Part shown: in pieces, positions 1 to 64,000 of the stretch | How the letters are laid out: each line of letters opens with the position of its first letter | How positions within the stretch are numbered: position 1 is the first letter of the stretch | Assembly: GCA_963602685.1 (NCBI GenBank) | Contig: CAVCJG010000001.1 | Span: forward strand, 122,683-186,682 | Reading direction: 5' to 3' | DNA from: Eggerthellaceae bacterium | GTDB lineage: Bacteria > Bacillota > Clostridia > Christensenellales > UBA1242 | Length of the DNA: 64,000 nucleotides | Translations under genes and position numbers: made by a program | Notes under the pieces: model-generated | What the model saw: only the letters and a program-made list of their open reading frames with translations | What the model was told of the DNA's origin: nothing | Databases searched by the model: none

Positions 1-1124
1 AAAATGCTTGCCGTGAGTTTGCAAGAAAAATGTATGGCGACAAATTTGTTCCAGAAAAGCCAAACATTTATGCCGCAAAAGCATCGGCTCAAGACGCGCA
101 CGAAGCCATCAGACCTATCAACATGAATGTTACACCTGAAAAAGTGAAATCTTCGCTTTCTCCAGACAACTATAAACTTTACAAACTCATCTACGAGCGT
201 TTTCTTGCCAGCCAAATGAGCGAAGCGATTTATTCAAATGTCACCGCAACGCTGTCAAGCAATGGCTATGAATTTAAAGCAGTTGGCAAAACTCAAGAGT
301 TTGCAGGTTATACGGCTGCTTATAAAGAATATGAAGGCGACGAAAAACAAGAAATTTCACGTCTTCCAATTTTAGAAGAAAACGAAAAACTAAACGCAGA
401 CGAAATCAAAACTGAACAAAAATTTACAAAGCCACCTGCACGCTACACCGAAGCGACTCTTGTTAAAGCGATGGAAGAAAAGGGGATTGGAAGACCTGCA
501 ACTTATGCGGCAACAATCATGGTTATTACGTCGCGTGAATACGTTTCAAAAGACGGAAAATATCTTGTGCCAACCGAACTTGGCAGAAAAGTAACCGAAT
601 ATCTTGAAAAGTTTTTCAGTTCGGTTATCAACGTAAAATTCACCGCTTATATGGAAAACCGACTCGACGACATCGCATCCAATAACGATGATTGGCATGT
701 TGTTGTAAACAACTTCTGGGACGGCTTTTCAAAACTGCTTTCAAAGTCTGACGCGTCAGGATTTTCACTTCGCGCAGAACCTGTTGAAACGGATATTGTG
801 TGCGATAAATGCGGACACAAAATGCTGCTTAGAGAAGGCAAGTTTGGCAAATTTTTGGGCTGCTCAAACTTTCCAAAATGCAAAAATATCATGCCTTATG
901 AAGAGCACAAAAAAGTGGTCGGAAAATGTCCTGACTGCGGCGGGGATATGGTGGAACGCAAATCGAAAAAAGGCAAAACCTTCTTTTCATGTTCAAACTA
1001 TCCAACCTGCAAATTTATGAGTTGGAATCCAACAACAGGCGCTCGTTGTCCAAAGTGCAACGCTCCGCTTATAATCAAATATAAAAAAGTCGTATGCTCA
1101 GAGTGCGACTATAAAGAGCAATGA
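1..1124 (+). CDS. topA: DNA topoisomerase I, C-terminal part (5' end outside window)
   Basis: The frame is open from the window edge. The sequence ..AQDAHEAIRP.. is typical of the type IA topoisomerase core. It is followed by three C4 zinc-ribbon motifs (CDKCGH..CSNFPKC, CPDCGG..CSNYPTC, CPKCNA..CSEC). The order topA, trmFO-like, hslVU matches Bacillus. Confidence 0.9.
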   Translation, partial: NACREFARKMYGDKFVPEKPNIYAAKASAQDAHEAIRPINMNVTPEKVKSSLSPDNYKLYKLIYERFLASQMSEAIYSNVTATLSSNGYEFKAVGKTQEFAGYTAAYKEYEGDEKQEISRLPILEENEKLNADEIKTEQKFTKPPARYTEATLVKAMEEKGIGRPATYAATIMVITSREYVSKDGKYLVPTELGRKVTEYLEKFFSSVINVKFTAYMENRLDDIASNNDDWHVVVNNFWDGFSKLLSKSDASGFSLRAEPVETDIVCDKCGHKMLLREGKFGKFLGCSNFPKCKNIMPYEEHKKVVGKCPDCGGDMVERKSKKGKTFFSCSNYPTCKFMSWNPTTGARCPKCNAPLIIKYKKVVCSECDYKEQ

Positions 1125-2245
1125 GAAATATAGTAAATATAATTGGTGGGGGATTTGCTGGAGCAGAGGCAGCGCTTACACTCGCAAACTTTGGAGTGGA
1201 AGTGCATCTTTTTGACGAGCATTCTCCGCTTGAGAGTTTGACTTATGAAAAAGCGATAAGTCAAACTTTTTTAAACGAACTTTCAGCGCTAGGGGCAGAA
1301 AGCGAACTTAGCAATAATTTAACGATTTTGAGGCAAAAAACGCTTCAAAAACTGCAAATTAACGATAAAATCAAGATTTTTAACGAAAAAGTGGGTGTAT
1401 TTTCACTTTATGAGCCAACAATTATTGCGTCCGGAACTAACACTGCAAGCCAACTTTTCAATCAAATTTCTCACATCGTTGGCGCGCATAATTGCAAAAG
1501 ACACAGTTTTTCACCGCTGATTTTAGAAGGAAAAATTGAAGGAATAGAAGACGAAAATTACGTCTATGTTTCTGTTCCGCAAGAGTCGCTATCGCAAATT
1601 TGTGCCTATTTAAAACAATTTCAATCGGCGCATGAGAGCATCGAAAATTGGGCTGCAAGCGGATTGCAACTGCTAAAAGCAAAGGCATTCAAACCTGTTT
1701 TTGTGGCAGGAAAAATTATTCCGAATTGTTTAAAATTTCACAAGCACAACAAAAAATTTGTGCTGCACAATGCGCAAACATTTTTAAATGAAACTCAACA
1801 AGCGCAACTTATTTCGTTTATTCCAGCACTACAAAACGCAACCATATCAAGTTTTGTCGAAGCAATTTCTTGCACGCGAATTCTTCCAATTTGCGTCAAT
1901 AATTATTTGCAGTGCACGCGCAATGAAAACATCTATTTTGCCGGCGCTGTGTTGGGCTTTGACGGCGAACTTGAAGCAATCGCATCGGGGCATTTGGCGG
2001 CAATAAATTTGGCTTGTAAAATGTTTGGACTTAAAGAAATGAATTATCCAAACGACACTTTATGTCAAAAATTATGTCAGCGGTTGTTTTCATCACCGCA
2101 TTCTTCTAGTCAAATGTTTAGAGTTTGTGATATAATTGAAAATGAAAACAGTCAAAAGGCAGAAAGCAGCCTTGAAAAATTTAAGGAGGAAATCAATGCA
2201 AGAATTTCATGGCACAACAATTTGTGCAGTCAAAAAAGATGGTAA
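1121..2245 (+). CDS. TrmFO/Gid-like FAD-binding protein, divergent and short (374 aa)
   Basis: The N-terminal [14 protein letters not shown] dinucleotide-binding motif, [12 protein letters not shown] and C-terminal [20 protein letters not shown] resemble TrmFO. The gene sits in the syntenic slot between topA and hslV, and its ATG overlaps the topA TGA stop (ATGA). The central catalytic region is not recognisable. Confidence 0.55.
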
Positions 2246-2732
2246 ATTGGCAATCGCAGGTGATGGACAAGTCACAATGCAAAACTCAGTAATTTTTAAA
2301 AGCAACGCAAAAAAAGTGCGCCGCATTTTCAACGATAAAGTAGTTGTTGGATTTGCCGGAACAGTTGCCGACGCATTTTCGCTTACTGAAAAATTTGAAG
2401 AAATGCTCAACAAGTATTCGGGAAACTTGATGCGCAGTTCAGTTGCTTTGGCATCACTTTGGAGAGATGACAAAGTCGCTCGCAAACTTGACGCTATGAT
2501 GATCGTTGCCGACAAAGACACACTTTTAATCTTAGACGGAATGGGCGATGTTATCGAGCCTCAAGATGACGTTTGTGCAATCGGCTCAGGCGGGAACTAT
2601 GCTCTCGCCGCAGCAAAAGCGCTCAAACAAAATACCGACCTTTCAGCCAAAGAAATCGCTTATCGCGCTTTAAAAATTGCAAGTGAAATTTGCGTATACA
2701 CAAACGAAAACATAATTGTTGAAGAGTTATAA
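2196..2732 (+). CDS. hslV: ATP-dependent protease subunit HslV
   Basis: The start [17 protein letters not shown].. carries the N-terminal Thr-protease signature (HGTT). AAGGAGG lies 6 nt upstream of the ATG at 2196. The longer track ORF starting at 2136 has no RBS. Confidence 0.9.
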
Positions 2733-2741
2733 GGAGAAAAT

Positions 2742-4034
2742 ATGCAACAAACACCAAAACAAATAGTTCAAGAACTTGATAAATACATTATTGGACAAGC
2801 AAAAGCAAAGCGTGCTGTCGCAATCGCACTTAGAAACAGATATCGTCGCAGCAAACTTCCAAAAGAACTTCGCGAAGAAATCACGCCTAAAAACATCATA
2901 ATGCGCGGGCCAACAGGGGTGGGCAAAACCGAAATTGCAAGACGCCTTGCAAAACTTGTCAAAGCACCTTTCATCAAAATTGAAGCAACAAAATACACTG
3001 AAGTTGGTTATGTGGGCAGAGATGTCGAAAGCATGGTTCGTGATCTTGTCGAAGTTTCTGTGCGCATGGTGAAAGATGAAAAGCAACACGAAGTTGAAAA
3101 CAAAGTTATTCCAATCGTCACATCAAAACTTGTTGATGCAATCGCAGCGTCAAGAGTAAACACTTCTCTTCCAATCGACAAAGCGCAAATAAAAGCCGAC
3201 CTTGAAAGCGGAAAACTTGAAAGCGAACTTGTTGACGTTTCAGTCGAAGAAGCACCAAAGCCAATCATGTCACTTGGTGGACCTGAAATTTCACTTGGTT
3301 CTATGTTTGACGGCTTGCTTCCACAACGTCGCAAAAACAAACGTATGCCAGTTAAGAACGCTCGCGAAGCGCTTATGAGCGAAGAGAGCGAAAAACTCAT
3401 CGACCTTGACAACGTTAATTCCGAAGCAATTCGCCGCGCCGAAGAAGAAGGAATTATTTTCATCGACGAAATGGACAAAATTATAGGCGTTGCCAACAAC
3501 ACATCGCAAGACGTTTCGCGTGAAGGGGTGCAAAGAGACATTCTTCCAATCGTCGAAGGTTGCACGGTCGCAACAAAATATGGCAATGTTAAAACTGACT
3601 TTATTTTGTTTATCGCATCAGGCGCTTTCCACGTTTCAAAAATCGAAGACATGATTCCAGAACTTCAAGGCCGCTTCCCAATCAGAGTCGACCTTGACAG
3701 CCTGACCGAAAAAGATTTCAAGCGCATTCTTTCGCAACCAAAAAATGCTATCACTTTGCAATATGCTTCACTTTTGAAAGTGGACAACATCAATCTTTCG
3801 TTTACAGACGATGCTCTTGATGAAATCGCAGCCATGGCAGCAACCGAAAACGAAACAAGCGAAAACATTGGCGCGCGCCGCCTTCACACAATTATGGAAC
3901 TCTTGCTAGAAGACATTTCGTTTAATGCAAGCGGCGATCATCCTATGCTTGATGTTGTAATTGACAAAGCGTATGTTCAAAACGCATTTAAAGAAACAAA
4001 ACGCAAATTTGACCTTAAAAAATACGTTTTATAA
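2742..4034 (+). CDS. hslU: ATP-dependent protease ATPase subunit HslU
   Basis: TPKQIVQELDKYIIGQ, Walker A GPTGVGKTEIARRLA and IIFIDEMDKI motifs are present. The RBS is AAGGAGAAAA and the gene lies directly after hslV. Confidence 0.95.
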   Translation: MQQTPKQIVQELDKYIIGQAKAKRAVAIALRNRYRRSKLPKELREEITPKNIIMRGPTGVGKTEIARRLAKLVKAPFIKIEATKYTEVGYVGRDVESMVRDLVEVSVRMVKDEKQHEVENKVIPIVTSKLVDAIAASRVNTSLPIDKAQIKADLESGKLESELVDVSVEEAPKPIMSLGGPEISLGSMFDGLLPQRRKNKRMPVKNAREALMSEESEKLIDLDNVNSEAIRRAEEEGIIFIDEMDKIIGVANNTSQDVSREGVQRDILPIVEGCTVATKYGNVKTDFILFIASGAFHVSKIEDMIPELQGRFPIRVDLDSLTEKDFKRILSQPKNAITLQYASLLKVDNINLSFTDDALDEIAAMAATENETSENIGARRLHTIMELLLEDISFNASGDHPMLDVVIDKAYVQNAFKETKRKFDLKKYVL

Positions 4035-4063
4035 TAAAAAAGTAATAAAAAAAGGAGAAAATC

Positions 4064-4372
4064 ATGAAAATTATCAAACAAAATGAATTTGAAAATGAAG
4101 TTAAACAAGGCGTCACCGTCGTTGACTTTTTTGCAACTTGGTGCGGACCATGCCGCGCTATGGGCATGATTTTAGAAGAAGTTCAAGAAAACAATCCTGA
4201 CTTTCACATCATCAAAGTTGATGTTGACGAATGCGAAAATCTTGCTCGCAAATTTGGCATTCTTTCAATCCCAACAATCATCATTATGCAAGACGGAAAA
4301 ATGATGGAAAAACACGTTGGACTTATGGAAGGCGAAGACCTTGAAAATCTCGTAAAGTCGTATCTTAACTAA
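4064..4372 (+). CDS. trxA: thioredoxin
   Basis: 102 aa with the WCGPC active site; RBS AAAGGAGAAAA. Confidence 0.9.
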   Translation: MKIIKQNEFENEVKQGVTVVDFFATWCGPCRAMGMILEEVQENNPDFHIIKVDVDECENLARKFGILSIPTIIIMQDGKMMEKHVGLMEGEDLENLVKSYLN

Positions 4373-4452
4373 AAAGATACGATTTTTTTTGTTTTGAGTG
4401 TTTTTTAAGGCTAATTATTGTCAAAAATTGAATGAAAATTTAATTTTTTATA

Positions 4453-4481
4453 TTGACTTAAAATGATTAAAGTGATAAAAT
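4453..4481 (+). promoter_or_regulatory. sigma-A-type promoter for nifS-iscU
   Basis: TTGACT (4453-4458), a 17-nt spacer, then TAAAAT (4476-4481). This predicts a leader of about 110 nt before the GTG at 4596. Confidence 0.5.
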
Positions 4482-4595
4482 ATTGCTGTAAAAGTTAAGT
4501 CTCGATAGGCTGACTTTTCACAATTTTTACTATCTGCTTATCTTTGGCAGCGGCTGACCAAGACAAGCGGAAATGATAAAAAAGGAGAAACAATA

Positions 4596-5771
4596 GTGTC
4601 AAGAAAAGTTTATTTGGACAATGCGGCAACAACATATGTTTCAACCGAAGTTCTCAATGAAATGATGCCATGCTTCAACGTTATTTACGGCAACCCAAGT
4701 TCAATTCACGGATTTGGAAGAGAAGCAGCAGCAATCGTTGACCGCGCAAGAGACAGAGTTGCAAACGCAATCAACGCCAAAAACTCAAACGAAATATACT
4801 TTACTGCAGGCGGATCAGAGGCAGACAACTGGGCAATCAAAGGTCTTGCACATGCCTATGCAAACAAGGGCAAACACATCATCACATCAGCAATCGAACA
4901 TCATGCTATATTGGATGCTTGTGCGGCACTTGAAAAAGAAGGCTTTGAAATCACCTATCTTCCAGTTGACAAATATGGTCTTGTAAGCGTTGCAGAACTG
5001 ATGCATGCAATCAGAAAGGATACAATTTTGATTTCAATCATGGCTGTAAACAACGAAGTAGGAACGATTCAAAACATCAAAACAATCGCAAAAACAGCGC
5101 ACGAAAACGGAATCATCTTCCACACTGATGCAGTTCAAGCAATCGGGGCAGTAAAGATTGATGTTCAAGACATGGAAATCGATGCATTAAGCATGTCTGC
5201 ACACAAGATTTACGGACCAAAAGGCGCTGGTGCTTTATATCTTAAAAATGGCATCAGAATCGAAAGCCTTATAAGTGGCGGAAATCAAGAACGCGGAAAA
5301 CGTGGCGGGACACTCAACGTTCCAGCAATCGCCGGCTTTGGCAAAGCGATTGAAATCGCAGTTCGCGACCTTGCAATCAACCAACAAAAACTCCGTTCAA
5401 TCAGAGAATACTTCCTTTCAAAAGTGAAAGAAAACATTGAATACATCCATGTAAACGGACATCCACACCAAAAAATTCAAGGAACAGTAAGCATTTCATT
5501 TGAAATGGTAGAAGGCGAAAGCATTTTAATGCTCTGCGACCTTGAAGGTGTTGCAGTGTCAACATCATCAGCATGCACATCAAACTCTCTTCAACCATCG
5601 CACGTTTTAAGAGCAATGGGCATTGAAGACGAAATTGCTCAAGGCACAATCAGATTCTCATTTGGCAAAAACATTTCAAAAGCCGATGTAGACTATGCGG
5701 TAGAAGTTTTAGCAAACGCAGTTAAAAAACTCAGAGCAATTTCACCAATCACAAAAGCAGGAAGGAGGTAA
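4596..5771 (+). CDS. nifS: cysteine desulfurase (NifS/IscS class V aminotransferase)
   Basis: VYLDNAATT at the N-terminus, the SAHKIYGPKG pyridoxal-Lys motif and the active-site loop SSACTS are present. GTG start with RBS AAAGGAGAAA; followed by iscU. Confidence 0.85.
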   Translation: MSRKVYLDNAATTYVSTEVLNEMMPCFNVIYGNPSSIHGFGREAAAIVDRARDRVANAINAKNSNEIYFTAGGSEADNWAIKGLAHAYANKGKHIITSAIEHHAILDACAALEKEGFEITYLPVDKYGLVSVAELMHAIRKDTILISIMAVNNEVGTIQNIKTIAKTAHENGIIFHTDAVQAIGAVKIDVQDMEIDALSMSAHKIYGPKGAGALYLKNGIRIESLISGGNQERGKRGGTLNVPAIAGFGKAIEIAVRDLAINQQKLRSIREYFLSKVKENIEYIHVNGHPHQKIQGTVSISFEMVEGESILMLCDLEGVAVSTSSACTSNSLQPSHVLRAMGIEDEIAQGTIRFSFGKNISKADVDYAVEVLANAVKKLRAISPITKAGRR

Positions 5772-5773
5772 AT

Positions 5774-6178
5774 ATGTATAACAAAAAAGTTTTATCAATT
5801 TTCCAAAACCCAAAAAATGCTGGTGGCATGAAAGGTGCCAACGGAATCGGCAAAGTAGGGAATGCTGCTTGCGGTGACATTATGAAAATCTATCTTCTTA
5901 TTGAAGACGGTATAATTAAAGATGCAAAATTCAAAACATTTGGATGCTGCGCAGCGATTGCATCAACAGATGTAGCTTGTGACCTTATCAAAGGCATGAC
6001 AATCGAAGATGCACTCAAAGTGACAAACAAACAAGTATTTGACATCTTAGGGGATTTGCCACCACACAAAATTCATTGCTCAGTTTTGGCTGAAGAAGCA
6101 ATCAAAGCAGCAGTTGATGACTATTATAAACGTCTTGAAAAAGCGGAAAAGAAAAACGCAGAAAACGACGAAGACTAA
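5774..6178 (+). CDS. iscU: Fe-S cluster assembly scaffold IscU/NifU N-terminal type
   Basis: NPKNAG.., GNAACGD, FKTFGCCAAIAS and PPHKIHCS conserved Cys motifs; RBS GGAAGGAGG. Confidence 0.85.
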   Translation: MYNKKVLSIFQNPKNAGGMKGANGIGKVGNAACGDIMKIYLLIEDGIIKDAKFKTFGCCAAIASTDVACDLIKGMTIEDALKVTNKQVFDILGDLPPHKIHCSVLAEEAIKAAVDDYYKRLEKAEKKNAENDED

Positions 6179-6190
6179 AACTGTAAGCTC

Positions 6191-6218
6191 AAAAAACACG
6201 CATTCGCGTGTTTTTTTT
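6191..6218 (+). terminator. rho-independent terminator after iscU
   Basis: Stem acacgc/gcgtgt with loop attc, followed by T8. Confidence 0.8.
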
Positions 6219-6237
6219 ATTTTAAACCAACCGTAAT

Positions 6238-6338
6238 GCACACGCAGTGTGCCATCATGCACGCATCAGCGTGCCATCCTGCATGCGCAAGCATGCCATA
6301 ATGTCACCAAAGGTGACTATCATGCTGACGCAGTCAGC
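6238..6338. repeat. array A of 5 tandem short GC-rich hairpins with CATCAT-like linkers
   Basis: The units start at 6238, 6259, 6281, 6303 and 6324. Each has a perfect 6-bp stem and a 3-4 nt loop. The linkers are CATCAT, CATCCT, CATAAT, TATCAT and CAATTT. Confidence 0.85.
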
Positions 6339-6423
6339 CAATTTGTCCACATAGGAATGATATGAAAGCACCCAAAAAATCCTGCGTCAAGCCCAAATTG
6401 TGACGGAATGTATGCAAAAACGC

Positions 6424-6452
6424 TTGACGTTTTTTTTTTTTTTCACTAGAAT
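6424..6452 (+). promoter_or_regulatory. promoter of giant surface protein gene A with a T14 tract in the spacer
   Basis: TTGACG (6424-6429), a 17-nt spacer made of T14 (6430-6443) plus cac, then TAGAAT (6447-6452). The flanks are conserved with locus B. Confidence 0.6.
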
Positions 6453-6584
6453 TAAGTTATAAAGATATCCACAAAAACTTAAAAAATAAATATTTATAAT
6501 ATTTAACAAACCTAAAACAATCAAATTTTGTCGAAAAACATTAGGTAATTTTGTCGAAAATGAGTAGAATATATAAAGGGAAAA

Positions 6585-9500
6585 ATGATAAAGACAAAGG
6601 CAAACGTAATTAAAATTCTTTTTATCGTTTTATTGTCGCTGTTGATGATGACAGGCGGCATAGTCTTTTTATGCAGTGAAGTCTCAACTCCGCCATCTCA
6701 AATGGAAGAACAAGTCGACGAAGTTAAAGCTGCAACCAACAACAACTATATTAGATGGACATCTTATGGTGCAAATGGACAAATTGGTTCTAATTTTGGT
6801 GGCTATGTATGGTCGGGATATGCAGGAGCTCAAAATTATAGAGGTGGTTTTGGAAAGACTGCTACTCAATCTACCGGCACTGATAGTAGTTCACTTACAA
6901 GAATTGCGGGGCAGTCGAATAGAGGTATCGTATTTAACACAGCGGTCACCAATTACAAAACAGGCCTCAGAGCTGGAGTATTAAGAATTTACTCCGATGG
7001 GAATCTATATGCTGCGGTTAGCTTGGATAGCTTAAGTGGAACAAGTGCTGAACGTGGAAGCATAAATTATAAAAACGATATATATTGGGATGTTTATTTA
7101 TATTATACCATCGCCTATACGGTAACTTGGAGTTATTGGCCTACAGAATATGGAAGTTTGCTTCATTACGATAAAAACTCACTAGTATATAGATATGATA
7201 CATCATCAGGTAGTGGCCAATGGTGGTGGACTGTTGATGGCGAGACTCAGCATGGAAGTCCATTGCTTCCATCGCGAACGGGTTATGCTTTTTCGGGACT
7301 GCAGACATCAAGTGGGCAAAAAATTATCAACTCTTCTATGGGCTGGGCAGGCTATTGGAATGCCAGCACAGCATATTGGGCACAATTATACGATAGTTGG
7401 ACACCATATACATATGAAGTCACTGCAAATGCAAATGGTGGTTCAATTCCTTCAACATCAGGTTGGAGTGGAACAGGTTCAACAGCAACAAAAACTGTTA
7501 CTTTTGATTCAACGTATGGCACACTTCCAACTCCAACCAGGACAGGTTATACATTTGGTGGCTGGTATACATCTTCAACTGGCGGGACAAAAATTGAGTC
7601 GAGCACAACGGTAAAAACAGCCAGTGATCATACAATTTATGCACATTGGACTGTAAATAATTATAACCTTAAAGTAGATCCAGCATCAGGTTCGTATAAC
7701 AATTCAACAGGTCTTACTTCAATTACACAAAATTACGGAACATCTTATACATACTTAACTCCAACAAAAACAGGATATAACTTTGACGGATGGCACACAG
7801 GCCAAAATTATTTGAGTTCGGCAAAAACATTTGACGGCTCATCTACATATGTTGCAGTCGGTCGTTCGCCTATGTATACAAGTGGCATTTCGGTTGCCGT
7901 CAGGGCAACTATGGACAGCTGGAGCGATTTTAAGACAAGTAATATGCGGCTAGTCTCCTGCACGGAAAGCGGTGGCTGGAACTTTGAGCCAAACGGCGAA
8001 TATGTCCAGTTTGCGTGTTATGACAGCGGTGTGGGATACAAATCCGCTAAAGCAAGCATAAAATGGTCCGATTTAGCGACGGGATATCACACTTTCACAG
8101 GAACTTTTGATGGTGAATATGCAAGAGTTTATATCGATGGTAAACTATATGGAACTTCAGCAAAATTCACATCTGGTAAAATTGGCTATCACGCGTCAAA
8201 CGGAATATTTATTGGTGCGGAAGCGGGCTCAAATGCGACAACTCCTGCGGGAAATTACTTTAAAGGAACTATTGACTATGTAGCAATTTCAAACAGTGGC
8301 ACAGTGTCAAAGCCAACATCGTTTACTTTCCCAGCTTACAACTCGGCATCAACAGCGCAATGGACAGCAAAAACATTTACTTTGACATTTGATGGCAATG
8401 GTGGCGGAACACCTAGCCCAACATCTAAAACTATCACATATGACAGCACTTATGGCACATTAGCGTCGGTTTCACGAACAGGTTACACCTTTAGTGGCTG
8501 GTGGACGGCTGCATCGGGTGGATCGCAGATAACGGAAAGCACAAAAGTGACCGTTACTGCCAACCAAACCGTCTATGCTCACTGGACAGTAAACAACTAT
8601 AATTTAACTCTTGCGCCAAACAGCGGATATTATGAATCGAGCAATGCTAATCGAACATATTCGGGGGCGTATGGTTCGACATCGTATTTTGGAGCGCCAC
8701 TCCGAACAGGTTATACGTTTGAAGGTTACACGCTTAGTGGGGCGGGCACACTTTCCGAACGCAAAGCGTCATCAGGATTTTCTTCAGCGACATTAAAAAG
8801 CGACGCCAACGGCGCGTATTACAATTATACTTTCTCAGGAACTCGACCAAGCAGTGACAGTTGGCCAAGCATACAGTATCCGGCGTATTCGTTTACCGCG
8901 GGGAAGACGTATGTGTTAAGCTTGAAAATAAGAGTCAATTCAACAACTGACGGCTTTTCAATTCGTCACGCGTCAATCTCAAACGACTGGGTTTGCCCAA
9001 TGCGCGGCTTTAGTAGTTCAACAAGCGGCTGGGTTGATGTAACGCTGGAACAAACGATCGGCGAAAATTACACGCGTTCAGGCACGTCTTATACATCGTC
9101 GCCACGACTTGAAATCTATATGAATTCAACCAAGGCAACAGGGTCGAACGGAACAACTTATAAAGTAGACTTTGATATTAGAAATATAGTTGTATATGAA
9201 AAAATATCAGGTCAAACCGCTTTTTCATCAATCTCTTACACTTACGGTGCAGACGCCGGAACAATAACAGCCAACTGGCAAGTTAAAAATTACAGCGTAA
9301 GCATCGATCCAAATGGCGGAACATACAGCGGAAGCACGGCAGCAAAAAGCGTAAGCGGAAACTACGGAACTACAACAACAATTTCAGATCCTACTAGAAC
9401 TGGCTACACCTTTGCTGGTTGGATTGCAACAAAAACAGATCTCAGCACAACATGGGCGCAAATTCTCTATCACGATACGGTTTATGGCACAAGTCTGTTT

Positions 9501-11882
9501 GCGTCCAGCGACGATTTAGCGTCAAAGGTTGTCAACACAACAACTAAAAACAGCCAATTTGCAACACTCGCAAAACTTAATTTGACAAGTTATGAGTTCT
9601 TGCTTCAATATCATCATACTTTGCAAACCGGAAGCTCAATGTATGCGAGAGAATACAACCGCTGGAAGCAAACATCAAATCCAGCAACGACTTCTGAATC
9701 CGTGAGCGGATATCAGGCGGTTTCAATTTCATGGAATACAAATACAAATTCATCGGCATTCCAAGGAATTGCTAAATCAAATTATTCTGGCACATTCATT
9801 GATGGAACAATCGGACATTCAAATTGGTTCTATGCGTTGGGCGCATCTGAAGCATGGAACGGGGGAATCCCAGGACCAAGCAGCGCCGAAACAAACATTG
9901 TAACCTTGTATCTTGCAACTGACAGCTCGCTGTCAAACTTTAAACCAACAGCAACATTCAAAGATGCGGATGCCTTAGGCTCGGACAACAAATATTACTT
10001 TAAAGACGAATCAGTAACTCTTAAAGCGCTTTGGATTGTAAACAGCTACACACTTACCGCAAAGGCAAATTCAGGATCAATCAAAGCAACGACAGGTTGG
10101 ACTGGCACTGGCACAACTGCAACAAAATCGGTGACATATAATACTGCATACGGAACTTTGCCAACAGTAGAAAGAACAGGATATGGATTTGCTGGTTGGT
10201 ATACAGCAGCAACAGGTGGAACAAAGGTTGATGCCAACACAAAAATAGGGGCAGCAAACGCAACTATTTACGCTCATTGGAGCATAAATTCATACACGCT
10301 TTATGCAAATTGCAATGGCGGATCAGCCCCAAGCACGCTTCCAACAGGATGGACAGCAAATGGAACGATGCCACAACGCTCAGTCAATTACAACGATACG
10401 TATGGAACACTTCCAGAGCCAACAAGACAAGGATATATCTTCGCCGGTTGGTGGACACAAGCAAGTGGCGGAAGTGAAGTGTATAATGGTACAAGAATGG
10501 GTGCGGCAGACGCTACAATCTATGCTCATTGGGTAGAAAGCTGGGTTAAATATATGTCAAGTGACAATCCTGTAATAGATCAAGCGGATGGTTATTACAA
10601 AATCGATTCAGCTGAAAGACTTGCACGTCTTGCATACCTTGTAAATTACAACATTGACAACGGCAAATGGGCAAGTTATAAATACAAACAAACCGCAGAT
10701 ATTGACCTTTCAGCACACTATTGGCAACCTATTGGATTGGAGACATATCCATTTTGTGGGACATTTGATGGCACCACATTTGATATTCACAACATGAAGA
10801 CATATTGCGAATCGGAATATTACTATTACTATAATACATATTTAGCTCAAGGTTTATTTGGAGTAGGAAGATCTATAAAAGTCTTGAATGTAAATATATA
10901 TGACGTTAATGTAAAAGGCAATGGAGCAGGTATTGTAGCTAAATGGGACAAAAATACAAGCGATAACAAAATTACAAATTGCCGAGTAACTGGTAAAATA
11001 AATGGTGATAACACAGGAGGTATCCTGGGAGATTCATATGGTGATGGAGTAATATCTAAATGCGAAAATTATGCAGACATTTATTCTGAAGACAGCACTT
11101 CTGGTGGAATCGTAGCTAGTAATTATTCACAAAATAGTTTTATAGTGTCGGAATGCGTAAATTATGGTGAAATCCATGCGTCAGGTGATGCAACAGGCGG
11201 TGGAATAATCGGAATTTGTGATGTCGGTACTGTAGAAAATTGTGTAAATTATGGTGACGTCGGAGATTATGGTGATACAGGTGGTATTGTAGGATTTGCA
11301 ATAAAAAATGTAACCATTAGAAATTGTATAAATAACGCAGATGTCATTGGCGCTTATGAGGTCGGTGGTATTCTTGGTGGAGCGAACAACAGTGTTTCTA
11401 TTAGCAATTGTATAAATATCGGAAGCTTAACAAATGAACAAGGATCGGTCGGCGGCATAGTTGGTGAAAACTATGGCGGCCAAGTTTCAATCGAGTCTTG
11501 TTTTGCTGATTGCCAAGTTGTGATCGGGGAAAAAGTTGGTGCGATTTTAGGTTCAACAGATACTTCTGATGTAACTATTACATATTGTGGCGCTAGAATA
11601 ACTATTCTTACGACAATAGCAAATGTGGGGGCATTCTACAATGCTGATAGTGGAGTGACTGTGACGTGCAATGATTCTTATTCACTTGTCAATAACAATG
11701 GAACAAAAATCAACCGCATCACTGCAACAAGCAGCGGAATGGATGGTAAGTTTGGAATGGTTTCATCAATTCATGATGGATTGCCAGTTCCACTTGGAAT
11801 CTACCATGTAAGCCAATATGGAACAACAAAAGGCATTGCTTCTACCTTAAAGGGAAGCAAATACGGCTGCACAACCGCTTAA
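6585..11882 (+). CDS. giant surface protein A (1765 aa): N-terminal membrane anchor, Listeria-Bacteroides (InlB B-type) repeats, LamG-like module, C-terminal GLUG repeats
   Basis: The N-terminal hydrophobic segment is ILFIVLLSLLMMTGGIVFLC. Repeats of the form TRTGYTFxGWYTxxxGGTKxxxxTxxxxxxxxIYAHW recur many times. The LamG-like region runs FDGSSTYVAV..YFKGTIDYVAISN. GG(I/L)(V/L/I)G motifs recur in the last ~300 aa. Confidence 0.9.
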   Translation: MIKTKANVIKILFIVLLSLLMMTGGIVFLCSEVSTPPSQMEEQVDEVKAATNNNYIRWTSYGANGQIGSNFGGYVWSGYAGAQNYRGGFGKTATQSTGTDSSSLTRIAGQSNRGIVFNTAVTNYKTGLRAGVLRIYSDGNLYAAVSLDSLSGTSAERGSINYKNDIYWDVYLYYTIAYTVTWSYWPTEYGSLLHYDKNSLVYRYDTSSGSGQWWWTVDGETQHGSPLLPSRTGYAFSGLQTSSGQKIINSSMGWAGYWNASTAYWAQLYDSWTPYTYEVTANANGGSIPSTSGWSGTGSTATKTVTFDSTYGTLPTPTRTGYTFGGWYTSSTGGTKIESSTTVKTASDHTIYAHWTVNNYNLKVDPASGSYNNSTGLTSITQNYGTSYTYLTPTKTGYNFDGWHTGQNYLSSAKTFDGSSTYVAVGRSPMYTSGISVAVRATMDSWSDFKTSNMRLVSCTESGGWNFEPNGEYVQFACYDSGVGYKSAKASIKWSDLATGYHTFTGTFDGEYARVYIDGKLYGTSAKFTSGKIGYHASNGIFIGAEAGSNATTPAGNYFKGTIDYVAISNSGTVSKPTSFTFPAYNSASTAQWTAKTFTLTFDGNGGGTPSPTSKTITYDSTYGTLASVSRTGYTFSGWWTAASGGSQITESTKVTVTANQTVYAHWTVNNYNLTLAPNSGYYESSNANRTYSGAYGSTSYFGAPLRTGYTFEGYTLSGAGTLSERKASSGFSSATLKSDANGAYYNYTFSGTRPSSDSWPSIQYPAYSFTAGKTYVLSLKIRVNSTTDGFSIRHASISNDWVCPMRGFSSSTSGWVDVTLEQTIGENYTRSGTSYTSSPRLEIYMNSTKATGSNGTTYKVDFDIRNIVVYEKISGQTAFSSISYTYGADAGTITANWQVKNYSVSIDPNGGTYSGSTAAKSVSGNYGTTTTISDPTRTGYTFAGWIATKTDLSTTWAQILYHDTVYGTSLFASSDDLASKVVNTTTKNSQFATLAKLNLTSYEFLLQYHHTLQTGSSMYAREYNRWKQTSNPATTSESVSGYQAVSISWNTNTNSSAFQGIAKSNYSGTFIDGTIGHSNWFYALGASEAWNGGIPGPSSAETNIVTLYLATDSSLSNFKPTATFKDADALGSDNKYYFKDESVTLKALWIVNSYTLTAKANSGSIKATTGWTGTGTTATKSVTYNTAYGTLPTVERTGYGFAGWYTAATGGTKVDANTKIGAANATIYAHWSINSYTLYANCNGGSAPSTLPTGWTANGTMPQRSVNYNDTYGTLPEPTRQGYIFAGWWTQASGGSEVYNGTRMGAADATIYAHWVESWVKYMSSDNPVIDQADGYYKIDSAERLARLAYLVNYNIDNGKWASYKYKQTADIDLSAHYWQPIGLETYPFCGTFDGTTFDIHNMKTYCESEYYYYYNTYLAQGLFGVGRSIKVLNVNIYDVNVKGNGAGIVAKWDKNTSDNKITNCRVTGKINGDNTGGILGDSYGDGVISKCENYADIYSEDSTSGGIVASNYSQNSFIVSECVNYGEIHASGDATGGGIIGICDVGTVENCVNYGDVGDYGDTGGIVGFAIKNVTIRNCINNADVIGAYEVGGILGGANNSVSISNCINIGSLTNEQGSVGGIVGENYGGQVSIESCFADCQVVIGEKVGAILGSTDTSDVTITYCGARITILTTIANVGAFYNADSGVTVTCNDSYSLVNNNGTKINRITATSSGMDGKFGMVSSIHDGLPVPLGIYHVSQYGTTKGIASTLKGSKYGCTTA
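7829..8300 (+). other. LamG / concanavalin-A-like lectin module inside protein A (absent from protein B)
   Basis: The pattern FDGSSTYVAVG..MRLVSCTESGGW..YHTFTGTFDGEYARVYIDGKLYG..IFIGAEAG..YFKGTIDYVAISN is typical of Laminin_G_3-type domains. Confidence 0.55.
8571..10808 (+). repeat. long paralogous segment shared with 42541..44780 (direct orientation)
   Basis: About 745 codons align colinearly with protein B, mostly identical residues by eye (HWTVNNY..SERKASSGF..QVKNYSVSIDPNGGTY..YKYKQTADIDLSAHYWQPIG..HNMKTYC). Confidence 0.9.
10850..11600 (+). repeat. GLUG-type repeat region of protein A
   Basis: Motifs such as GAGIVA, TGGILGD, SGGIVAS, GGGIIGI, TGGIVGF, VGGILGG and VGGIVGE recur roughly every 20-25 aa. 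Confidence 0.6.
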
Positions 11883-11931
11883 ACGTGCATAATGTCCCTC
11901 TTTTTGCGCATGCTAATAAAGGGAGGGAAGC

Positions 11932-12105
11932 ATGAAAGAAACTTTAATGTTGATGGGCTTCGGTATGGGGCTTGTCACCGGTATGCTTTTATACAAATAT
12001 TCACCTTGCACAAAACAAGCTGTTGACAAGGGCGAAAAAGCGGTTATGAAAGAGGTTGAAAAGGCGACAAGTGCAGTAAAACAAGCTCAAAAGAAATCTA
12101 AATAA
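11932..12105 (+). CDS. small membrane protein (57 aa), below the track length cutoff
   Basis: RBS GGGAGGGAAGC precedes the ATG at 11932. The product is MKETLMLMGFGMGLVTGMLLYKY.. followed by a Lys/Glu-rich tail. No convincing terminator separates it from gene A; a terminator follows it. Confidence 0.5.
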   Translation: MKETLMLMGFGMGLVTGMLLYKYSPCTKQAVDKGEKAVMKEVEKATSAVKQAQKKSK

Positions 12106-12106
12106 C

Positions 12107-12144
12107 AAAAAAAGCAAGGGTTGATTCCTTGCTTTTATTTTTTT
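12107..12144 (+). terminator. rho-independent terminator (bidirectional context with SRP RNA 3' end)
   Basis: Stem agcaagg/ccttgct with loop gttgatt, then TTTTATTTTTTT. The A-run that follows serves the minus-strand RNA. Confidence 0.7.
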
Positions 12145-12151
12145 AAAAAAA

Positions 12152-12418
12152 CCGAGCAAATGCTTTGTCAATGTTAAACCAGCTGCCACAAACATTGCTG
12201 GCTCCACCAAAGTTTCCTCATGGCACACAGTTGGATTCCCTTAATGATGCTTCCGTCAGGACCTGACATGGTTCAGGAGCAACTGTTGCATAAGACCTTG
12301 ATTTCAACGCCAATAAAGTTTGCACATTTCCGACCTAACAAAGCCTAGGCAAGCGTTCAATCCTGCTGTAGCGGGTTGCAGGTTACAGGGCACCGCTAAC
12401 TCCCCATCTAGCTCGGTT
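12152..12418 (-). ncRNA. ffs: signal recognition particle RNA, long Bacillus-type (scRNA with Alu domain)
   Basis: The reverse complement contains GGGGAGTTAGCGGTGCCCTGTAACCTGCAACCCGCT and GAACCATGTCAGGTCCTGACGGAAGCATCATTAAGG. These closely match the 5' Alu and domain IV regions of B. subtilis scRNA. The ends CCGAGC/GCTCGG pair and a T7 run follows. Length about 267 nt. Confidence 0.85.
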
Positions 12419-12544
12419 CAATTATTATATACTAAAATAATTAAAAAATCAAGAAAAACGTTTCGCATTTTTTGTAAATTAATATATACTAATAGAGAAT
12501 GATTTAAGCATTTTTTGCTTACAAAACAACTTACAGGGGTGACT

Positions 12545-13267
12545 ATGGAAGAAAAATCTAAGGCCGAAAGATTTCTTGACGCGTTTAACAACATTGATTA
12601 TTCACTCAGAGCAAGATACAATCTTAACCGCAGCATGAGCTTTTCAGATTTGATTAGAAAATGCGTTAGTTTAAATTATGTCGTAAGAAAATACGAAGAC
12701 GATTTGATTGATTATGGCAGACTTCGCAACGCTATTGTGCATCAGGGAAACAAAGATTATATAATTGCCGAACCACACGAAAACATCGTTTCGCATATTG
12801 AAAAAATTGAGCATTTAATCAATGTTCCACCAAAAGTAATTGATATTTGCCGAAGAGATGTGCTTTCTGCCTCAGCTGGCTCGTCAATGGAAGATATTAT
12901 CAAATTGATTTCGTCGTCGAAATATTCAAATATTCCTATCTATGAAGGTAAAACATTGATTGGAATTGCAAACGGACAGAAAATTCTTGACAGTTTTGGT
13001 CAATATTTAATTTCAGGTGGCAAAGCAACAACATTTTTAAAGCATATGCAAATTGAAGATTTGCTCACTAAAATTGAAGATTCAAATTATTACGAAGTTT
13101 GCCCAGTGGATTTGACAATCGAAGAAGCACTTACTAAATTCCACAATAATCCAAAACTTTTGGTTATACTTTTGACAAAAACAGGGGGCTACAATGAAAA
13201 CCCTGTCGGAATTGTCACTGGTGCAGATTCAATAACTATGAACAAGGTTCTTGACAACTTTAATTAG
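12545..13267 (+). CDS. CBS-pair protein with N-terminal HEPN-like (Rx4H) helical domain
   Basis: There are two CBS motifs (VIDICRRDVLSASAGSSMEDII..IPIYEGKTLIGIANGQKIL and IEDLL..VCPVDLTIEEAL..NPVGIVTGADSI). The N-terminal ~95 aa contain YGRLRNAIVHQ. The ATG at 12545 has RBS AGGGGTGA; the upstream TTG at 12515 is less likely. Confidence 0.7.
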   Translation: MEEKSKAERFLDAFNNIDYSLRARYNLNRSMSFSDLIRKCVSLNYVVRKYEDDLIDYGRLRNAIVHQGNKDYIIAEPHENIVSHIEKIEHLINVPPKVIDICRRDVLSASAGSSMEDIIKLISSSKYSNIPIYEGKTLIGIANGQKILDSFGQYLISGGKATTFLKHMQIEDLLTKIEDSNYYEVCPVDLTIEEALTKFHNNPKLLVILLTKTGGYNENPVGIVTGADSITMNKVLDNFN

Positions 13268-13296
13268 TTGACAAAAACAGTTGTCAGTGCTAAAAT
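13268..13296 (+). promoter_or_regulatory. promoter of ileS T-box leader
   Basis: TTGACA (13268-13273), a 17-nt spacer, then an extended -10 TGcTAAAAT (13288-13296). Confidence 0.6.
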
Positions 13297-13309
13297 ATTC
13301 GCGTAAATA

Positions 13310-13552
13310 AAAAACGTTGATGAAAGACACGATTTTTAAAATCATTCTTCACAGAGAGTTGCAGGTTGGTGAAATGCAATAAGAATATTTAAAAACCATC
13401 ACTTTCGGAGTTGCAAAGTTGAAAGCATGCGCATGCGTGCAATTAGACTGCGCCGGCGTCTTCCCGTAACAGAAGAGGTGTGTCAACAGGCACGCAGGCA
13501 TTACAAGTGGTTAACCCTCGGCGGTCTTGTATCTGCCGAGGATTTTTATTTT
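13310..13552 (+). promoter_or_regulatory. T-box riboswitch leader, isoleucine specifier (AUC)
   Basis: The stem I elements cAGAGAG and GGTTGGTGAAA are present. The candidate specifier is ATC-A at 13398-13401. A T-box-like GTGGTTAACCCTCGG overlaps the terminator stem cctcggc/gccgagg, which is followed by TTTTTATTTTT. The leader lies directly upstream of ileS. Confidence 0.8.
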
Positions 13553-13564
13553 TAGGAGAAGAAA

Positions 13565-16500
13565 ATGAAAAAAGAACAAACCATGCCAAATTTTATTGAA
13601 ATGGAACACAACATTCTTGATTATTGGAAGCAAAATGATTCTTTCAAGAAGTTGGTCGCAAAAAATGCAGGACATGAACGCTTTAAGTTTTTAGATGGCC
13701 CAGCAACGGCAAACAACCGTCTTGGAGTTCACCATTTCTGGGGAAGAACGCTTAAAGATTTGACAATCAGATACAATGCTTTGAAAGGCAAAGATTGCCA
13801 ATATCAAAACGGCTTTGATGGACAAGGTCTTTGGGTTGAAGTCAACATGGAAAAAGAATTGGGACTCAACGGAAAACCTGAAATCATCAAATATGGCGTT
13901 GACAAATTTACTAACAAATGCATCGAACGTGTTGCATATTTTGGCAAGGAAATAACAAATCAGTCAATCCGCATGGGACAATGGATGGACTGGGACAACA
14001 GTTATTACACAAATACTGACGAAAACATCACTTCAATTTGGTATTTCTTGAAAGAATGTGCTCGCCGTGGCTGGCTTGTTCGTAAAAACAGACCTATCGC
14101 ATGGTGCCCACGTTGCGGAACAAGCATCAGCGAGCACGAAATGTCTTCGTCCTATCACGAAGTAGAACACACCGCGCTTTTTGTTAAACTTCCAGTAAAA
14201 GGCAAAAACTTTAAAATTGTTGCATGGACAACCACTCCATGGACGCTTTCAGCCAATGTAGCACTTGCAGTAAATCCAGAGTTTGAATATGTTGAAGTGG
14301 ATTATCACGGCGAACATATTTTGATTGGCAAAGACAGATATAAAGCGGTTTTAAAAGAAGATGTGCCAGTTGTGGCAACCTATAAAGGCAGCGACCTTGT
14401 TGGGCTTGAATACGAAACCTGCTTCCCAGAATTTTCTGAACAACAATTCACGCATAAAGTTGTGGCGTGGGATATGGTTGACAATGCAGAAGGAACATGC
14501 GTTGTTCACATCGCGCCTGGCTGCGGAGCGGAAGACTTTGAACTTGGCCAAACACTTTCACTTCCTGAAATTTGTCCAATAAACGAACAAGGCGTTATGC
14601 TTGAAAACACAGGATTTATGGCAGGAAAGAAAACAACAGAAGTTGTTGACCTTGTTGTAGACAGGTTAAAACGCGACGGCAAACTTTTGTATGCGCACAA
14701 ATATAAGCACAGTTATCCTTATTGCTGGCGTTGCAAAACCGACCTTGTATACAAACTTATTTCGGCTTGGTATATCAAAATGGACGAAATCCGCCCGCTC
14801 GCGCTTAAAGCAATCGAAGAGGTTGAATTTAAACCTGAATTTGCTAAAAAACGTATGATTGATTGGCTTAACAACATGGGCGATTGGAACATTTCGCGCA
14901 GCCGTTTTTATGGGCTTCCTCTTCCATTCTACGTTTGCGAAAAATGCGGAAAAATCCATGTGATTGGCTCGAAAGAAGAACTTAGAGAAAAGGCAGTAAA
15001 TCCTGCGCTTGTTGACGCTCTTCCTTCAATCCACAAACCTTGGATTGACGACATTAAAATCAAATGTGATTGCGGCGCTGAAATATCACGTGTGCCAGAA
15101 GTCGGAGACGTTTGGCTTGACGCGGGTATCACACCTTTCAGCACGAAAAAATATTTCACAGACAAAAACTTCTTCAACGCAAACTTCCCAAGTGATTATG
15201 TTTGCGAAATGATTGAACAAATCAAACTTTGGTTCTATTCTTTGCTTATCATGAGCGTTGTTCTCACAGGCAAAGCCCCATACAAAAAAGTTGTAACTTA
15301 TCAATATGTAAAAGACGAAAATGGTGGCGAGTTCCACAAGAGCGGCGGAAACACGCTTGAAGCGGACGTAATTGCCGACAAGGTTGGGGCAGACGTGATT
15401 AGATATTTGTATGCTTCGTCAAGCCCAGCCAACGACATGAGATTCGGCTTTTCACTTACTGATGACGCGCGCAGAAAATTGATTGCGTTCTGGAACGTTT
15501 ACACATTCTTTAACACATATGCTTGCATTGACAACCCAGACGTTGCTCACTTTACTCCTTCTGAAAAAGATTTGACAATCACAGACAAGTGGCTGATTCA
15601 AAGCATAAACAAGTTTATCAAAGCATCAGACGTAAATTACGCCGACGACAAATGCTTCTTGGTTGTAAAAGACTTTGAAAAACTTGTTGACGATATTTCA
15701 AACTTCTATATCCGCGCCAACAGAAAACGCTTCTGGAAGAGCGAAAACAAAGTCGACCAACTTGCCGCTTATTGGTGCTTGTATTATGCAATCAAATCTA
15801 TGATTAGAGTTATGGCGCCAGTTATTCCATTCCTTAGCGAACACATTTGGCAAAACCTTGTAAGAGAAGTAGAGCCAAACGAAGCCGAAAATGTTATGCT
15901 GTCGGGCTATCCAACAGCCATCTATGACAAAGATTTCGGCGACATTTTAGAAAACGCAGCAGTGGCAAGAGATGTTATGTCAACCGCTCAACGCCTTAGA
16001 AACGAAAACCAAATCAAAGTTAAACAACCTTTGAAAAAGATGTATGTTGCAGGCGGGGCAAACACTGTTAAGGTGCTTGAAGATTTTGACAGCATCATCA
16101 AAAGCGAACTTAACGTTAAAGAACTTGAATGCGTTAAAGACGATTCACTTTTCAACGACGAATATCTTTCAGTAAACTTCAAAAAGGCGGGGGCAGTTTT
16201 GAAGGGCGACGTTCAAGCGCTTAAAAACGAACTTGCATCTGTTTCGGATTGGTCAAAAATTATGAGCGATTACAAAACAGGCAAGGTTAGCGTTGGACGC
16301 TTTGAAAATCTGGATAGCGAACTTTTCAACCTTGAAAAGAAACCAAGACAAGACTTTGTGATTGCACACGAAAATGGCAATACAGTTGTGCTTGACATAA
16401 ACCTTGACCCAGAACTTTATATGGAAGGGCTTTATCGTGAATTTGTCCGCGGACTTCAAGTTATGAGAAAAGAAGCAGACTTTGCAATCGACGAACGCAT

Positions 16501-16678
16501 CAAAGCAAGTTTCGAAACCAGCGACGAGCAACTTAAGGCTATGCTTGAAAAGTTTGGTGACAAAATCATGCAAGAAGCGCTCATCTGTCAAATGTGCCCA
16601 TCACTTTCGGCAGCAAAGATTAAAAAATCTGTTGAAGTTGGCGACGGCGAAATCACAGTTTCACTTGAAAGCAAATAA
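13565..16678 (+). CDS. ileS: isoleucine--tRNA ligase, type 2 (eukaryote-like, 1037 aa)
   Basis: [20 protein letters not shown] (HIGH-type), the editing-domain WTTTPWTL motif, the KMSKS-type EFHKSGGN motif, and a long C-terminal extension without the type-1 Zn-finger tail. Confidence 0.95.
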   Translation: [1037 protein letters not shown]

Positions 16679-16682
16679 ACAA

Positions 16683-16710
16683 AAGACGGCTTAAAGTCCG
16701 TCTTTTTCTT
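16683..16710 (+). terminator. rho-independent terminator after ileS
   Basis: Stem aagacgg/ccgtctt with loop cttaaagt, then TTTTC. Confidence 0.7.
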
Positions 16711-16769
16711 TGTTTTTGTTGTGTTTTGACAATAATTATGCTAAAATTAACTGAAATTATGAGGTGACT

Positions 16770-17621
16770 ATGAAAATCGCAAATGGCTGGCAAGATTATG
16801 AAGTTCTTGCAACAGGCGACGGCAAAAAAATTGAAAATTGGAACGGGCACGTGCTTGTTCGTCCAGACCCACAGGTTATTTGGGGCGGACTTGAAAACCG
16901 CCGCAAACCATATGAAAAATTGATCGCGGCAGAATATCAACGCTCATCGTCTGGCGGAGGATGCTGGGAAGAGAAAAAGAAACTTCCTTCGCAGTGGCTT
17001 TGCACTTGGAAAAATTTAAAATTCATAGTTAAACCTATGGGATTTAAACACACCGGAATATTCCCAGAACAAGCAACCAACTGGGAAAGAATGCAGACGC
17101 TGATCAAAAACGCTGGCAGAGAAATCAAAATTTTAAACCTTTTTGCTTACACTGGTTGTGCGTCAGTTGCGTGCGCTGCAGCAGGCGGGAAAGTTACTCA
17201 CGTTGATGCAAGCAAAGGAATGGTGGAGCGCGCAAAAGAAAACGCACGTCTTAATGGCATCACTGACATAAGATTTATCGTTGACGACTGCCAAAAATTT
17301 ATAGAGCGTGAAATCCGTCGCGGAAATCGCTATGACGCAATTATTATGGACCCACCAAGCTATGGCAGGGGTCCAAGCGGCGAAATGTGGAAAATCGAAG
17401 ATAATTTGTTTGACTTTATCGGGCTTTGCAAGCAAGTGCTGTCAGACAATCCGCTTTTTGTGCTGGTTAATTCTTACACAACCGGCTTGCAAGCGGGAGT
17501 TATTAAAAATATGCTTGCCTTGACATTTGGGATTGAAGGCACTGAAGCAGACGAAATTGGCTTGCCAACAAAAGAAGGAATAGTTCTTCCTTGCGGCAAC
17601 AGTGGATTTAAAATTTGGTAA
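16770..17621 (+). CDS. class I SAM-dependent (rRNA) methyltransferase, RlmI/RlmK-like
   Basis: FKHTGIFPEQ, LNLFAYTGCASVA and IIMDPPSYG motifs; the ATG at 16770 has GAGG 5 nt upstream. Confidence 0.7.
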   Translation: MKIANGWQDYEVLATGDGKKIENWNGHVLVRPDPQVIWGGLENRRKPYEKLIAAEYQRSSSGGGCWEEKKKLPSQWLCTWKNLKFIVKPMGFKHTGIFPEQATNWERMQTLIKNAGREIKILNLFAYTGCASVACAAAGGKVTHVDASKGMVERAKENARLNGITDIRFIVDDCQKFIEREIRRGNRYDAIIMDPPSYGRGPSGEMWKIEDNLFDFIGLCKQVLSDNPLFVLVNSYTTGLQAGVIKNMLALTFGIEGTEADEIGLPTKEGIVLPCGNSGFKIW

Positions 17622-17630
17622 GGAGAAAAT

Positions 17631-18314
17631 ATGCAAGTAGTTTATGAAGACAATTCAATAGTTGTTGTTATCAAACCGCAAAACCAACCATCGCAGCAAG
17701 ATGAGTCGGGCGATTTGGATTTGCTTAATGAAGTAAAAGCATATGTAAAAGAAAAATACAACAAGCCGGGCGACGCCTTTATAGGCCTTGTTCACAGACT
17801 TGACCGTCCAACAGGCGGGCTTATGGTTTTTGCTCGCAATTCAAAGTCAGCAGAGCGTCTTTCAAAGCAAATTCAAAGTGGACAATTTCACAAAACATAC
17901 TATGCTGTAGTTGATGGCAGAATTAAACAATCATCTGAAAGGCTTGTGCATTATTTAAAGAAAGATGAAAAAAATAATATTGTCAAACTTTGCCCACCAC
18001 TTGAGAGCGGCGCAAAAAAGGCAGAACTTATATATAAATGTCTTGACCGAAACGACGAACATTCGCTTTTAGAAATTCAAATTTTGACAGGTAGATCTCA
18101 TCAAATTCGCGTGCAACTTTCAAGCATAGGTTATCCGCTTTATGGCGATATGAAATACAACAAATCAGCAAAGAAAGGAAATCTTGCATTGTGGGCGGGC
18201 AGACTTGAATTCGAACATCCAATCACAAAAGCAAAAATGGTGTTTGTGTCATCGCCAGATGAGACCAAAGCGCCTTGGAATGAATTTAAAATTTCAAAAT
18301 ATTTTATGAGGTAA
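17631..18314 (+). CDS. RluA-family pseudouridine synthase
   Basis: HRLDRPTGGLMVFA catalytic-Asp motif and GRSHQIRVQL motif; RBS AAGGAGAAAA. Confidence 0.85.
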   Translation: MQVVYEDNSIVVVIKPQNQPSQQDESGDLDLLNEVKAYVKEKYNKPGDAFIGLVHRLDRPTGGLMVFARNSKSAERLSKQIQSGQFHKTYYAVVDGRIKQSSERLVHYLKKDEKNNIVKLCPPLESGAKKAELIYKCLDRNDEHSLLEIQILTGRSHQIRVQLSSIGYPLYGDMKYNKSAKKGNLALWAGRLEFEHPITKAKMVFVSSPDETKAPWNEFKISKYFMR

Positions 18315-18317
18315 TTT

Positions 18318-20081
18318 ATGAAAAGAAATCTTGTCCCAGCAAAATATAAATGGGATTTATCGGCTTATGCCAAAGATGAAGATGACTTTTTAAAACGCAC
18401 AAAAGCTCTGCAAAAATATGCCGAGCTTTTTAAAAGTTTTGAAGGCAAACTTGCAGACGATAAAATGCTGCTCAAACTTCTTAATCTCACAAGTGAATAT
18501 TCTAAAGAAGTTTCGCTGCTTGGCAATTATGCACAACGAAAATTAGACGAAAACTTGGCAGATTCAAAAGCGAGTGAAAACGTGAATTTGCTCAGCAAAA
18601 TTTGCAGCGACAATTCGGTTGCAAGTTCGTTTATCACACCTGAAATTTCGCAGTTTTCAGATGATAAATTGCAATCTTTGATGCAAAATCGCAAATTTAA
18701 AGCGCACAGACTTTATTTTAGAGATATTTTGCGCGATCGCCCACACATTTTGCCAAAAAACGAAGAGAAACTTCTTTCTGGCATGGGCGAATTTTTAGGC
18801 GGTTTCAGCGAAAATCACGACAATTTTTCAGATGCGGATTTAAAGTTTAAAGATGTTTTAGACGGCAGCGGCAAAGCGCACAAATTTACGCAGGACAAAT
18901 ACAGTTTGTATATGCACAGCAAAGACAGAGTTCTTCGCGCAAATGCTTTTGCTGAGCAAAATGGGGCATATGGAAGATTTATCAATTTCTTGTCAAGCAA
19001 CTATCTCAGCGACGTGAAGGCGGATTGCTATTTTTCAAAAATACACAACTATTCATCAGCGCTTGAAGCGGCTGTGTTCAGCGAAGAAGCAAGCATCGAC
19101 GTTTACAACAATCTCATCGCTTGCGTGCACAAAAATCTGCCAACGCTTCATGCATATTTTGATGCAAAACGTTCGCTTTTAGGTTATAAAGATTTTTACA
19201 TTTATGATCAATTTGCTTCGGTCAGCAAAGTTAAAGAGCAAAAATATTCTTATGACGATGCAATAAAACTCATCAAAAAAGCAGTTGCTCCACTTGGCAA
19301 AGAATATGTTGCGCTTATCGACAAAGCTAAAAAAGAAAAATGGATCGACCTTATGCCAAACGACGGGAAGGCCGGGGGAGCATATTCGGCTTCTGCATAT
19401 GGAGCAAATCCTGTGGTGCTGACAAATTTTACGGGCGACTACAATTCTGTTTCAACTCTTGCTCACGAACTTGGCCATGCAATGCATTCATATTTTTCAG
19501 AAACGCATCAAATTTTTGAAGAAAGCGGATATGTGATTTTTGTTGCCGAAGTTGCGTCAACTGTAAATGAGATGTTGCTTAGACTTATGATGCTTAAGAA
19601 CGCTTCAACTCAAAATGAAAAGCGCAGCATTATCGATGGAATCTTTACTGATGTCAAATCTACAATTTTCAGACAAACTATGTTTGCTGAGTTTGAAGAG
19701 TGGGTGCACGCCGAATATGAAAAAGGCAATCCTTTGTCAAAAGATAAACTTTGCGAGAAATATTATGACCTTAACAAATTGTATTTCGGCAAGCGCGTAA
19801 AACTCACAAAAGAAACTCAATATGAGTGGGCAAGAATCCCACATTTCTATCGCAGTTTTTATGTTTACAAATATGCGACTGGGCTTATCAGCGCGCTCAA
19901 TATTGTCAGCAGAATTTTAAACGGCGAAGAAGGCGCAGTCGAAAAGTATTTAAACTTCTTAAAAGCGGGCTGCACGTCTGACCCTATAACGCTGCTTAAA
20001 AACGCCGGTTGCGACCTTGAAAAGCAATCGACTTTTGACGAAGTGTTTGACTTTTTAAGAACTCTTCTTGTTGATTTTTAA
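18318..20081 (+). CDS. pepF: oligoendopeptidase F (M3B)
   Basis: 587 aa; the HELGHAMH zinc motif with a downstream E, and M3B-like length and layout. Confidence 0.9.
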   Translation: MKRNLVPAKYKWDLSAYAKDEDDFLKRTKALQKYAELFKSFEGKLADDKMLLKLLNLTSEYSKEVSLLGNYAQRKLDENLADSKASENVNLLSKICSDNSVASSFITPEISQFSDDKLQSLMQNRKFKAHRLYFRDILRDRPHILPKNEEKLLSGMGEFLGGFSENHDNFSDADLKFKDVLDGSGKAHKFTQDKYSLYMHSKDRVLRANAFAEQNGAYGRFINFLSSNYLSDVKADCYFSKIHNYSSALEAAVFSEEASIDVYNNLIACVHKNLPTLHAYFDAKRSLLGYKDFYIYDQFASVSKVKEQKYSYDDAIKLIKKAVAPLGKEYVALIDKAKKEKWIDLMPNDGKAGGAYSASAYGANPVVLTNFTGDYNSVSTLAHELGHAMHSYFSETHQIFEESGYVIFVAEVASTVNEMLLRLMMLKNASTQNEKRSIIDGIFTDVKSTIFRQTMFAEFEEWVHAEYEKGNPLSKDKLCEKYYDLNKLYFGKRVKLTKETQYEWARIPHFYRSFYVYKYATGLISALNIVSRILNGEEGAVEKYLNFLKAGCTSDPITLLKNAGCDLEKQSTFDEVFDFLRTLLVDF

Positions 20082-20190
20082 TAATAAAAAAACAAATTAA
20101 AAAGCAAATAAAAAATTAAATAAATATTAAATAATTAAATAAAAATATCATTAAAAATCAAATATTTTTAAAAAATAATGTGAAATAATT

Positions 20191-20221
20191 AAAAAATGCT
20201 TATTTTCTAAGCATTTTTTTA
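20191..20221. terminator. bidirectional terminator between pepF and the Cys-rich ORF
   Basis: Stem atgctta/taagcat flanked by A6 and T7, inside a very AT-rich low-complexity spacer. Confidence 0.6.
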
Positions 20222-20292
20222 TTTATTATTTATTTTAATTATTTACTATTTTTCTTTTAAATTATCTGCACATTGTTATCTGCAAGACTCAA

Positions 20293-20532
20293 CTAATTGC
20301 AGTTTTGCCCAAGCAAAAATCCGCCCGCAAAAATAAGCAGCCCAATCGGAATGGCAAAGTTTATGCAGCCGCAGTCAAAGCAGTTGTTTTGTCCGCAACA
20401 TGGTTGCCTTGGTGGCATAGGAGAAAAAGGATTGCAATTGTCTTGTGGGAAAGGATTGCAGCAGTTTCGGTTTTGACAGGGATTAAAGCATGGCATATTA
20501 AAAAAGCAGCCGGTCTGATAGCATTGTTTCAT
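20293..20532 (-). CDS. small cysteine-rich protein with C-terminal transmembrane helix (79 aa)
   Basis: Strong RBS GAGAGGTGAAAA before the ATG. It has 14 Cys in a Pro/Asn/Gln-rich N-terminal part (CCNPFPQDNCNPF..PCCGQNNCFDCGC), followed by INFAIPIGLLIFAGGFLLG. Confidence 0.55.
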   Translation of the reverse strand: MKQCYQTGCFFNMPCFNPCQNRNCCNPFPQDNCNPFSPMPPRQPCCGQNNCFDCGCINFAIPIGLLIFAGGFLLGQNCN

Positions 20533-20576
20533 TTTTCACCTCTCACTATCATAATATTTTGGACTGCTTTAATTTG

Positions 20577-21338
20577 CTAATTCTTTACAAACATTTTTTG
20601 AGTAACGCCGATAAACCATGACTTAGGCACAAGACGTTTTAAAAAGTAAAGCACTTTTTGCTTGCCGATAATCACTTGTGGCTTAAGTTTTTTCTTTTCG
20701 ATAAACTTAACCATTTTCTTTACAGCGTATTCAACGCTCATGCGTTTGTCTTCATGCGAGTCAACATAAAGGGTCGAGTTTTTAACGCTGTCGCCATATC
20801 TTTCGTTTGTCTTAAATTCTTTCACGCGATTTTTAGTAAAGTTGGTTTTAACTTCGCCAGGGCAGATGGCTGCAACTTGAATGCCAGTGTTTTTAAGTTC
20901 CATTCTCAGCCCGTCAGTGATCATGCTTACAGCGGCTTTGCTTGCGCAATAATACGCTCTAAAAGGCAAAGGGAAAAGTGCGCATGTCGAAGAGATGTTT
21001 ATGATTTTGCTTTTCTCTTTCATAAGTGGAAGTGCGCGCTTTGTAACGTTGACAAGTCCGAAGAAGTTGATGTCAAATTGTTTGCGAATCAGTTCTTCTT
21101 CAACAAGTTCAACGGCGCCAGAAAGACCTTGACCTGCGCAGTTGATTAAGATGTCAAGTTTTTCATCTTTAATGCCGTCAAAAAACTTGTCAAGTTGTTC
21201 GGTCTTTGTGATGTCGCATGGGTTTTCGGGATTGTTAAGTGAAAGGTTGATAACCTTGTCGCCGCATTCGTCAAAATGTTTTTTTAGTTGTGCGCCAATT
21301 CCGCTTGACGCGCCAGTAATAAGCACAGTTCTGTTCAT
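20577..21338 (-). CDS. SDR-family oxidoreductase
   Basis: TGASSGIG cofactor motif, NISS and YCASKAA catalytic motif. Confidence 0.85.
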   Translation of the reverse strand: MNRTVLITGASSGIGAQLKKHFDECGDKVINLSLNNPENPCDITKTEQLDKFFDGIKDEKLDILINCAGQGLSGAVELVEEELIRKQFDINFFGLVNVTKRALPLMKEKSKIINISSTCALFPLPFRAYYCASKAAVSMITDGLRMELKNTGIQVAAICPGEVKTNFTKNRVKEFKTNERYGDSVKNSTLYVDSHEDKRMSVEYAVKKMVKFIEKKKLKPQVIIGKQKVLYFLKRLVPKSWFIGVTQKMFVKN

Positions 21339-21407
21339 ATAAACTCCTTAAAATCATTATACATCATAACTTAAAATATTCAAATTGATTGTCAAATAAT
21401 TTCGGGT

Positions 21408-21436
21408 TTGACAAAATAAAAATAAAATGATATTAT
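21408..21436 (+). promoter_or_regulatory. promoter of SHOCT-domain membrane protein gene
   Basis: TTGACA (21408-21413), a 17-nt spacer, then an extended -10 TGaTATTAT (21428-21436). Confidence 0.5.
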
Positions 21437-21455
21437 AATCATGGGGGAAGGAAAT

Positions 21456-22022
21456 ATGAGTTCTACAAAAACAAATTTAATAAAATCCAGCGGCATCCTT
21501 TCAATTATTGGCGGATTCTTTACGCTGGTGATGTCAATTCTTTCAGTTTTAAATGCTGATTATCTCGGCGAAGTAATCTCGGGCTATGGCTATGTGTCAT
21601 ATTCGGCAAGTCATGCAATAAGTATCACACTTTGCGTTCTTGAACTGCTTTTGGGTATTTGCTCAATGCTTGGTGGCCTGTTTTTGATTAAATTTCTTTT
21701 GCCAAAATATCAAAACTCGACCAAAAGAATAAAATATTACAAATGGGGTTGCGGATTGACAATCGCAGGCGCTTTAGGTTTGTCACTTGCAACAATCTTG
21801 CTTTACATTTCATTTGGAATGAAAGAAACTTCGGCAAACGCTTACTTTAACGATTCAGAAGTTGATTCAATCAAATCAAATCCAGCAACAAATGCTCAAC
21901 AACAGCAACAAGACGAGCACATCAAAAAACAAATTGAAATTTTGCGTGATATGAAAGCAAAAGGCGAGATTACAGACGAAGAATTTAAAACAATTATGTT
22001 TGACCTTATCAAAAAATCTTAA
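21456..22022 (+). CDS. membrane protein with C-terminal SHOCT domain
   Basis: Four hydrophobic segments, then a Gln-rich linker and KKQIEILRDMKAKGEITDEEFKTIMFDLI (SHOCT-like). The ATG at 21456 follows GGGGGAAGG. Confidence 0.6.
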   Translation: MSSTKTNLIKSSGILSIIGGFFTLVMSILSVLNADYLGEVISGYGYVSYSASHAISITLCVLELLLGICSMLGGLFLIKFLLPKYQNSTKRIKYYKWGCGLTIAGALGLSLATILLYISFGMKETSANAYFNDSEVDSIKSNPATNAQQQQQDEHIKKQIEILRDMKAKGEITDEEFKTIMFDLIKKS

Positions 22023-22037
22023 AAAATAAAAACCGAA

Positions 22038-22487
22038 TTAAATTTCGGTTTTTTTACGCTTATTTTTAAAAAAGTCAGTTAAAATTTTTGATGCTTCTTC
22101 GCAAGGGGTGAAGCAGTATTCAACTTTGTGATTCAGCCTTGCTGACGATATGATTTTTTCAAGCAGGCCATCTTGCGATGTTTTTTCTTCGGCCGCAAAA
22201 TACAGTTTTGAGATTCGAGCGTTTGCTATTGCGCCGGCGCACATAGGGCAGGGCTCAAGCGAAACATAAATTTCGCAACCATCAAGTCTCCAAGACTTCA
22301 GTTTTTTGCATGCCTTTTCAATGGCTATGATTTCGGCATGCTTTGTTGCAATTTGACTGGCTTCGCGCTTGTTGTGCCCGCGTGAAATAATTTTTCCGTC
22401 ATAAACCACGACCGCTCCAACCGGAATTTCTCCCGCCGCGGCCGCCTTGCGCGCTTCTTTAATTGCTTCAGCCATAAATTTGTTCAT
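22038..22487 (-). CDS. tadA: tRNA-specific adenosine deaminase
   Basis: HAEIIAI and PCPMCAGA zinc motifs; 149 aa. Confidence 0.9.
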   Translation of the reverse strand: MNKFMAEAIKEARKAAAAGEIPVGAVVVYDGKIISRGHNKREASQIATKHAEIIAIEKACKKLKSWRLDGCEIYVSLEPCPMCAGAIANARISKLYFAAEEKTSQDGLLEKIISSARLNHKVEYCFTPCEEASKILTDFFKNKRKKTEI

Positions 22488-22515
22488 AGATAAAAATAGT
22501 ATATATTAAAATAAT

Positions 22516-22544
22516 TTGTTTTGTCCAGCAAAATGTTGTATACT
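22516..22544 (+). promoter_or_regulatory. promoter, -10 box 6 nt before the ATG (leaderless candidate)
   Basis: TTGTTT (22516-22521), a 17-nt spacer, TATACT (22539-22544), then ttaacc and the ATG at 22551. No SD is present. Confidence 0.45.
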
Positions 22545-22550
22545 TTAACC

Positions 22551-23597
22551 ATGGATCAAGCAAAAAAACAAAAAACATTTAGACAAAACAATTTTTATAC
22601 TATGCAAGACACTGGCATAGGCTTTTTGGTGGCTCTTCTTGCGCCATATGCTATTTCATTGTTGGTGCTTTTAGTGTGCCAAGCAATAATTGCGGGCGGG
22701 GTTGACGGCACGGCGCTGTCTGAATCAATCGGCTATAAAATCGTCACAGCACTTATAAGTCCAGTCGCATTTTGCATAGCATTTTTCGCCTTTAACAAAG
22801 TCAAAAAAATCAGTATTAAAGCCGCAAAAGTAGACTTTAAAATCGGAACGAAAAACATGATTATGTGTTTTGTAATCTCTGTGGTTTGCTTTTTTGGATG
22901 CATGTATTTCATTGGCGGAATCGACCACTTGCTGCAACTTGGCGGATATGACCTTTCAGGCATTTCGATGCCAGTTGACAACGCTGGTTGGCTTGTTTTG
23001 TCGCTTATAATTTTGGCTGTGTTGCCAGCGATTTTTGAAGAACTCATCTTCAGGGGCATGCTTTTAAACGGGCTTCGCGAAGGCCTGGGCGACGTGAGCG
23101 CGTTGTTTATGTCGGCATTTTTGTTTGCAATCATGCACGGCTCGCTTCAACAACTTATTTATCCATTCATTTTGGGTGTCGTTTTAGGCTGGATCGCAAT
23201 GCGAACTGGCTCAACATTTTGCAGCATGCTTGTCCACTTTTTAAACAACGCAATCGCAGTAATTATCAACTATTTCACTGTTCGCAACGAACTTAATATG
23301 TCGATTGAATACAATGCATGGCAATGGGTGCTTGCTGTTGGACTTGTGCTTGTCGCAGCAGCAATTATTTATGTGATTGAAAGATTTTATTTTAAGCATA
23401 AAAATCAAGAAAAGCCATTGGCTCAGCCGGCACAAGAAGGCGAAGAGGGCGAGCCAAACCAAACAAAAAACAGCTCTGCCAGCGTGAAAAAATCGTTGTC
23501 ATCTGTTCCACTTTTACTATGGATAGGAATAGGCATCGCAGTTATACTTTTCATTGTAAACACCGCTGTAGCATTTATGCCGCCAGCAAGCGCATAA
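22551..23597 (+). CDS. CPBP-family intramembrane glutamic endopeptidase (CAAX/Abi type)
   Basis: EELIFRGML, FAIMHG and HFLNNAIA motifs in a polytopic membrane protein. The start is uncertain (22521 TTG, 22533 ATG or 22551 ATG). Confidence 0.75.
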   Translation: MDQAKKQKTFRQNNFYTMQDTGIGFLVALLAPYAISLLVLLVCQAIIAGGVDGTALSESIGYKIVTALISPVAFCIAFFAFNKVKKISIKAAKVDFKIGTKNMIMCFVISVVCFFGCMYFIGGIDHLLQLGGYDLSGISMPVDNAGWLVLSLIILAVLPAIFEELIFRGMLLNGLREGLGDVSALFMSAFLFAIMHGSLQQLIYPFILGVVLGWIAMRTGSTFCSMLVHFLNNAIAVIINYFTVRNELNMSIEYNAWQWVLAVGLVLVAAAIIYVIERFYFKHKNQEKPLAQPAQEGEEGEPNQTKNSSASVKKSLSSVPLLLWIGIGIAVILFIVNTAVAFMPPASA

Positions 23598-23635
23598 CAT
23601 GCATGCAAACATAAGAAGGGGAATATACTAGTCCT

Positions 23636-24745
23636 ATGAATGAAAAACAAAAGTCGTTTAATGCAGCAAGCCTAACTTACTTTTTTATAGTGGTTTTGTT
23701 TGTTATGTTAAGATTGCTATCTTCATTTGGCCTGTTAAAATTTATGGGCGCAGGTGGGGATTACTTTTTCACAATCATAATTCAGATAGTCCTTCTTTTT
23801 GGCGGTTCGATTTTTATTTATTCGGCATTAAAAAAACAAAAAATCAAATACACATTTCAAGAATTCACAATTAAAAAAGTCTCAGGAAAAGTTGTCGGAC
23901 TCAGTTTCTTGCTTGGCGCAGTGGTGTTTTTAATAAACATATTTGTTTCATCTGCGTTCAACGGTTTCATTGAGTTACTAGGTTATGAGCACACGTCGCA
24001 ATCTATAAGTTCTTATTCGTTTGCCAGCCTGCTTTTAAACCTGCTTTTTACGGCCGTTTTGCCGGGCATTTGCGAAGAAGTGGCGCACCGCGGAATGTTG
24101 CTTCGATCATACAGCAGTTTAGGCCCATGGAAGGCGATTATGCTTTCGGCGCTTATGTTTGGGCTGCTGCACGTCAACATCGAACAATTTTTCTATGCTA
24201 CAATCATCGGCATCTTCCTTGGCGTGATTACGATTATGTCAAACTCAATCATTCCAGCCATGATAATTCACTTTATGAACAACGCACTCAGCACATATTT
24301 GCTGTTCTCTGAAGTCAATGGCCTGCCACTGGGCAACGCATTTTTGACAATTCAAAGCGTGCTTACATCAAATCTTTTCATCGGAATTTTGCTCAGTTTC
24401 TGCATAATTGTTGTTTTGCTTTATCTTGGAAATTATTTGTTTAAGATTATCGTTCAAAACAGGTTGAAAGAAGATATCACGCTTTTGCAACAACAATTTG
24501 CAAAAGAAATACAACGTCAGCGTTATCTTATGAGCCTTGAAAATTCAAGACTTGAAGCAATCGGGCTAGAACCAGTTGAAGACGGCGACATTTTTGCGGG
24601 CATAAAAGAGTTTGCTGCAATGCTGGATGAACCAGCACAGCCACAAGAATTCAAGCCTTCAAAATATGGCAAACTGCTTACAATCGTAACTGTTGTGCTT
24701 GGCGCGGTTCTGACAATTTTCACGTTTGTGTGGGGTGTGTTATGA
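23636..24745 (+). CDS. CPBP-family intramembrane glutamic endopeptidase, second tandem paralog
   Basis: EEVAHRGML, GLLHV and HFMNNALS motifs. TATACT (23624-23629) lies 6 nt before the ATG. Confidence 0.75.
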   Translation: MNEKQKSFNAASLTYFFIVVLFVMLRLLSSFGLLKFMGAGGDYFFTIIIQIVLLFGGSIFIYSALKKQKIKYTFQEFTIKKVSGKVVGLSFLLGAVVFLINIFVSSAFNGFIELLGYEHTSQSISSYSFASLLLNLLFTAVLPGICEEVAHRGMLLRSYSSLGPWKAIMLSALMFGLLHVNIEQFFYATIIGIFLGVITIMSNSIIPAMIIHFMNNALSTYLLFSEVNGLPLGNAFLTIQSVLTSNLFIGILLSFCIIVVLLYLGNYLFKIIVQNRLKEDITLLQQQFAKEIQRQRYLMSLENSRLEAIGLEPVEDGDIFAGIKEFAAMLDEPAQPQEFKPSKYGKLLTIVTVVLGAVLTIFTFVWGVL

Positions 24746-25200
24746 TGACGATAAACTTGGTGTGCGTTGGAAATTTGAAAGAAAAATTTTGGGTTGATGC
24801 CCAAAATGAATACATAAAAAGATTGCAGAAATTTTGTAAATTCAACGTAATTGAAGTTGACGAAAAAAACTTTGCTTCAAACGAAAATGAATGCAAACAA
24901 AAAGAAGGCAAATTGATTTTAGAAAAGTGCAAAGGCGATATGTTTTTGTTTGATTTAAAGGGCAAAAATTATTCGAGTGAAGAGTTTGCTTCGCTCATCG
25001 AAAAACAAGCGCAATTTTCAAGCACATTGACCTTTGTAATCGGCGGCTCATATGGCGTAAGTGAAGAAGTTAAATCTCAAGCAAAAGGGCTGCTAAGTTT
25101 TGGCAAACAAACGCTTCCACACAATTTGGCTAGGGTGGTTGCAATCGAGCAAATTTATCGCGCGTTCAACATAATTGCCGGAACAGCATATCACAAATAA
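24742..25200 (+). CDS. rlmH: 23S rRNA (pseudouridine1915-N3)-methyltransferase
   Basis: The SPOUT protein runs MTINLVCVGNLKEKFW..FVIGGSYGVSEEV..LSFGKQTLPHNLARVVAIEQIYRAF. The ATGATG start overlaps the stop of the upstream gene. Confidence 0.9.
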   Translation: MMTINLVCVGNLKEKFWVDAQNEYIKRLQKFCKFNVIEVDEKNFASNENECKQKEGKLILEKCKGDMFLFDLKGKNYSSEEFASLIEKQAQFSSTLTFVIGGSYGVSEEVKSQAKGLLSFGKQTLPHNLARVVAIEQIYRAFNIIAGTAYHK

Positions 25201-25203
25201 AAA

Positions 25204-25229
25204 AGAAACACATTTTGATGTGTTTTTTT
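25204..25229 (+). terminator. rho-independent terminator after rlmH
   Basis: Stem aaacacat/atgtgttt with loop tttg, then a T-run. Confidence 0.7.
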
Positions 25230-25253
25230 GTTGCAATAAAGCATACTAAAAAC

Positions 25254-25976
25254 ATGCAAAAAAAGATGTCGACATGGAAAAAGATTGGCCGAACAAGTCT
25301 GGTTGTGGTTTTGACCGCAGCGATTTTGACGCTTGTTTACTTTATCTTGGTGTGGACCAATTTGTGGGAAAAACTTAATTCAGTAAACAAACTGCGCGTG
25401 TTTATTTTGGACTTAGGCTTTTGGGGAAGAATAGTGTTTGTCGGCTTGCAATTTTTGCAAGTGACCATTATCCCGATTCCGTCAACAATTCTTACAATCG
25501 CGGGTGCGATTATTTATGGACCGCTGCAGGGCGGGCTGCTGAGTTTTTCTGGCATAATGCTTGGCAGCCTGCTGGCGTTTTGGCTGGGCCGAACGTTTGG
25601 CTCGAAACTCGTTTCGTTTATGGTTGGCGAAGAGACTTGCAAAAAGTGGGTTAAGTTTTTATCGCGCGCAAAGTATGCCTTTTTCTTTATGATGCTTCTT
25701 CCAATGTTTCCTGATGATATTTTGTGCCTTGTCGCAGGGGTGACAGATATGAGTTGGGCGTTTTTTGTTTTGACCAATTTGATTACGAGACCAATCGGCA
25801 TTTTTCTTACAAGTTATCTTGGCAGCGGAGAAATAATTCCGTATCACGGTTGGGGACTTGTTGTGTGGGCTGTGATAATAATTGCCGTGGCAATCTTAAT
25901 GTGGCTTGTCACCAAGTATGAAGAAAATATTGAAAAAATGCTGCTGAAAATAACAAAAAAATCAAAAAAAGATTAG
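25254..25976 (+). CDS. TVP38/TMEM64 (DedA-related, SNARE-associated) membrane protein
   Basis: LQVTIIPIPSTILTIAGAIIYGPLQGGLLSFSGIMLGSLLAFWLGRTFG signature. The start was placed after the rlmH terminator. Confidence 0.8.
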   Translation: MQKKMSTWKKIGRTSLVVVLTAAILTLVYFILVWTNLWEKLNSVNKLRVFILDLGFWGRIVFVGLQFLQVTIIPIPSTILTIAGAIIYGPLQGGLLSFSGIMLGSLLAFWLGRTFGSKLVSFMVGEETCKKWVKFLSRAKYAFFFMMLLPMFPDDILCLVAGVTDMSWAFFVLTNLITRPIGIFLTSYLGSGEIIPYHGWGLVVWAVIIIAVAILMWLVTKYEENIEKMLLKITKKSKKD

Positions 25977-26086
25977 TTTTTTTGACTTTTTAATTAAATT
26001 ATTCTAAAAATAAATAATTTTTCTTTAATTAAATTTGCAATTAAAATTACTAAAATTGTTTGATTGAATTTAATTTCGATTATATT

Positions 26087-26869
26087 TTAATTTAATTTTT
26101 TATCTGAATTATTTTTGATTTTTCCAATCTTTTCAACGCATGGCGCGTAATAGTTTTTCACTTGATATTTTTTAAATGCCATCGCCAGCAGCCAAAATGC
26201 TCCGCCTATATATGGCACGGTCAGCAAAAGATAAACAAATGGAATCGGGCACAATTTGTAAAGCGGCTCTAACACCATAATGCCGCCAGGCCCAAGCGTG
26301 TATGAATGATTGTGTGGCCCGTCTAAACTCCAGCCGTTAAAGCCAATATTTGCAACAAGCGATGCTAAAAAGTAAACAAGCATACAAAGCAAAACAGGAA
26401 CTATATATTCTTTTCGCGGTTTAAATCTTCGCGCTGCAATCATAAGCATAGGAACAAGCACAACCATCATGTGGTCAATCCAAAAGTTGAGAGTTACGAT
26501 TGAATACCACATCGAGTTTTCGACATCTGACGGATAAGCGATAAATGTCGATGCCGCGGCAAACATTGAAAAGAAAAACAAATATTGCCTGCCGAGTTCG
26601 TTTTTCTTGATTAAGCAAAGGGGAAGTAGAATAAAGTTGAAATTGCACACCTGAAACATTTGTTCAAAAAAGTTTTGTGGGTCAAATGCTGTCCCGCGCT
26701 TTGTCAAGTGCAAAAACAAAATTCCAACCATGCCAATTAAGACGGCCGAATGAATCATCACGCTTTGCCACTTTGGGCTGACGCGTGAACAAACAAACAT
26801 CAAAACAGCAATAATTACAATGGTTGCAACCAGCATCAAAATGTGCGCCGTTCCACCAATGGTCATCAT
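26087..26869 (-). CDS. polytopic membrane protein, function unknown
   Basis: 260 aa with about 7 hydrophobic helices. The family is not recognised from sequence alone. Confidence 0.5.
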   Translation of the reverse strand: MMTIGGTAHILMLVATIVIIAVLMFVCSRVSPKWQSVMIHSAVLIGMVGILFLHLTKRGTAFDPQNFFEQMFQVCNFNFILLPLCLIKKNELGRQYLFFFSMFAAASTFIAYPSDVENSMWYSIVTLNFWIDHMMVVLVPMLMIAARRFKPRKEYIVPVLLCMLVYFLASLVANIGFNGWSLDGPHNHSYTLGPGGIMVLEPLYKLCPIPFVYLLLTVPYIGGAFWLLAMAFKKYQVKNYYAPCVEKIGKIKNNSDKKLN

Positions 26870-26958
26870 AAGATTTCGTTCCCTTTGTTTTTTATTTAGC
26901 CTAGCATAAAATTCTTTTTGTCGTCAAACTTTACGTATGGAAAACAAAAAAATCAGCA

Positions 26959-27711
26959 TTATTTTGCTGATTTTTTAGCGCGAATATACAAGTAGTATGG
27001 TGAATCCGCTTGATATTTATATTTGTCTACAAGTTTAATTGCTTTTTTAGTTGCATATGAAGGCATAATGTGTTCGACAATGAGTTTTGATGAATGCAAA
27101 GTGTTGATTATGTATTCGGTTGTGCGGTGATATTTTTCCACGCCAATTCCGTCCCAGTTGTAAACGCGTTTGCTCATGTTTTGATAGTCGCTGATTAAGA
27201 AATAGCGTTTGCTATCAATATCAACGTGTTTTGTTTGTGCTTTGTCGTAAATAGGGCACGTTCTGATTGGATGCTCTTGTGAAAACACCAAAAGCCCATT
27301 TGGCTTTAAAAGATTTGAAATGTCTTTTGCCAATTTTTCAAAATCTTTGACATAGTGGAATGCAAGCGAACTTACAACCATATCAAATTTTTTGTGGATT
27401 TGGTCAATTTCTTCCATCGCCATAACTTTAAATTCAAGTTTGCCTTTTACGGCTGTTTTGTTGGCCTCGTTAATCATGTTTTTTGAAATGTCAGTCCCAA
27501 GCACGTATTTTGCTCCGGCATCGCTTAAAAGTTTGCTAAGTCCGCCCGAGCCGCATCCTAAATCAAGAATTGACATTCCGCTTACATCATTTGGCAGCAT
27601 TTCAATCATTTGTGGTTTTTCGATCAGGTTGTTTGCGTTGATCTGTTGACCGCGCATGTTTTGATAGCCATCAAAAAATTCTTTTTTGTCATAAATGTTT
27701 TGTTTGCTCAT
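26959..27711 (-). CDS. class I SAM-dependent methyltransferase
   Basis: ILDLGCGSGG motif I, with DMVVSSLAFHY and LKPNGLLVFS motifs. Confidence 0.8.
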   Translation of the reverse strand: MSKQNIYDKKEFFDGYQNMRGQQINANNLIEKPQMIEMLPNDVSGMSILDLGCGSGGLSKLLSDAGAKYVLGTDISKNMINEANKTAVKGKLEFKVMAMEEIDQIHKKFDMVVSSLAFHYVKDFEKLAKDISNLLKPNGLLVFSQEHPIRTCPIYDKAQTKHVDIDSKRYFLISDYQNMSKRVYNWDGIGVEKYHRTTEYIINTLHSSKLIVEHIMPSYATKKAIKLVDKYKYQADSPYYLYIRAKKSAK

Positions 27712-27835
27712 TTTCCCTCCTTTTTAAATATTAACACAGTTTGCGCGGAAAGTAAAGCACATAAAAATTTATTTAGATTAAATATTATTGATTGCGAAAT
27801 TGTTTTTAATATGATAATATTTAGGTGAGGGGAAA

Positions 27836-28954
27836 ATGAAAACAGTTTATCTTTTAATTGGATTGCCAGGAGCGGGCAAAACAACTTTTTCTAAGAGTGT
27901 GTTGTCATCTGCTTTTACAATCGAACTTGATAAAGTAAGACAGCAAATGTCTGATGCTGGAATAATTGGAAAGATTTATTCAAGCCTTGACAATAAAATA
28001 GTTTTTGCTGAGTTTCACAAACAGATTTTAAAAGCAATAGACCAGCATGACGAAATCATAGTTGATGCCACCAATGCGCGCAAAAGCGAAAGGCAAGAAA
28101 TTTATAATTTGCTGGCAGAATACAAGCCAAAGTTTGTTGTGGTAAATTTTGCCGATTCGCAAGAAGTTGCAGTTGAAAGAATTTTAAAACGCCAACAACT
28201 CAATCCAAATTGCGTCCATTTTCATCCAAATCCAAAAGAGTCGGTGGCCATTTATGCTGAGCGCATAAAAGAAGGGGCGGCAACGTTTGATGAACCCATA
28301 GCAGAAATTTGGACGGTTAAAGACGGAAAGATTTTAAATAAAAAAAGCAAAGTGCTTATTGCATCAAAAAATCTTGGAAAAATTGGCATTTACAAACAAG
28401 TTTGTGATGAACTGGGCATAGCGACAACAAGCCTAGCACAGATTGCAGTAAGCGAAGAAGTTGAAGAGACTGGCAATACTGAAATTGAAAATGCTATTTT
28501 AAAGGCAGAAGCATATCATAAAATTACAGGCTTGCCAGTGATTTCGAATGACAGCGGGCTGGTTATTGATAAATTCGCGCCAAACGATCAACCGGGGCTT
28601 TTGGTGCGTAGATTTGGCGGGAAAGAACTGACAGATCAGCAGATGCTTGAAATTTACATAAAAAAGCTTAACGAAGTCGGCGGCGAAAGCGACGGTCACT
28701 ACAACGTGGCACTTGCTTTGATTGACGAGAATGGCAAACTTTTTACAAAACTTTTTACTCCACATCGTCATTTTATAAACAAAGCCAGCCAGGTGCTTGT
28801 AAAAGGCGTTCCGCTTTCATCACTTGCATATGACAGCAAAACAAATAAATATCTAAGTGAAATGACTACAAAAGAAAGAAATGACTATGAGGCGGAGGCA
28901 ATGGCTCAGCAAAAAGACTTTATAAAACAAGTTTTTGCAAATAAAGGAGAATAA
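27836..28954 (+). CDS. fusion protein: P-loop kinase-like (AAA_33-type) N-terminal domain plus Ham1/ITPase-like NTP pyrophosphatase C-terminal domain
   Basis: N-terminal Walker A GLPGAGKTT and VDATNARKSER. The C-terminal half has VLIASKNLGKI.., EETGNTEIENAILKAEAY and VISNDSGLVID..QPGLLVRRFGG, resembling RdgB/Ham1 motifs. Confidence 0.65.
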   Translation: MKTVYLLIGLPGAGKTTFSKSVLSSAFTIELDKVRQQMSDAGIIGKIYSSLDNKIVFAEFHKQILKAIDQHDEIIVDATNARKSERQEIYNLLAEYKPKFVVVNFADSQEVAVERILKRQQLNPNCVHFHPNPKESVAIYAERIKEGAATFDEPIAEIWTVKDGKILNKKSKVLIASKNLGKIGIYKQVCDELGIATTSLAQIAVSEEVEETGNTEIENAILKAEAYHKITGLPVISNDSGLVIDKFAPNDQPGLLVRRFGGKELTDQQMLEIYIKKLNEVGGESDGHYNVALALIDENGKLFTKLFTPHRHFINKASQVLVKGVPLSSLAYDSKTNKYLSEMTTKERNDYEAEAMAQQKDFIKQVFANKGE

Positions 28955-28956
28955 AT

Positions 28957-29601
28957 ATGAAACAAAAAAATTATGTGCTTATGTGGATTCTTACAATTTT
29001 CATCTTCGCATTACTCGCTGCGGGATCGGTTGTTGGCTTCTGCTTTAACCTTTATATTTTGGGTGGCATTTTGGCAGGCCTTATGCTTGCTGGCATCATT
29101 TTGTTTGTTTTGAAATACAACAAAATGGTTCGCTATCGCAACAAGATTCAAGAAAGTTTGTCACTTATTGACATTCAACTTAAAATGCGTTTTGATTTGA
29201 TTCCAAATTTAGTAAACACTGTCAAAGGTTATGCAAAACACGAAAAAGAAACATTCAAAGAGACAATCGCTCTTCGCAACGCGGCCATTGCTGCAACTGA
29301 CGAACAAGAGAAGTTGGAACTTTCAAACAAACTTGTTCCAAAGATGAAAGACATCGTGATGATTGCCGAAGATTATCCCGAACTTAAAGCGCAATCGCTT
29401 TATAAAAGTTTGATGGAGCAACTTGTCGACATTGAAGACCGCATAGTTTCTGCTCGCAGAATTTATGACAGCAATGTCAATTTATACAACACCTTGATCG
29501 CGACTTTCCCAAACAATTTGGTGGCAACAACTTTCAAATTTTCAAAAGAACAAATGTATAAGATTGATGCGGGCGAGAACATATGCCCAAAAGTGCAATA
29601 A
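28957..29601 (+). CDS. lemA: LemA family protein
   Basis: An N-terminal TM segment followed by YNKMVRYRNKIQESLSLIDIQLKMRFDLIPNLV..YPELKA..RRIYDSNVNLYNT, the typical LemA signature. Confidence 0.85.
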   Translation: MKQKNYVLMWILTIFIFALLAAGSVVGFCFNLYILGGILAGLMLAGIILFVLKYNKMVRYRNKIQESLSLIDIQLKMRFDLIPNLVNTVKGYAKHEKETFKETIALRNAAIAATDEQEKLELSNKLVPKMKDIVMIAEDYPELKAQSLYKSLMEQLVDIEDRIVSARRIYDSNVNLYNTLIATFPNNLVATTFKFSKEQMYKIDAGENICPKVQ

Positions 29602-29612
29602 GCAGGTGAGAT

Positions 29613-30554
29613 ATGATATCTAAGGAAGAATTTTGCTCGGTTGCGGGTCAGCTCATCACAGACGAAGACAGAAAACAATATTCTAAATGCAGAAAGCGCA
29701 CCACATGGCTATTGTGTTGCATATTGCCGGTGATTGTGACCATCTTCACACTTCTTACAATTTATGTTACACAAACGTCTGCTCGTTTCGTTTTTATTCC
29801 ATTTGGAACGGCCGTTTTTATCATTGCCACAGTCGTAATTTGTGCTGCAAGTGGATTTAAGTGGGCAAATTTTAAGCAACAATATGGCGCAAAAGCGCTC
29901 GCGTGCTTGCTTAGTGATTATGAATATGATTATAAGCAAGATTATTGCATAGCGAAAAAAATATTTATCGCCAGCAATTTTGCAGGCAAGTTTGACCATT
30001 ATCGCGGCGAAGATTTGTTGACTGTAAAAATCAAAAACGATGACGGAACTCCATCAAACGTAGAATTTTTAATCTGCGACTTAGACGTAACTGAAACCAG
30101 AAAACGCACAGTCGTTTCAAACGGCCACACACGCACCGAAGAATACACCGTAACCGTTTATAAAGGCGCTTTTGGATATGTTAGATTTCCATTCAGTTTT
30201 AAATGCGAACTTGATATAAATCCATATCGCAAAAGAAATCAAAAGATTTCGCTTGAAGATATTGATTTTAATAAAAGATTCAGTGTTTATACTTCCGATC
30301 AAGTCGAAGCACTTTGCATTTTGACTCCAACAATGATGACCAAATTGGCAGCGCTCGACAAACGTGTAAAACGCCTTAAATTGTCGCTTTCAGACAACTT
30401 TTTATATCTCGGATTTAAGCGCAATCTGTTTGAAATAAACAAAAAAGGTCATGTTTTAGACGGCAGAGTTTTTGAGCGCTTTTATGACGATGCAATCAGC
30501 ATCTATGAAATTTTAGAGGAAATAAAAAACAACAACAAAGTTTTTAAAATGTAA
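29613..30554 (+). CDS. membrane protein, DUF3137-like (usual LemA neighbour)
   Basis: Two N-terminal TM helices, about 310 aa, translationally coupled downstream of lemA. The family assignment rests on context and layout only. Confidence 0.5.
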   Translation: MISKEEFCSVAGQLITDEDRKQYSKCRKRTTWLLCCILPVIVTIFTLLTIYVTQTSARFVFIPFGTAVFIIATVVICAASGFKWANFKQQYGAKALACLLSDYEYDYKQDYCIAKKIFIASNFAGKFDHYRGEDLLTVKIKNDDGTPSNVEFLICDLDVTETRKRTVVSNGHTRTEEYTVTVYKGAFGYVRFPFSFKCELDINPYRKRNQKISLEDIDFNKRFSVYTSDQVEALCILTPTMMTKLAALDKRVKRLKLSLSDNFLYLGFKRNLFEINKKGHVLDGRVFERFYDDAISIYEILEEIKNNNKVFKM

Positions 30555-30556
30555 AT

Positions 30557-31270
30557 ATGAAAATTACAACAAAAAAAGATTATCAAGATTTTTTGACCAG
30601 CCTGCAACAAATGAGTGCGGGGAGTGAGTTTATAGAATTTCAAAAAAAGATTGTAAAAACTCAAAAAAGAATCATCGGAGTTAGAACACCCTTGCTCCGC
30701 AAAATAGCAAAAGAAATTTTTAAGTGTGACCACAGTGGGTTGTTTAAATTTGGCTTAAATGATTCATTCGAAGAGGTGCTTGTAAAAGGCATGGTGCTTG
30801 CTCAATACAAGGATTGCAGCGTCGCTCTTCCGCTTTTAAATGACTTAATTTTAGACATGGACAGTTGGGCAGAAGTTGACATGGTTTGCTCGTCATTAAA
30901 CTTTGTCAAAAGTGATATGCAAAAAGCGTTTGACTATTTTTCGCTGCTTGCTGCAAGTGACAAAGAGTTTGTTTGCCGCTTCGGCGTTGTCGGATTTATG
31001 AAATATTTTCTATCCGATGATTGCATCGAAAAAACGTTTGAAAGTCTCGATAAAATTGTGTGCCGCGATTATTATGTTGAAATGGCTGTTGCGTGGCTTA
31101 TAAGCGAAGTTTTAGTAAAAAACCCGCAAAAAGCGCTTGAAAATATGCAAAAAATTAAAAATAATCACAATTTTAGCAAATTTGCAATCAACAAAGGCAT
31201 TCAAAAAGCCACAGAAAGTTTTAGAATTGACAAACCTTTAAAAGACGAATTAAGAAATCTTAAAATATAA
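30557..31270 (+). CDS. DNA alkylation repair protein (AlkD-like HEAT-repeat family)
   Basis: RTPLLRKIAKEI, SWAEVDMVCSS and RFGVVGFMKYF patterns typical of PF08713-like proteins. Confidence 0.6.
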   Translation: MKITTKKDYQDFLTSLQQMSAGSEFIEFQKKIVKTQKRIIGVRTPLLRKIAKEIFKCDHSGLFKFGLNDSFEEVLVKGMVLAQYKDCSVALPLLNDLILDMDSWAEVDMVCSSLNFVKSDMQKAFDYFSLLAASDKEFVCRFGVVGFMKYFLSDDCIEKTFESLDKIVCRDYYVEMAVAWLISEVLVKNPQKALENMQKIKNNHNFSKFAINKGIQKATESFRIDKPLKDELRNLKI

Positions 31271-31353
31271 ATTAAATAAATTTTGCTGCTTTTGCAAATG
31301 CGAGTGGCAGTTTTGAAATAAAAAAATTCGACATTAAAAAAGACAAAAAAGCA

Positions 31354-31382
31354 TTGTCTGCAAAAAAATTAGATGGTATAAT
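31354..31382 (+). promoter_or_regulatory. promoter with extended -10 placed 7 nt before the ATG (leaderless candidate)
   Basis: TTGTCT (31354-31359), a 17-nt spacer, TGgTATAAT (31374-31382), then aataaac and the ATG at 31390. Confidence 0.5.
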
Positions 31383-31389
31383 AATAAAC

Positions 31390-34300
31390 ATGAAAAAGAA
31401 ATTTTTTACAATATTTTGTGCCACTTTGGCTTTGCTTTTCGTTTCTCTTTTGCCATGCGGAGCAAAGATGTCTGCGTCTGCATTGACGGAAAACGAAAAT
31501 ACTTTTTACAGCGAGAAAAACGCGCCAATGTTTTATGGCACAACCGAAATTACAATAGACAAAGATGTCGTTTCAACTTTCGACCTTTTAGACGGACGAT
31601 TTAGAATACTTGCCAAAGACTTTGAAGATGGCGACCTTACACCAAACATTGTTTGCACCTTTAATGATGTCGATCCAACCACCGCGGGAGAATATCGCGT
31701 GGATTATGAAGTCAAGGATTCTCATCAAAACGTTTCAAAAATTTCAGTGCCTGTTCATGTTCTTGACAAAAGTGAAGGCGAGTGCAAAATCACGCGAAGA
31801 GTCTATGCGATTCCTTCGCTTAGCAATTTAAGTCTTGTTGGCACCGAAAGATGCAACAATGGGGACAGCCAAATTTTAGGCATTTATCTTCCAGTGGGAA
31901 GCAAGGCTCAAGTGAAAATTTTAAGCCAAGACAGCCCAAATTTAAAAGTTACATATTTTGCAAACACCAACGCTCAAAAGACGTCGTCGACAATAAAAGT
32001 TGCGACAACCAGCGAGCAATATATTCAAAACACAAAAGATACAACCGGCTATGACAGCGTTCCAATTTTGACTTCGCCAAGACTTAGCGAAGAAAAAATC
32101 GATCAAACATATGACATAGAATTGAGTTTTGATTCAACTGTAAAAGCGCTTGATTATTTTCACTATAAAGACAGTGAACAAGATTTTAAAGACAAGTGGA
32201 AAACAACCGAAAATACATATGGCGTCGTTGACGGCGAAGCAATTATGGCGGTCGTTCCGTTTGCGGACGTTGATAAATTAAGCGGATATGTTGCTCCAAG
32301 ATTTGACGCTCCATTCGAATCGCTTGACACTTTTTTTGAATATTATTTAGAAGTAGTAAATCGCATGGATGCGATGCTTGGGCTGTCGCTTAATCCACAA
32401 GATCCGATTGACCAAAATTACAGAACAAAATATTTGGCAGTGGCAGATGCGTCAGCGGGCAGCGCTGCATATTATAACGGAAGTTTAATTGCGGTTGGCT
32501 CAGCATCCATATCGCCACTCTTCCAATATGGCTGGGGCACCTTGCACGAAATTGGACACGGCTATCAAGGCTATTTGGGAAGGGGCGGAACTGACGAAAA
32601 AACCAGCATCTTCTTAAATGAAACCGGAAACAACATTTTGGCACACTACATCCAAATGGATCCAATTTATCACAAAAGCGATCGCTATATAGGCAACCTA
32701 GCAAATTGCGAAGCCAACATAAACAACACACGCAAGAATGCGGTTGCAAACGGCAAAACCATTTTCAATAACAACAGCGGCGTATACACCAACACGCAAG
32801 AAAAATTGTATTGCATTGTCAATCTTCTAGACAACTTTGAAGGCGAACAAACATACGGAAAATTGTTCCAATATTATCGCCGCATTGTCAAAGAAGTGGG
32901 CAAAGACCAATTTACTGTGCCTGAAATTTACGCAAAGTTTTTTGCAGAAGAATACAACGCAAACATTATTCCATATCTCACAGCATGGACGATGTCACTT
33001 TCTGACGATGTTAAAGGCGAAATATTAAACTCAAACGCAGTGGCTTATTCCATCACAAGCGACACTTTGTCAGATGAGAGTTTTGAAAAGGTTTTCGTTG
33101 GCGAAAACTTGAAGTTAAAGTATGGTTTAATAAGCGATGAAGTTCTTGCCAAATACAACATTAAAAGCGAAGTTAAATTAAACATACAAATTGATGATTT
33201 CAACCTTGTTAAAGGCAAAAATGTTGCATTAACTCAAAATGGAAATATAATCAAAGTTCAAAAAATCAGCGCCGACACTGTCATCTTTAACAACCTTGAC
33301 ACCGGCACATATGAAATTAAATTGCCAATAGTTTATGGCTATGACAGTTTGCTTTGCATGGCAACACTGCAAGAAGGCGATAATGACATTTCATACGCTT
33401 ATTCTAAAATGGTGTATGAAGACCTGTCAAAGCCACTTACAGTGATTAAAATCCTTGGCATACACGGCACGCTTGGCTATTCGCTGACTTTCAATGACGG
33501 CTATAAGTCGGGCAGCATCGTCTATGGCGCGGCGGACTTAGGAAACCAAGGCAAGCAGGAATGGATCGACAATCCGGACAACGTTTATGTTTCGGTTACA
33601 ATAAAAGATCCAAACGGCGAAGTCAGCCAATCAGTAGAAGTTAAAGGCGTTGAATATTTTTGGGGCAAAACACCCGAAAACGCTACGCCAAGTTTTGAAG
33701 TAGGATCAAAGATTTGCATCTTCACGCACAGACCGACACTCGTGGGCGTCTATCTAAAAGAAAACGACCAAAAGATTGATGCTTATTCAGTAAGTCAAAC
33801 CGAGCAAAACATCGAATATGAAATAACAGAAAACGGGCTTAAACTTTTAAACAAAGCCGATTTTGATGAAAAAGAAGTGTTGTTTAAAGCCGCCAACGAC
33901 GAGATTAAAAGAGTGCTAAACAATGCTCAAAACACTTTAACAGAATCGGAGCTTGCAAACAAAAGATTAAAAGTTGCCACTAAAAATAAAGTGCTTAGCA
34001 TGTATTCATATTTGCCTAGTGATGACCAAGAAACATATGCAAATTTCATATCGCAAATCACAGGCGGAGGCAAACCAACCATCACTGTTAAAACAAGCGA
34101 CACGGAAATCAAAGTGGGCGAGCAACTGGACTTGTATTCACTTATCGAAATCACTGACAACGAAGATTTTGTGATTCAATCAAATTCAACAAATGTAAAA
34201 ATAGAAAGCAACTTTGATGCAAACAAAACAGGTGAGTATGTGGTAAAGTTTACTGTGACCGACAGTGACGGAAATACATCTGCAAAAGAAATTATTGTAA

Positions 34301-34443
34301 AAGTTTTAGAAAATCAACCTGCATCGCATGACAAAACATTTAATGCGCTTGAATATGGTTACTTGCTTGTGATTCCAGCGGTTGGGATAATAATTTTGAT
34401 TATTGTCATTGTTTTGAAGCGAAAAACACGCAAAAAACATTAA
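31390..34443 (+). CDS. secreted, membrane-anchored peptidase M60-like (enhancin/mucinase-type) with Ig-like domains
   Basis: Signal peptide MKKKFFTIFCATLALLFVSLLPCGA. The zinc motif WGTLHEIGHGYQG has a downstream E. Ig-like segments (GEYRVDYEVKDSHQN.., GEYVVKFTVTDSDGN..) lie near both ends. The C-terminal TM is LLVIPAVGIIILIIVIVL followed by KRKTRKKH. Confidence 0.8.
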   Translation: MKKKFFTIFCATLALLFVSLLPCGAKMSASALTENENTFYSEKNAPMFYGTTEITIDKDVVSTFDLLDGRFRILAKDFEDGDLTPNIVCTFNDVDPTTAGEYRVDYEVKDSHQNVSKISVPVHVLDKSEGECKITRRVYAIPSLSNLSLVGTERCNNGDSQILGIYLPVGSKAQVKILSQDSPNLKVTYFANTNAQKTSSTIKVATTSEQYIQNTKDTTGYDSVPILTSPRLSEEKIDQTYDIELSFDSTVKALDYFHYKDSEQDFKDKWKTTENTYGVVDGEAIMAVVPFADVDKLSGYVAPRFDAPFESLDTFFEYYLEVVNRMDAMLGLSLNPQDPIDQNYRTKYLAVADASAGSAAYYNGSLIAVGSASISPLFQYGWGTLHEIGHGYQGYLGRGGTDEKTSIFLNETGNNILAHYIQMDPIYHKSDRYIGNLANCEANINNTRKNAVANGKTIFNNNSGVYTNTQEKLYCIVNLLDNFEGEQTYGKLFQYYRRIVKEVGKDQFTVPEIYAKFFAEEYNANIIPYLTAWTMSLSDDVKGEILNSNAVAYSITSDTLSDESFEKVFVGENLKLKYGLISDEVLAKYNIKSEVKLNIQIDDFNLVKGKNVALTQNGNIIKVQKISADTVIFNNLDTGTYEIKLPIVYGYDSLLCMATLQEGDNDISYAYSKMVYEDLSKPLTVIKILGIHGTLGYSLTFNDGYKSGSIVYGAADLGNQGKQEWIDNPDNVYVSVTIKDPNGEVSQSVEVKGVEYFWGKTPENATPSFEVGSKICIFTHRPTLVGVYLKENDQKIDAYSVSQTEQNIEYEITENGLKLLNKADFDEKEVLFKAANDEIKRVLNNAQNTLTESELANKRLKVATKNKVLSMYSYLPSDDQETYANFISQITGGGKPTITVKTSDTEIKVGEQLDLYSLIEITDNEDFVIQSNSTNVKIESNFDANKTGEYVVKFTVTDSDGNTSAKEIIVKVLENQPASHDKTFNALEYGYLLVIPAVGIIILIIVIVLKRKTRKKH

Positions 34444-34467
34444 ATTATCATATTTTAAACAAAAAAA

Positions 34468-34499
34468 ACAGCGTGGCACTCTTCCGCCGCTGTTTTTTT
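34468..34499 (+). terminator. rho-independent terminator after the M60-like gene
   Basis: GC-rich imperfect stem acagcg.ggc/gcc.gctgt followed by T7. Confidence 0.6.
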
Positions 34500-34597
34500 A
34501 TTTTGATTCTTATTTCATTTCTTTCGTAACTATATTCTCTTGTTGATTTGCTGATTATTTGTGGTCGGACTGCAATAAACAAGCGTTAAAAAATAAA

Positions 34598-34672
34598 TGG
34601 TGCTCCCGTCAGGGCTCGAACCCGAAATCTAAGTTCCGAAGACTTATGTGATATCCATTTCACTACGGGAGC
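34598..34672 (-). tRNA. tRNA-Arg (anticodon UCG)
   Basis: The reverse complement GCTCCCG TA GTGA AATGGATA TCAC A TAAGT CTTCGGA ACTTA GATT TCGGG TTCGAGC CCTGA CGGGAGC A CCA folds as a cloverleaf. The CCA end is encoded. Confidence 0.9.
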
Positions 34673-34795
34673 ATTTTTTTTCTAACAAATTATACATTTA
34701 TTTAAAAAAAATTGCAAATCAATCATTTAACGTGTGTAAATTTGTTTTATATTTTCTTGTGAATATGTTACAATTATACATATACGGGGGGATAT

Positions 34796-36784
34796 ATGAA
34801 AAAATATCTAAAAAATATTCTCATTTGGTCTATTATCTGCGCCGTTATCGGTTATGGCGTAGGTGTTGGCGTTGCATATTTACAAAATGACAAAATTTGG
34901 GATATAGCATTGCTCACAGACAAAATGGTTTGGATTTTGCTTGCAACGGGCGTTTTAATCGGCTTTGTTTGCGGAATCTATTTCAAGCCAAAAGGGGCAA
35001 ACAAAACTAAGTCAGTCGGCAAAACTGCCAGCGGAACAGAATATTCGTTGCACTTCGACTCAGGCTTTATGACAAGAGAGCAAATTTTAAACGACAAATT
35101 TTTGATCAACCAAACATGGTCTTCGTTGCCAACTCTTAAGAAAACAGGTTCGTTTATTAAAACCGAACAAAATGGCTCAAAATTAGAAATCACGATGAAA
35201 GATGAAATGCACGCGTTGATTATTGGTACAACCGGAACAGGTAAAACCTCGATGATTATTGACCCTGCAATTCGTATCTATGCACACACAGCAGAAAAGC
35301 CATCGCTTGTGATAGCCGACCCAAAGGGCGAACTTTACGCACACCACGCAAGAGCGCTTATGGAAGAAGGCTATGAAGTTAAAATGTATGACCTTGACAA
35401 CCCATATTCATCTGCACGCTGGAACCCAATGGACAGACCATATGAAATGTTCCAAAAGGCAATGAACCTTGGAAAAACTGCTAAAAAATATTCTGGCTGC
35501 ACTCCTGCTCAGGCTGGCAAATCTACACTTGAAGGTGTTGAATACGGCCCAGTTTGGTATGAACTTGACGGAGTCGCTTTCCCAGACGAAGAAAGTTTAA
35601 ACAAAGAAATCGAAGCAAAAAAGCAAAAAATGATTGGTGACGCAAAGTTTGAACTTCGCGGAATCGCCGCATCAGTTTGCCCAATCTCACAAGGCACAAA
35701 CGATACAATGTGGGAAAGTGGGGCACAGGACTATCTTTACGGAATTATGCTTGCCATGCTTGAAGACACAGTCGACAAAAGACTTGGCGAAAACCAACTC
35801 CGTCAGGATCAATTCAACTTTTACAACCTTTACAAAATTTCACAAAAGAAAGATGCCGACCCAGACAATCCATTCAACTCAGTTCGAAGATATTGCACTG
35901 GCAGAAGCAAAACATCTGAAGTTATGTCAATCACATCTGGCGTAATCAACTCAGCCGCTTCAACCACAAAGTCATACTTGAGCGTGCTTTCAACAAAAAT
36001 CACGGCGCTTATGCAAGATATGGGAATTTGCTATGCAACCAGCGGAACAGACATCGATTTCAACCGCTTCGTTGAAAAACCAACCGCATTCTTCATTAAA
36101 ATTCCTGATCACAAAAAAGAACGTCACTCACTTGCAACAATCTGCATTTCGCAACTTTACCGTTGCCTTGTCGACTGTGCAAACAAATATCCAGGCTTAA
36201 AACTTCCACGCCACGTTTACTTTATGCTTGATGAGTTCGGTAACTTGCCAGTAATTCAAGACTTCGGAACAATGGTTACCGTTTCACGTTCAAGAAATAT
36301 ATTCTTCCAAATCGTTGTTCAATCATTTACTCAGCTTGACACAAAATACGGCAAAGAAGTCGCCGAAACCCTTAAAGGAAACTTCAACATTCAAATCTTC
36401 TTGGGAACAGAAGACACGCCAACGCGTGAAGCTTTCTCAAAGAGCTGCGGTGAAGTTCAACTTATCACAAAAGAAGAATCTGAAACCAAAAACAAAGGCA
36501 AGGGCGAAGAGTCAACTTCAAAATCAACCAGCACACAACGTTCGGTTAAACCTTTGGTTGACCCATACGAACTCAGCACTTTGCCATTCGGAACAGCAAT
36601 CATCAAAGTGTTCAGATACAATCCAATTCGTTGTATGTTGCCACAATTCCACAACATCCCACAAATGGAAAAGTATCCACCACTTGTTGCATCTCAAACA
36701 AGCAGAGCGCTTGATGAAGAACACGTATTCTACGACATCGACAAGCGTAACCAAATTGTGCTTGGCAGACCAAGTTTCTTCTAA
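34796..36784 (+). CDS. type IV secretion coupling protein (VirD4/TraG/TraD family ATPase)
   Basis: Two N-terminal TM helices, Walker A IIGTTGTGKTS, the VIADPKGELY motif and Walker B YFMLDEFGNLP. RBS GGGGGGA. Confidence 0.8.
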   Translation: MKKYLKNILIWSIICAVIGYGVGVGVAYLQNDKIWDIALLTDKMVWILLATGVLIGFVCGIYFKPKGANKTKSVGKTASGTEYSLHFDSGFMTREQILNDKFLINQTWSSLPTLKKTGSFIKTEQNGSKLEITMKDEMHALIIGTTGTGKTSMIIDPAIRIYAHTAEKPSLVIADPKGELYAHHARALMEEGYEVKMYDLDNPYSSARWNPMDRPYEMFQKAMNLGKTAKKYSGCTPAQAGKSTLEGVEYGPVWYELDGVAFPDEESLNKEIEAKKQKMIGDAKFELRGIAASVCPISQGTNDTMWESGAQDYLYGIMLAMLEDTVDKRLGENQLRQDQFNFYNLYKISQKKDADPDNPFNSVRRYCTGRSKTSEVMSITSGVINSAASTTKSYLSVLSTKITALMQDMGICYATSGTDIDFNRFVEKPTAFFIKIPDHKKERHSLATICISQLYRCLVDCANKYPGLKLPRHVYFMLDEFGNLPVIQDFGTMVTVSRSRNIFFQIVVQSFTQLDTKYGKEVAETLKGNFNIQIFLGTEDTPTREAFSKSCGEVQLITKEESETKNKGKGEESTSKSTSTQRSVKPLVDPYELSTLPFGTAIIKVFRYNPIRCMLPQFHNIPQMEKYPPLVASQTSRALDEEHVFYDIDKRNQIVLGRPSFF

Positions 36785-36795
36785 TCATTTAAATA

Positions 36796-36826
36796 AAAAA
36801 CGGCCAAAAACTGGTCGTTTTTTTTG
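36796..36826 (+). terminator. rho-independent terminator after the coupling protein gene
   Basis: Stem acggcc/ggtcgt (one G-U pair) followed by T8. Confidence 0.6.
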
Positions 36827-36879
36827 TTGCCAAGCACCATTATCACCGCAATTTCATACAAAAAGCGGAGAGGTGTAAA

Positions 36880-37356
36880 GTGGAATATAATGATTTTGCT
36901 TGTCCAACGCCAGACGAATATGAAAATCTAGCAAAGGCGTATATGCAGTCTTTGCGAGATAAGGGATTTGTGTTTATAAGCCTTGAAAACGAAGCGCAAA
37001 AAATGCTTGTTGACGAAGTTTTTGACCTTTTGTTTAAACTGCGGGCGAGTTATCGAGCGCTCGGCACGTTTATGGGCAGCGACAAGTTTTATCAATTAAA
37101 TGAAGAGCAAATTGAAACCTTGCGCGATATGTTTTCATACACGCATAACCGCGGGTTTAGAATAGTTTGGAACAAAACCAAATGCTTTTTAAATTGCATC
37201 AGTCTTGAAAATAAACTGCTTATCAAAATGTTTCTTCTCGCGCAAAAATCGCAAGAATATGAAAGCCTTGTCGGGCTTTGTTTTCAGCGGCTAAGAATGT
37301 CGGCGGATTTATACGAAGTGTCTTCGTCATGGCAGTTTGACGATCAACAAAAATAA
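36880..37356 (+). CDS. hypothetical protein (158 aa)
   Basis: GTG start with RBS GGAGAGGTG. No recognisable motifs. Confidence 0.4.
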   Translation: MEYNDFACPTPDEYENLAKAYMQSLRDKGFVFISLENEAQKMLVDEVFDLLFKLRASYRALGTFMGSDKFYQLNEEQIETLRDMFSYTHNRGFRIVWNKTKCFLNCISLENKLLIKMFLLAQKSQEYESLVGLCFQRLRMSADLYEVSSSWQFDDQQK

Positions 37357-37487
37357 AAAAACGCGGCAGGGGAAAATAAAATAACGCAAAAGTGATAAAA
37401 AATAAAAGATTGGATTTTTCTCCAATCTTTTTTGCTATTTTTTATTGTTAAATAATTAAATATAATGATTATTAAACTATTAAACCT

Positions 37488-38057
37488 TTAAACCATTAAG
37501 AAATTCAGCACTTTTGGCAGGGCACGATCAAGCGCGCGGCGATAATCTCTAAGTTTGTCAGGCGCATATTTGCTTTCTTTGTTTTGAGCGTCTACAAGTT
37601 TTTTTGTTGTGATTTGCAAATCGTCAACCAAACCTTCGCAAAGCAAGTTTCCTAAAACAAAAACATAGTTTTCTTCGTCGATGTCGTTTCTAGCCAAAAT
37701 GTCAGGCAGGTTAGGGTTGTCGGCAATGGTGTCAAAAGCATAGTTCAAGAAGAATTGCAATTTTTCAATAGCAAATTCGTTGCCGTTTGCCGCAGCAAGA
37801 ATAGCCCATTGCATATAAAGGTCATAGTTTTCTGGCACAGCCCCAGGCACGCCGTTTTTGTAATAATAACTCATAACGTCCTGCGCGATGCAGTTGCCTT
37901 CCATGGCAAGCGAACCAACTTCAGTAAACATATCAATGAAAGATTTTTTATATTTTTCAGGATTTTCTAAGCAGTCGTTAAGCACGCTTCTGAGTTTGGT
38001 AAATCCATCATAGGCATCTTTTTTCTTAACAAAATATTGTTGTTCCACCTTTGGCAC
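37488..38057 (-). CDS. hypothetical helical protein with a Sel1-like repeat
   Basis: GNCIAQDVMSYYYKNGVPGAVPENYDLYMQWAILAAANGNEFAIEKL resembles one Sel1/TPR-like repeat; the rest is unassigned. Confidence 0.45.
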   Translation of the reverse strand: MPKVEQQYFVKKKDAYDGFTKLRSVLNDCLENPEKYKKSFIDMFTEVGSLAMEGNCIAQDVMSYYYKNGVPGAVPENYDLYMQWAILAAANGNEFAIEKLQFFLNYAFDTIADNPNLPDILARNDIDEENYVFVLGNLLCEGLVDDLQITTKKLVDAQNKESKYAPDKLRDYRRALDRALPKVLNFLMV

Positions 38058-38079
38058 TCCTTTTTATAAAAAGAGTATA

Positions 38080-38820
38080 TCACATTTGTTTTGAATTTGA
38101 AACTTTTTTTGGGGTAGTTTTTGTCGGTTTAGGTTTTTCTTCGCTTTTCTCAGGCGCATTTTTAGAAGTTTCATACATCTGCACTAAAAATGATTCAAAC
38201 AGCGGCAAAGCCAGTGTCGCAAGCACAATCACAGCAGGCAGAGCAATCAGCATAACGCTCAGCCAGGTTGGGACTTTCATGAAAAGCGTGAAAATAAAGT
38301 AAATTCCAACGCCAATCGACGCACCCGAACAAACAAGCGCAATCATGCCAAGCACTGTGATCAATATTGTGAAACGATAGCCATAAGTCAGTTTTTTCGA
38401 TTTTTCAAAAATCTCTTTTGTGGTCAGTTCTGGGTTGTCAAAATATACAAGAGCAGCAAACGAGTTGTTTAGCCCATAAATGACACCGGGAACAATCAAA
38501 AGCAGCCCCCAAACAATCATTCCGCACAAAGCAATGATTTTGATGATTAAAATTTTTAGAATGCTTTTAAAAGGCAAAAACAAACTTTCGAAGTCCGGCT
38601 TTTGACCCCTAAATGAGCGTAACACAAAGCCATAAACGCCCACTTGCATATAAGCCATCGCGATAAAAGCGAGAGCGAAACTCAAAAGGGGAGCAAACAG
38701 CCCCAATGCGACAACCACAATCGCAAGCATATTTGCAAGAATAAAATTAAACCAATTAGCCTTTGCAGTAGGCATAAGGTTGGATGTGTTAAATGTTGTG
38801 ATTTTATCTTCTATTTTCAT
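38080..38820 (-). CDS. DUF975-like integral membrane protein
   Basis: The pattern WGLLLIVPGVIYGLNNSFAALVYFDNPELTTKEIFEKSKKLTYGYRF matches the DUF975 core. The C-terminal tail is Lys/Pro-rich. Confidence 0.6.
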   Translation of the reverse strand: MKIEDKITTFNTSNLMPTAKANWFNFILANMLAIVVVALGLFAPLLSFALAFIAMAYMQVGVYGFVLRSFRGQKPDFESLFLPFKSILKILIIKIIALCGMIVWGLLLIVPGVIYGLNNSFAALVYFDNPELTTKEIFEKSKKLTYGYRFTILITVLGMIALVCSGASIGVGIYFIFTLFMKVPTWLSVMLIALPAVIVLATLALPLFESFLVQMYETSKNAPEKSEEKPKPTKTTPKKVSNSKQM

Positions 38821-38998
38821 AATTTTTCTCCTTAAAATTAAAGTGTGAAAAAATTATGTATTTATTCTAAAAAATTAACACAAATCTCTCGCGTGCCTCC
38901 ATGCGCATATTTGAAATAATAAAATTGAAATACCACCGCAACGCACTCATATAAAAAACCAACCTTTATGCACACGCATATATAAAATCAACCGCAAA

Positions 38999-39124
38999 GC
39001 ACACGCAGTGTGCTATCATGCACGCGCTAGCGTGCCATCATACTGGCGAAGCCAGCCATCATGCGCAACTAGTTGCGCCATCATGTCACTGCAAGTGACC
39101 CTGTCAGTCGGACTGCCGACTGAC
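38999..39124. repeat. array B of 6 tandem short GC-rich hairpins with CATCAT linkers
   Basis: The units start at 38999, 39020, 39042, 39063, 39085 and 39103. The stems are 5-9 bp. The linkers are TATCAT, then CATCAT three times, then CCT. The last unit has a 9-bp stem followed by TTTT. Confidence 0.85.
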
Positions 39125-39204
39125 TTTTCCACATTGTCCAAATAAAAAAACAAAAAATTATTTCACGCATCGCCAAAATTGTGACGGATTGTATGCAAAA
39201 TTGC

Positions 39205-39233
39205 TTGACGTTTTTTTTTTTTACAGGTAAAAT
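39205..39233 (+). promoter_or_regulatory. promoter of giant surface protein gene B with a T12 tract in the spacer
   Basis: TTGACG (39205-39210), a 17-nt spacer made of T12 (39211-39222) plus acagg, then TAAAAT (39228-39233). Confidence 0.6.
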
Positions 39234-39404
39234 TATTATAGATATTGTCCACAGAAACAAAAAATTCAAGAAAAAAACATCGAATTTATCAATAATTATT
39301 TTTTTGTCGAAAAACGTTAGGTAGTTTTAATAAAATCGGTTAAAATAAATTATGGAATAAATATATAATTAAATATTATTGTTAATATTTTCAAGGAGGA
39401 AGGT

Positions 39405-42400
39405 TTGATTAAACGTAAGCTCAGTTACAGCAAATTAATGTATCTGTTGGTAGCGCTTAGCCTTTCTTTTTTTATTTTCGGAATCGTCTTTCTTTCTTGC
39501 TTTAATGTAAATGACAACTCGCAAGACTCGTCCGAAGCGGCAATCACGTATTGGACAGATTATGCTGCTGATTCTTTTGCAGGCGGAAACGGAACAGAGT
39601 CTAGCCCTTATCTCATTGAAACGGCAGCGCAGCTTGCACGCTTAGCGAAATTAATAAACAATAAAGACACAACTGCAGCTTGGAATTCAAAATATTATAA
39701 ACAAACTGCGAATATTGATTTAAGTACTGGCGGACATATATGGTATCCGATAGGGAATAGTTCATTTGATGAAGAAGCCGAAAATAATCACACTGTCTTA
39801 AAAAATGCTACGGTTCCTTTTAAGGGTACATATGATGGTGATGGGCATATTGTTAAAGGAATTAAAAATTCTTTACTAAGTTCAACAGGCGGCTTGTTTG
39901 GATCGGGAAGAGGCTGTACAATCAAAAACGTTGGAGTGTTAAACCCAGAAAGAATATATGGCATTTATGGTGCGGGGAGCATTTTAGGGGCTGCACTTTC
40001 GTTTAACGATAGCGGCACGACACTTAATGATGCTTGTAATGTCCTAAATTGTTTCAGTGCTGGTGGGACATATATTGGCGGAGCAAAGTACGGCGCAGGC
40101 GGAATTATAGGCTATGCGTATATTGGTGGTATAGAAAATTGTTATAATGCTAGTTCGGGTTTAGTTTCTTCATCAGCTACTGGTGGATTAATCGGATATG
40201 GAGTTTTTGGGGTGGCTTCATATTCTTATAATATTGGTGGTATGTCAACGAGCTCAAATTATCCTCAAGGCGGGATATTTGGTGCTAATGGTTTATCATC
40301 GGCAACCAGCGTTTTTAGTGTTGGAAAAAGAAACACTTCAAAGTATGCTGGTGTAAGTGGGAATTGTTTAGAGTCAGGAGTAACACCTTCATGTTCTAAA
40401 GTTTTCCATACAGCCATCGTCGATTATAATCAATGGAATATGTCTGCAGATCCGCCTGCTATTACTTCAGGTGGCACTCTGTCTGGAGTTTCGCGTCCAT
40501 CAAACTTGGAAACACAGGCAAAAGACTGGAGTTGGTTTAGCACAAATATAGATGCAGGGAATAATAACTATAAATTAAACAGCACAATTATTGAAAATGA
40601 CGGATATCCTGTTCTTTCTGTATTTTGCAAAAATGTAACAGCAAATGCAAATGGCGGCTCAGTGGTAAGTGGCAATGGTTGGCCAGCAGGTTCTACATCG
40701 ACGAAGACAATGGTCAATGGCTATCTTAATATGCCAACAGCAACAAGAACCGGATACACTTTTGATGGTTGGTATACGGCAGCAAGTGGTGGAACTAAAG
40801 TTGAACCTACTTGGGCAGACATGAAAGAAAGCATACCTTCAACAATTTACGCCCATTGGTCAAGAAATAGCTATTCAATAAGCACTGACCTTCGTGGTGG
40901 AACTACATACAAAAATATTATAACACCTTCAACAATTTGCGACAGCTGGACGGCTTCGACAAGTTATTCCAACTATATGACACTTCAATATGACGCTCCA
41001 AGTGGCGTTTATACAATGACAAACACAGCAGCAGGCAATGACCCATATGCAACAGGAAATCAAACCGTTTATTTGTCAACTGGCAAAACTTATGTTATGC
41101 ACGCGATTTGCACTGATAATTCAGGAGTTTCTGTAACTGGCAATCCTTTGCAAGTCTTTTATGGAATAAGTCTGGGCTACAGCGAAGCAAACAGCAAGCG
41201 GTTTGGTGAAACGACGACGCAAGAATTTACGGTTTCCACGTCTGGAACTTACAATTTCCGGTTTGACAACGACTTTTCTTATGCAAGCGGTGGAGTGATG
41301 AAAGTGCGAGAGTTCTGGGTTGCAGAAAAATCGCAATCAACGGCGACTCAATCTTATTCCGTTCCATATCAAGGATATTATCCTGCGGCGAATCCGACTA
41401 AAGAAGGTTACACATTTGCAGGCTGGAAAGAACTTTTAAACACAACAACGAATGTTACATTAAGTACAAGCACTTCAAATTACAATTATTTGCCAATGTT
41501 GACGGGTGTTGTTCCGGGTACGAAATATGAAATAACAATCGGAACGGCAAAACTAACATCTGGCTCTGCAAGCCAATTTACAACATTAATTTATGACTTT
41601 ACGACAAGCAAAACTTTAGCAAGTGCGACAAATAATTTTGGATCAAATGTTTCTTATACACTTACTTGTCCAAGTTCGGCAACCGCGTCAAACGATATTC
41701 GAATAATTATTTATGCAGGCATTAGTGGCGCGACGGCAAATAATGCGGCATCATATTCAAACATTCAAATCTTCTCTAGTAATGTTTTAGGTTCATATTC
41801 TGCTTTACATAACACAAGCACAGCAAGCAAAACTTATTATGCGCAATGGCTTCCTGTTGCGAGCAAAGTTACATTTAACCCAAATGGGGGGACAATAACT
41901 TCTGGCAATGCAACAGATTATGTGACATATGGCGCGACATATGCGGGCAAGACAAACATCTATCGCCCTATATTTGGTTCGCTTGCGCTTACAAATTCAG
42001 GAAATATATTCAGTGTCAATGTCGACAATTCGTCTGGAACAAGTGTCAAGTATGCAAATTTCATGTCTTCGTATGACGGCGCAACGGTGCAACCAAACAC
42101 AACTTACACGGTTGTAATTAAGGTGACCGCTTATAGTGGGAATCAATTAAAGATTAATTTTACTTCACCTTATGATATCGGCTCAAGTGGGTTAGGCGAT
42201 ACGGCAACGTCAACTTGTTGGTTTGATATTTCGAACACGGGCGTTTACTACAAGACATTTACAACAAAAGCAAACCTTAATGGTTCATATTTTAATTTTA
42301 GATCCTACATTCCTGTTGATGCTGGCAAAAAGGCGATTGCAACCTTCCAAGTTGCGGTTTTCGCCGGCTCGTTCAACTCAAATCCTACAAATTCAACCTT

Positions 42401-45400
42401 TGAGTATCATGAAGCAGCAAGCGGGAATGCTCTTCCTGTCGCTACAAGAACGGGTTATACATTTGACGGCTGGTTTACAGCTGAAACAGGCGGAACAAAA
42501 GTTTCAGCCGACACGATAGTTACAAACGCAAGTGATCATGTGTTGTATGCTCATTGGACGGTGAACAACTATGATTTGATTCTGTCACCTAATGACGGAT
42601 ATTATGAATCAAGCAGCTCAGACAGAACTTATACTGCTGCTTATGGCACGACTTCATACTTTGGAATGCCACTTCGAACGGGTTATACGTTTGAAGGCTA
42701 CACGCATACTGGTTCGGGCACGCTTTCCGAACGAAAAGCATCATCGGGCTTTACTTCTGCCACATTAAAGAGCGATTCAAACGGCGCCTATTACAATTAT
42801 ACTTTCTCAGGAACGCGACCAAGCAGTGACAGCTGGCCAAGCATCCAATATCCAACCTATTCGTTTACAGCAGGGAAGACGTATGTATTAAACTTTAAAA
42901 TTAGAGTAAATTCAACAACTGATAGTTTCGCGGTTCGTCACTCGTCAATCGCAAACGACTGGGTATGCCCAATGCGCGGCTTTAGTGGCGCGACAAATGG
43001 TTGGGTTGATGTAACTCTGGAGCAAACTATCGGCGAAAACTACACGCGTTCAGGCTCGTCTTATACATCATCTCCACGACTTGAAATCTACATGAATTCA
43101 ACCAAGGCAACAGGGTCAAACGGCGACTCATACAAGGTTGATTTTGATATTAAAAACATTGTTATATATGAAAAAGGAACAGGGAAAACCGCATTTACGT
43201 CTATTGTTTACACTTATGGTGCTGGAGCAGGAACGCTGACAGCGAAATGGCAAGTTAAAAATTATAGCGTGAGCATCGATCCAAATGGTGGAACATATGG
43301 CGGAAGCACGACTGCAACAAGCGTAAGCGGAAACTATGGAACTACAACAACAATTTCAGATCCAACAAGAACTGGCTATACCTTTGCTGGTTGGATTGCA
43401 ACAAAAACCGATCTCAGTACGACATGGGCGCAAATTCTCTATCATGATGCCGTTTATGGCTCAAGTCTGTTTACGTCAGGCGATAACTTGGCGTCAAATG
43501 TTGTCAATACAACGACTAAAAACAGTCAATTTGCAACACTTGCAAAACTTAATTTGACAAGTTATGAGTTCTTACTTCAATATCATCACACATTGCAAGC
43601 GGGAAGTTCAATGTATGCGCGAGAATACAACCGCTGGAAGCAAACATCAAATCCAGCAACGACAACAGAAGCAGTAAGTGGATATGAAGTGGTTTCGATT
43701 TCGTGGAATACAAATACGAATTCGACCGCATTCCAAGGGATTGCGAGATCAAACAGTGGGGCCACCTTTATTGACGGAACAATCGGGCACTCAGACTGGT
43801 TCTATGCTCTCGGATCATATAATGAATGGAACGGGGGAATTCCAGGACCAAGCAGCGCCGAAACAAACATTGTAACTTTGTATCTTGCAACAGACAGCTC
43901 GCTTTCAAACTTTAAACCAACGGCAACATTCAAAGATGCTGACGCTTTAGGCTCAAACAATACATATTACTTTAAAGACGAATCAGTAACTCTTAAAGCA
44001 CTTTGGATTGCCAACATTTACAAACTTACAGCAAACGCCAATGGCGGATCAATTCCGGAAACCACAGGCTGGAGCGGAACAGGCGCAACAGCAACAAAGT
44101 CAGTCGTTTATGACACTGCATACGGCACACTTCCAGTGCCAACAAGAACAGGCTATGGCTTTGCTGGTTGGTATAGATCGGCATCAGGCGGAATGGGAGT
44201 CAGCGCAACCACAAAAATGGGAGCGGCAAACGTAACAATTTACGCTAATTGGGAATTAAATTCATACACTCTTACGGCTGACTGCAATGGCGGAACAGCG
44301 CCAAGCACGCTTCCAACAGGTTGGACGGCAAATGGAACTGCACCATATATAACACTTAATTATGATGCTGATTATGGAATTCTTCCAGTGCCAACAAGAC
44401 AAGGATATATATTTGCTGGCTGGTGGACGGCAGCTAGCGCAGGCAGTGAAGTAAACTACAAGACAAAAATTGGAGCGGGCGATACAAAAATCTACGCGCA
44501 TTGGGTTGAAAGCTGGGTTAAATATATGTCAGACGACAACCCAGTATTGGATCAAGCGGACGGCTATTACAAAATCGACTCAGCTGCAAAACTTGCACGT
44601 CTTGCATATCTTGTAAATAGTAACGCGGACAACGGCAAATGGGCAAGTTATAAATACAAGCAAACCGCCGACATCGACCTTTCAGCACACTACTGGCAGC
44701 CAATCGGTAACGCAACATATCAATTTAAAGGGATTTTCGACGGCACAACGTTCGACTTCCACAACATGAAAACATATTGCGGAGTAAACGGATATGCTTC
44801 ATATGATTATTATGGGCTATTTGGTTATACAAAATCAGCTGAAATTCGAAATGTAAACAACTATGATATTGACATGAAATGCAGAGAATACTCGGGCGGT
44901 ATAGTGGGTAAATCCAGAGCAGGCACTATTGAAAATTGTAAAGTGACTGGGAAAATATCGGGCATATCTAATTTTACAGCGGGCATTACTGGCGAAAGTT
45001 CTTCAACAATTAAAGATTGCGTGAACTATGCTTCGGTCACTTCAGACTACTATGCTGTTGCAGGAATCGTCGGTGATGGTAGTGGGACAATTGAAAATTG
45101 CATCAATTATGGAAATATTACAGCATACGAATTTGCGGGCGGAATTGTTGGAAGAGCGTTTGGAGGAAATATTGAAAATTGTGTAAATGAAGGCAATATT
45201 ACTTGTACTTATCATATGGTTGGTGGTATCGCAGGCGAAATTTCATATGGGAACATTGTTTCGTGTAGCAATTTAGGCATTGTAACAGGTTTAGTTTACG
45301 TTGGCGGAATAGTAGGACAAAGTTCTTCTTCAGATGATATAACAATTTCTCAATGTTTAAACACCGGGGATATTGTTATTACGGATACAGACAGGACTAC

Positions 45401-45839
45401 ATATGCTGGTGGAATATTGGGAAATGCTTACACGGCTACAACGATAGAATCGTGTTTTGCTGATTTCAAAATTACTTCAAATAAAACAATTACGTTTGGA
45501 TCAATTTTGGGCTATGCTGAATACAACGTTACGATAAAATATTGTGGCGCTAGGATTACTACAACATCGAATCTGCCTGCGACAACAGTTTATGGGAATA
45601 AGAAAACATCGGCAACAGTTACGGCAAACGATTGGTATTCATTGTTAACTATTAGAGGAAATAAAATAAATCGTATTGCCACGACAAGCAGCGGAATGGA
45701 TGGTAAGTTTGGAATGATCTCATCAATTCATGATGGATTGCCAGTTCCACTTGGAATCTACCATGTAAGCCAATATGGAACAACCACAGGCATTGCTTCA
45801 ACCTTAACGGGAAGTAAATACGGCTGCACAACCGCGTAA
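39405..45839 (+). CDS. giant surface protein B (2144 aa): N-terminal anchor, GLUG module at both ends, B-type repeats, beta-rich unknown modules
   Basis: TTG start 4 nt after AAGGAGGAAGG. The N-terminus MIKRKL..LVALSLSFFIFGIVFLSC is homologous to protein A. The architecture is mosaic, with a central ~745 aa and the last ~60 aa nearly identical to A. Confidence 0.9.
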   Translation: MIKRKLSYSKLMYLLVALSLSFFIFGIVFLSCFNVNDNSQDSSEAAITYWTDYAADSFAGGNGTESSPYLIETAAQLARLAKLINNKDTTAAWNSKYYKQTANIDLSTGGHIWYPIGNSSFDEEAENNHTVLKNATVPFKGTYDGDGHIVKGIKNSLLSSTGGLFGSGRGCTIKNVGVLNPERIYGIYGAGSILGAALSFNDSGTTLNDACNVLNCFSAGGTYIGGAKYGAGGIIGYAYIGGIENCYNASSGLVSSSATGGLIGYGVFGVASYSYNIGGMSTSSNYPQGGIFGANGLSSATSVFSVGKRNTSKYAGVSGNCLESGVTPSCSKVFHTAIVDYNQWNMSADPPAITSGGTLSGVSRPSNLETQAKDWSWFSTNIDAGNNNYKLNSTIIENDGYPVLSVFCKNVTANANGGSVVSGNGWPAGSTSTKTMVNGYLNMPTATRTGYTFDGWYTAASGGTKVEPTWADMKESIPSTIYAHWSRNSYSISTDLRGGTTYKNIITPSTICDSWTASTSYSNYMTLQYDAPSGVYTMTNTAAGNDPYATGNQTVYLSTGKTYVMHAICTDNSGVSVTGNPLQVFYGISLGYSEANSKRFGETTTQEFTVSTSGTYNFRFDNDFSYASGGVMKVREFWVAEKSQSTATQSYSVPYQGYYPAANPTKEGYTFAGWKELLNTTTNVTLSTSTSNYNYLPMLTGVVPGTKYEITIGTAKLTSGSASQFTTLIYDFTTSKTLASATNNFGSNVSYTLTCPSSATASNDIRIIIYAGISGATANNAASYSNIQIFSSNVLGSYSALHNTSTASKTYYAQWLPVASKVTFNPNGGTITSGNATDYVTYGATYAGKTNIYRPIFGSLALTNSGNIFSVNVDNSSGTSVKYANFMSSYDGATVQPNTTYTVVIKVTAYSGNQLKINFTSPYDIGSSGLGDTATSTCWFDISNTGVYYKTFTTKANLNGSYFNFRSYIPVDAGKKAIATFQVAVFAGSFNSNPTNSTFEYHEAASGNALPVATRTGYTFDGWFTAETGGTKVSADTIVTNASDHVLYAHWTVNNYDLILSPNDGYYESSSSDRTYTAAYGTTSYFGMPLRTGYTFEGYTHTGSGTLSERKASSGFTSATLKSDSNGAYYNYTFSGTRPSSDSWPSIQYPTYSFTAGKTYVLNFKIRVNSTTDSFAVRHSSIANDWVCPMRGFSGATNGWVDVTLEQTIGENYTRSGSSYTSSPRLEIYMNSTKATGSNGDSYKVDFDIKNIVIYEKGTGKTAFTSIVYTYGAGAGTLTAKWQVKNYSVSIDPNGGTYGGSTTATSVSGNYGTTTTISDPTRTGYTFAGWIATKTDLSTTWAQILYHDAVYGSSLFTSGDNLASNVVNTTTKNSQFATLAKLNLTSYEFLLQYHHTLQAGSSMYAREYNRWKQTSNPATTTEAVSGYEVVSISWNTNTNSTAFQGIARSNSGATFIDGTIGHSDWFYALGSYNEWNGGIPGPSSAETNIVTLYLATDSSLSNFKPTATFKDADALGSNNTYYFKDESVTLKALWIANIYKLTANANGGSIPETTGWSGTGATATKSVVYDTAYGTLPVPTRTGYGFAGWYRSASGGMGVSATTKMGAANVTIYANWELNSYTLTADCNGGTAPSTLPTGWTANGTAPYITLNYDADYGILPVPTRQGYIFAGWWTAASAGSEVNYKTKIGAGDTKIYAHWVESWVKYMSDDNPVLDQADGYYKIDSAAKLARLAYLVNSNADNGKWASYKYKQTADIDLSAHYWQPIGNATYQFKGIFDGTTFDFHNMKTYCGVNGYASYDYYGLFGYTKSAEIRNVNNYDIDMKCREYSGGIVGKSRAGTIENCKVTGKISGISNFTAGITGESSSTIKDCVNYASVTSDYYAVAGIVGDGSGTIENCINYGNITAYEFAGGIVGRAFGGNIENCVNEGNITCTYHMVGGIAGEISYGNIVSCSNLGIVTGLVYVGGIVGQSSSSDDITISQCLNTGDIVITDTDRTTYAGGILGNAYTATTIESCFADFKITSNKTITFGSILGYAEYNVTIKYCGARITTTSNLPATTVYGNKKTSATVTANDWYSLLTIRGNKINRIATTSSGMDGKFGMISSIHDGLPVPLGIYHVSQYGTTTGIASTLTGSKYGCTTA
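39890..40300 (+). repeat. N-terminal GLUG-type repeat region of protein B
   Basis: TGGLFGS, GAGSILGA, GAGGIIGY, TGGLIGY and QGGIFGA motifs follow a YLIETAAQLARLAKLIN..YYKQTANIDL..FKGTYDGDGHIV lead-in. That lead-in parallels the C-terminal module. Confidence 0.6.
42541..44780 (+). repeat. long paralogous segment shared with 8571..10808
   Basis: See the feature at 8571. The two segments are colinear, in direct orientation and about 34 kb apart. Confidence 0.9.
44815..45560 (+). repeat. C-terminal GLUG-type repeat region of protein B
   Basis: SGGIVGK, VAGIVGD, AGGIVGR, VGGIAGE, VGGIVGQ and AGGILGN motifs. The sequence diverges from the equivalent region of A. Confidence 0.6.
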
Positions 45840-45860
45840 AAATCACAATTATAAACATTA

Positions 45861-45897
45861 AAAAAGAGAGTGAATTTCACTCTCTTTTTGTTTTTTT
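45861..45897. terminator. bidirectional rho-independent terminator
   Basis: Perfect 9-bp stem agagagtga/tcactctct with loop att, flanked by A5 and a T-rich run. Confidence 0.75.
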
Positions 45898-45901
45898 AAT
45901 T

Positions 45902-46633
45902 TTAAATTTTAGGGTCAAAACCTTCAAATATAACGTTGTCGCAATACTTTACAACTCTTAAATATTCTTCTTGGCTTTTTACTGTCCAAGCAAGAAGTGG
46001 AAGCTTTTTGTATTTTCTTACAAATCTGTTTGGAAGAGTTTTTGCTTCATACATAATAAAATCTGCGCCAGCAATCTTTTTTGCAAAAATCATACGTTTA
46101 AGTCCCCAGCGGGTCATAAACTTCATTTTCACATTTTTTAAATAACCTGCAAGTTGACCTCTAAGAATTTGAGGGGCGTGTTGTTTAAAATATCCAAGAG
46201 AAAGGGGATTAAATGATGCAATAGCAATTTGACCTTTATATTCGGCCAAGATGTCAATAATCTTTTGTTCAAACTCGCCAACTTTTGCGTTGTTTTTAAC
46301 TTCGATAATCACAGGTGCTTCGCCGGCAATCGCTTCGAGTGCTTCTTGAAGAGTAGGGATGCTTTCTTTGCTGCCTTTAAGTTTCAACATAGGCAAATCT
46401 TGTTTTGTTAAAAATTTAACATATCCGTCGTTGCCGGTCATTCTTGAAAGGCTTTCGTCGTGGAAAACAACGACAGTGCCATCAGAAAGCATTTGAACAT
46501 CAAGTTCAATAGCGTATCCTGATTTGATTGCATTTTTAAAAGCAGAAATAGAATTTTCAGGGCAGTCGGCATTATGAAGCCCACGATGCGCGATAGGGGT
46601 TTCAACAAGCCAAGATTTAAAGATGTCAGTCAT
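45902..46633 (-). CDS. glycerophosphodiester phosphodiesterase (GDPD family)
   Basis: IAHRGL..PENS..AF..YAIELDVQ..DGTVVVFHD motifs. Confidence 0.85.
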   Translation of the reverse strand: MTDIFKSWLVETPIAHRGLHNADCPENSISAFKNAIKSGYAIELDVQMLSDGTVVVFHDESLSRMTGNDGYVKFLTKQDLPMLKLKGSKESIPTLQEALEAIAGEAPVIIEVKNNAKVGEFEQKIIDILAEYKGQIAIASFNPLSLGYFKQHAPQILRGQLAGYLKNVKMKFMTRWGLKRMIFAKKIAGADFIMYEAKTLPNRFVRKYKKLPLLAWTVKSQEEYLRVVKYCDNVIFEGFDPKI

Positions 46634-46749
46634 ATTTAAAAATCCTTTAGATTGATTATTTTACACACTAAGTATACAACATGTCGTGATTTTTCACAAA
46701 GCATTTTTAATATTTTTTCAAATAATTTGATTTGATAATTAAAAAATGA

Positions 46750-46777
46750 TTGTTTTTTTGGCGAATTTTGATATACT
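46750..46777 (+). promoter_or_regulatory. promoter with extended -10 placed 6 nt before the lepA ATG (leaderless candidate)
   Basis: TTGTTT (46750-46755), a 16-nt spacer, TGaTATACT (46769-46777), then tatcac and the ATG at 46784. No SD is present. Confidence 0.45.
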
Positions 46778-46783
46778 TATCAC

Positions 46784-48580
46784 ATGGAAAACATCAGAAA
46801 TTTTTGCATCATCGCACATATTGACCATGGAAAGAGCACGCTGGCTGACCGCTTGATGGAACAAACAGGCTCGGTCGCAAAAAGGGATATGCAGTCGCAA
46901 CTTTTAGACAGCATGGAACTCGAACGCGAAAAGGGGATCACAATAAAACTTACCCCAACAAGAATGAACTATTCATACAATGGTCAAGATTATGTTTTAA
47001 ACCTTATTGACACTCCGGGGCACGTGGACTTCACTTACGAAGTTTCGCGTTCTCTTGCCGCGTGCGAAGGCGCAATTTTGATTGTTGACGCATCGCAAGG
47101 GGTTGAAGCGCAAACGCTTGCAAACGCCTATCTTGCGCTTGATGCAAACCTTGAAATATTGCCAGTTATAAACAAAATCGATCTTCCTTCGGCTCGTGTA
47201 GAAGACGCAAAAAAAGAGATTGAAGAAGTGGTCGGCCTTCCAGCAGAAGATGCACCTTGCATTTCTGCAAAAGAAGGAATTAACATTGATAAAGTTCTCG
47301 AAAAGATTGTAACCGACATTCCTGCGCCAAAAATCGATTTAGATTCGCCGCTCAAATGTCTGATTTTCGACAGCGTTTATGACAATTTTAAAGGCGCAGT
47401 CTGCCTTATCCGTGTTTTTGACGGAGAAGTGAAAGCCGGCGATGAAGTTTTGTTTATGCAAACAGGAAGAAAATATGAAGTCACAGAAGTGGGTATTTTC
47501 AATCCTAAAATGCAGCCGACCAGCAGTTTAAAGTCGGGCGAAGTTGGCTATCTTGCCGCTTCAATCAAAAGCCTATCAGATGTGCATGTGGGCGATACAA
47601 TAACGCACACACTTGCGCCAACAGCACACGCTTTGCCAGGTTATAAAGTTGTTCAGCCTGTCGTTTTTTGCGGCGTTTTCGCAGTAGACGGCTCAAAATA
47701 TAACGAACTTAAAGAGGCTCTTTTAAAACTTAAAATCAACGATGCTAGTTTGCAGTTTTCGCCAGAAGTTTCGCAAGCCCTTGGTTTTGGCTTTAGATGC
47801 GGATTTTTGGGACTTCTGCACCTTGAAATCATCACCGAACGCATCGAACGCGAGTTTAATATCGACATTATTACGACAGCGCCAAGCGTGTCATACAAGG
47901 TTATAAAAACAAACGGCGACGAACTAGAAATTTCAAATCCGGCAAACCTGCCTTCGCCAGTTGAAATTGAAAAGATTTTCGAACCAATGGTGGCCGCCAG
48001 CATATTCACTCCGCCAGCATACGTTGGCGCAATCATGCAGTTGTGCCAAGACAAGCGCGGTGTTTACAAAAACATGGTTTACCTTGATGCGACCAGAGTG
48101 CGCCTTGAATATTCGCTGCCACTCGGCGAAATCATCTATGACTTTTTTGACAGACTCAAATCGGCGACGAAAGGCTATGCAAGTTTTGACTATGAAATGG
48201 ACGGATTCGCGCCAAGCAAACTTGTAAAACTTGACATACTTTTAAATGGCGAAAAATGCGATGCGCTTTCTCTTATCGTGCATGAAGACAGCGCTTATGT
48301 CCGCGGCAGAGCCATCACCGAAAAACTTAAAAAAATCATTCCAAGACAACTTTTTGAAGTGCCTATTCAAGCAGCAATCGGCAACAAAATCATCGCTCGT
48401 GAAACAATCAGCGCGCTCAGAAAAGACGTGCTTGCAAAGTGTTATGGCGGTGACGTAACCCGAAAGCGCAAACTGCTTGAAAAGCAAAAAGAAGGCAAAA
48501 AGCGTATGCGTCAAATAGGCTCGGTTGAAATTCCGTCCGAAGCGTTTTTGTCAATCTTAAAATTGGACGACGAACAATGA
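46784..48580 (+). CDS. lepA: translation elongation factor 4
   Basis: [28 protein letters not shown] and NKIDL GTPase motifs, plus the characteristic LepA C-terminus. Confidence 0.95.
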
Positions 48581-49659
48581 TGGGAATATACGTTCACATT
48601 CCGTTTTGCGACAGCAAATGTGCTTATTGTGCATTTGCTTCTTTTGTTGTGTCAAATCAAATTAAGCGTGAATATTTTGACCACTTGCAAGCAGAAATTG
48701 CCGCCAGCTCAGAGAAAGGAAAAGTGGATTCAATTTACTTTGGCGGGGGAACACCTTCATCAGTTGATGCTGAGTTTATAGTCAACATTTTAAAATTGTT
48801 AAAAGAAAAATTTGACGTCACTCCTGGCGCCGAAATAACCATCGAATGCAATCCTTGCTCGACCACAAAACAAAAGTTGGAAGCCTATAAAAAGGCGGGA
48901 TTCAATCGCATAAGTTTTGGCGTGCAAAGTCTTGATGATGACGCGCTTTCACTTATCGGCAGAAGGCACACAAGGGCTCAGGCGTTGCAAGCAATCGCCC
49001 TTGCTAGCGAAGTGGGATTTGAAAACATTTCGGCCGATTTGCTGCTTTCGATTCCGCAAGGCGATGTCGCATCTGATGCTCAAAAACTGATAGAAAGCGG
49101 AGTAAAACACATCTCGGCATATATGCTTCAAATCGAAGACGGCACGCCGCTAAAACGCAAAGTAGAAAGCGGCGAAATAAAATTAAAAGATGAAGACCAA
49201 ACCGTCGACGATTATCAAAAATTAACGTTATTTTTGCAAAAAAACGGTCTAAATCGCTATGAAATCAGCAATTTTGCTTATTCTGGCTGCGAAAGCAGGC
49301 ACAACAGCCACTATTGGACGGGAGAAAAATATTTAGGTTTTGGGCTCGGCGCGCACTCGTTTGATGGCAAGTTTATTCGCCAAGCAAATGCTTGCAATTT
49401 CGCTGATTATTATGCCGGCAAGAAAACCTGCGAAAACCTTTCACCAAAAGAGCGCGACGAAGAAATCATTATGCTTGGACTTAGGTGCAAATATGGATTT
49501 AACCTAAAAAAACTCTCTTTTGACCTTGCTTCTCAGCCTGAATTTGAAAAACTTTTAAAACAGAATGTGCTCAATTTGCAGGGGACAAAAGTCACTTTAA
49601 ATCCCGACTTTTATCCGGTGTCAAATTCGGTTATAATAAATCTAACAAAAAATCTTTAA
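48577..49659 (+). CDS. hemW: radical SAM heme chaperone HemW (HemN-like)
   Basis: [16 protein letters not shown] CxxxCxxC motif and GGGTPS. ATGA overlap with lepA, the usual lepA-hemW pairing. Confidence 0.85.
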
Positions 49660-49667
49660 ATAATACT

Positions 49668-49696
49668 TGCAATAAAAATTTGTCTATGCTATAATG
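49668..49696 (+). promoter_or_regulatory. promoter of the ylxM-ffh operon
   Basis: TTGCAA (49668-49673), a 17-nt spacer, then an extended -10 TGcTATAAT (49688-49696). Confidence 0.6.
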
Positions 49697-49733
49697 CAAA
49701 TGTAAAGCAAAACTACTTTACGGAGAAAAACAG

Positions 49734-49976
49734 ATGAGTTTAGAAAACAACTTGCTTTTGGCTCAACTTTTTGACCTGTATGGACCGCTGCTGTCGCCCG
49801 CTCAGCAAAGCGTGATGAAAGAGTATATTTTAAATGATTTCACGATTTCAGAAATCGCTGAAAATCAAGGCGTTTCCAGACAGGCAATCAAAGATGCAGT
49901 TTCAAAAGCAGAACAAAAACTTAAAAGTTATGAAAACAAACTTGGTTTTTTAAAAAGACTTAACGGGGAGAAATAA
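49734..49976 (+). CDS. ylxM: YlxM/UPF0122 putative DNA-binding protein
   Basis: 80 aa, sigma-70 region-4-like HTH (ISEIAENQGVSRQAIKDAV), immediately upstream of ffh. Confidence 0.8.
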   Translation: MSLENNLLLAQLFDLYGPLLSPAQQSVMKEYILNDFTISEIAENQGVSRQAIKDAVSKAEQKLKSYENKLGFLKRLNGEK

Positions 49977-51283
49977 TGGCACTTTTTTCATCATTATCCG
50001 AAAGATTCAACCACATATTTTCCAAGTTGACAAAGCGCGGCAGACTTACCGAACTTGAAATTAAAGAGGCAATGCGCGAAGTGCGAATTGCGTTGCTTGA
50101 AGCCGACGTCAACTATATGGTGGCAAAAGATTTCATCAAAAAAGTATCTGAAAAAGCAGTCGGCGACGAAGTAATGAAAAGTCTGACTCCAGCTCAACAG
50201 GTTATCAAAATCGTGAGAGACGAACTCACCGAACTTATGAGTTCAAATTCACAAAAATTGACTATTAGTTCCGCTCCACCAACAATTATAATGTTGTGTG
50301 GCTTGCAGGGAGCAGGCAAAACCACAATGTGCGCAAAACTTGGCGCGCATCTTAAAAAAAGCGGCAAAAAACCTTTGCTCGTTGCGTGCGACATCTATCG
50401 TCCGGCTGCAATATCGCAACTTCAAGTTGTGGGCAAACAAGCCAATGTCGAAGTGTTTGAACGCGGCACTCAAAACCCAGTAAAAACGGCAAAAGAAGCA
50501 ATCGAATACGCCAAAAAACAGGGCTTTGATGTTGTTATCTTAGACACAGCGGGCAGATTGCACATAAACGAAGAGTTGATGGACGAACTCAAAAACATCA
50601 AATCTGCTGTTCATCCAACCGAAATCTTGCTCACTCTTGATTCAATGACTGGACAAGACGCTGTAAATGTTGCAGAATCATTCAACAACGCGCTTGACGT
50701 TACCGGATTTATTCTTACAAAACTTGATGGTGACACTCGCGGCGGGGCAGCACTTTCAATCAAAGCAATCACCGGCAAGCCAATCAAATTTACCGGTGTG
50801 GGCGAAAAAATCGGCGACATCGAACCGTTTTATCCCGACAGAATTGCAAGCCGAATCTTAGGCATGGGCGACGTGCTTTCGCTTATCGAAAAGGCACAAG
50901 AAGCCGTGACCGAAGAAGAAGCCAAGGCAATGGAAAAGAAATTCCGTGAAAATTCATTTACACTTGATGACTATCTTGTGCAAATTGAAAGCATGAAAAA
51001 GATGGGCTCACTTAAAGACATCTTGTCAATGATTCCTGGGCTCAGCAGCAAACTCAAAGGCGTTGAAATCGACGAAAATGAGTTGCAAATCAATAAACAT
51101 ATCATCCAATCAATGACGCCGGAAGAGCGTCAAAATCCCGACATCATCAAAGCGTCGCGCAGACAAAGAATTGCAAAAGGCAGCGGAACAAGCGTTCAGC
51201 AAGTAAACAAGCTGTTAAGGCAATTCGCTCAGTCCAAAGAGATGATGAAACAAATGAAAAACAAAAAAGGACTGAGATTTTAA
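49976..51283 (+). CDS. ffh: signal recognition particle protein
   Basis: GLQGAGKTT, DTAGR and TKLDGD GTPase motifs, with a Met-rich M domain. Confidence 0.95.
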   Translation: MALFSSLSERFNHIFSKLTKRGRLTELEIKEAMREVRIALLEADVNYMVAKDFIKKVSEKAVGDEVMKSLTPAQQVIKIVRDELTELMSSNSQKLTISSAPPTIIMLCGLQGAGKTTMCAKLGAHLKKSGKKPLLVACDIYRPAAISQLQVVGKQANVEVFERGTQNPVKTAKEAIEYAKKQGFDVVILDTAGRLHINEELMDELKNIKSAVHPTEILLTLDSMTGQDAVNVAESFNNALDVTGFILTKLDGDTRGGAALSIKAITGKPIKFTGVGEKIGDIEPFYPDRIASRILGMGDVLSLIEKAQEAVTEEEAKAMEKKFRENSFTLDDYLVQIESMKKMGSLKDILSMIPGLSSKLKGVEIDENELQINKHIIQSMTPEERQNPDIIKASRRQRIAKGSGTSVQQVNKLLRQFAQSKEMMKQMKNKKGLRF

Positions 51284-51362
51284 TTCGTTACATGATTGCG
51301 AAAGCAATTTTGTATAAAGGTTCGCACAAAGCGAAATCACAAAAATTAACAAGGAGGAAAAC

Positions 51363-51614
51363 ATGGCAGTTAAAATTAGACTTACAAGACTTGGTGACAA
51401 AAAATCACCTTTCTACAGAGTTGTCGTTGCTGATTCAAGAAGCCCAAGAGATGGAAAATTCATCGAAGTTCTTGGAACATACGATCCACTCAAAAACCCT
51501 GCAGAAGTTAAAGTTGACACAGAAAAAGCTTCAAAATGGCTTAAAAACGGCGCAACTCCAACGGAAACAGCAAAATCTGTTCTTGTAAAAGCAGGCGTAA
51601 TCGAAAAGAAGTAA
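51363..51614 (+). CDS. rpsP: 30S ribosomal protein S16
   Basis: [31 protein letters not shown]; RBS AAGGAGGAAAA. Confidence 0.95.
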
Positions 51615-51623
51615 GGAGAAGAC

Positions 51624-51854
51624 ATGAAAGAACTCGTTGAATACATCGTTCGCAACCTTGTAGAAGACAAAGACGCAGTTAAAGTCACAATCGAAGAAAA
51701 CGACGACGAAACTGTTGTTAGAGTTTCAGTTGCAGACGAAGATATGGGAAGAGTTATAGGCAAAAACGGAAAGGTTGCATCAAGCATCCGCACTATTGTT
51801 AAATCTCTTGCCGGAAAAGAAAGAAGAAAAACTTTCGTTAAATTTGGAGAATAA
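51624..51854 (+). CDS. KH-domain RNA-binding protein (YlqC family)
   Basis: 76 aa, VIGKNGKVASSIRTIV KH motif, in the conserved slot between rpsP and rimM. Confidence 0.8.
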   Translation: MKELVEYIVRNLVEDKDAVKVTIEENDDETVVRVSVADEDMGRVIGKNGKVASSIRTIVKSLAGKERRKTFVKFGE

Positions 51855-52342
51855 TGGAAAATTTACTCATCGCTAAAGTTTCAAAGCCACAGGGCATCAA
51901 AGGTGAATTAAAATGTCAACTATTCACCGATGTTCTTGTGGCTGTAACAAAGGCGAAAAAGGTGATTATTGAAGGGAATGAGTGCGATGTCCAATATGCA
52001 AAGGTGCGCAATGGTGACCTTTATTTAAAACTGTTGGGCATAAACGACCGCAATAACGCCGAAATCTTCAGAAATTGCGAAATCTATCTTCCGAAAAGCG
52101 AAATCGAATCCGAAAAAACCGAAGACTTTTTAGTCGACGATTTGCTTGGCATGGTTCTTTACGATCAGCAAGGAAAACAAGTCGGACAAATTGTTGACTA
52201 TGAAGATTATGGCTCGGCAGCAATACTTTCAATCGACGATGGCGGGCACGTATATGAAGTTCCTTACATCGCCGAAGTTTTTATTACTGACGGAGACAAA
52301 TTGGTTGTAAATCGAAAAGCATACGAGGAAAGCCGAATATGA
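51854..52342 (+). CDS. rimM: 16S rRNA processing protein RimM
   Basis: IAKVSKPQGIKGELK N-terminus plus synteny. Confidence 0.85.
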   Translation: MENLLIAKVSKPQGIKGELKCQLFTDVLVAVTKAKKVIIEGNECDVQYAKVRNGDLYLKLLGINDRNNAEIFRNCEIYLPKSEIESEKTEDFLVDDLLGMVLYDQQGKQVGQIVDYEDYGSAAILSIDDGGHVYEVPYIAEVFITDGDKLVVNRKAYEESRI

Positions 52343-53019
52343 AAATAGACATTCTTACGCTTTTTCCAGAAAGTTTTGCGCCCTTTAAAGAGAGTATAAT
52401 TTCTCGTGCGCAAAAAAACGGAGTGATTGAAATTAACATCATAAACATACGTGATTTCACGCTCGACAAACATAAAAAATGTGACGACACACCTTTTGGC
52501 GGAGGGGCAGGCATGCTGATGAGCGTTCAGCCTGTTTACGACGCAGTTAAAAGTGTGCTTACAGATAAAAGCAAAGTGGTTTATCCTTCACCAAGCGGAA
52601 GGGTGTTCAACAGTGCAATTTCGCAACAACTCGCACAAAATGAACACTTGATTTTTATCTGTGGGCATTATGAAGGCATCGACCAACGACTTATCGAACT
52701 TTTTGACGCCGACGAAATTTCAATCGGCGACTATGTTTTGACAGGCGGCGAAATTCCAACCATGGCAATCGTCGATAGTCTGTTAAGGTTTGTTCCTGGC
52801 GTGCTTAAAGAGGGCAGTTTAGAAGAAGAAAGTTTTTCAAATGGACTTCTTGAATATCCTCAATACACAAGACCTCAAGTATTTGAAGGGTTGGCTGTGC
52901 CCGAAGTTCTTTTAAGTGGTAATCATCAAGAAATTGCAAAATTTCGCCATGCCGAATCGCTTAAAAAAACGCAAAGGGTTAGACCTGACCTTCTCAAAGG
53001 AGAAAAATTTGAAAATTAA
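52339..53019 (+). CDS. trmD: tRNA (guanine37-N1)-methyltransferase
   Basis: MKIDILTLFPE, DDTPFGGGAGM and YVLTGGE motifs. Confidence 0.95.
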   Translation: MKIDILTLFPESFAPFKESIISRAQKNGVIEINIINIRDFTLDKHKKCDDTPFGGGAGMLMSVQPVYDAVKSVLTDKSKVVYPSPSGRVFNSAISQQLAQNEHLIFICGHYEGIDQRLIELFDADEISIGDYVLTGGEIPTMAIVDSLLRFVPGVLKEGSLEEESFSNGLLEYPQYTRPQVFEGLAVPEVLLSGNHQEIAKFRHAESLKKTQRVRPDLLKGEKFEN

Positions 53020-53824
53020 TTGGTTTCCCGGACATATGAAGAAAGCGCTCGACGAAATGCGAGCCGAATTAAACAAGGCGGATGCAGTCGTCTATGTTTT
53101 GGATTCACGCGCACCAAAAAGTTGCTTGAATCCCGAGCTTTCTCGCTTGACCAATGGGAAGCCAATTTTATATATTCTCAACAAAATTGATTTGACCGAC
53201 TTTGCGCGACTTGAAAGCATTAAAAACACGTTTAAAGGCGACGGATTTGACTATCTTATGCTCAATTCCACCCAAAGTGGCTCAGCGAAAGATGTATGCA
53301 CAAAAATCCGCAGTTTGTGCAGCGCAAAAGTTAAAAAATTCGAAAGCAAAGGCATCGGCGTAACCTTGCGCGCAATAGTTGTAGGCGTGCCTAATTGCGG
53401 GAAGAGCACGCTTGTAAACAACCTTTGCAAAAAAGCAAAAGCAGTCACCGGCGACCGCCCAGGCGTCACAAAAGGCAAGCAGTGGTTTAAAATCGGAACA
53501 GGCGTTGAAATCTGCGACACACCGGGAACGCTTTATCCAAACCTGTCAAACCAAGAAATCGCAAAAACCTTGGCGTTTATCGGCAGCATTCGAGACGAAA
53601 TTCTCGACGAAGTCGAAGTCGCCACCGAACTTTTGTCGCGAATTGAAAAATTGTATCCATCGGCAATCGAAACTCGTTTTAAAGGCGCAAAAACTCTCGA
53701 AGAAATCTGCCGCGTCCGTGCCTATCTTTTGTCGGGCGGCGAACTCGATATTTCTCGTGCAGCGAAAGCGGTTATCAGTGAATTTAGAAGCGGCAAACTT
53801 GGCAAACTTATGATTGAAGAATAA
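53009..53824 (+). CDS. rbgA: ribosome biogenesis GTPase A (YlqF)
   Basis: The TTG at 53009 follows AAAGGAGAAAAA and gives MKINWFPGHMKKA, the canonical YlqF N-terminus. The circularly permuted GTPase motifs NKIDL then GVPNCGKST are present. The longer track ORF from 52916 overlaps trmD. Confidence 0.85.
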   Translation: MKINWFPGHMKKALDEMRAELNKADAVVYVLDSRAPKSCLNPELSRLTNGKPILYILNKIDLTDFARLESIKNTFKGDGFDYLMLNSTQSGSAKDVCTKIRSLCSAKVKKFESKGIGVTLRAIVVGVPNCGKSTLVNNLCKKAKAVTGDRPGVTKGKQWFKIGTGVEICDTPGTLYPNLSNQEIAKTLAFIGSIRDEILDEVEVATELLSRIEKLYPSAIETRFKGAKTLEEICRVRAYLLSGGELDISRAAKAVISEFRSGKLGKLMIEE

Positions 53825-54171
53825 TGAAAAAAGAAAATAAAACAAAAGGCCAAAAATATGAAATTTTGGCTCAGAATTATTTGAAAAAACACGGCTTTAG
53901 CATAGTCGATACAAACGTATCCAATTTTTGCGGCGAAATTGATATTATTGCAAAGGAAAATGACACATATGTGTTTGTCGAAGTGAAGGGCAGAGATTCA
54001 GCAGCATTCGGCGCGCCATATGAGGCAGTTACGCCTTATAAACAAAACAAAATCCGCCGCGCAGCCCAAGCCTATTTAAAAAGCAAACATTTGCTTGATA
54101 GGTGCGAAGTCCGCTTTGATGTGCTAAGCATTATCGGCGATGAAATAGAACATTTAATTGACGCTTTTTAA
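53824..54171 (+). CDS. YraN-family (UPF0102) endonuclease-like protein
   Basis: 115 aa, GEIDIIA..VFVEVKGR motif. Confidence 0.8.
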   Translation: MKKENKTKGQKYEILAQNYLKKHGFSIVDTNVSNFCGEIDIIAKENDTYVFVEVKGRDSAAFGAPYEAVTPYKQNKIRRAAQAYLKSKHLLDRCEVRFDVLSIIGDEIEHLIDAF

Positions 54172-54254
54172 CGACAAAACAAAATAGCCGAACAAATTAT
54201 CGCAACAAAACAAAAGCGCGTAAAAATGCGCAAAACAGACGCTAAAAACGCATA

Positions 54255-54284
54255 AAAAAAACACCTTTAAAAGGTGTTTTTATT
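54255..54284. terminator. bidirectional terminator between yraN-like and GT4 genes
   Basis: Stem acacctt/aaggtgt flanked by A8 and T5. Confidence 0.7.
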
Positions 54285-55475
54285 TTAGTCTGTAATATCA
54301 ATGATTGTTGGCTCGATGTGTCTCTTTTTAGCACGTCCGTTGTATTTTGGATCCCAATCTTCGATTGCCGCTTTAAACATTTCTTCAATCTTGTCGATGC
54401 TGCGTTCGATAAGGAAGTTTTTAGAATGTTCAACGTATTGTTGTTTGTATTCTTGTCTAACTTCCGGATGTTCGATCCACCAATCAAGTTTTTTCGCCAA
54501 ATCTTTATAATCGCCCGCTTTAAATAATGACTCTTCGCAAATTGTGAATTGTGGAGTTGCTGAACGTGGAGATTTTGATACGATTGGCACAACTCCGCAC
54601 GCGATTGCTTCCATACAGCTTATGCCTTCAATTTCGGTGTCAGCAGGGTGGATGTAAATGTCGGTGAAGTTGTGAATTGAGTGAAGTTGTTCTTTTGTGT
54701 AAAATCCAAAAATTGGCGCGTTTGGAAGGCAAGTAGCCATTTTTTGAATCTTCTTCTTTAAAGGACCTTTTCCGCCGAAAATAAGTTGAATTTGGTCTCT
54801 ATATTTAGACATATTTACCGCTTTGATAATCAAATCGTGGCGTTTTTCTTGGCTGAATCTGCCGATGAAAGAAACGATGATTTTATCATTCAAAAATACT
54901 GGTTTTTCGCCTTCTTCCATAGTGAAATAGTCAGAAAATCCGTTTGAAATAACGTGCAAATAGTTGTTGTAGTCTTGTTTTACAAGTCTGTCAGCAATCA
55001 TTTTGCTTGGGCAGTGGATGTGTTTAACATATCTGTAAATGTTGCGATAAAAGCTTTGATATAATGCGTCGTTAAGAGGCTTTAAACGGTGCAAATAAAT
55101 TGTTGATGTGATGTTGCAAGGGTCGATGTGGAATGCAGCAGTGCAAGGCACATTAAGTTCACGGCAAAGTTTAACAGCAGTGCAGCCAAGTTTGAATGGC
55201 ATATAAACATGAACGATGTCGCTTCCGATGATTGCTTCTTTAAGCACTTCTTTGTCAGGTGCTGCAAAAGTAAACCCTTCTGAAGAAATGATTTTGTCTG
55301 CGAACTTTCCAAACGAACGTTTTGGAAGGCCAAATTTTGTTCTGCCTTCGTTGTCAATAGTAACAACTCTTACAGTATGTCCGCGCTTGCGAAGCATTTC
55401 TGTAAATCTTCTAGCTGAAACGTTTGTGCCGTTGTTTTCTTCGAAATATCCGTCAGTGACAAAAGTGATAATCAT
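54285..55475 (-). CDS. glycosyltransferase family 4 (glycolipid synthase-like)
   Basis: GT-B fold pattern: an N-terminal GG-type segment, and a C-terminal E..G....EA.A.G.P motif (EIEGISCMEAIACGVVPIV). Confidence 0.8.
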   Translation of the reverse strand: MIITFVTDGYFEENNGTNVSARRFTEMLRKRGHTVRVVTIDNEGRTKFGLPKRSFGKFADKIISSEGFTFAAPDKEVLKEAIIGSDIVHVYMPFKLGCTAVKLCRELNVPCTAAFHIDPCNITSTIYLHRLKPLNDALYQSFYRNIYRYVKHIHCPSKMIADRLVKQDYNNYLHVISNGFSDYFTMEEGEKPVFLNDKIIVSFIGRFSQEKRHDLIIKAVNMSKYRDQIQLIFGGKGPLKKKIQKMATCLPNAPIFGFYTKEQLHSIHNFTDIYIHPADTEIEGISCMEAIACGVVPIVSKSPRSATPQFTICEESLFKAGDYKDLAKKLDWWIEHPEVRQEYKQQYVEHSKNFLIERSIDKIEEMFKAAIEDWDPKYNGRAKKRHIEPTIIDITD

Positions 55476-55551
55476 AATTTACCTCTCTAAAACATGATAA
55501 CATATATTTTTGAAAAAGCGAAATATTTTAGCGTCAAAAAACGACATTTTT

Positions 55552-56403
55552 TCATTCATCAAAGTCGGGGATGAATTGAGTCGTTGCGCTTTCCTTATCT
55601 TGAACAAATCCGTTTTTAAATCCAAGCTTAATCGCGTGGGAAACAACGATTTTATATTCAAGCGGACTGAGTTTTCTATCAACCGGAGCGCAGGCCTTAA
55701 AGCATGGCGTGTATTGATTCATAAGGCTGATAAAAGTGTCCGTGCCGAGATTTGCGGCAGTCCAGTCCAAAACTGCCAAACTGTCTTTTACGTGCGAAGG
55801 CAAAATCATGTGCCTGATGATGATTCCTTTTTTCATAAGTCCGTTTTCAATTACATCAATCGGCTGATTTTTTCGCATTTGTTCTATCGCCTTGGTCGCC
55901 TCTTCAAAATAATTTGGCGCTGACGAATAGATGGCAGAAAGTTCAGGCGAGCAGTATTTAAGGTCAACCAGATAAACATCAACAAGCCCCTTTAACTTTG
56001 CGATCGTCTCGGCGCTTTCAAACCCCGAACTATTCCAAACAACGGGAATGGAAGGCTTGTAAATTTTTAGCGCCGAAATAATTTCTGTGGTGTAGTGCGT
56101 AGGGGTGACAAGGTTTATGTTGTGTGCGCCCTTTTGTTCGAGATCTTTAAAAATCTGTACAAGGTCGTTGATGCTGATTTCTTTGCCCTTGCCGAGATGG
56201 CTGATTTGATAGTTTTGGCAGAAAATGCATTTCATGTTGCAATGCGAAAAAAATATGGCACCGCTGCCATTTGTTCCGCTGATAACAGGTTCTTCCCATT
56301 GATGAAGCATGACCTTTGCGACTTTAAGCGATTTTGCGCCACAATATCCGCAAACTTTTGATCGGTCGATGTTGCACTTTCTCGGGCAAATATTGCATTT
56401 CAT
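55552..56403 (-). CDS. radical SAM protein (PflX / activating-enzyme-like)
   Basis: N-terminal CNICPRKC, with the CNMKCIFCQN radical-SAM CxxxCxxC cluster. Confidence 0.8.
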   Translation of the reverse strand: MKCNICPRKCNIDRSKVCGYCGAKSLKVAKVMLHQWEEPVISGTNGSGAIFFSHCNMKCIFCQNYQISHLGKGKEISINDLVQIFKDLEQKGAHNINLVTPTHYTTEIISALKIYKPSIPVVWNSSGFESAETIAKLKGLVDVYLVDLKYCSPELSAIYSSAPNYFEEATKAIEQMRKNQPIDVIENGLMKKGIIIRHMILPSHVKDSLAVLDWTAANLGTDTFISLMNQYTPCFKACAPVDRKLSPLEYKIVVSHAIKLGFKNGFVQDKESATTQFIPDFDE

Positions 56404-56532
56404 AGTTAAATTTTAGCATGTTTAAAGCATTAAAGCAAGAAAATATGAAAAAGAAAAATTTTTTGAAAATATCAATAAATTATTGACTTTTGTGTAGATT
56501 TTTTGTTATACTTGCGAATGCAAGGAAGATAT

Positions 56533-56608
56533 GGATCGCTAGCTCAGTTGGTAGAGCAATTGACTCTTAATCAATAGGTCCAGGGTTCGAGCCCCTGGCG
56601 ATCCACCA
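56533..56608 (+). tRNA. tRNA-Lys (anticodon CUU)
   Basis: GGATCGC TA GCTC AGTTGGTA GAGC A ATTGA CTCTTAA TCAAT AGGTC CAGGG TTCGAGC CCCTG GCGATCC A CCA folds as a cloverleaf. Confidence 0.9.
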
Positions 56609-56636
56609 AAACCACAATTTGTTGTGGTTTTTTTGT
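56609..56636 (+). terminator. terminator after tRNA-Lys
   Basis: Stem aaccacaa/ttgtggtt with loop tttg, then a T-run. Confidence 0.7.
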
Positions 56637-56701
56637 TTTTTAAATACTATTATTTTTGATTAAAGTCAAAATTTTTTTTTAATCTTGGGTCAAAAATTGG
56701 G

Positions 56702-57664
56702 TCAAAATTTTGGGTATAAATCTTTATAAAGATTTATTATATCGTTTTTTGTTATTGTTGGGTCTAAATGTGTGTATATTTCATTTGTTACAATTATTGA
56801 AGCATGCCCCATGAATTCTTTTCTTTCCATATCTGTTGCGCCTAAATAATACAAATTTGTATTAAATGTGTGTCTCAGCTTGTGGATGTGGCTTTCAATG
56901 TTGATTTGATTTAAAAATTCTTTATATTTATGTGTTATTGTTTTGCTTGTGTAAGGGAAGAGTGGTTCTTCCATTTTTTGTAGCATGCTTTGATAAGTTT
57001 CTGATATTTTTACCCATCTTTTTGATGATTTTCTTTTTGTGCCGTCTATATATAGGTAGCCGTTTTTTATATTTTCTTTTTTTATTGTTTGCAATTCGCT
57101 CAATCTAGCACCTGTTAATAGGTATGCTAAAATATATTTTCCTATGTTACTGTTTTGTAGGTTATCTAATATTATTTTTTGTTCTTCGATTGTATGAGCT
57201 TTAATTGTTTTTTTATTGATCTTGCCTTTAACTAAATATTCAGTAGGGTTTTCTTTAATTATTTTTAATTCTTTTGCCTTTTTAAATATTTGTTTAAGTG
57301 TAAGTAGGGCAATTTCTTTAGTTCTTGTTTGATTCAGATTGTTTAAAAATAATTGCAAGTTTTCAGTTGTGTAAAATGCGATTGATTTTTTTAAACTAGA
57401 TATATGGTTTTTTAGTATATTTTCATACATTTTATAAGTTGCTTTTGTAACTTCTTTTTGTTTGTACGTATTTAACCATATGTTAGCGAAATCATTGAGT
57501 GATGGTATCGTTTTTGTTCTGATAGCATTTTTAGATTTTGGCTTAAAGTTTTTTAATTTTTCTTTACATTCTTTTTGGGTTTTTGCGTAGATAGAGTAAG
57601 TTTTTCCTTCTATTGTTTTTCTTGCTTCCCATCTACCATCTGTTCTTTTTCTTATAAATTTCAT
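56702..57664 (-). CDS. int: tyrosine-type site-specific integrase
   Basis: Arm-binding-like N-terminus MKFIRKRTDGRWEARK. The C-terminal catalytic motifs are GARLSEL, HKLRHTF, GHASIIVT and NEIYTHL (R..HxxR..H..Y). Confidence 0.9.
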   Translation of the reverse strand: MKFIRKRTDGRWEARKTIEGKTYSIYAKTQKECKEKLKNFKPKSKNAIRTKTIPSLNDFANIWLNTYKQKEVTKATYKMYENILKNHISSLKKSIAFYTTENLQLFLNNLNQTRTKEIALLTLKQIFKKAKELKIIKENPTEYLVKGKINKKTIKAHTIEEQKIILDNLQNSNIGKYILAYLLTGARLSELQTIKKENIKNGYLYIDGTKRKSSKRWVKISETYQSMLQKMEEPLFPYTSKTITHKYKEFLNQINIESHIHKLRHTFNTNLYYLGATDMERKEFMGHASIIVTNEIYTHLDPTITKNDIINLYKDLYPKF

Positions 57665-57857
57665 TTCATTATCTCCTTTTGTTGGAGTTTTTGAAATGAC
57701 CTTATTTTTGACATTTGTATTATCTATGACCAGGAAAGGCTTTTGATATTCTTTCTTTCCTTTTTCATAAATTTCAATCAGTTCAAAGACAAGATTTTGT
57801 TCTTTATTTAATTGTTTGAGTTTGTCAATTTGTTTTTATATATTCTTCAATCATATT

Positions 57858-58205
57858 TTAACTCCTAAATTTTTTGATAATTGATTCTTGATCTTGTCTG
57901 CCCTGTTGAAGGCCTGCTATGTATGCAATAACTCTTAAGCAGTCTTCATTCGACAGCTTGCGAATTTCATTTATGGCGTTGTTTTGTTCATTTGACAGCA
58001 TGCTTTTGTCTAATAGGTAAGGAACGTCATGTTCAATAATATGATCTACAGTTGTGTGAAAATAATCTGCAATCTTTATTAATGTTTTAATATCCGGGTC
58101 GGTTTTTCCATTTATGTAATTGTTTAAAGTTTGTGGTGTGAGATTTAGATCTTTTGCGACTTGTGCTTGTGTCGTTGTTTGATTTATGAGTTGTTTTAGT
58201 TTCAT
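57858..58205 (-). CDS. XRE-family HTH repressor (CI-like)
   Basis: HTH QAQVAKDLNLTPQTLNNYINGKTDPDIKTLIKIADYF. The gene is divergent from the rightward operon. Confidence 0.85.
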   Translation of the reverse strand: MKLKQLINQTTTQAQVAKDLNLTPQTLNNYINGKTDPDIKTLIKIADYFHTTVDHIIEHDVPYLLDKSMLSNEQNNAINEIRKLSNEDCLRVIAYIAGLQQGRQDQESIIKKFRS

Positions 58206-58288
58206 TTTTTGTTCTCCTTTTTGATTTCTTACTTGACTTTATAATATTTTTTACTTTTTTTCAATAAATTTTAATTTTTTTTTAAAAA

Positions 58289-58367
58289 ATCAAAAAAACT
58301 TTGATTTTTGTTTGACAAATCAAAAAAACTTTGATAAAATAAGGGTGTCAATCAAAGAAAATTTGAT
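58289..58367. promoter_or_regulatory. three 17-bp palindromic operators ATCAAA-N5-TTTGAT
   Basis: atcaaaaaaactttgat lies at 58289-58305 and again at 58319-58335; atcaaagaaaatttgat lies at 58351-58367. Confidence 0.65.
58312..58340 (+). promoter_or_regulatory. rightward early promoter of the element, spacer occupied by operator 2
   Basis: TTGACA (58312-58317), a 17-nt spacer, then TAAAAT (58335-58340). Confidence 0.6.
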
Positions 58368-58391
58368 TTTTATATATAAGGAGTGTGAATC

Positions 58392-58685
58392 ATGAAAACA
58401 GATATTTTTAAACCTTCATTACGCAAGAGTGGAAATTATGAATATGAACGTTTTTGCGTAAAGCCTGTTAAAACGCGTTCTGGAAATCTTTCTCGACGCA
58501 ATCACAAACGAAAGACTGAATCATTATCTAAAAATGTAGGATTTCGTGCTTCGTCTAGTGATAAGCCATGGAAGCGTGTATCTTATGTAGTTCAGCGTGA
58601 TGGTAGCCATAAGCTCGCTGTCCGAAAAAAAGTTGGGGTTAAATTGGTTAACCGTGTAAATAGGGATTATCGTAAATCGAGTTAA
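58392..58685 (+). CDS. small highly basic protein (97 aa), unknown function
   Basis: RBS TAAGGAG. Rich in Arg and Lys. It is the first gene of the rightward operon. Confidence 0.45.
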   Translation: MKTDIFKPSLRKSGNYEYERFCVKPVKTRSGNLSRRNHKRKTESLSKNVGFRASSSDKPWKRVSYVVQRDGSHKLAVRKKVGVKLVNRVNRDYRKSS

Positions 58686-58828
58686 ATAAAAAAAGTAGCC
58701 TTTCGGCTACTTGTGAGAGGTCTACACCAAATTTGCCAAATGTTCCTCTCTGTCCACACGTTATCTAACTGTGGCTCGCCCTCGTGGGCGCTTCAAAGGC
58801 AATTACATATTAGCATAAGGAGAAAGAA

Positions 58829-59140
58829 ATGTCAAATGTAAATTATAGTCTTAATAACAAAGGTGTTCGTTTAATTAGTGCACATGATGCATGGGTTGTT
58901 GGTAAGAATAATAAGCCAAAACTTAATCCTAAGTTTTCTTTTGTCGGCAAAATTGATATGAATATGCCTAACATGATTTTATCTGCAAGTGACAAGAAAA
59001 AGCCAGCTTATAAGGGTGATGTTAAAGATTTAAATAGAACAGCCAAAGAGCAAATTGTTGATCATTTTTATAATGTGCATGGCCGTCGTAATAACAAGTC
59101 CAAAGCTTATTTAGCTATCGAAAAAAAGGTAGGTAAGTAA
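58829..59140 (+). CDS. hypothetical protein (103 aa)
   Basis: RBS AAGGAGAAAGAA; no recognisable motifs. Confidence 0.4.
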   Translation: MSNVNYSLNNKGVRLISAHDAWVVGKNNKPKLNPKFSFVGKIDMNMPNMILSASDKKKPAYKGDVKDLNRTAKEQIVDHFYNVHGRRNNKSKAYLAIEKKVGK

Positions 59141-59141
59141 T

Positions 59142-59375
59142 ATGAAAGTTTTTACTTCATTCCAGAAAATGATTGCTCGGAACAACTCGCCTGAGACGTT
59201 GAAATCGGCACGTGATTTGAGTGTTGATCGTTTGGCTGATGCAGCCACGTATGGAGATAGTCGCAATTTAAAGGCGGCATTGAAAGAATATTTAACATAT
59301 GACCGTGCGCTTTTGTATCAAATAACACCTGCGTATCGTCAAAAAATTTTAATAAAAGGGGGATGTCGATTATGA
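59142..59375 (+). CDS. hypothetical protein (77 aa)
   Basis: Tightly coupled to the previous ORF (the ATG lies 1 nt after its stop). Confidence 0.4.
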   Translation: MKVFTSFQKMIARNNSPETLKSARDLSVDRLADAATYGDSRNLKAALKEYLTYDRALLYQITPAYRQKILIKGGCRL

Positions 59376-59560
59376 AAACTGGTGCGAAAGTTTTTCTTTG
59401 GTTGTTAGGCATTTTGCTCGCCCTTGCTGTTGTGTTCGTTGGCCTTTACTTTGGTCTTCCACAATTTCATGACTGGGTTGTAAATTTATTTACTCCAGAT
59501 AAAGCGGAAGAAGGCAAAACTGCAACAGAAGCTATCGTTAAAGCGTTTATGCGAATTTAA
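59372..59560 (+). CDS. small single-pass membrane protein
   Basis: MKTGAKVFLWLLGILLALAVVFVGLYFGL.. The ATG at 59372 follows AAAAGGGGG; an alternative ATG lies at 59363. Confidence 0.4.
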   Translation: MKTGAKVFLWLLGILLALAVVFVGLYFGLPQFHDWVVNLFTPDKAEEGKTATEAIVKAFMRI

Positions 59561-59608
59561 TAAACACCGCGATAAGCGGTTACATAAAAAGTCGATTGGA
59601 GTTTGAAA

Positions 59609-61009
59609 ATGAAAAGATTTTTCTTTGTTACATTATCAATACTATTATTTATGCTTGGCCTGTCATTTGGCAGTAGCATTGATTCTTTCGTTGTTGCTGA
59701 CGAACAATCGACTTATTCATCAGTAATTGATGACTTATGGAAAGATGATTCATTTTTAGAGAGCGATTATCCTGCTGTTGATAATGATCATTCTTTAAGC
59801 GTTATTACTCTTGCTGAAAGTGTTGACAATGAATTATTTGTTTATGTTTATAATCCTTCTTCTGTTGACATTGCAACTTCAATCAATATTTCTATACAAA
59901 AAGATTTACCAAAAGATTTTGTCAATTATAAATTAAAATTGCTTAGTCAATCAAACACTTTGTTTAAGTATAAAGTTCTTGATTTTGCTGTTGCTCAATC
60001 TGATGCTCGTTATTATGAAATCACATCTATATATCGCGCTTGGATTGAAGGCGTTGATAACGCGCCATCGCAAGAAGGACAGACGATTACGGAAGTTCCA
60101 TTTGTTGTTGGCCGTTTGTTTACAATAACCGGGAGTAGCGACAATTTAAAGGTTAACAGCAACGATATTGATTATATAGAAGTCACACAAAAGTTTGTAG
60201 GGTATGTTCGATATAAAGACGGGAATTGGTGGCATTTGTGGGGTGAGAGTGCTTGTGACAGACATTTTGTTGCATTTTCTACCAATAAACAAATTGATCA
60301 GTTAATGGAAGCAGACGTTTATTTTAAATCACGTAGTGCTCATTTGCGACATTATTTATCAAGTTTATATGTTGACTCTTGGGATTATGGTGAGCCTGTG
60401 GAGTCATACAGGCATTTAACGAATGATGATTCCGGCACTTATGACAATGGCAAAACTTATTACACTTGGGATCGCATTCAAACCATGGACGAGTTTAAAA
60501 ACAGTGTAATTTATCGTAATGTGTATGAAGGTATTATTTTTGACGTAACGGAAGAAAGCGTAATCACGAGTGAAGGACTTAAGGGACTTGCTCAAAAACA
60601 GTGGGTGTTAAGTTTTTATGAATCGCCTTATGAGATTAAAAAATCGGTATCAGAAGAGAATTATTTCTCAACACAGGTAGGTGATGTCACAATTCTTCGT
60701 TTAAAGTTTGAGACTGCCGGTGTAACTTACGATTTAGGCGTTATTGACAACAAGCAAAGTGGGTCGACTGATCCTATCAACAAGGTTACAACAACGGTTC
60801 GACTTTCTCGATTGGCAAAAATAATTATCGCTATTGTTGTCCTTCTGTTGTTGCTTCCACTAATTATTCCAATTTTGCCACAAATTTTAAAATTTTTATG
60901 GCTTGTGATTAAATATTTGGCCAAAGCAATTTGGTGGCTGTTACAGAAAATAGGGTTGTTGATTAAAGATATTTTTGTCTTGCCGTTTGAAGTGCTGGAC
61001 GAAAGTTAA
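59609..61009 (+). CDS. secreted/membrane protein (about 466 aa) with signal peptide and C-terminal hydrophobic region
   Basis: MKRFFFVTLSILLFMLGLSFG signal-like N-terminus. The C-terminal segment IIIAIVVLLLLLPLIIPILPQILKFLWLVIKYL is strongly hydrophobic. Confidence 0.5.
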   Translation: MKRFFFVTLSILLFMLGLSFGSSIDSFVVADEQSTYSSVIDDLWKDDSFLESDYPAVDNDHSLSVITLAESVDNELFVYVYNPSSVDIATSINISIQKDLPKDFVNYKLKLLSQSNTLFKYKVLDFAVAQSDARYYEITSIYRAWIEGVDNAPSQEGQTITEVPFVVGRLFTITGSSDNLKVNSNDIDYIEVTQKFVGYVRYKDGNWWHLWGESACDRHFVAFSTNKQIDQLMEADVYFKSRSAHLRHYLSSLYVDSWDYGEPVESYRHLTNDDSGTYDNGKTYYTWDRIQTMDEFKNSVIYRNVYEGIIFDVTEESVITSEGLKGLAQKQWVLSFYESPYEIKKSVSEENYFSTQVGDVTILRLKFETAGVTYDLGVIDNKQSGSTDPINKVTTTVRLSRLAKIIIAIVVLLLLLPLIIPILPQILKFLWLVIKYLAKAIWWLLQKIGLLIKDIFVLPFEVLDES

Positions 61010-61022
61010 AAGGGGGAAGAAA

Positions 61023-61955
61023 ATGACAAAGAAAAAAATTATTTTTACAATATTGTATTTCTTGTTTTTTGCAGCAACGGTTGCGTTTGTAGTCATAATG
61101 TCTATTTATGGTCCTTATTTTAAAGACATTGGCCGTATTAAAAACGGCGATTATGTGTTGAGAAGTGAGTTGGATTCTTCAGCGGTTGGCAGTGAAGATT
61201 ATGAATTAAAAATTGCTGAGTTAACTAAGTCGTTAGAAGAACAGCGCCAAACAAATAATAACTTGAAGGTGCTTCTTGAAGCTGAGAAATCACGCAATGA
61301 TGCTAATGATGCAGAGATTGCTCGTTTGACTGAGCAAATTGCTGAGTTGACAAAGTCAATTCAAGCGAAAGAACAGCTTCTTGCAGCTTATGCACAATAT
61401 GAAACTACAACGTTTATATTAACGTTCTATAACAACAACGAATTGTATGCTACACGTGTTGTTAACGTTAAATCGCCTACTGATTATACAGTTGATTTGC
61501 CGGCTAAAACTGATACGCACAAATGTGTTGGTTGGTCTGTTGACGGAGTTTTAATTAATTCTAATTATGTCCCTGTGGGTAATACACGTTTTGACGCGGT
61601 TTGGGTTGCTTATACGTTTTTAAATGATTGTTATCCAGAGTTTGAAGGTGTGACATTCATGAGACAAGACAATCTTGCAAAACTACAGTTTGTTGGAAAC
61701 CAATTTAAGTTGATTTCAGTTTCTGACGGCACTGAAGTTGTTACTGAAATATTGTCAGTTACGAAGCGAGATAGTGATTATGAAATATATGACGCTGTTT
61801 ATTCAGATACGCAGAAATTGGTAATACAGCCGGCTTGTGATGACATTGGCAATGCCGATAATAATGATACTACTTCACATTTTCATTTAGTGCAAATGTA
61901 TGTTAAATATTCGTCAAATTGGCAATTATCGACGTCTTATTTCTATTACTATTGA
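61023..61955 (+). CDS. membrane-anchored coiled-coil protein with an InlB-B-type repeat
   Basis: N-terminal TM IIFTILYFLFFAATVAFVVIM, a coiled-coil segment (LKIAELTKSLEEQRQ..IARLTEQIAELTKSIQ) and VGWSVDGVLINSNYVPVGNTRFDAVW, which resembles the B-repeat. RBS AAAGGGGGAAG. Confidence 0.5.
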   Translation: MTKKKIIFTILYFLFFAATVAFVVIMSIYGPYFKDIGRIKNGDYVLRSELDSSAVGSEDYELKIAELTKSLEEQRQTNNNLKVLLEAEKSRNDANDAEIARLTEQIAELTKSIQAKEQLLAAYAQYETTTFILTFYNNNELYATRVVNVKSPTDYTVDLPAKTDTHKCVGWSVDGVLINSNYVPVGNTRFDAVWVAYTFLNDCYPEFEGVTFMRQDNLAKLQFVGNQFKLISVSDGTEVVTEILSVTKRDSDYEIYDAVYSDTQKLVIQPACDDIGNADNNDTTSHFHLVQMYVKYSSNWQLSTSYFYYY

Positions 61956-61967
61956 TTGGGGGTAGTT

Positions 61968-63119
61968 ATGAAAGATAATTTACGTAGTTTATTTATTAGT
62001 ATTGTTATCGTTATTTCAATAATTGGATTAGTGTTAGCTGGCGCGTTTGTTGTTACTGATGTTATTAAGTCATTGGCAAAAAATGATGATCCTGTTGAGC
62101 CGCCGGTTAGCGTAACTTGTTGGACAGGCGAAAGCGATACTTCGTGGTTTGATGCTGATAACAAGAAGACTGTTTATGTCCTTCGAACGCCTGAGCAGTT
62201 TGCTGGTTTTTCGGATTTGGTCAATGGCGGTGAAACATTTAGCGGAATTACCGTAAAGTTGGGCGCAAATATGACGTTTAATTCAGATTTGGATTCTGAT
62301 AACGTAAAGCCTTTTACAACAATAGGTGATGCGTTGGCACATCAATTTAAGGGCATATTTGACGGCCAAAATTGCTCGTTGAACAATTTGTTAATCAATA
62401 AAGAATCGTCAGCCCGTGGGTTGTTTGGGTTTGTTGATAAAGCCGTTTTGTCAAATTTTAGACTTTATAATATTAAAATCATTTCTTCTACCGGGGGTGT
62501 TGGTGCAGTCGTTGGTAGAGTAGGGAATGCTACAGTTGAAAATGTTAACGTATGTGATGCTAATATTATCGCTGCTGGCGGTTACGTTGGTGGAATTGCT
62601 GGTTATCCTTTAAATGATAGTGCGTCTACAAATTTGACTATAAAATCATGTTCTTTTAATGGCAATATTGGTTCTTCAAAAGAAAATCAATGTTCTAGTG
62701 TTGGTGGTATTATTGGCGGTTATTCTTGTGCGTCTGGTAACGTTACTATCACTGATTGTGTTGCATCATTAAGTGTTGAAAAATATTGTGACGTCAGCGC
62801 TATTGTCGGTGTTATTGGCAAAGGCACATATGATTTTTCTGGTAATAAAATTGATATTACAGTTGATTTTAACGGCATTACTGCTCCAACGTCTTCGCAA
62901 CATGCATGGAATGGGTTGTGTCAATATAGAAGTGCTTTCGCATCTGCTACAATTTCTTTGAAAGATAATGAATTAACAGCTGTGTTAAATAATTGTTCTT
63001 CTTCACTCAATGTTGAAAATATTGAATATTTCGATATGAACAATTTATTTGCCGGCTATATAGCAGCAACTTGGACAACTGATAACAATAGCTATACTGC
63101 AACAATTAACGTTGCTTAA
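61968..63119 (+). CDS. membrane-anchored GLUG-repeat protein encoded by the element
   Basis: N-terminal TM LFISIVIVISIIGLVLAGAFVV. The lead-in is YVLRTPEQFAGFSDLV..FKGIFDGQNCSL. GVGAVVGR, VGGIAGY and VGGIIGG motifs follow. Confidence 0.6.
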   Translation: MKDNLRSLFISIVIVISIIGLVLAGAFVVTDVIKSLAKNDDPVEPPVSVTCWTGESDTSWFDADNKKTVYVLRTPEQFAGFSDLVNGGETFSGITVKLGANMTFNSDLDSDNVKPFTTIGDALAHQFKGIFDGQNCSLNNLLINKESSARGLFGFVDKAVLSNFRLYNIKIISSTGGVGAVVGRVGNATVENVNVCDANIIAAGGYVGGIAGYPLNDSASTNLTIKSCSFNGNIGSSKENQCSSVGGIIGGYSCASGNVTITDCVASLSVEKYCDVSAIVGVIGKGTYDFSGNKIDITVDFNGITAPTSSQHAWNGLCQYRSAFASATISLKDNELTAVLNNCSSSLNVENIEYFDMNNLFAGYIAATWTTDNNSYTATINVA

Positions 63120-63130
63120 AAGGGGGAGTT

Positions 63131-63631
63131 ATGAAAAAATCAACAAAAGTAATTAGTGGTTTACTCGCCGGCGTTGCTATTGCCGGTGGACTTGCCACAG
63201 CGGGGCACTTTGTCGCACAGGACGTCAGGGCTTCAATCGACAATTCTAGCGCGATTGTGCAAGAAGACGTGAAATGGCTTGAAGCTTACGCATGCGACGA
63301 AGACGGCGGAACAGAAGGCATTTTGACGCTTAATAAAATGGTTGTCTTAATCGGTGAAGACACTATATTAGTCACCTTCGGGCAAGAGAAGGACGGCCAA
63401 ATAACTTGTTACAACGAATACGAAATTACAAATGACAATAACAATGCGTTTGATTATTACGTTATTAACAAAATCACTCAAACTGAAACCGGTAGAATTT
63501 ACAATGTTTATTTAGATTTTGAGTCGGTTGATAGAGCGATTGACGTTGTCGTAACAGGCAATCAGTTAGAGTTTGTCGATCCGATTTTGACTAAAGTTGA
63601 AATGCCTGTATTCATTGATTACGTGGCTTAA
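63131..63631 (+). CDS. membrane-anchored hypothetical protein (166 aa)
   Basis: RBS AAGGGGGAG; N-terminal TM VISGLLAGVAIAGGLATAG. Confidence 0.45.
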   Translation: MKKSTKVISGLLAGVAIAGGLATAGHFVAQDVRASIDNSSAIVQEDVKWLEAYACDEDGGTEGILTLNKMVVLIGEDTILVTFGQEKDGQITCYNEYEITNDNNNAFDYYVINKITQTETGRIYNVYLDFESVDRAIDVVVTGNQLEFVDPILTKVEMPVFIDYVA

Positions 63632-63757
63632 ATTATTTGAGTGTTATGTTATTTTGTGAGCGTTGGCGGGGACTCGTTAAATACTACCCGCTACCAGATA
63701 TCAAGATAGGTGGCCAATATTTTGATATTAATAAAAAATAAAAAAGGAGTGATGACG

Positions 63758-64000
63758 ATGGCATCAAAAAATTTATTAAGAGTTGATTTAAACGATATGG
63801 TTAAATCAATAAATTTGAAAAAAATTACAACAAGATACAACGAAAGAAAGGTTTGTATCGTTACACTTTTTAATGGAGAAATAATTGAATTTAAAGATTC
63901 AAATAAGTTGTATGACTTATTCGATGCTTATAAAAAGTGTGGGAAAATAGAAGGTTTGGTAAAAAGTCGTAAGCTTGTTGAAGAGTTTAAAACTGGCGAC
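63758..64000 (+). CDS. hypothetical protein, 3' end outside window
   Basis: RBS AAAAGGAG precedes the ATG at 63758. The frame stays open to the window edge (MASKNLLRVDLNDMVKS..). It is absent from the track because no stop is reached. Confidence 0.35.
   Translation, partial: MASKNLLRVDLNDMVKSINLKKITTRYNERKVCIVTLFNGEIIEFKDSNKLYDLFDAYKKCGKIEGLVKSRKLVEEFKTGD

What the first reader, a model, noticed from the sequence alone, without database searches (positions are those of the whole stretch)
6238..6338. Tandem array of five 21-22-nt-phased mini-hairpins with different stems but a conserved CATCAT linker (locus A)
Read directly from the sequence, the units are:
- gcacac-gca-gtgtgc CATCAT
- gcacgc-atca-gcgtgc CATCCT
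- gcatgc-gcaa-gcatgc CATAAT
- gtcacc-aaa-ggtgac TATCAT
- gctgac-gca-gtcagc CAATTT

Every unit is a perfect 6-bp GC-rich stem with a 3-4 nt loop. The stems all differ, while the linker and the phasing (21, 22, 22, 21 nt, about two DNA helical turns) are kept. This is the opposite of CRISPR or REP logic, where the repeat is constant and the spacer varies. It suggests that structure rather than sequence is selected.

The array lies between the iscU terminator and the promoter of the giant adhesin gene; the -35 box is 86 nt downstream. I do not recognise this as any described element class. Possible roles include a transcriptional insulator, a cruciform or ssDNA recognition platform, or a multi-hairpin RNA.
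Basis: seen in the sequence. Interest (0 to 1): 0.75.

Follow-up and report, generated by a model that had tools for sequence, protein, structure and literature searches.

The report
Hypervariable mini-hairpin array before adhesin genes
Just upstream of the promoters of giant surface-protein genes in a tiny-genome gut bacterium lies a real array of 0-10 small DNA hairpins with different stems but the same CATCAT joint; it changes from strain to strain, matches no described repeat family, and its function could only be inferred.

Summary
Window 6238-6338 holds five perfect 6-bp hairpins with 3-4-nt loops, phased 21/22/22/21 nt and joined by CATCAT-like linkers. Chance does not produce this: no run of even two phased hairpins appeared in 200 simulated windows.

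It is not a dispersed element. It is one module of a roughly 400-nt control region shared by paralogous giant surface-protein genes. A second array lies at 38998-39124, in the same orientation and at the same distance from the promoter.

The organism is close to Clostridiales bacterium UBA11517 (family UBA1242, reduced genomes). Strains 96-99.9% identical in nifS-iscU carry 0, 3, 5, 6, 7 or 9 units at the same site, and a third paralog carries 10.

Stems covary: 96.5% of cells are paired, against 58.6% in shuffles. Linkers and the G..A loop ends are conserved, while inner loop bases vary freely. This points to folding of the + strand.

The promoter downstream has a poly-T spacer of variable length (13-18 nt).

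My best reading is a structure-constrained hairpin-unit minisatellite in a contingency-type control region, turned over by hairpin-assisted slippage and paralog recombination. Its effect on expression is inferred, not shown. No Rfam, REP/BIME, CRISPR, iteron or attC membership holds.

The parts
6191..6216 (+). Intrinsic terminator of iscU (AAAAAACACGC-attc-GCGTGTTTTTT plus a T run), directly 5' of the element
   Evidence: conserved in all iscU-linked loci
6224..6237 (+). Conserved 'leader' AAACCAACCGTAAT, the 5' border of the array. It is also present in alleles that have no array.
6238..6338 (+). Array A: five hairpin units at 6238-6258, 6259-6280, 6281-6302, 6303-6323 and 6324-6344, linker included
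6343..6351 (+). TTGTCCACA, a DnaA-box-like motif (8 of 9 matches to TTATCCACA) directly 3' of the array
   Evidence: a perfect TTATCCACA is seen in L001 at this position and in L004 at the second, promoter-proximal box
6398..6423 (+). Conserved module TTGTGACGGAATGTATGCAAAAACGC just 5' of the -35 box
6424..6452 (+). Promoter P1, TTGACG-17-TAGAAT. The spacer is filled by a T14 tract (6430-6443) whose length varies between strains.
6466..6473 (+). Second TATCCACA box just downstream of the P1 -10 hexamer
6527..6565 (+). P2 module TTTGTCGAAAAACATTAGGTAATTTTGTCGAAAATGAG with two TGTCGAA boxes (6529, 6552). It is the only upstream module kept in every locus.
6585..11882 (+). Giant surface protein A (1765 aa, Listeria-Bacteroides/InlB B-repeats)
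38944..38997 (+). Locus B: tandemly duplicated leader plus half of unit a (29-nt period)
38998..39124 (+). Array B: six units (GCACAC-gca, GCACGC-gcta, CTGGC-gaa, GCGCAA-ctag, GTCACT-gca, GTCAGTCGG-actg) with CATCAT or TATCAT linkers
   Evidence: an identical copy is in L189
39125..39133 (+). TTTTCCACA box 3' of array B
39205..39233 (+). Promoter P1 of locus B, TTGACG-17-TAAAAT, with a T12 tract in the spacer
39405..45839 (+). Giant surface protein B (2144 aa). Its C-terminal 1200 aa are 68% identical to protein A.

Best explanation
The array is a lineage-specific, hypervariable minisatellite. Its 21-22-bp units are each a small hairpin-forming palindrome followed by the direct repeat CATCAT. 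It is one module of the upstream control region of a paralogous family of giant surface-protein genes in a reduced-genome gut bacterium close to UBA11517 (family UBA1242).

Shown:
- The array always lies in the same orientation. In the window's two loci it ends 82-86 nt before the -35 box of promoter P1.
- The number and mix of units change between near-identical strains (0-10 units).
- Units are positional homologues that keep pairing through changes on both sides.
- Stems, linkers and the G..A loop ends are conserved while inner loop bases vary freely.
- P1 itself carries a poly-T spacer of variable length.

Inferred:
- The hairpins form on the + strand as single-stranded DNA. By GC skew this strand is the lagging-strand template. 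G-N-A triloops closed by C-G are the classic extra-stable DNA mini-hairpins.
- A hairpin flanked by 6-nt direct repeats is the textbook substrate for hairpin-assisted replication slippage, so each unit can be lost or gained in one step of about two helical turns.
- Recombination between the paralogous control regions shuffles units.
- Different stems keep every hairpin local, so the array stays in register.
- The array plus the poly-T promoter would then make a contingency-type region that varies expression of the surface proteins. Possible routes are array length, multivalent binding of a structure-specific protein, or absorption of negative supercoils upstream of a twist-sensitive promoter. 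Which of these applies is not known.
For: Anatomy and chance.

Same module at two paralogous loci in the window: (77% mean column identity over about 400 nt).

The unit model hits only the arrays.

Intraspecies variation at the iscU site: loci 96.3-99.9% identical in nifS-iscU carry 0 units (L005, L177, L178, L182), 3 (L003, L183, L186), 5 (window), 6 (L180), 7 (L184, L185) or 9 (L179). L175, a third paralog in the L003 genome, has about 10 units.

Signs of whole-unit turnover: a chimeric unit GTTGGC-gca-AGCGAC, a truncated 10-nt unit, and a locus-B-type tail at an iscU-linked locus.

Covariation: 96.5% paired against 58.6% in shuffles, 50 cells changed on both sides, slid controls 16-38%.

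Constraint pattern within unit types, as pairwise differences per site: stems 0.065, linkers 0.073, loop ends 0.025, inner loop 0.425.

Loops with G..A ends occur in about 27 of 41 perfect units.

The + strand is G-rich across the whole window.

The P1 spacer is 13-18 nt because of a T7-T15 tract.

Template switching can also maintain perfect stems (PMC8794818). Hairpin-plus-direct-repeat deletion on the lagging strand and the stability of d(C-GNA-G) hairpins are from my own knowledge of the literature.
Against: No expression, transcript-end or within-population data exist, so no phenotype of unit number is shown.

Unit number does not correlate with P1 spacer length in the 9 loci where both are seen.

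Nothing functional is known upstream of the array whose distance to P1 could matter. At locus A it is only a terminator.

28% of units carry a mismatch or are decayed, and whole clades lack the array, so it is dispensable.

Nearest-neighbour DNA energies do not distinguish the two strands: -29.6 against -30.0 kcal/mol.

Mismatch types give no strand signal.

The grouping of units into types used stem similarity, which biases the stem diversity figure downward.
Confidence: 0.4

Rival explanations
1. Multivalent platform for a structure-specific protein on single-stranded nucleic acid. A dedicated protein would recognise 'G-C-closed mini-hairpin plus 3' CATCAT' on extruded or single-stranded DNA (+ strand) or on a sense RNA. 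The array offers 3-10 orthogonal copies, like re-engineered non-repetitive MS2/PP7 cassettes. Valency would set the strength of regulation or nucleate a filament next to the TCCACA box.
For: The conservation pattern is what a shape-plus-short-sequence reader would impose. The outer G-C pair is nearly invariant (20 of 23), the second pair is Y-R, inner pairs vary freely with compensation, loop ends are G..A, and the linker is conserved. The orientation is fixed and the distance to the P1 -35 box is 82-86 nt at the window's two loci.
Against: There is no candidate protein. No recombinase, HUH enzyme or obvious regulator lies next to either locus. No solitary units exist elsewhere. Arrays decay or vanish in close relatives.
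Confidence: 0.2
2. Multi-hairpin RNA. The array would be transcribed in the sense direction, either by read-through of the upstream terminator or from an unrecognised promoter in the leader. It would act as an RNA, for example a 3'-exonuclease barrier, a protein sponge, or a Rho-loading or insulating leader.
For: The hairpins fold well as RNA. GCAA loops are GNRA tetraloops. At three loci the array directly follows a co-oriented terminator. The duplicated leader carries TATAAA-like boxes.
Against: No sigma-70-like promoter is found upstream at either locus, and the best promoter lies downstream of the array. At locus B the upstream gene is divergent. The upstream terminators are strong. Triloops predominate and GTTA, GCTA and GCCA are not GNRA loops. 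Wobble pairs are not favoured on the + strand: 2 G.T against 5 A.C or C.A. There is no Rfam match.
Confidence: 0.15
3. Double-stranded DNA binding array, iteron-like or LytTR/response-regulator-like. A protein would bind the conserved decamer RC-YATCAT-GY, repeated every two helical turns on one face of the helix, next to a DnaA-box-like site. The array would act as an upstream activating or silencing region of P1.
For: The period is 20-22 bp throughout. A conserved 8-10-bp core recurs. A TT(A/G/T)TCCACA box is adjacent. The position is upstream of a promoter.
Against: This does not explain why the 11-12 bp between cores stay palindromic through changes on both sides, nor why the loop ends are G..A. 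No rep or initiator gene is nearby and the GC skew shows no inflection, so it is not an origin. The decamer occurs nowhere else in 64 kb.
Confidence: 0.1
4. No function of its own. It would be a neutral minisatellite born by duplication of a terminator-like hairpin. Its stems would be kept perfect by template-switch 'quasipalindrome correction', and its linkers would be kept because only units with intact direct repeats can be copied by slippage.
For: Template switching can create and maintain perfect stems, including one-step compensatory changes (PMC8794818). The array is dispensable and often partly decayed. It sits in a region that is generally recombination-prone.
Against: Inner loop bases diverge 6-17 times faster than linkers, stems and loop ends within homologous units. 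Neither adjacent nor identical stems are produced, as simple slippage would predict. The same orientation and place are kept in at least three paralogous loci.
Confidence: 0.15

Closest known systems
REP/BIME arrays (palindromic units with conserved linker motifs, e.g. E. coli BIME-2)
   Same: Both are extragenic arrays of hairpin-forming palindromic units separated by short conserved linkers. Both often lie just after a terminator, and unit number varies between strains.
   Different: REPs are 20-40-nt imperfect palindromes with one genome-wide consensus. They occur in hundreds of dispersed copies, in alternating orientation, and are tied to a RAYT transposase. Here the units are 15-16 nt, all in direct orientation, with different stems. 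They are found only in one gene family's control region, and no RAYT is seen in the window.
Promoter-associated tandem-repeat contingency loci (H. influenzae hmw1A/hmw2A 7-bp repeats; M. gallisepticum vlhA GAA repeats; homopolymer tracts in promoter spacers)
   Same: Both are tandem repeats in the 5' control region of large adhesin or surface-protein genes. Copy number differs between strains. Here this is combined with a poly-T tract in the -35/-10 spacer.
   Different: Known cases use short, identical repeat units (1-7 bp) without secondary structure. Here the units are 21-22 bp and non-identical, constrained to fold, and lie upstream of the promoter. No expression effect has been shown.
Non-B DNA structures upstream of antigenic-variation expression sites (Neisseria pilE G-quadruplex; Borrelia vlsE inverted repeat)
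   Same: Both involve a DNA secondary structure, conserved as structure, directly upstream of a variable surface-protein gene that recombines with paralogues.
   Different: Those are a single G4 or one long inverted repeat, with a demonstrated role (pilE) in starting gene conversion. Here there is an array of mini-hairpins and no functional evidence.
Extra-stable DNA mini-hairpins d(C-GNA-G) and supercoil-extruded promoter hairpins of phage N4
   Same: Both have 5-7-bp stems and 3-nt G-N-A loops closed by C-G. This is the commonest unit form here.
   Different: N4 hairpins are single promoter elements read by a phage RNA polymerase with SSB. Here they form arrays upstream of a sigma-70-type promoter in a chromosome.
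Plasmid iterons
   Same: Both are direct repeats phased at about 22 bp, with a DnaA-box-like site and A+T-rich DNA alongside.
   Different: Iterons are conserved over their whole length, are not internal palindromes, and sit next to a rep gene at an origin. None of this holds here.

Membership tests
REP/BIME | One uniform palindromic consensus present in many dispersed copies in the genome | tested here: not met
   There are at least 10 different stem types. The unit model hits only the two arrays in 64 kb and only arrays in 144 kb of related loci.
REP/BIME | Units in alternating (inverted) orientation within clusters | tested here: not met
   All units are in direct orientation with the linker 3' of the hairpin.
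REP/BIME | Cognate RAYT (Y1 transposase) gene in the genome | not testable with these tools
   None is present among the window genes scanned. The rest of the genome was not available.
CRISPR | Constant repeat of 23-55 nt separated by variable spacers of similar length; cas genes | tested here: not met
   The constant part is 6-10 nt and the variable part is a self-complementary 11-12 nt. There are no cas genes.
Plasmid-type iterons / replication origin | Near-identical 17-22-bp direct repeats next to a rep gene; origin function | tested here: not met
   Only about 10 of 21-22 nt are conserved. No rep gene is present. The cumulative GC skew is monotonic across both loci.
Intrinsic terminators | GC-rich hairpin followed directly by a U/T run | tested here: not met
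   The terminator scan reports only the iscU terminator, not the units. Only the last hairpin of array B is followed by TTTT.
Integron attC sites | 57-141-nt imperfect hairpins with R/L boxes and extrahelical bases, flanking gene cassettes, with an intI integrase | tested here: not met
   The units are 15-16 nt, there are no cassettes between them and no integrase nearby.
Any Rfam 15 RNA family | Score at or above the family's gathering threshold | tested here: not met
   There is no hit at either array at gathering thresholds. In E-value mode only sub-threshold chance hits appear.
Tandem-repeat contingency locus (VNTR in a control region) | Tandem repeat in the promoter or 5' region of a surface-protein gene | tested here: met
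Tandem-repeat contingency locus (VNTR in a control region) | Copy number polymorphic among closely related strains | tested here: met
   0-9 units occur at the iscU site among loci 96.3-99.9% identical in the flanking genes.
Tandem-repeat contingency locus (VNTR in a control region) | Repeat number changes reversibly at high rate and alters expression | not testable with these tools
   This needs population sequencing and reporter or expression data.

The most novel reading that the evidence does not exclude
The array is a natural set of 'orthogonal' DNA mini-hairpins: different stems so that each folds only on itself, with constant G-C closure, G..A loop ends and a CATCAT tail. It would serve as a multivalent, structure-specific landing pad on the + strand. 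A dedicated protein or the replication/repair machinery would use it to trigger recombination or switching of giant adhesin genes in a partner-dependent, reduced-genome gut bacterium. Functionally this would be a counterpart of the pilE G-quadruplex or the vlsE inverted repeat, but built on a new principle.
Probability: 0.2. Interest if true: 0.85.

Novelty: new variant of a known kind. Interest (0 to 1): 0.6.

Why it matters
If the reading holds, this is a repeat whose logic is the reverse of the usual one. Structure, loop ends and joints are fixed while stem sequence is free. It sits in front of phase-variable promoters of the giant surface proteins that a partner-dependent bacterium with a genome under 1 Mb presumably uses to attach to other cells.

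It would give a concrete, testable case of short DNA hairpins acting in a bacterial chromosome. It would also add a new type of contingency locus, and a strain-typing marker for an uncultured gut lineage.

Practically, it explains why assemblies of these genomes break here. It also shows that covariation alone does not imply an RNA.

Tried and rejected
1. A genome-contig scan with TTGTGACGGANTGTATGCAAAA found 0 hits. The pattern was too strict: relatives read AATGTGACGG or TTGTAACGG.

2. A viral-contig scan with CATCAT-N14-15-CCATCAT-N14-15-CCATCAT gave 220 matches, none with hairpins. The 48-nt matches imply 21-nt periods, which I take to be coding repeats, though I did not check this. A linker-only pattern is therefore useless in large collections.

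3. A metagenome scan with the P1 module found one contig, an allele without an array.

4. Paralogs P0002 and P0004 of the window's own genome could not be retrieved.

5. Rfam in gathering and E-value modes gave nothing credible. BLAST against plasmids and phages gave nothing.

6. Mobile-element idea (MITE, ICE or att site): rejected. There are no dispersed copies, no recombinase, and the genes between A and B are housekeeping genes.

7. Coding idea: CAT CAT reads as His-His, but the 22-nt units break the frame and there is no start codon or ribosome-binding site.

8. CATG methylation idea: CATG is only mildly under-represented (0.75), so there is no signal.

9. Strand asymmetry from folding energies: none, with -29.6 against -30.0 kcal/mol. 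The parameter set apparently gives GNA triloops no extra stability.

10. A terminator-like pairing of GCGTCAAGC with the -35 region occurs only in A and L186, and is not conserved.

11. A sense promoter in the leader was not found by the scan. Similarities to sigma-K or sigma-E motifs were too weak to use.

12. A 21-nt imperfect inverted repeat brackets the whole locus-B control region. It was not pursued: the DNA is AT-rich, there is no recombinase, and it is absent at locus A.

Full report
**Observation**

It holds five perfect 6-bp, GC-rich stems with 3-4-nt loops. The units start at 6238, 6259, 6281, 6303 and 6324, giving periods of 21, 22, 22 and 21 nt. Each is followed by CATCAT, CATCCT, CATAAT, TATCAT or CAATTT. 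A mechanical hairpin scan finds the same five units. The minimum-free-energy fold is these five hairpins whether computed as RNA (z = -3.2) or as DNA (z = -4.7). The iscU terminator is at 6191-6216. The best sigma-70-like promoter is TTGACG-17-TAGAAT at 6424-6452, 86 nt after the array.

Chance is excluded. In 200 Markov-simulated 64-kb sequences there was never a run of even two such hairpins phased at 20-23 nt. In 1.9 Mb of loci fetched up to that point, nearly all from unrelated taxa, phased clusters appeared only in the window and in a close relative's locus, L003.

**The array is a module of a paralogous control region, not a free element**

A second array lies at 38998-39124. Both arrays sit upstream of giant surface-protein genes. 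These are 6585-11882 (1765 aa) and 39405-45839 (2144 aa). Both carry Listeria-Bacteroides/InlB B-repeats, and their C-terminal 1200 aa are 68% identical.

The roughly 400 nt upstream of the two genes align throughout, with 77% mean column identity. The modules, in order, are:
- a leader, AAACCAACCG..;
- the hairpin array;
- a TT(G/T)TCCACA box;
- the module TGTGACGGAWTGTATGCAAAA;
- promoter P1, with a poly-T tract filling its spacer;
- a second TCCACA box;
- a P2 module with two TGTCGAA boxes;
- the start codon.

A covariance model of the unit, run with filters off, finds only the ten units of the two arrays in the window. In 144 kb of related loci it finds only array units. The conserved octamer GCCATCAT occurs without mismatch nowhere else in the window. 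Genes around and between the loci are housekeeping genes. No recombinase, transposase or rep gene is present.

**Organism**

The window's nifS-iscU DNA is 97.2% identical to Clostridiales bacterium UBA11517. GTDB genus UBA11517 is Candidatus Caccovivens, family UBA1242, order Christensenellales (PMC8035907). That family has genomes below 1 Mb, an inferred partner-dependent lifestyle and, unexpectedly, sporulation genes (PMC12306168).

**Variation**

Contigs carrying the identical IscU protein, or giant-gene relatives, gave eleven arrays and several empty sites. At the iscU site the flanking nifS-iscU genes are 96.3-99.9% identical. The arrays there differ as follows:

| Units at the iscU site | Loci |
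|---|---|
| 0 | L005, L125, L174, L177, L178, and L182 (a deletion from the terminator T run into the P1 T run) |
| 3 | L003, L183, L186 |
| 5 | window |
| 6 | L180 |
| 7 | L184, L185 |
| 9 | L179 |

The window's nearest relative (L186, 98.9%) shares none of its five units. A third paralog in the L003 genome, L175, has about 10 units. The ortholog of locus B in another assembly has a decayed array (L004). Another ortholog has the TCCACA segment and P1 but no array (L001).

Units are positional homologues drawn from about ten stem types. Examples are GCACAC (always first), GCACGC, GCATGC, GCGCAA, GTCGCT/GTCACT/GTCACC, GCGCAC, GTTGGC and GTCGCC.

Three features show whole-unit deletion and exchange between paralogous regions:
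- a chimeric unit, GTTGGC-gca-AGCGAC;
- a truncated 10-nt unit;
- a locus-B-type tail at an iscU-linked locus.

Several contigs end within or just after this region. The genes downstream of the giant gene differ between strains: GDPD/lepA, rplM/rpsI, or 27.5 kb of housekeeping genes. The giant-gene loci are therefore also rearrangement breakpoints.

**Constraint**

Of 57 unit instances (43 distinct), 41 are perfect over at least 5 bp, 11 have one mismatch and 5 are decayed. Of the 57 scored linker hexamers, 29 are CATCAT and 13 are TATCAT; most of the others lie at array ends.

On 23 units, decayed ones included, the five outer pairs are 96.5% paired, against 58.6% in shuffles (0 of 500 shuffles reach it). 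Sliding the partner columns gives 16-38%. The three inner scored pairs show three or four standard pair types each. The outer G-C pair is almost invariant.

Within unit types, pairwise differences per site are 0.065 for stems, 0.073 for linkers, 0.025 for the first and last loop bases and 0.425 for inner loop bases. The stem figure is biased downward because units were grouped by stem similarity. The contrast between loop ends and inner loop bases is not affected by that bias.

Loops are mostly G-N-A or G-N-N-A on the + strand, in about 27 of 41 perfect units if GCA loops with a broken closing pair are counted. This marks the + strand as the strand whose folding matters.

From my own knowledge, C-GNA-G triloops and GTTA or GCAA loops with a sheared G.A pair are the classic extra-stable DNA mini-hairpins, whereas functional RNAs favour GNRA or UNCG tetraloops. 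Together with the position upstream of the only good promoter, and the lack of any upstream sense promoter, I favour single-stranded DNA over RNA, but not strongly. Mismatch types give no strand signal (2 G.T against 5 A.C or C.A on the + strand). Folding energies give none either.

**Mechanism (inferred)**

The + strand is G-rich over the whole window and carries most genes. It is therefore probably the leading-strand sequence, which makes the parental + strand the lagging-strand template.

A stable hairpin flanked by 6-nt direct repeats is the textbook substrate for hairpin-assisted slippage on the lagging-strand template. This would remove or add one unit of about 21 nt at a time, and it fits the observed whole-unit changes. 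Different stems prevent pairing between units and keep the array in register.

Perfect stems may be maintained by selection, by template-switch correction (PMC8794818), or by both. The conserved linkers and loop ends next to freely varying inner loop bases argue that at least part of the pattern is selected.

P1 has a T7-T15 tract that sets its spacer to 13-18 nt across strains. This is a classic slipped-strand phase-variation design. The array therefore sits in a contingency-type control region.

What unit number does is unknown. It shows no correlation with spacer length. Options are multivalent binding of a structure-specific protein, absorption of negative supercoils upstream of a twist-sensitive promoter, or initiation of recombination among the paralogs.

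**Comparison with known systems**

The closest known systems are:
- REP/BIME arrays, which have palindromic units plus linkers and variable number;
- promoter-associated tandem-repeat contingency loci, such as hmw and vlhA;
- the structure-forming DNA upstream of pilE and vlsE.

The membership tests for REP/BIME, CRISPR, iterons, attC, intrinsic terminators and Rfam families were run and not met, with one exception: the RAYT criterion for REP/BIME could not be tested with these tools. The descriptive criteria of a control-region VNTR are met, but its functional criterion cannot be tested here.

I rate the finding as a new variant of a known kind. It is real, non-random, structure-constrained and lineage-specific, and its function is unproven.

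Noticed in passing
window 6424-6452 and 39205-39233; L001, L003, L004, L175, L179, L180, L183, L184 and others: Promoter P1 of the giant genes has a poly-T tract filling the -35/-10 spacer. Tract length is 7-15 nt and spacer length 13-18 nt across near-identical strains (for example T14/17 in the window, T13/16 in L003, T15/18 in L183, T10/13 in L184). This looks like classical slipped-strand phase variation.
   Followed up: partly
window 6529-6535, 6552-6558 and 39305-39311: The promoter-proximal P2 module carries perfect TGTCGAA boxes (the Spo0A '0A box' sequence): two in locus A, 23 nt apart, and one in locus B. It is the only upstream module kept in every locus, including L176. The UBA1242 family is reported to keep sporulation genes (PMC12306168).
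   Followed up: no
window 6343-6351, 6466-6473, 39125-39133, 39245-39253; L001:2723: DnaA-box-like TT(A/G/T)TCCACA motifs bracket P1. One lies directly 3' of the array and one just after the -10 hexamer. A perfect TTATCCACA occurs in L001 and L004. There is no origin signature in the GC skew.
   Followed up: partly
window 38944-39007; L003:3629-3684; L186: The leader plus the 5' half of unit a (AACCAACCGCAA-GCACACGCA-TATATAAA) is itself tandemly duplicated with a 29-nt period, giving 2-3 leader copies before some arrays.
   Followed up: no
window 11883-39404 compared with L005, L177, L178: The giant-gene loci are chromosomal rearrangement breakpoints. Relatives have iscU -> one giant gene -> GDPD/lepA, or -> rplM/rpsI. 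The window instead has 27.5 kb of housekeeping genes (SRP RNA, ileS, a TraG-like ATPase and others) between giant genes A and B.
   Followed up: partly
L182:1905-2100: One strain has lost the leader, the array and the -35 box through a deletion joining the iscU-terminator T run to the P1 spacer T run (..GCGTGTTTTTTTTACTAGAAT..). It carries a different 1372-aa gene downstream.
   Followed up: no
window 38852-38872 and 39350-39370: A 21-nt imperfect inverted repeat (18 of 21) brackets the whole locus-B control region, with 477 nt between the arms. It could be chance in AT-rich DNA or an invertible segment. No recombinase is nearby.
   Followed up: no
window 6246-6264 and 6269-6286: For units a-b-c, the 3' arm of one unit is nearly complementary to the 5' arm of the next (GTGTGC-CATCAT-GCACGC). 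An alternative register with CATCAT as a hexaloop is therefore possible.
   Followed up: no
window 31354-34443: A further large surface protein (1029 aa; M60 enhancin-like peptidase, Ig-like and mucin-binding domains) lies between the two loci. It has no hairpin array or P1 module upstream.
   Followed up: no
window, whole: The palindromes GTAC (0.19 of expectation), AGCT (0.38), GGCC (0.44) and GATC (0.48) are strongly avoided, which suggests restriction-modification pressure.
   Followed up: no

Follow-up and report, generated by a model that had tools for sequence, protein, structure and literature searches.

On balance, we favour the view that P1, a predicted promoter preceding the gene for a giant surface protein, is genuinely read by the housekeeping sigma factor and that its slipping T-run spacer heritably tunes this gene in a graded rather than an ON/OFF manner. 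P1 lies in the window, i.e., the whole 64,000-nt stretch of DNA that was analyzed, which stems from an uncultured gut Clostridia lineage. The same kind of device would act upstream of a paralogous giant gene, gene B. At gene A, P1 is built from the following elements.

6398..6423, + strand: conserved block TTGTGACGGAATGTATGCAAAAACGC, 26 nt, directly 5' of the -35 box
6424..6429, + strand: -35 box TTGACG of P1
6430..6443, + strand: uninterrupted T14 tract, the putative hypermutable element
6444-6446, + strand: CAC, completing the 17-nt spacer together with T14
6447..6452, + strand: -10 box TAGAAT of P1

The first-pass annotation had described this stretch (6424-6452, + strand) as TTGACG, T14 plus CAC and TAGAAT with a 17-nt spacer, and the sequence reads exactly so. 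It had also taken the T tract as the -35/-10 spacer of the promoter of the giant gene. In a sigma-70 consensus scanner, P1 was the best sigma-70-like candidate ahead of this gene and the sole promoter-like site on the + strand between 5700 and 7000, and it matched the consensus at 10/12 positions. The -10 box is 133 nt away from the start of the 1765-aa ORF. Sites of the same class were not enriched in the scanned region (4 found vs 4.1 expected in shuffles), and because they occur at chance frequency, the P1 hexamers alone prove nothing. The T14 tract, by itself, is well beyond chance length. T runs in the window comprise 19 T7, four T8 and two T9, and then just one T12 (39211-39222) and one T14. 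These two are the longest homopolymers in the 64 kb, T14 being the longest, and both lie in the range of about 9 nt or more in which uninterrupted homopolymers are regarded as prone to slippage.

The T12 run occupies the equivalent position upstream of the paralogue.

39205..39233, + strand: P1-B, consisting of TTGACG, T12 (39211-39222), ACAGG and TAAAAT with a 17-nt spacer, upstream of the gene for the 2144-aa paralogue

Here, the 17-nt spacer is made up of a shorter tract and two extra non-T bases (ACAGG vs CAC at locus A). Alignment showed that the upstream regions of loci A and B are paralogous and have in common a 32-nt block, the T-run, the -10 box, the TCCACA boxes described below and a leader block, TTTTGTCGAAAAACRTTAGGTARTTTT. 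The 32-nt block ends in the -35 box TTGACG and has two exact matches in the window vs 0 expected. The A-rich 3' part of TTGTGACGGAATGTATGCAAAAACGC occupies the place of a proximal UP element and could function as such; alternatively, it could be a factor binding site. As a promoter of the giant gene, P1 has in its favor the 10/12 match and boxes present in both paralogues; a candidate second promoter lies nearer to the gene.

The genes downstream of both promoters encode very large proteins.

6585..11882, + strand: giant protein A, 1765 aa, ATG start, with an N-terminal membrane/signal segment and six Flg_new (InlB B-repeat) stretches
39405..45839, + strand: giant protein B, 2144 aa, TTG start, with Flg_new repeats and GLUG motifs

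Both N-termini are basic and hydrophobic, and both proteins contain six Flg_new/TIGR02543 stretches. Together with the GLUG motifs of protein B, these features point to surface exposure or host interaction, and 'large surface protein' seems a fair description of either protein. As for the name giant adhesin A used in the first-pass annotation, the 1765-aa ORF is real and has surface-protein features, but 'adhesin' is a guess, as only B-repeats (and GLUG in the paralogue) were found. Against the class 1 internalins (InlA, InlH), the proteins scored 66-79 bits compared with NCBIfam cut-offs of 1050-1600, and the B-repeat region alone matched. Proteins A and B share 68% identity across the C-terminal 1200 aa. 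The N-terminal 580 residues of A (6585-8320) and 960 residues of B (39405-42290) are mutually unrelated, and N-termini of the giant proteins also vary between strains at one locus, which suggests that the exposed part may be replaced in a cassette-like manner. With the N-terminal 330 aa of protein A as query, matches were mostly B-repeat fragments; the only true N-terminal relative was P0001, which sits at a locus-B allele without P1.

For comparison of the two loci, we collected about 60 related gut-metagenome contigs. They were fetched by exact look-up of neighboring genes, i.e., NifU and variants, NifS and variants, thioredoxin and the 158-aa neighbor of locus B, and one further contig came from a DNA-pattern scan (JGI metagenomes, single match). 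None of these queries depended on tract length. Look-ups with HslU and with a 246-aa neighbor returned only short contigs of sample SRR13434679, apparently from the window's own strain. The 22-nt upstream block had no match in a DNA scan of GTDB representative genomes, and the closest NifU among these representatives, from a Christensenellales MAG, was only 74% identical; we therefore conclude that the species is absent from the GTDB representatives. All tract lengths given below are taken from consensus assemblies of short-read metagenomes, which are error-prone at long homopolymers.

Uninterrupted tracts varied in length at both loci. At locus A we found T14 (window), T14, T13, T13, T13, T15, T12, T12, T10 and T9, corresponding to natural spacers of 12-18 nt. 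At locus B, the lengths were T12 (window), T12, T11, T11 and T10; here, a contig of SRR13434679 was identical to the window and had T12. The differences occurred on near-identical flanks, with 0-1 differences per 477-530 nt. Contigs L097 and L098 showed 0/530 flank differences, yet had T12 and T9, respectively, and L007 with T14 differed from both of them at 1/477 positions. Likewise, L106 and L110 had T11 and T10 at 0/530 flank differences, and T12 was present on a haplotype one SNP away. T10, T11, T11 and T12 were found at locus B in four otherwise nearly identical contigs. Together with the contig breaks and the fixed interrupted tracts described below, this pattern is the population signature expected under slipped-strand hypermutability of a pure tract.

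Could the true tract be invariant and its length differences stem from sequencing or assembly? The related sequences were all assembled from short-read metagenomes, and contigs often break at the tract, which shows that assembly is difficult here. Of the uninterrupted lineage, at least four contigs (L008, L009, L010 and L100) end at the tract, in it or 13 nt before it, compared with none of the interrupted lineage described below. These breaks are the one hint at frequent, reversible changes in tract length inside clonal populations. Repeat collapse is an unlikely cause of them, because the two promoters have only about 20 nt in common around the tract and the k-mer sizes in the contig names (k109 to k141) exceed this length. 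Moreover, artefacts would have to account for a 5-nt gap (T9 vs T14) at one flank difference in 477 nt and for equal lengths recurring in independent samples (T11 in L104 and L106; T13 in L001, L003 and L138; T12 in the window and L092). Within haplotype groups, none of the other runs in these flanks, which reach 8 nt, differed in length. With differences reaching 5 nt and lengths recurring in independent samples, we consider an assembly artefact improbable.

A second class of alleles carries tracts interrupted by other bases and served as an internal stable control. T7AT5 with a 16-nt spacer is the commonest allele of the species (24 fetched loci), followed by T8AT5 with 17 nt (11 fetched loci); a few loci of either type represent one contig fetched twice. 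T9AT4 (17 nt) was found at two loci, which are one contig fetched twice, and T9A7C (17 nt) at two loci. Within lineages, interrupted tracts were fixed at 16-17 nt, with a single T7-to-T8 change inside one flank haplotype; length polymorphism was confined to uninterrupted alleles. A comparison of tract lengths across strains and metagenomes, as proposed in the first-pass annotation, hence gave T9-T15 for pure tracts, including identical flanks, and invariant lengths for interrupted ones. The emphasis placed there on exactly 17 nt did not hold, given the 16-nt spacer of T7AT5. Three of the four interrupted types (T8AT5, T9AT4 and T9A7C) keep 17 nt by differing sequences, which suggests that spacing matters. 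The commonest pure lengths, T13 and T14, equal T7AT5 and T8AT5 after one A-to-T substitution. Such a single change may have 'unlocked' hypermutability in the lineage of the window, the majority of strains being 'locked'. Hypermutability is therefore not conserved across the species, in most strains of which the tract is interrupted and stable.

Sequence conservation around P1 bears on the question whether the tract has a function. TTGACG and TA[G/A]AAT were present in every complete allele fetched that carries the upstream block (19 flank haplotypes, both loci), where, however, both hexamers had been part of the search pattern for alleles and only the sixth base of the -35 box is an independent observation. 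The core of the 26-nt block, ACGGAWTGTATGCAAAA, was kept in the 19 flank haplotypes as well. Beyond about -70, sequences turn over rapidly: between the window and L007 we counted 72/372 differences in this part and one difference in the 119 nt downstream. That both boxes and the 26-nt block are kept in both paralogues and in all strains, while neighboring DNA turns over, argues for selection on P1.

A proximal element between P1 and the giant gene has to be considered as an alternative source of transcripts. The terminator of the upstream operon is listed with it, as it marks the end point of a deletion described below.

6191..6220, + strand: intrinsic terminator of the nifS-nifU operon, 11-bp stem and T-run, at the start of the intergenic region
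6526..6570, + strand: conserved proximal block with direct repeats TTTTGTCGAAAA and candidate promoter P2, the sole promoter candidate in alleles without P1
6526-6537 and 6549-6560: two copies of TTTTGTCGAAAA in the gene A leader, 23 nt apart
39302-39313: single copy of TTTTGTCGAAAA in the gene B leader

In the window, the candidate P2 consists of TAGGTA (6542-6547), 17 nt and TAGAAT (6565-6570) and agrees with the consensus at 8/12 positions vs 10/12 for P1. The direct repeat TTTTGTCGAAAA overlaps this candidate promoter. Window-wide, TTTTGTCGAAAA was not enriched (3 matches vs 3.0 expected), and all three matches are inside the two leader regions.

Seven locus-B contigs (L103, L105, L107, L108 and L111-113) are devoid of the whole cassette of palindrome array and P1. 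Their intergenic region of 145-163 nt contains the proximal block only, for which the scanner reported TTGGTA, 17 nt and TAAAAT, and the giant ORF was long and open in the four of these contigs for which downstream sequence was fetched. At locus A, a deletion in L004 and L096 fuses the T-run of the nifU terminator to ACTAGAAT, and the -35 box is gone. These two alleles have TTGTAA, 16 nt and a TG-extended TATACT at the proximal position, which is stronger than P2 of the window. Since intact giant-gene alleles exist without P1, P1 is dispensable for the gene family. The giant gene family hence probably has a proximal promoter, P2, to which P1 would be an upstream add-on. As a separate observation, the giant gene has exchanged its N-terminal part along with the deletion at locus A.

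From these alleles the main rival explanation arises, namely that the tract is unstable but functionally unimportant: the gene would be driven mainly from the proximal block, P1 would be weak, accessory or silent, and its tract would vary neutrally, as noise in a T-rich spacer from which some lineages have lost the interrupting A. Besides the long intact ORFs behind a proximal block alone and the good extended -10 promoter in L004 and L096, the stable interrupted tracts in most of the species agree with it. There is also a precedent in Mycoplasma agalactiae vpma, where a T-tract next to the -10 box was shown experimentally to have no role in phase variation (PMC2268961). Like vpma, P1 controls a surface-protein gene and has a homopolymeric T-tract immediately 5' of its -10 box, and vpma is therefore a cautionary counter-example. 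What argues against neutral instability is the conservation of boxes and 26-nt block amid sequence turnover, three independent interrupted alleles that hold 17 nt by different sequences, and the poorer consensus match of the window's proximal element. Any 12-15-nt homopolymer is unstable regardless of function, and with n=15 lengths, selection and neutral slippage are inseparable. We regard neutral instability as possible, though unlikely.

A T-run downstream of complementary sequence might alternatively belong to a transcript from upstream, as an intrinsic terminator's tail or as part of another RNA element. In the haplotype of the window, GCGTCAAGC (6386-6394) is the exact complement of GCTTGACGC (6422-6430, spanning the -35 box), with a calculated -15.2 kcal/mol. 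This pairing, however, encloses a 27-nt loop, has a z-score of -1.69 and is missing in the paralogue and in other alleles (z +1.86, +0.82 and +0.40). A terminator scan was negative at the T-runs of both loci, no convincing Rfam family was found in either upstream region (best 21 bits vs a threshold of 50), and at locus B no co-directional upstream gene is present that would have to be terminated. We rejected an intrinsic terminator at the T-run, given that no scanner match was obtained and that the sole stem is haplotype-specific with a 27-nt loop; an RNA element of this kind is very improbable.

We therefore return to P1 as a promoter with a slipping spacer, for which we propose the following mechanism. 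Transcription from P1 would read through the AT-rich leader of about 125 nt into the giant gene. At replication, the T run would gain or lose bases through slipped-strand mispairing, and each slip would shift the -35/-10 spacing and thereby move P1 activity heritably and reversibly up or down. P2 would probably supply some tract-independent transcription, so that a graded 'volume control' would result. We infer transcription start site, slippage mechanism, effect on transcription and adaptive value from the sequence comparisons described above. The first-pass annotation had proposed a phase-variation switch; the length polymorphism between near-identical strains agrees with this proposal. Because the proximal element is the only promoter candidate in P1-less alleles, volume control on one of two promoters is likelier than a strict ON/OFF switch.

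Promoters with repeat tracts of variable length have been described in a number of bacteria. In Neisseria meningitidis porA, opc and fetA and in Bordetella fim, the length of a promoter poly-G/poly-C tract sets the -35/-10 spacing and leads to graded or ON/OFF expression. With these systems, P1 shares a homopolymer in the promoter of outer-surface protein genes; they differ in having G/C tracts and Gram-negative pathogens as hosts, compared with a T tract in a commensal of the Bacillota. Spacer indels between -35 and -10 switch M. hyorhinis vlp, M. arthritidis maa2 and M. mycoides vmm ON and OFF (PMC2268961). In vlp (poly-A), maa2 and vmm, as in P1, an A/T repeat tract is located in the -35/-10 spacer of surface-protein genes, and in vlp it is a homopolymer. 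Like the mycoplasma switches, several paralogous genes each have their own tract here. In contrast to the mycoplasmas, the host is not a mollicute but belongs to the gut Clostridia, and the products are B-repeat proteins of 1765-2144 aa instead of small lipoproteins. Moreover, a second, tract-independent promoter is likely here and most tracts are interrupted and stable, and switching is proposed from sequence in the present case.

The closest poly-T case is the adhesin gene sabA of Helicobacter pylori, in which the promoter tract ranges from T5 to T28 across strains and slipped-strand mispairing leads to a graded tuning of transcription, i.e., a 'rheostat' (PMC4081817). The sabA tract adjoins the -35 box on its upstream side and acts via phasing of UP-like elements (PMC4081817). 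Like P1, sabA has a poly-T tract at a surface-protein promoter, and strain surveys provide evidence of the same kind. The upstream position that marks a sabA-type rheostat is not found at P1, where the tract is located downstream of the -35 box, within the spacer. Taken together, the locus is a credible candidate for a promoter-spacer repeat switch, i.e., a known mechanism in an unusual host.

Phase variation in gut commensals is known chiefly from invertible promoters, in Bacteroidales and some Clostridia, and for gut Clostridia the one literature search on repeat-driven switches found none. If our proposal is true, a widespread uncultured lineage of the human and animal gut varies the dose of two giant, fast-diversifying surface proteins through slippage. 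The coexistence of natural locked (interrupted) and unlocked (pure) alleles in one species would then be a ready-made natural experiment. The mechanism will not surprise a specialist, and public data would allow a direct test. As a caution, the polishing of MAGs should leave homopolymer lengths at loci of this kind uncollapsed.

Upstream of P1, the genes flanking locus A are housekeeping genes, i.e., nifS and nifU with their terminator, followed by an array of palindromes and by TCCACA boxes on both sides of P1.

4596-5771: Aminotran_5 ORF
5774-6178: NifU_N ORF
6238..6338, unstranded: palindrome array A, five perfect units of 15-16 nt with 6-bp stems, 21-22 nt period
6346-6351 and 6468-6473, + strand: TCCACA boxes of locus A at about -80 and +15, on either side of P1
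38998..39123, unstranded: palindrome array B, six units, 5' of P1-B
39130-39135 and about 39249-39254: TCCACA boxes of locus B

The TCCACA boxes are conserved at both loci and between strains; the downstream one lies about 16-21 nt beyond the -10 box of P1. A regulator may use them as a pair of operators.

Across the arrays, the stems (5-9 bp) are all different, loops have 3-4 nt, often GCA or GCAA, and a constant 6-nt linker (CATCAT and variants) separates the units, mostly of 15-16 nt, at a period of 21-22 nt in both arrays. The first unit, GCACACGCAGTGTGC, is conserved, and the others fall into few related families with paired changes, e.g., GCACGC/GCGTGC vs GCATGC/GCATGC. Number (3-9) and sequence of the units vary between strains; arrays were also found in L001, L002, L003, L005, L006, L008, L101 and L104. 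All 39 of 39 loci with A-interrupted tracts (T7AT5, T8AT5 and T9AT4) were devoid of the array, and the T9A7C alleles are split, with an array in L002 and none in L140. None of 80 other Clostridia had such an array at its NifU locus, and the arrays had no Rfam match. Only tentatively, and with considerable doubt, do we suggest that T-tract promoter, palindrome array, TCCACA boxes and the TTGTGACGGAATGTATGCAAAAACGC-type block could form a modular gain-and-loss cassette that is swapped among giant loci and strains, with the array as an undescribed structured repeat. In this view, the array, whose hairpin units are about two DNA turns apart, may affect promoter activity, insulation or local instability.

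Two further features lie close to the giant genes. Near locus B, the segment 34598-36784 contains a tRNA-Arg gene and, after it, a 662-aa ORF, whose match in related contigs has Pfam families of a TraG/TrwB-type coupling protein of type IV secretion; this region may be a remnant or the edge of a conjugative element. Just 3' of giant gene A, a large-type bacterial SRP RNA (Rfam RF01854, 159 bits) is encoded on the - strand at 12152-12416.

Follow-up and report, generated by a model that had tools for sequence, protein, structure and literature searches.

Tandem arrays of covarying DNA mini-hairpins upstream of giant surface-protein genes in an uncultured gut bacterium

Introduction

Covariation between the two arms of a stem is usually read as the signature of a functional RNA. 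In the window analysed here (one stretch of DNA of 64 kb), covarying stems are found in two tandem arrays of short hairpins, at a site that does not look transcribed and with loops that follow the rules of DNA hairpins. The locus thus raises the question of whether such an array would act as DNA, as RNA or as a protein-binding site, or whether its pairing is a by-product of replication. The original prediction, made on the second of the two arrays, had described six units with compensatory changes in their stems. Here, we follow this array and its paralogue through orthologous loci from gut metagenomes and compare them with known repeat systems.

The answer has consequences in either direction. 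If the arrays are functional, they would show that bacteria keep DNA hairpins capable of extrusion under selection as cis-acting elements of phase-variable surface-protein loci, and they would provide naturally occurring orthogonal mini-hairpins as test material. If they are a by-product, they are a clean natural case of template switching mimicking compensatory evolution and a caution for covariation-based RNA discovery. Either way, the array flags a surface-protein locus that varies strongly within a widespread, uncultured bacterium of the human gut, and it is a ready-made marker for strain typing.

Materials and methods

About 25 nifU-linked loci were obtained from gut metagenomes by exact look-ups of the NifU, NifS and thioredoxin of the window, and 20 further loci by look-ups of two other NifU variants from the same 90% cluster, giving about 45 in total; loci carry L numbers. 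Look-ups from the side of array B (a 246-aa protein, GDPD and the M60 peptidase) returned contigs of one sample, or contigs broken inside the giant gene. The allele survey consists of the nifU-side loci, and orthologues of array B are not among them. Covariation was measured on 31 distinct units of 15-16 nt, and the 15-nt and 16-nt classes were analysed apart because MAFFT, given mixed units, put gaps in the 3' arm.

Results and discussion

Two hairpin arrays within paralogous promoter cassettes

Arrays A and B each lie within a paralogous 5' cassette of about 350 nt, which precedes one of two paralogous giant surface-protein genes of the Flg_new/GLUG type. The two encoded proteins share 68% identity across their C-terminal 1200 aa, and their Flg_new repeats are of the Listeria-Bacteroides type. 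The features are as follows.

6191..6216, both strands: nifU intrinsic terminator, bidirectional, 21 nt upstream of array A
6238..6338, plus strand: array A, five hairpin units with linkers CATCAT, CATCCT, CATAAT and TATCAT
6346..6352, plus strand: TCCACAT box A, 3' of array A and 78 nt upstream of the -35 hexamer
6424..6452, plus strand: promoter of gene A, TTGACG, 17-nt spacer with T14, TAGAAT
6585..11882, plus strand: giant surface-protein gene A, 1765 aa, Flg_new repeats
38932..38998, plus strand: degenerate leader copies, three tandem (A/C)CAACCGCAAYG plus the 5' half of unit 1 (GCACACGCA)
38999..39124, plus strand: array B, five 15-16-nt units and a terminal 22-nt hairpin, with linkers TATCAT, CATCAT and CCT
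39128..39134, plus strand: TCCACAT box B, directly 3' of array B
39205..39233, plus strand: promoter of gene B, TTGACG, 17-nt spacer with T12 (39211-39222), TAAAAT
39405..45839, plus strand: giant surface-protein gene B, 2144 aa, Flg_new repeats and GLUG

Read directly from the sequence, array B consists of six hairpin units joined by YATCAT linkers, all present exactly as originally listed: gcacac-gca-gtgtgc (unit 1), gcacgc-gcta-gcgtgc (unit 2), (a)ctggc-gaa-gccag(c), whose basal pair is an A·C mismatch (unit 3), gcgcaa-ctag-ttgcgc (unit 4), gtcact-gca-agtgac (unit 5) and gtcagtcgg-actg-ccgactgac, a 9-bp stem followed by TTTT (unit 6). The short units have stems of 5-7 bp and loops of 3-4 nt, and the stems of units 1 and 2 recur in array A, as had been stated. 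The half-copies noted upstream are also real: the leader and the 5' half of unit 1 are duplicated, each degenerate copy breaks off at the unit-1 loop, and the same leader duplication is present in alleles L049 and L053.

Such rows of hairpins are rare. Ten of the 18 GC-rich hairpins of the window (stem of at least 6 bp, loop of 3-4 nt) belong to the two arrays, and outside the arrays no run of at least three adjacent perfect hairpins occurs in 1.39 Mb of other DNA examined, except in two viral contigs, where the runs are identical tandem repeats. The plus strand of array B folds as six separate hairpins at -39.8 kcal/mol (DNA folding z = -6.7; none of 200 shuffles was as stable), and the minus strand gives a DNA folding z of -5.0. 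Arrays A and B are not chance.

Both arrays lie about 80 nt upstream of a TTGACG-polyT-TA[AG]AAT promoter. The distance from the TCCACA box to the -35 hexamer is 77-78 nt in every array allele, and it is fixed although the intervening flank comes in three unrelated versions. Array, positioned box and 78-nt flank together make up an upstream module of the promoter cassette that is optional and specific to the lineage; the array is its distal part. The promoter T tract, located in the -35/-10 spacer and variable in length even within one array allele, is a classic switch for phase variation by slipped-strand mispairing, and it is likely that this separate poly-T tract, rather than the array, is the switch. 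Several assemblies break exactly at the promoter T tract. A homologue of the giant protein with 34% identity, in MAG GCA_948562115.1 (L045, 9870-9910), carries a poly-G tract (tcggggggggg) between TTGACA and TAAAAT; homopolymers in the promoter seem to serve the giant-gene family beyond a single species, there without hairpin arrays. Downstream of the promoters, TGTCGAA occurs twice in the leader of gene A (6529-6535 and 6552-6558) and once in that of gene B (39305-39311), within a conserved leader block, ttttgtcgaaaaacRttaggta; we take these copies to match the '0A box' consensus of Spo0A.

Array A is preceded by the nifU terminator, and the gene to the left of array B (38080-38820, minus strand, no domain found) is divergent, as had been reported; the arrays therefore sit between transcription units. 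The suggestion that protection from read-through cannot be the whole explanation holds, as a strong bidirectional terminator already stands before array A, array B has no co-directional gene upstream and the units lack U-tracts. A stack of terminators was rejected as a class, the hairpins being without U-tracts and the terminator scan calling no unit. The last unit of array B had been described as terminator-like: four T do follow it, but it received no call in the terminator scan and the feature is not conserved in other alleles.

The arms of the stems covary across alleles

Across all alleles, 37 distinct units were found. Each unit fits the pattern G[C/T]NNNN-loop-NNNN[A/G]C and is joined to the next by a YATCAT linker; the period is 21 nt in 19 cases and 22 nt in 17, which is about two helical turns. 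Among 39 full linkers (CATCAT 25, TATCAT 11, CATCCT 2, CATAAT 1), A2, T3 and T6 are invariant in all 39.

The original prediction rested on one pair of units, array A unit 4 (gtcacc/ggtgac) and array B unit 5 (gtcact/agtgac), which do differ by a two-sided change at aligned positions. This pair proves to be one case of a general pattern, with strong covariation across many alleles. In the 15-nt class 92.7% of stem cells are paired, with 27 two-sided changes, and in the 16-nt class 94.4%, with 20; none of 500 shuffles matched either class in pairing and two-sided changes. When the partner was moved by 1-3 columns, pairing fell to 10-52%, and arms shuffled between units paired in 48% of cells, compared with 91% for the arms as they stand in their own units. 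Stem positions 3-5 each show three or four Watson-Crick pair types, and position 6 shows three. Given 93-94% pairing, 47 two-sided changes and no equal among 500 shuffles, stem covariation is confirmed, and the check on a wider alignment of orthologous loci that had been proposed for this purpose has come out in its favour.

Nevertheless, a two-sided change alone is not proof of selection on a folded transcript. Template switching during replication of quasipalindromes gives two-sided changes in one step (PMC8794818, PMC7202029), and arm covariation by itself cannot tell selection from template switching. Constraint is argued instead by three other properties: the invariant linker positions, the one-strand loop rule described below and the orthogonality of the stems, as perfect pairing between arms of different units inside an array occurs in 0 of 194 cases. 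About 40% of the distinct units carry one or two mismatches, which counts against a row of extruded hairpins acting in cis. Many of these are visible hybrids of two other units (for example gttggcgca/agcgac), and neighbouring units differ slightly less from each other than distant units do (2.5 versus 3.1 differences per 5-nt arm).

The constant linker, the direct orientation of the units and the period of two helical turns would also suit a platform on which a hairpin- or single-strand-specific protein binds each hairpin with its YATCAT. Candidates would be an HUH/RAYT-like nuclease, a primase, a regulator, or sigma region 2 on linkers that resemble a -10 element (xATxxT); the linkers keep the A and T that are most important in a -10 element, and some read TGnTATCAT. 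Mini-hairpins are also known to mark entry sites of primase and of the N4 RNA polymerase (PMC13037366). We consider such a platform distinctly improbable: HUH, RAYT, Nop or other candidate domains were found in none of the 37 window ORFs scanned, there is no -35 hexamer in register with the linkers, and a dimeric binder of B-DNA has no need for complementarity of the inner stem. The last point is also why an operator or iteron array in B-form was rejected as a class.

Loops and mismatches point to plus-strand DNA hairpins

The loops are asymmetric between the strands. Loops of the type G..A are found on the plus strand in 21 of 31 distinct units and on the minus strand in none; T..C loops never occur on the plus strand. 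Eight distinct G..A loops were seen, all with varying middles (GCA, GAA, GTA, GCAA, GCTA, GTCA, GCCA and GTTA), and the closing pair is mostly C:G. The motif GCG(N1-2)AGC is present in 13 of the 37 units on the plus strand and in one on the minus strand, and c(GN1-2A)g in 18 and four, respectively. Exceptions to the G..A rule are units with ATC loops or symmetric CNNG loops, and the bias could in part be descent from one ancestral unit with a GCA loop.

In an evolving RNA helix, G·U is expected to be enriched among mismatches. The stem mismatches here are G·T in five cases, A·C in six and other in eight, so that the wobble-type test for a strand gave no bias (G·T 5 versus A·C 6). The loops likewise differ from the common RNA type, one of the eight GNNA loops being GNRA. 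The DNA motifs GCGAAGC, GCGCAAGC and GCGTTAGC are found verbatim within units. For these DNA mini-hairpins, the melting temperature is 76.5 C for d(GCGAAGC), 72 C for d(GCGCAAGC) and 69.5 C for d(GCGTTAGC), compared with 39 C for the RNA r(GCGAAAGC) (PMC13037366). Taken together, the loop asymmetry, the GCG(N1-2)AGC motif and the balance of mismatches point to putative hairpins of plus-strand DNA, not to an RNA or a protein operator. Against a plus-strand reading, DNA folding with ViennaRNA gives an identical minimum free energy on both strands.

An RNA element would be a multi-hairpin transcript of one strand. Its hairpins might form a stack that insulates or terminates, stabilise a transcript at the 3' or 5' end, act as a small RNA or serve as a sponge for a protein. 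Both strands do fold into rows of hairpins as RNA (for array B, z = -4.6 on the plus and -2.6 on the minus strand), several alleles have a conserved minus-strand TGaAATAAT box on their right-hand side, the terminator of nifU works in both directions and TTTT follows the last unit of array B. However, alleles A and L053 lack the TGaAATAAT box, conservation of the U-tract is not seen, and array A lies between a strong terminator and a promoter. The loops are of the DNA types GNA and GNYA, not GNRA or UNCG, and the G·U pairs of an RNA helix are not enriched. No family of Rfam 15 covers the arrays at its gathering or E-value thresholds, the best E-values being at least 1.4 and unrelated. We regard this as the least likely of the explanations considered here.

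The array is gained, lost and reshaped between strains

The spacer between nifU and the giant gene is hypervariable between strains: downstream of an identical NifU, alleles carry 0, 3, 5, 6, 7 or 9 units. Ten array alleles with 3-9 units were found, among them three with 3 units, two with 6 and alleles with 5, 7 and 9, and one contig holds a partial array. The array changes through gain, loss and recombination of units among strains, which bears out the earlier suggestion that it grows and decays by units, a suggestion with which the slightly greater likeness of neighbours agrees. Array-less alleles have the junction aaccgc-tt-gtaacgg and lack both the TCCACAT box and the A-rich stretch of 60 nt after it. 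In one deletion allele (L050/L066, about 3405-3470 and 4583-4650), the T-run of the nifU terminator is fused to that of the promoter; this deletion removes array, box and -35 hexamer, and a different N-terminal gene segment lies downstream.

The array is also missing from all 20 loci of two sister NifU lineages. These have an interrupted T tract, T7-9 A T4-5; interrupted tracts are the rule at all 24 array-less loci, and the loci with the NifU of the window have arrays together with pure tracts of T9-T15, which give promoter spacers of 12-18 nt. The association of array and pure poly-T may be a single evolutionary event. Within the L053 group (nine contigs with one array allele), T-run lengths of 9, 12, 14 and 14 occur, so the tract changes faster than the array. 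The array is dispensable and its copy number of 3-9 looks unconstrained, which speaks against an extruded row of hairpins that acts in cis.

Searches farther afield found no homologous array. Genome contigs scanned with the conserved protein region yielded distant Flg_new proteins only, with an array in none of 41 loci; a metagenome scan with the promoter-cassette pattern found one locus, array-less; and blastn of the cassette against plasmids and phages gave no match. A viral scan with a generic pattern of three linkers returned 48 loci, which were coding repeats or identical iterons, none of them homologous. An IMG/VR contig of an unrelated virus (L089) has, at 1080-1160 and 1230-1320, a non-coding region with about ten GGCGGCTA repeats and three or four identical 22-nt units GCCAGCGCCTGGCGG-CCATCATG, a hairpin plus the CCATCATG letters. 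This region looks like an iteron-type origin, and its resemblance to the arrays is probably coincidental.

Variation of this kind would fit a neutral by-product, namely a minisatellite that arose once and has been kept palindromic, without a function, by template switching in quasipalindromes. Template switching creates and maintains perfect hairpins (PMC8794818, PMC7202029), sister lineages do without the array, copy number is variable and many units are imperfect or hybrid. Nevertheless, this leaves several observations unexplained: the invariance of A2, T3 and T6 in 39 linkers amid diverging stems, the constant G..A ends of loops whose middles vary, with no T..C at all, the absence of perfect cross-pairing within arrays, and the retention of an array beside a positioned box in both paralogous cassettes. 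On balance, we judge a neutral origin improbable.

The array could instead be a fragile or recombination site, at which hairpins on the lagging-strand template would stall replication forks and so promote poly-T slippage as well as recombination or gene conversion among the surface-protein paralogues, by a logic similar to that of the G-quadruplex upstream of Neisseria pilE. To judge from GC skew and the orientation of genes, the lagging-strand template is probably the plus strand. Such a site would fit the hybrid units, the two deletion alleles and the leader duplications with their breaks at the unit-1 loop, as well as the very different N-terminal halves of the giant genes at loci with identical NifU, and the presence in the window of two paralogues flanking 27 kb where relatives have one gene between nifU and GDPD/lepA. 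Arrays also co-occur with pure, length-variable poly-T (T9, T12, T14 and T14 within one allele). However, variation of surface genes is expected from diversifying selection without any cis element, and the array-less lineages also have diverse genes, called at 1030 to 1561 aa. We hold a role as a fragile site to be unlikely.

Relation to known repeat systems

The arrays consist of head-to-tail units, within the range of about 10-100 bp of minisatellites, and are polymorphic in copy number at one locus. The array is thus a VNTR by definition and, by its building block, a set of DNA mini-hairpins. Our literature search found no description of a tandem direct array with a conserved linker, diverging palindromes and covarying arms, and the systems that come nearest differ in instructive ways.

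REP units are copies of one conserved imperfect palindrome of 20-40 nt, which alternate in orientation within BIMEs and occur at hundreds of dispersed sites. Like the REP/BIME clusters of enterobacteria and pseudomonads (for a general review, see PMC3184786), the arrays are clusters of short, GC-rich, extragenic hairpin units that vary in number between strains and lie after terminators or between genes. Unlike them, the linker is conserved while the palindromes diverge, and the units are direct, 13-16 nt long and seen in one promoter cassette family. REP/BIME was rejected on 37 distinct units without a shared palindrome, linkers that are all YATCAT and G..A loops that are all on one strand. 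As for dispersal, the DNA sampled has two paralogous array sites in 64 kb and none in the other loci examined of the species, and no Y1/HUH domain, as in a RAYT transposase, was seen among the ORFs scanned.

CRISPR arrays have conserved repeats of 23-50 nt and unique spacers, usually with cas genes. Here, conservation covers 6 nt, what varies is a palindrome of 13-16 nt and no cas domains were seen, and CRISPR was rejected. Arrays of attC sites are made of imperfect palindromes of 57-141 nt with R and L boxes, located between gene cassettes and accompanied by an IntI integrase; they too were rejected, the units being 13-16 nt long without cassettes between them and the sole integrase-family gene lying 17 kb off, by a tRNA-Lys.

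TIGR stem-loop arrays have stems that are 'variable but consistently palindromic' and short conserved motifs; their units of about 36-54 nt contain two spacers of 8-12 nt with box C and box D inside the stem, next to a Nop-domain Tas gene (PMC12045711; bioRxiv 10.64898/2026.09.09.750476). The arrays share tandem units with variable palindromic stems, and their linker, C[C/T]A-TCA-TG, spells letters like those of box C and box D. A TIGR array was nonetheless rejected, as loops of 3-4 nt and linkers of 6 nt leave no room for spacers, and a Nop domain is present in 0 of 37 ORFs scanned. The neighbours of the arrays are NifS/NifU, the Flg_new proteins and two proteins without a domain match. In L067 and L068, gene callers set an ORF of 76-77 aa over the array; a coding ORF was rejected because unit lengths of 20, 21 and 22 nt would not keep one reading frame and because some alleles have no array.

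Contingency loci offer a different comparison, the repeats being GAA at vlhA of Mycoplasma gallisepticum, TAAA at nadA of Neisseria and a T-tract at sabA of Helicobacter. As there, a tandem repeat with strain-polymorphic copy number lies upstream of the promoter of a variable surface protein. In those tracts, however, the units are identical and 1-7 nt long and repeat number sets spacing or phasing, whereas here they are non-identical internal palindromes of 21-22 nt. The G4 of Neisseria pilE is a G-quadruplex with its own small-RNA promoter and a proven role in recombination. The arrays may be analogous to it as a strand-specific non-B DNA structure directly upstream of the expression locus of a variable surface protein, but they would form a row of hairpins, with a putative role.

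The closest relatives in terms of structure are DNA mini-hairpins and the promoter hairpins of phage N4. To our knowledge, extrusion of 5-6-bp stems in vivo is known for N4 only. The N4 hairpins (5-7 bp) extrude from duplex DNA at a superhelical density (sigma) of -0.035 and in vivo, and their extrusion requires a C:G closing pair and a loop with 5' G and 3' A (PMC4496689). Many units of the arrays have just these properties, with stems of 5-7 bp, loops of 3-4 nt with 5' G and 3' A, and C:G closing (PMC4496689, PMC13037366). As in these motifs, the sequence of the stem is free to vary provided that it pairs. The differences are that N4 has single hairpins with conserved stem bases, a phage RNA polymerase and a defined start site, whereas here there are 3-9 tandem chromosomal units and no such polymerase was found.

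A possible cis-acting DNA structure

The best explanation in our view, and one that we hold tentatively, is that a hairpin array extruded by supercoiling or replication acts in cis on a phase-variable promoter cassette. It takes as its basis the observed anatomy, hypervariability, covariation, plus-strand loop asymmetry, fixed box distance and co-occurrence with pure poly-T; in vivo extrusion and any effect on transcription are what we infer beyond these. A lineage-specific minisatellite would work at the level of DNA structure rather than as an RNA or a B-form operator, with plus-strand loops that obey the rules of extra-stable DNA mini-hairpins, c(GNA)g and c(GNNA)g. The trigger could be negative supercoiling behind RNA polymerase on a very long gene whose product would be exported co-translationally; alternatively, the plus strand may become transiently single-stranded as lagging-strand template. 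The units would then extrude as a row of independent hairpins, and since the stems within one array differ, each hairpin would fold only on itself. Next to the TCCACAT box and the promoter with its poly-T spacer, the extruded row might act as a structural or topological buffer or as an insulator. The number of units would drift by slippage and by recombination between linkers, and arm complementarity would be restored via selection, template switching or both.

A dedicated device is conceivable as well: a non-B-DNA element under selection, in which orthogonal, extrudable mini-hairpins would tune or insulate a contingency promoter or trigger hypervariation of the surface gene. Such a device we regard as doubtful. 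If true, it would match the pilE G4 at the level of DNA structure, and the N4-type rule for extrudable hairpins would have its first chromosomal example.

Genes around the arrays

Relatives such as L123 have the order nifS-nifU-giant gene-GDPD-lepA with a single giant gene. In the window, about 27 kb of housekeeping genes (11883-39404; SRP RNA, IleRS, PepF and others) lie between two paralogues. Two separated paralogues here versus one in relatives imply a rearrangement through the paralogous genes. The bacterium is an uncultured Firmicute; cluster members go by the name 'Clostridiales bacterium', and the SRP RNA of the window is of the large type.

To the left of array B, the segment 34598-38820 holds a tRNA-Arg followed by a gene for a T4SS coupling protein (TraG/VirD4-like) and small ORFs without domain matches. 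It was found in one other sample only (SRR13434679) and is probably what is left of an integrative conjugative element, here bordering the array on its left. At the end of the window (56533-64000), a minus-strand gene for a tyrosine integrase comes after a tRNA-Lys, and beyond it are plus-strand ORFs with weak or no domain matches, in DNA of 31-37% GC with strong GC skew; this region is probably an integrated island or prophage.

A protein of 1029 aa encoded at 31354-34443 carries Peptidase_M60 (enhancin-like), mucin-binding and Ig-like surface domains, which fits a mucus-associated lifestyle in the gut. Finally, the orthologue of gene B in another sample (L043, 380-400 and 234-640) has an in-frame TAA inside an Flg_new repeat (acgggcTAAactcttgctggttgg), where two ORFs are called; this split gene may be a pseudogene or an assembly error.

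Follow-up and report, generated by a model that had tools for sequence, protein, structure and literature searches.

The T-run in the spacer of a promoter we call P1 probably serves as a mutation-driven switch of a gene for a giant, putative surface protein, with slippage setting the distance between the -35 and -10 hexamers (we put this at a probability of roughly 0.68). The features of a contingency promoter that were found are a repeat of slip-prone length, its placement between conserved hexamers, and polymorphism between strains. By analogy with characterized cases, hexamers that do not vary, a homopolymer in their spacer that mutates readily, and a target family of (here putative) surface proteins together form the signature of simple-repeat promoter phase variation, and P1 is probably phase-variable. 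In the proposed mechanism, slipped-strand mispairing at replication would add or remove T's in the P1 spacer, shifting the two hexamers relative to each other both in distance and in rotational phase, such that P1 would be strongest with a 17-nt spacer, weaker with 16 or 18 nt, and essentially off at 15 nt or below. As each paralogue carries its own tract, the cells of a population would differ heritably and reversibly in the giant adhesin-like proteins transcribed from P1. We infer slippage as the cause, the effect on transcription and its reversibility from the pattern of sequences described below.

The window (the whole stretch of DNA that was analysed, 64 kb in length) carries the promoter at two paralogous loci, A and B. 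The features of locus B are, from 5' to 3':

39176..39200, plus strand: conserved upstream box AAATTGTGACGGATTGTATGCAAAA, centred at about -50, a candidate activator site.
39205..39210, plus strand: -35 hexamer of P1, TTGACG, read directly and invariant in 13/13 alleles.
39211..39222, plus strand: T12 homopolymer, the variable part of the spacer (T11 in orthologue L004, T10 in orthologues L002 and L003).
39223..39227, plus strand: ACAGG, the non-T remainder of the spacer, read directly.
39228..39233, plus strand: -10 hexamer of P1, TAAAAT, without an extended TG motif; TA[AG]AAT is invariant in the alignment.
39248..39253, plus strand: TCCACA box directly 3' of the -10 hexamer; TCCAC is invariant in 12 alleles.
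39302..39346, plus strand: TTTTGTCGAAAAACGTTAGGTA box and candidate second promoter P2 (TAGGTA at 39318-39323, 17 nt, TAAAAT at 39341-39346).
39405..45839, plus strand: gene B, 2144 aa, with a TTG start and the ribosome-binding site AAGGAGG at 39393-39399.

The corresponding features of locus A are:

6395..6452, plus strand: paralogous cassette.
6395-6419, plus strand: upstream box.
6424-6429, plus strand: TTGACG.
6430-6443, plus strand: T14.
6444-6446, plus strand: CAC.
6447-6452, plus strand: TAGAAT.
6526..6570, plus strand: TTTTGTCGAAAAAC box and candidate P2 (TAGGTA at 6542-6547, 17 nt, TAGAAT at 6565-6570).
6585..11882, plus strand: gene A, encoding a 1765-aa paralogue of B.

The original prediction had described locus B as TTGACG, T12, acagg and TAAAAT with a 17-nt spacer, and locus A as T14 plus 3 nt, also with 17 nt, and the letters bear out both readings. 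It had further described the 45 nt 5' of the -35 box as nearly identical in the two loci. Over that length only 33/45 positions match; the well-conserved stretch starts at GCC, runs for about 33 nt up to the -35 box and includes AAATTGTGACGGAwTGTATGCAAAA (6395-6419 and 39176-39200). This upstream box has only two copies in the window, and the element GT.ACGGA.TGTATGCAAAA within it shows no variation in 12 aligned alleles. Locus B has a further box resembling TCCACA on the upstream side, near 39130. An 8-bp inverted repeat (CGTCAAGC / GCTTGACG, window 6381-6429) encloses the upstream box of locus A and overlaps its -35 hexamer; L015, L017 and L018 have the same repeat, but locus B and the majority of alleles lack it.

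Several observations set these two sites apart as promoter-like. In a promoter scan each was the best match of its own region, scoring 10/12 with a 17-nt spacer, and in both window copies each hexamer matches the consensus at 5/6 positions. TTGACG followed by T10 occurs at only these two sites in the window, compared to 0.09 expected. The T14 and T12 runs are the sole homopolymers of at least 10 nt in the 64 kb, the next longest being two T9 runs at 56672 and 58275, and T14 and T12 both reach the length needed for slippage (about 8-9 nt or more). The organism appears to use the TTGACA-17-TAnnnT consensus, as near-consensus sites lie just 5' of other genes in the window, for example at 13268 before ileS and at 21408 before an ORF starting at 21441. 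Promoters of the sigma-70 type that lack an extended -10 element rely on the -35 contact and on spacing. Since the TG motif is absent from the sequence of both window copies, P1 should likewise depend on its -35 contact and spacing. We regard P1 as a well-conserved, putative sigma-A-type promoter whose hexamers would be used by RNA polymerase.

To compare alleles, orthologues were recovered from independent gut-metagenome assemblies by exact-protein look-ups of the orthologues themselves and of small neighbour genes, namely NifU (upstream of A) and a 246-aa membrane protein (upstream of B). Spacers were read by script in 13 alleles, comprising window A and B plus alleles given L numbers, and 12 cassette sequences were aligned. 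The alleles, with their spacer composition and length, are:

B type, window: T12+ACAGG, 17 nt.
B type, L004: T11+ACCGC, 16 nt.
B type, L002 and L003 (one strain, two samples): T10+ACGGG, 15 nt.
A type, window and L015: T14+CAC, 17 nt.
A type, L007 and L009: T13+CAC, 16 nt.
A type, L013: T15+CAC, 18 nt.
A type, L014: T10+CAC, 13 nt.
A type, L008: T8-A-T5-CAC (interrupted run), 17 nt.
A type, L010: T9-A7-C (interrupted run), 17 nt.
C type, L024: T11+ATCGC, 16 nt, also read directly.

Among the 13 alleles the T-run spans T10-T15 and the spacer 13-18 nt, as counted in assembly consensus sequences, where long homopolymers can be miscounted; neither hexamer varies, nor does the 25-nt upstream box. 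The alignment of 12 sequences showed no variation in the -35 and -10 hexamers, the upstream box, the TCCAC box or the TTGTCG...TTAGGTA box, whereas outside the T-run the spacer differs freely in sequence (CAC, ACAGG, ACGGG, ACCGC, ATCGC, A7C). Constant hexamers and upstream box around a non-T spacer that is free to vary are what one would expect if the hexamers are functional. The tract also evolves more quickly than the DNA on either side of it: L009 and L013 are identical at 98/106 upstream and 99/100 downstream positions and have T13 and T15, respectively, and window A and L007 share 99/100 positions of the downstream flank with tracts of T14 and T13. Length polymorphism therefore exists between strains whose flanks are conserved. 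The consensus state can also be stable, as T10 was found in both samples of the one strain represented by L002 and L003. The B orthologue with a 15-nt spacer retains an intact ORF of 2131 aa, as expected if a low state is reversible.

The look-ups also bore on whether further paralogues carry the cassette, a check that the original prediction had proposed. A third locus of a related genome, the C locus of L024, lies between a U32 peptidase gene and hrcA and does carry it, so that three loci of one related genome (L007, L002 and L024) bear the cassette besides the two in the window. Broader scans were less productive. The upstream-box pattern, run twice against GTDB representative genomes, gave no match; its first version was too narrow, since AAATGTGACGG or AGTAACGG stands in some alleles. 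A JGI metagenome scan returned two chance matches from which the promoter was absent, and an IMG/VR scan and exact-protein look-ups of gene B, P0005 and P0006 returned no match. A look-up through the GDPD gene downstream found contigs that stop short of the B promoter.

These alleles change the reading of the two window copies. The original prediction held that spacing, not sequence, is conserved; outside the window spacers of 13, 15, 16, 17 or 18 nt occur, so that the claim holds only for the window, where 17/17 is one of several states. As A and B are paralogous, their agreement does not count as two independent events. The prediction also proposed that the two tract lengths are each compensated by the non-T remainder. 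This does not hold in general, since every paralogue type has its own set remainder (CAC, or in B- and C-type copies always 5 nt, of varying sequence), but T-runs are indeed some 2 nt shorter in copies whose remainder has about 2 nt more. Its suggestion that tract length is evolving is supported by T10-T15 between invariant hexamers and unlike tracts within near-identical flanks. On these sequences the tract looks hypermutable, and 16-17 nt seems to be the favoured state, based on the 10/13 spacers of 16-18 nt, the trade-off between tract and remainder, and the two interrupted-run alleles (L008 and L010), both at exactly 17 nt. The interrupted alleles are presumably stabilised and should slip less. 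Both window copies would, in the mechanism we propose, be in an ON state, and A and B would switch independently.

A second conserved element bears on how much of the expression P1 could control. The box TTTTGTCGAAAAACrTTAGGTA is common to loci A and B, about 95 nt downstream of the -35 hexamer; the TTTTGTCGAAAAAC box is doubled in A-type copies, 21 nt apart, and the arrangement of box and P2 is kept in every cassette allele. In ten further loci at the B position (L025-L034; reverse strand, about 1340-1500), from a widespread lineage whose marker protein P0207 occurs on 184 contigs, the hairpins described below, P1 and the T-tract are all absent upstream of a large Flg_new gene. Only the TTGTCGAAAAAC/P2 region is kept there (TTTTGTCGAAAAAC...TTGGTA, 17 nt, TAAAAT), so P1 is dispensable for having such a gene at this position and another promoter probably exists. 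A similar box stands directly 5' of a good TTGTAA-16-TGnTATACT promoter in L007 (15085-15140), before an unrelated large gene of 1374 aa. P2 is likely a second, proximal promoter, a candidate that may be activator-dependent, and it probably gives transcription independent of P1. The presence of P2 means that expression as a whole may respond by degrees and not in an all-or-none way, and the switch may thus be a rheostat rather than an ON/OFF device, with P1 adding a stochastic, heritable component on top of P2.

Taken further, P2 could drive the gene by itself, through the TTTTGTCGAAAAAC box, TAGGTA, 17 nt and TA[AG]AAT, leaving the T-run as an accessory module that drifts neutrally with little or no effect on expression. 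The invariance of P2 and its box in all alleles, their retention where P1 is wholly absent, the similar box before a good promoter in L007, and the presence of 13- and 15-nt spacers beside an intact gene would all fit. Drift, however, leaves three things unexplained, namely the invariance of TTGACG and TA[AG]AAT around a variable spacer, the interrupted alleles at exactly 17 nt, and the concentration of 10/13 spacers at 16-18 nt. In addition, the -35-like hexamer of P2 is poor, matching at 3-4/6 positions, and A-type genes would have a leader of only about 10 nt. We consider this account unlikely, while granting it some weight.

The most unusual element near the promoter is not the tract but an array of small hairpins:

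38998..39125, plus strand: six GC-rich mini-hairpins with CCATCAT(G) separators, 5' of the cassette, forming six consecutive stem-loops (z = -6.2).

Such arrays were found at window 6225-6340 and 38998-39125, at 2982-3135 of L009, in L010, L014 and L016, and at 9445-9601 of L024. The units have stems of 5-9 bp, loops that are often GCA, GCAA or GAAG, a period of about 22 nt and a constant CCATCAT(G) separator; stem sequence differs from unit to unit with pairing kept, and the number of units ranges among alleles from 0 to about 10. In the roughly 296 kb of DNA examined the arrays are confined to DNA upstream of cassettes and always lie on the gene strand. An Rfam search of both upstream regions gave no known RNA family, only sub-threshold terminator-like matches. 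L012 lacks, at 2900-3100, gene A in its entirety as well as the T-tract, the -35 hexamer and the hairpin array; the T-run of the nifU terminator is joined straight to ACTAGAAT, in the -10 region, and the next gene, following a TTTGTCGAAAGA box, encodes 1372 aa with no Flg_new domain. This looks like a deletion between short repeats, namely T-runs and TTGTCGAAA boxes.

It is conceivable, and in our view doubtful, that array, 25-nt box, spacer, TCCACA boxes and a second, box-dependent promoter form one portable composite cassette swapped among giant-adhesin paralogues, in which the array would be a second length-variable control layer. As part of that joint reading, and with equally modest credence, the cassette would be acquired, lost and exchanged among paralogues. 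If so, the array would be a control layer not yet described, for example an insulator or a cruciform or supercoiling sensor.

Returning to the tract as a switch, its length could act through DNA geometry rather than through spacing per se. A-tract or T-tract DNA is intrinsically bent. The T-run might then alter the geometry between RNA polymerase and a regulator bound at the upstream box or the TCCACA boxes, a rheostat similar to that of sabA, whose poly-T tract sits in the promoter region (PMC2715451). The invariant 25-nt box immediately 5' of the -35 hexamer and the TCCACA boxes on both sides of the promoter are compatible with such a regulator. The tract, however, lies 3' of both the upstream box and the -35 hexamer, so the distance from box to hexamer is unaltered. 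Only the -35/-10 distance and the distance to the downstream TCCACA box change with the tract, which makes spacer length the simpler reading, and we consider an effect of geometry improbable.

The length differences could in principle be assembly or sequencing artefacts around a tract that is truly fixed. Homopolymers of at least 10 nt are error-prone on several platforms, and three contigs (L016, L017 and L018) end at or inside the tract. We also considered these contig ends as a sign of within-sample heterogeneity and rejected this, as a multi-copy cassette would break assemblies anyway. Artefact would have to account for a 5-nt range (T10-T15) over different assemblers and studies, for an identical T10 from two independent samples of one strain, and for interrupted alleles that are real sequence variants and cannot be miscounts, and we hold it to be very unlikely.

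That an intrinsic terminator or an insulator has its tail in the T-run, or that the promoter sits on an invertible segment, is hardly credible: the inverted repeat preceding the T-run of window locus A (CGTCAAGC/GCTTGACG) is what would suggest it, yet that repeat is missing from locus B and most alleles, a terminator scan was empty at both tracts, and 13/13 alleles point towards the gene. A terminator tail was rejected, as the fold of the 76 nt that surround the B tract does not surpass that of shuffled sequence (z = +1.66), and an inverton was rejected on the single orientation in 13 alleles and the lack of flanking inverted repeats common to A and B; a search for inverted repeats around the promoter found only low-complexity A/T complementarity, not shared between the two loci.

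The genes behind the switch as we propose it are of a kind usually targeted in this way, as N-terminally anchored InlB-B-repeat/GLUG proteins with mosaic N-termini are common subjects of such switches. In proteins A and B a hydrophobic anchor or signal at the N-terminus is combined with InlB B-repeats (Flg_new/TIGR02543, Listeria-Bacteroides repeats) and GLUG motifs, and the two are putative surface proteins. The original prediction had called them mosaic paralogues, and their C-terminal 1200 aa are indeed 68% identical and their N-terminal parts unrelated. A PDB sequence search with protein B matched no solved structure. A conserved Cys follows right after the N-terminal hydrophobic segment (GGIVFLC, GIVFLSC) at about residues 20-32, encoded within window 6600-6680 and 39440-39500, and is not part of a canonical lipobox. 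At least four paralogues lie on the source contig (204,505 bp), at least two of these (P0005 and P0006) outside the window. Two independently switching genes were expected to give four surface phenotypes; with at least four paralogues this is an undercount, and the presence of P2 weakens the picture further.

The surroundings of the two loci differ among related contigs, which come from human gut metagenomes, including Hadza samples. In L008 (9680-14634, GCA_019971425.1) a single paralogue of 1524 aa is bordered by NifU, which flanks A on the left, and by GDPD-LepA, which flanks B on the right, and the 27.5-kb segment that separates A and B in the window, with ileS and a VirD4-like gene, is not found between those flanks. 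Compared to window 6180-45900, this suggests a rearrangement or deletion through recombination between paralogues. Directly 5' of locus B (34796-38820) is a gene for a CD1115-family VirD4-like conjugal coupling protein (662 aa), with small genes without a family match beside it. The same arrangement is seen in L004 and L025-L034, and this region may be the remnant of an integrated conjugative element adjoining the adhesin gene. A 1029-aa ORF at 31354-34443 has a faint match to the ImpA family of HExGH metalloproteases (E = 7e-4, far below the family cut-off).

To our knowledge, simple-repeat phase variation has been worked out almost entirely in pathogens, and work on gut commensals has been mostly on invertible promoters; we know of no slippage-driven expression switch described for this bacterial group. 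The locus provides a concrete case, defined at the level of sequence, from an uncultured Clostridiales lineage of the gut that recurs in human gut metagenomes. If the switch is confirmed, tract length could be read from metagenomic reads to tell which surface proteins a population expresses in a given host, and the combinatorial surface strategy of the Vlp type would extend to commensal Firmicutes.

Promoters in which a repeat between the -35 and -10 hexamers sets spacer length by its number include Neisseria porA (poly-G) and opc (poly-C) and Haemophilus hif (TA repeats). In these, and in vmm of Mycoplasma mycoides, expression is high, intermediate or none depending on repeat number. The vmm promoter carries TA repeats in its spacer (PMC10502178). 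The repeats of this group are G, C or TA, whereas here the repeat is T, and the hosts are Gram-negative pathogens and a mycoplasma, in contrast to an uncultured gut Clostridiales commensal. The sabA tract of H. pylori adjoins the core hexamers and does not lie between them, and sabA also has a CT repeat in its coding region; the present tract, in contrast, fills the -35/-10 spacer. The two are alike in placing a poly-T of similar length in the promoter region of an adhesin gene, and the sabA tract is polymorphic within and between strains via slipped-strand mispairing, with 13-19 T within strains (PMC2715451). The proteins described here have no homology to the products of vlp, sabA, porA, opc or hif.

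The closest functional analogue is the vlp family of Mycoplasma hyorhinis, to which the present case does not belong. Each vlp gene is described as having a poly-A tract in its promoter, in a paper that relays earlier work on this point (PMC10502178, citing Citti and Wise 1995). Both are multigene families, of variable surface proteins in vlp and of putative ones here, in which each member has its own promoter with an A/T homopolymer of some 12-17 nt, and the vlp lineage is related to Firmicutes. Tract indels in vlp accompany ON/OFF transcription, and the paralogues switch independently to give combinatorial surfaces, whereas here such switching is predicted. The families also differ in their products: Vlps are small lipoproteins with tandem-repeat size variation, while the InlB-B-repeat/GLUG proteins of the present family measure 1500-2150 aa, lack a canonical lipobox and, with their Flg_new and GLUG domains, are not Vlp homologues. 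Unlike that of vlp, the present cassette further includes a hairpin array of variable size, a probable second promoter and, upstream, a conserved box. The mechanism itself is already known; what is new is the lineage and the protein family, a family of giant mosaic internalin-B-repeat proteins that appears to be tuned by a promoter-spacer homopolymer.
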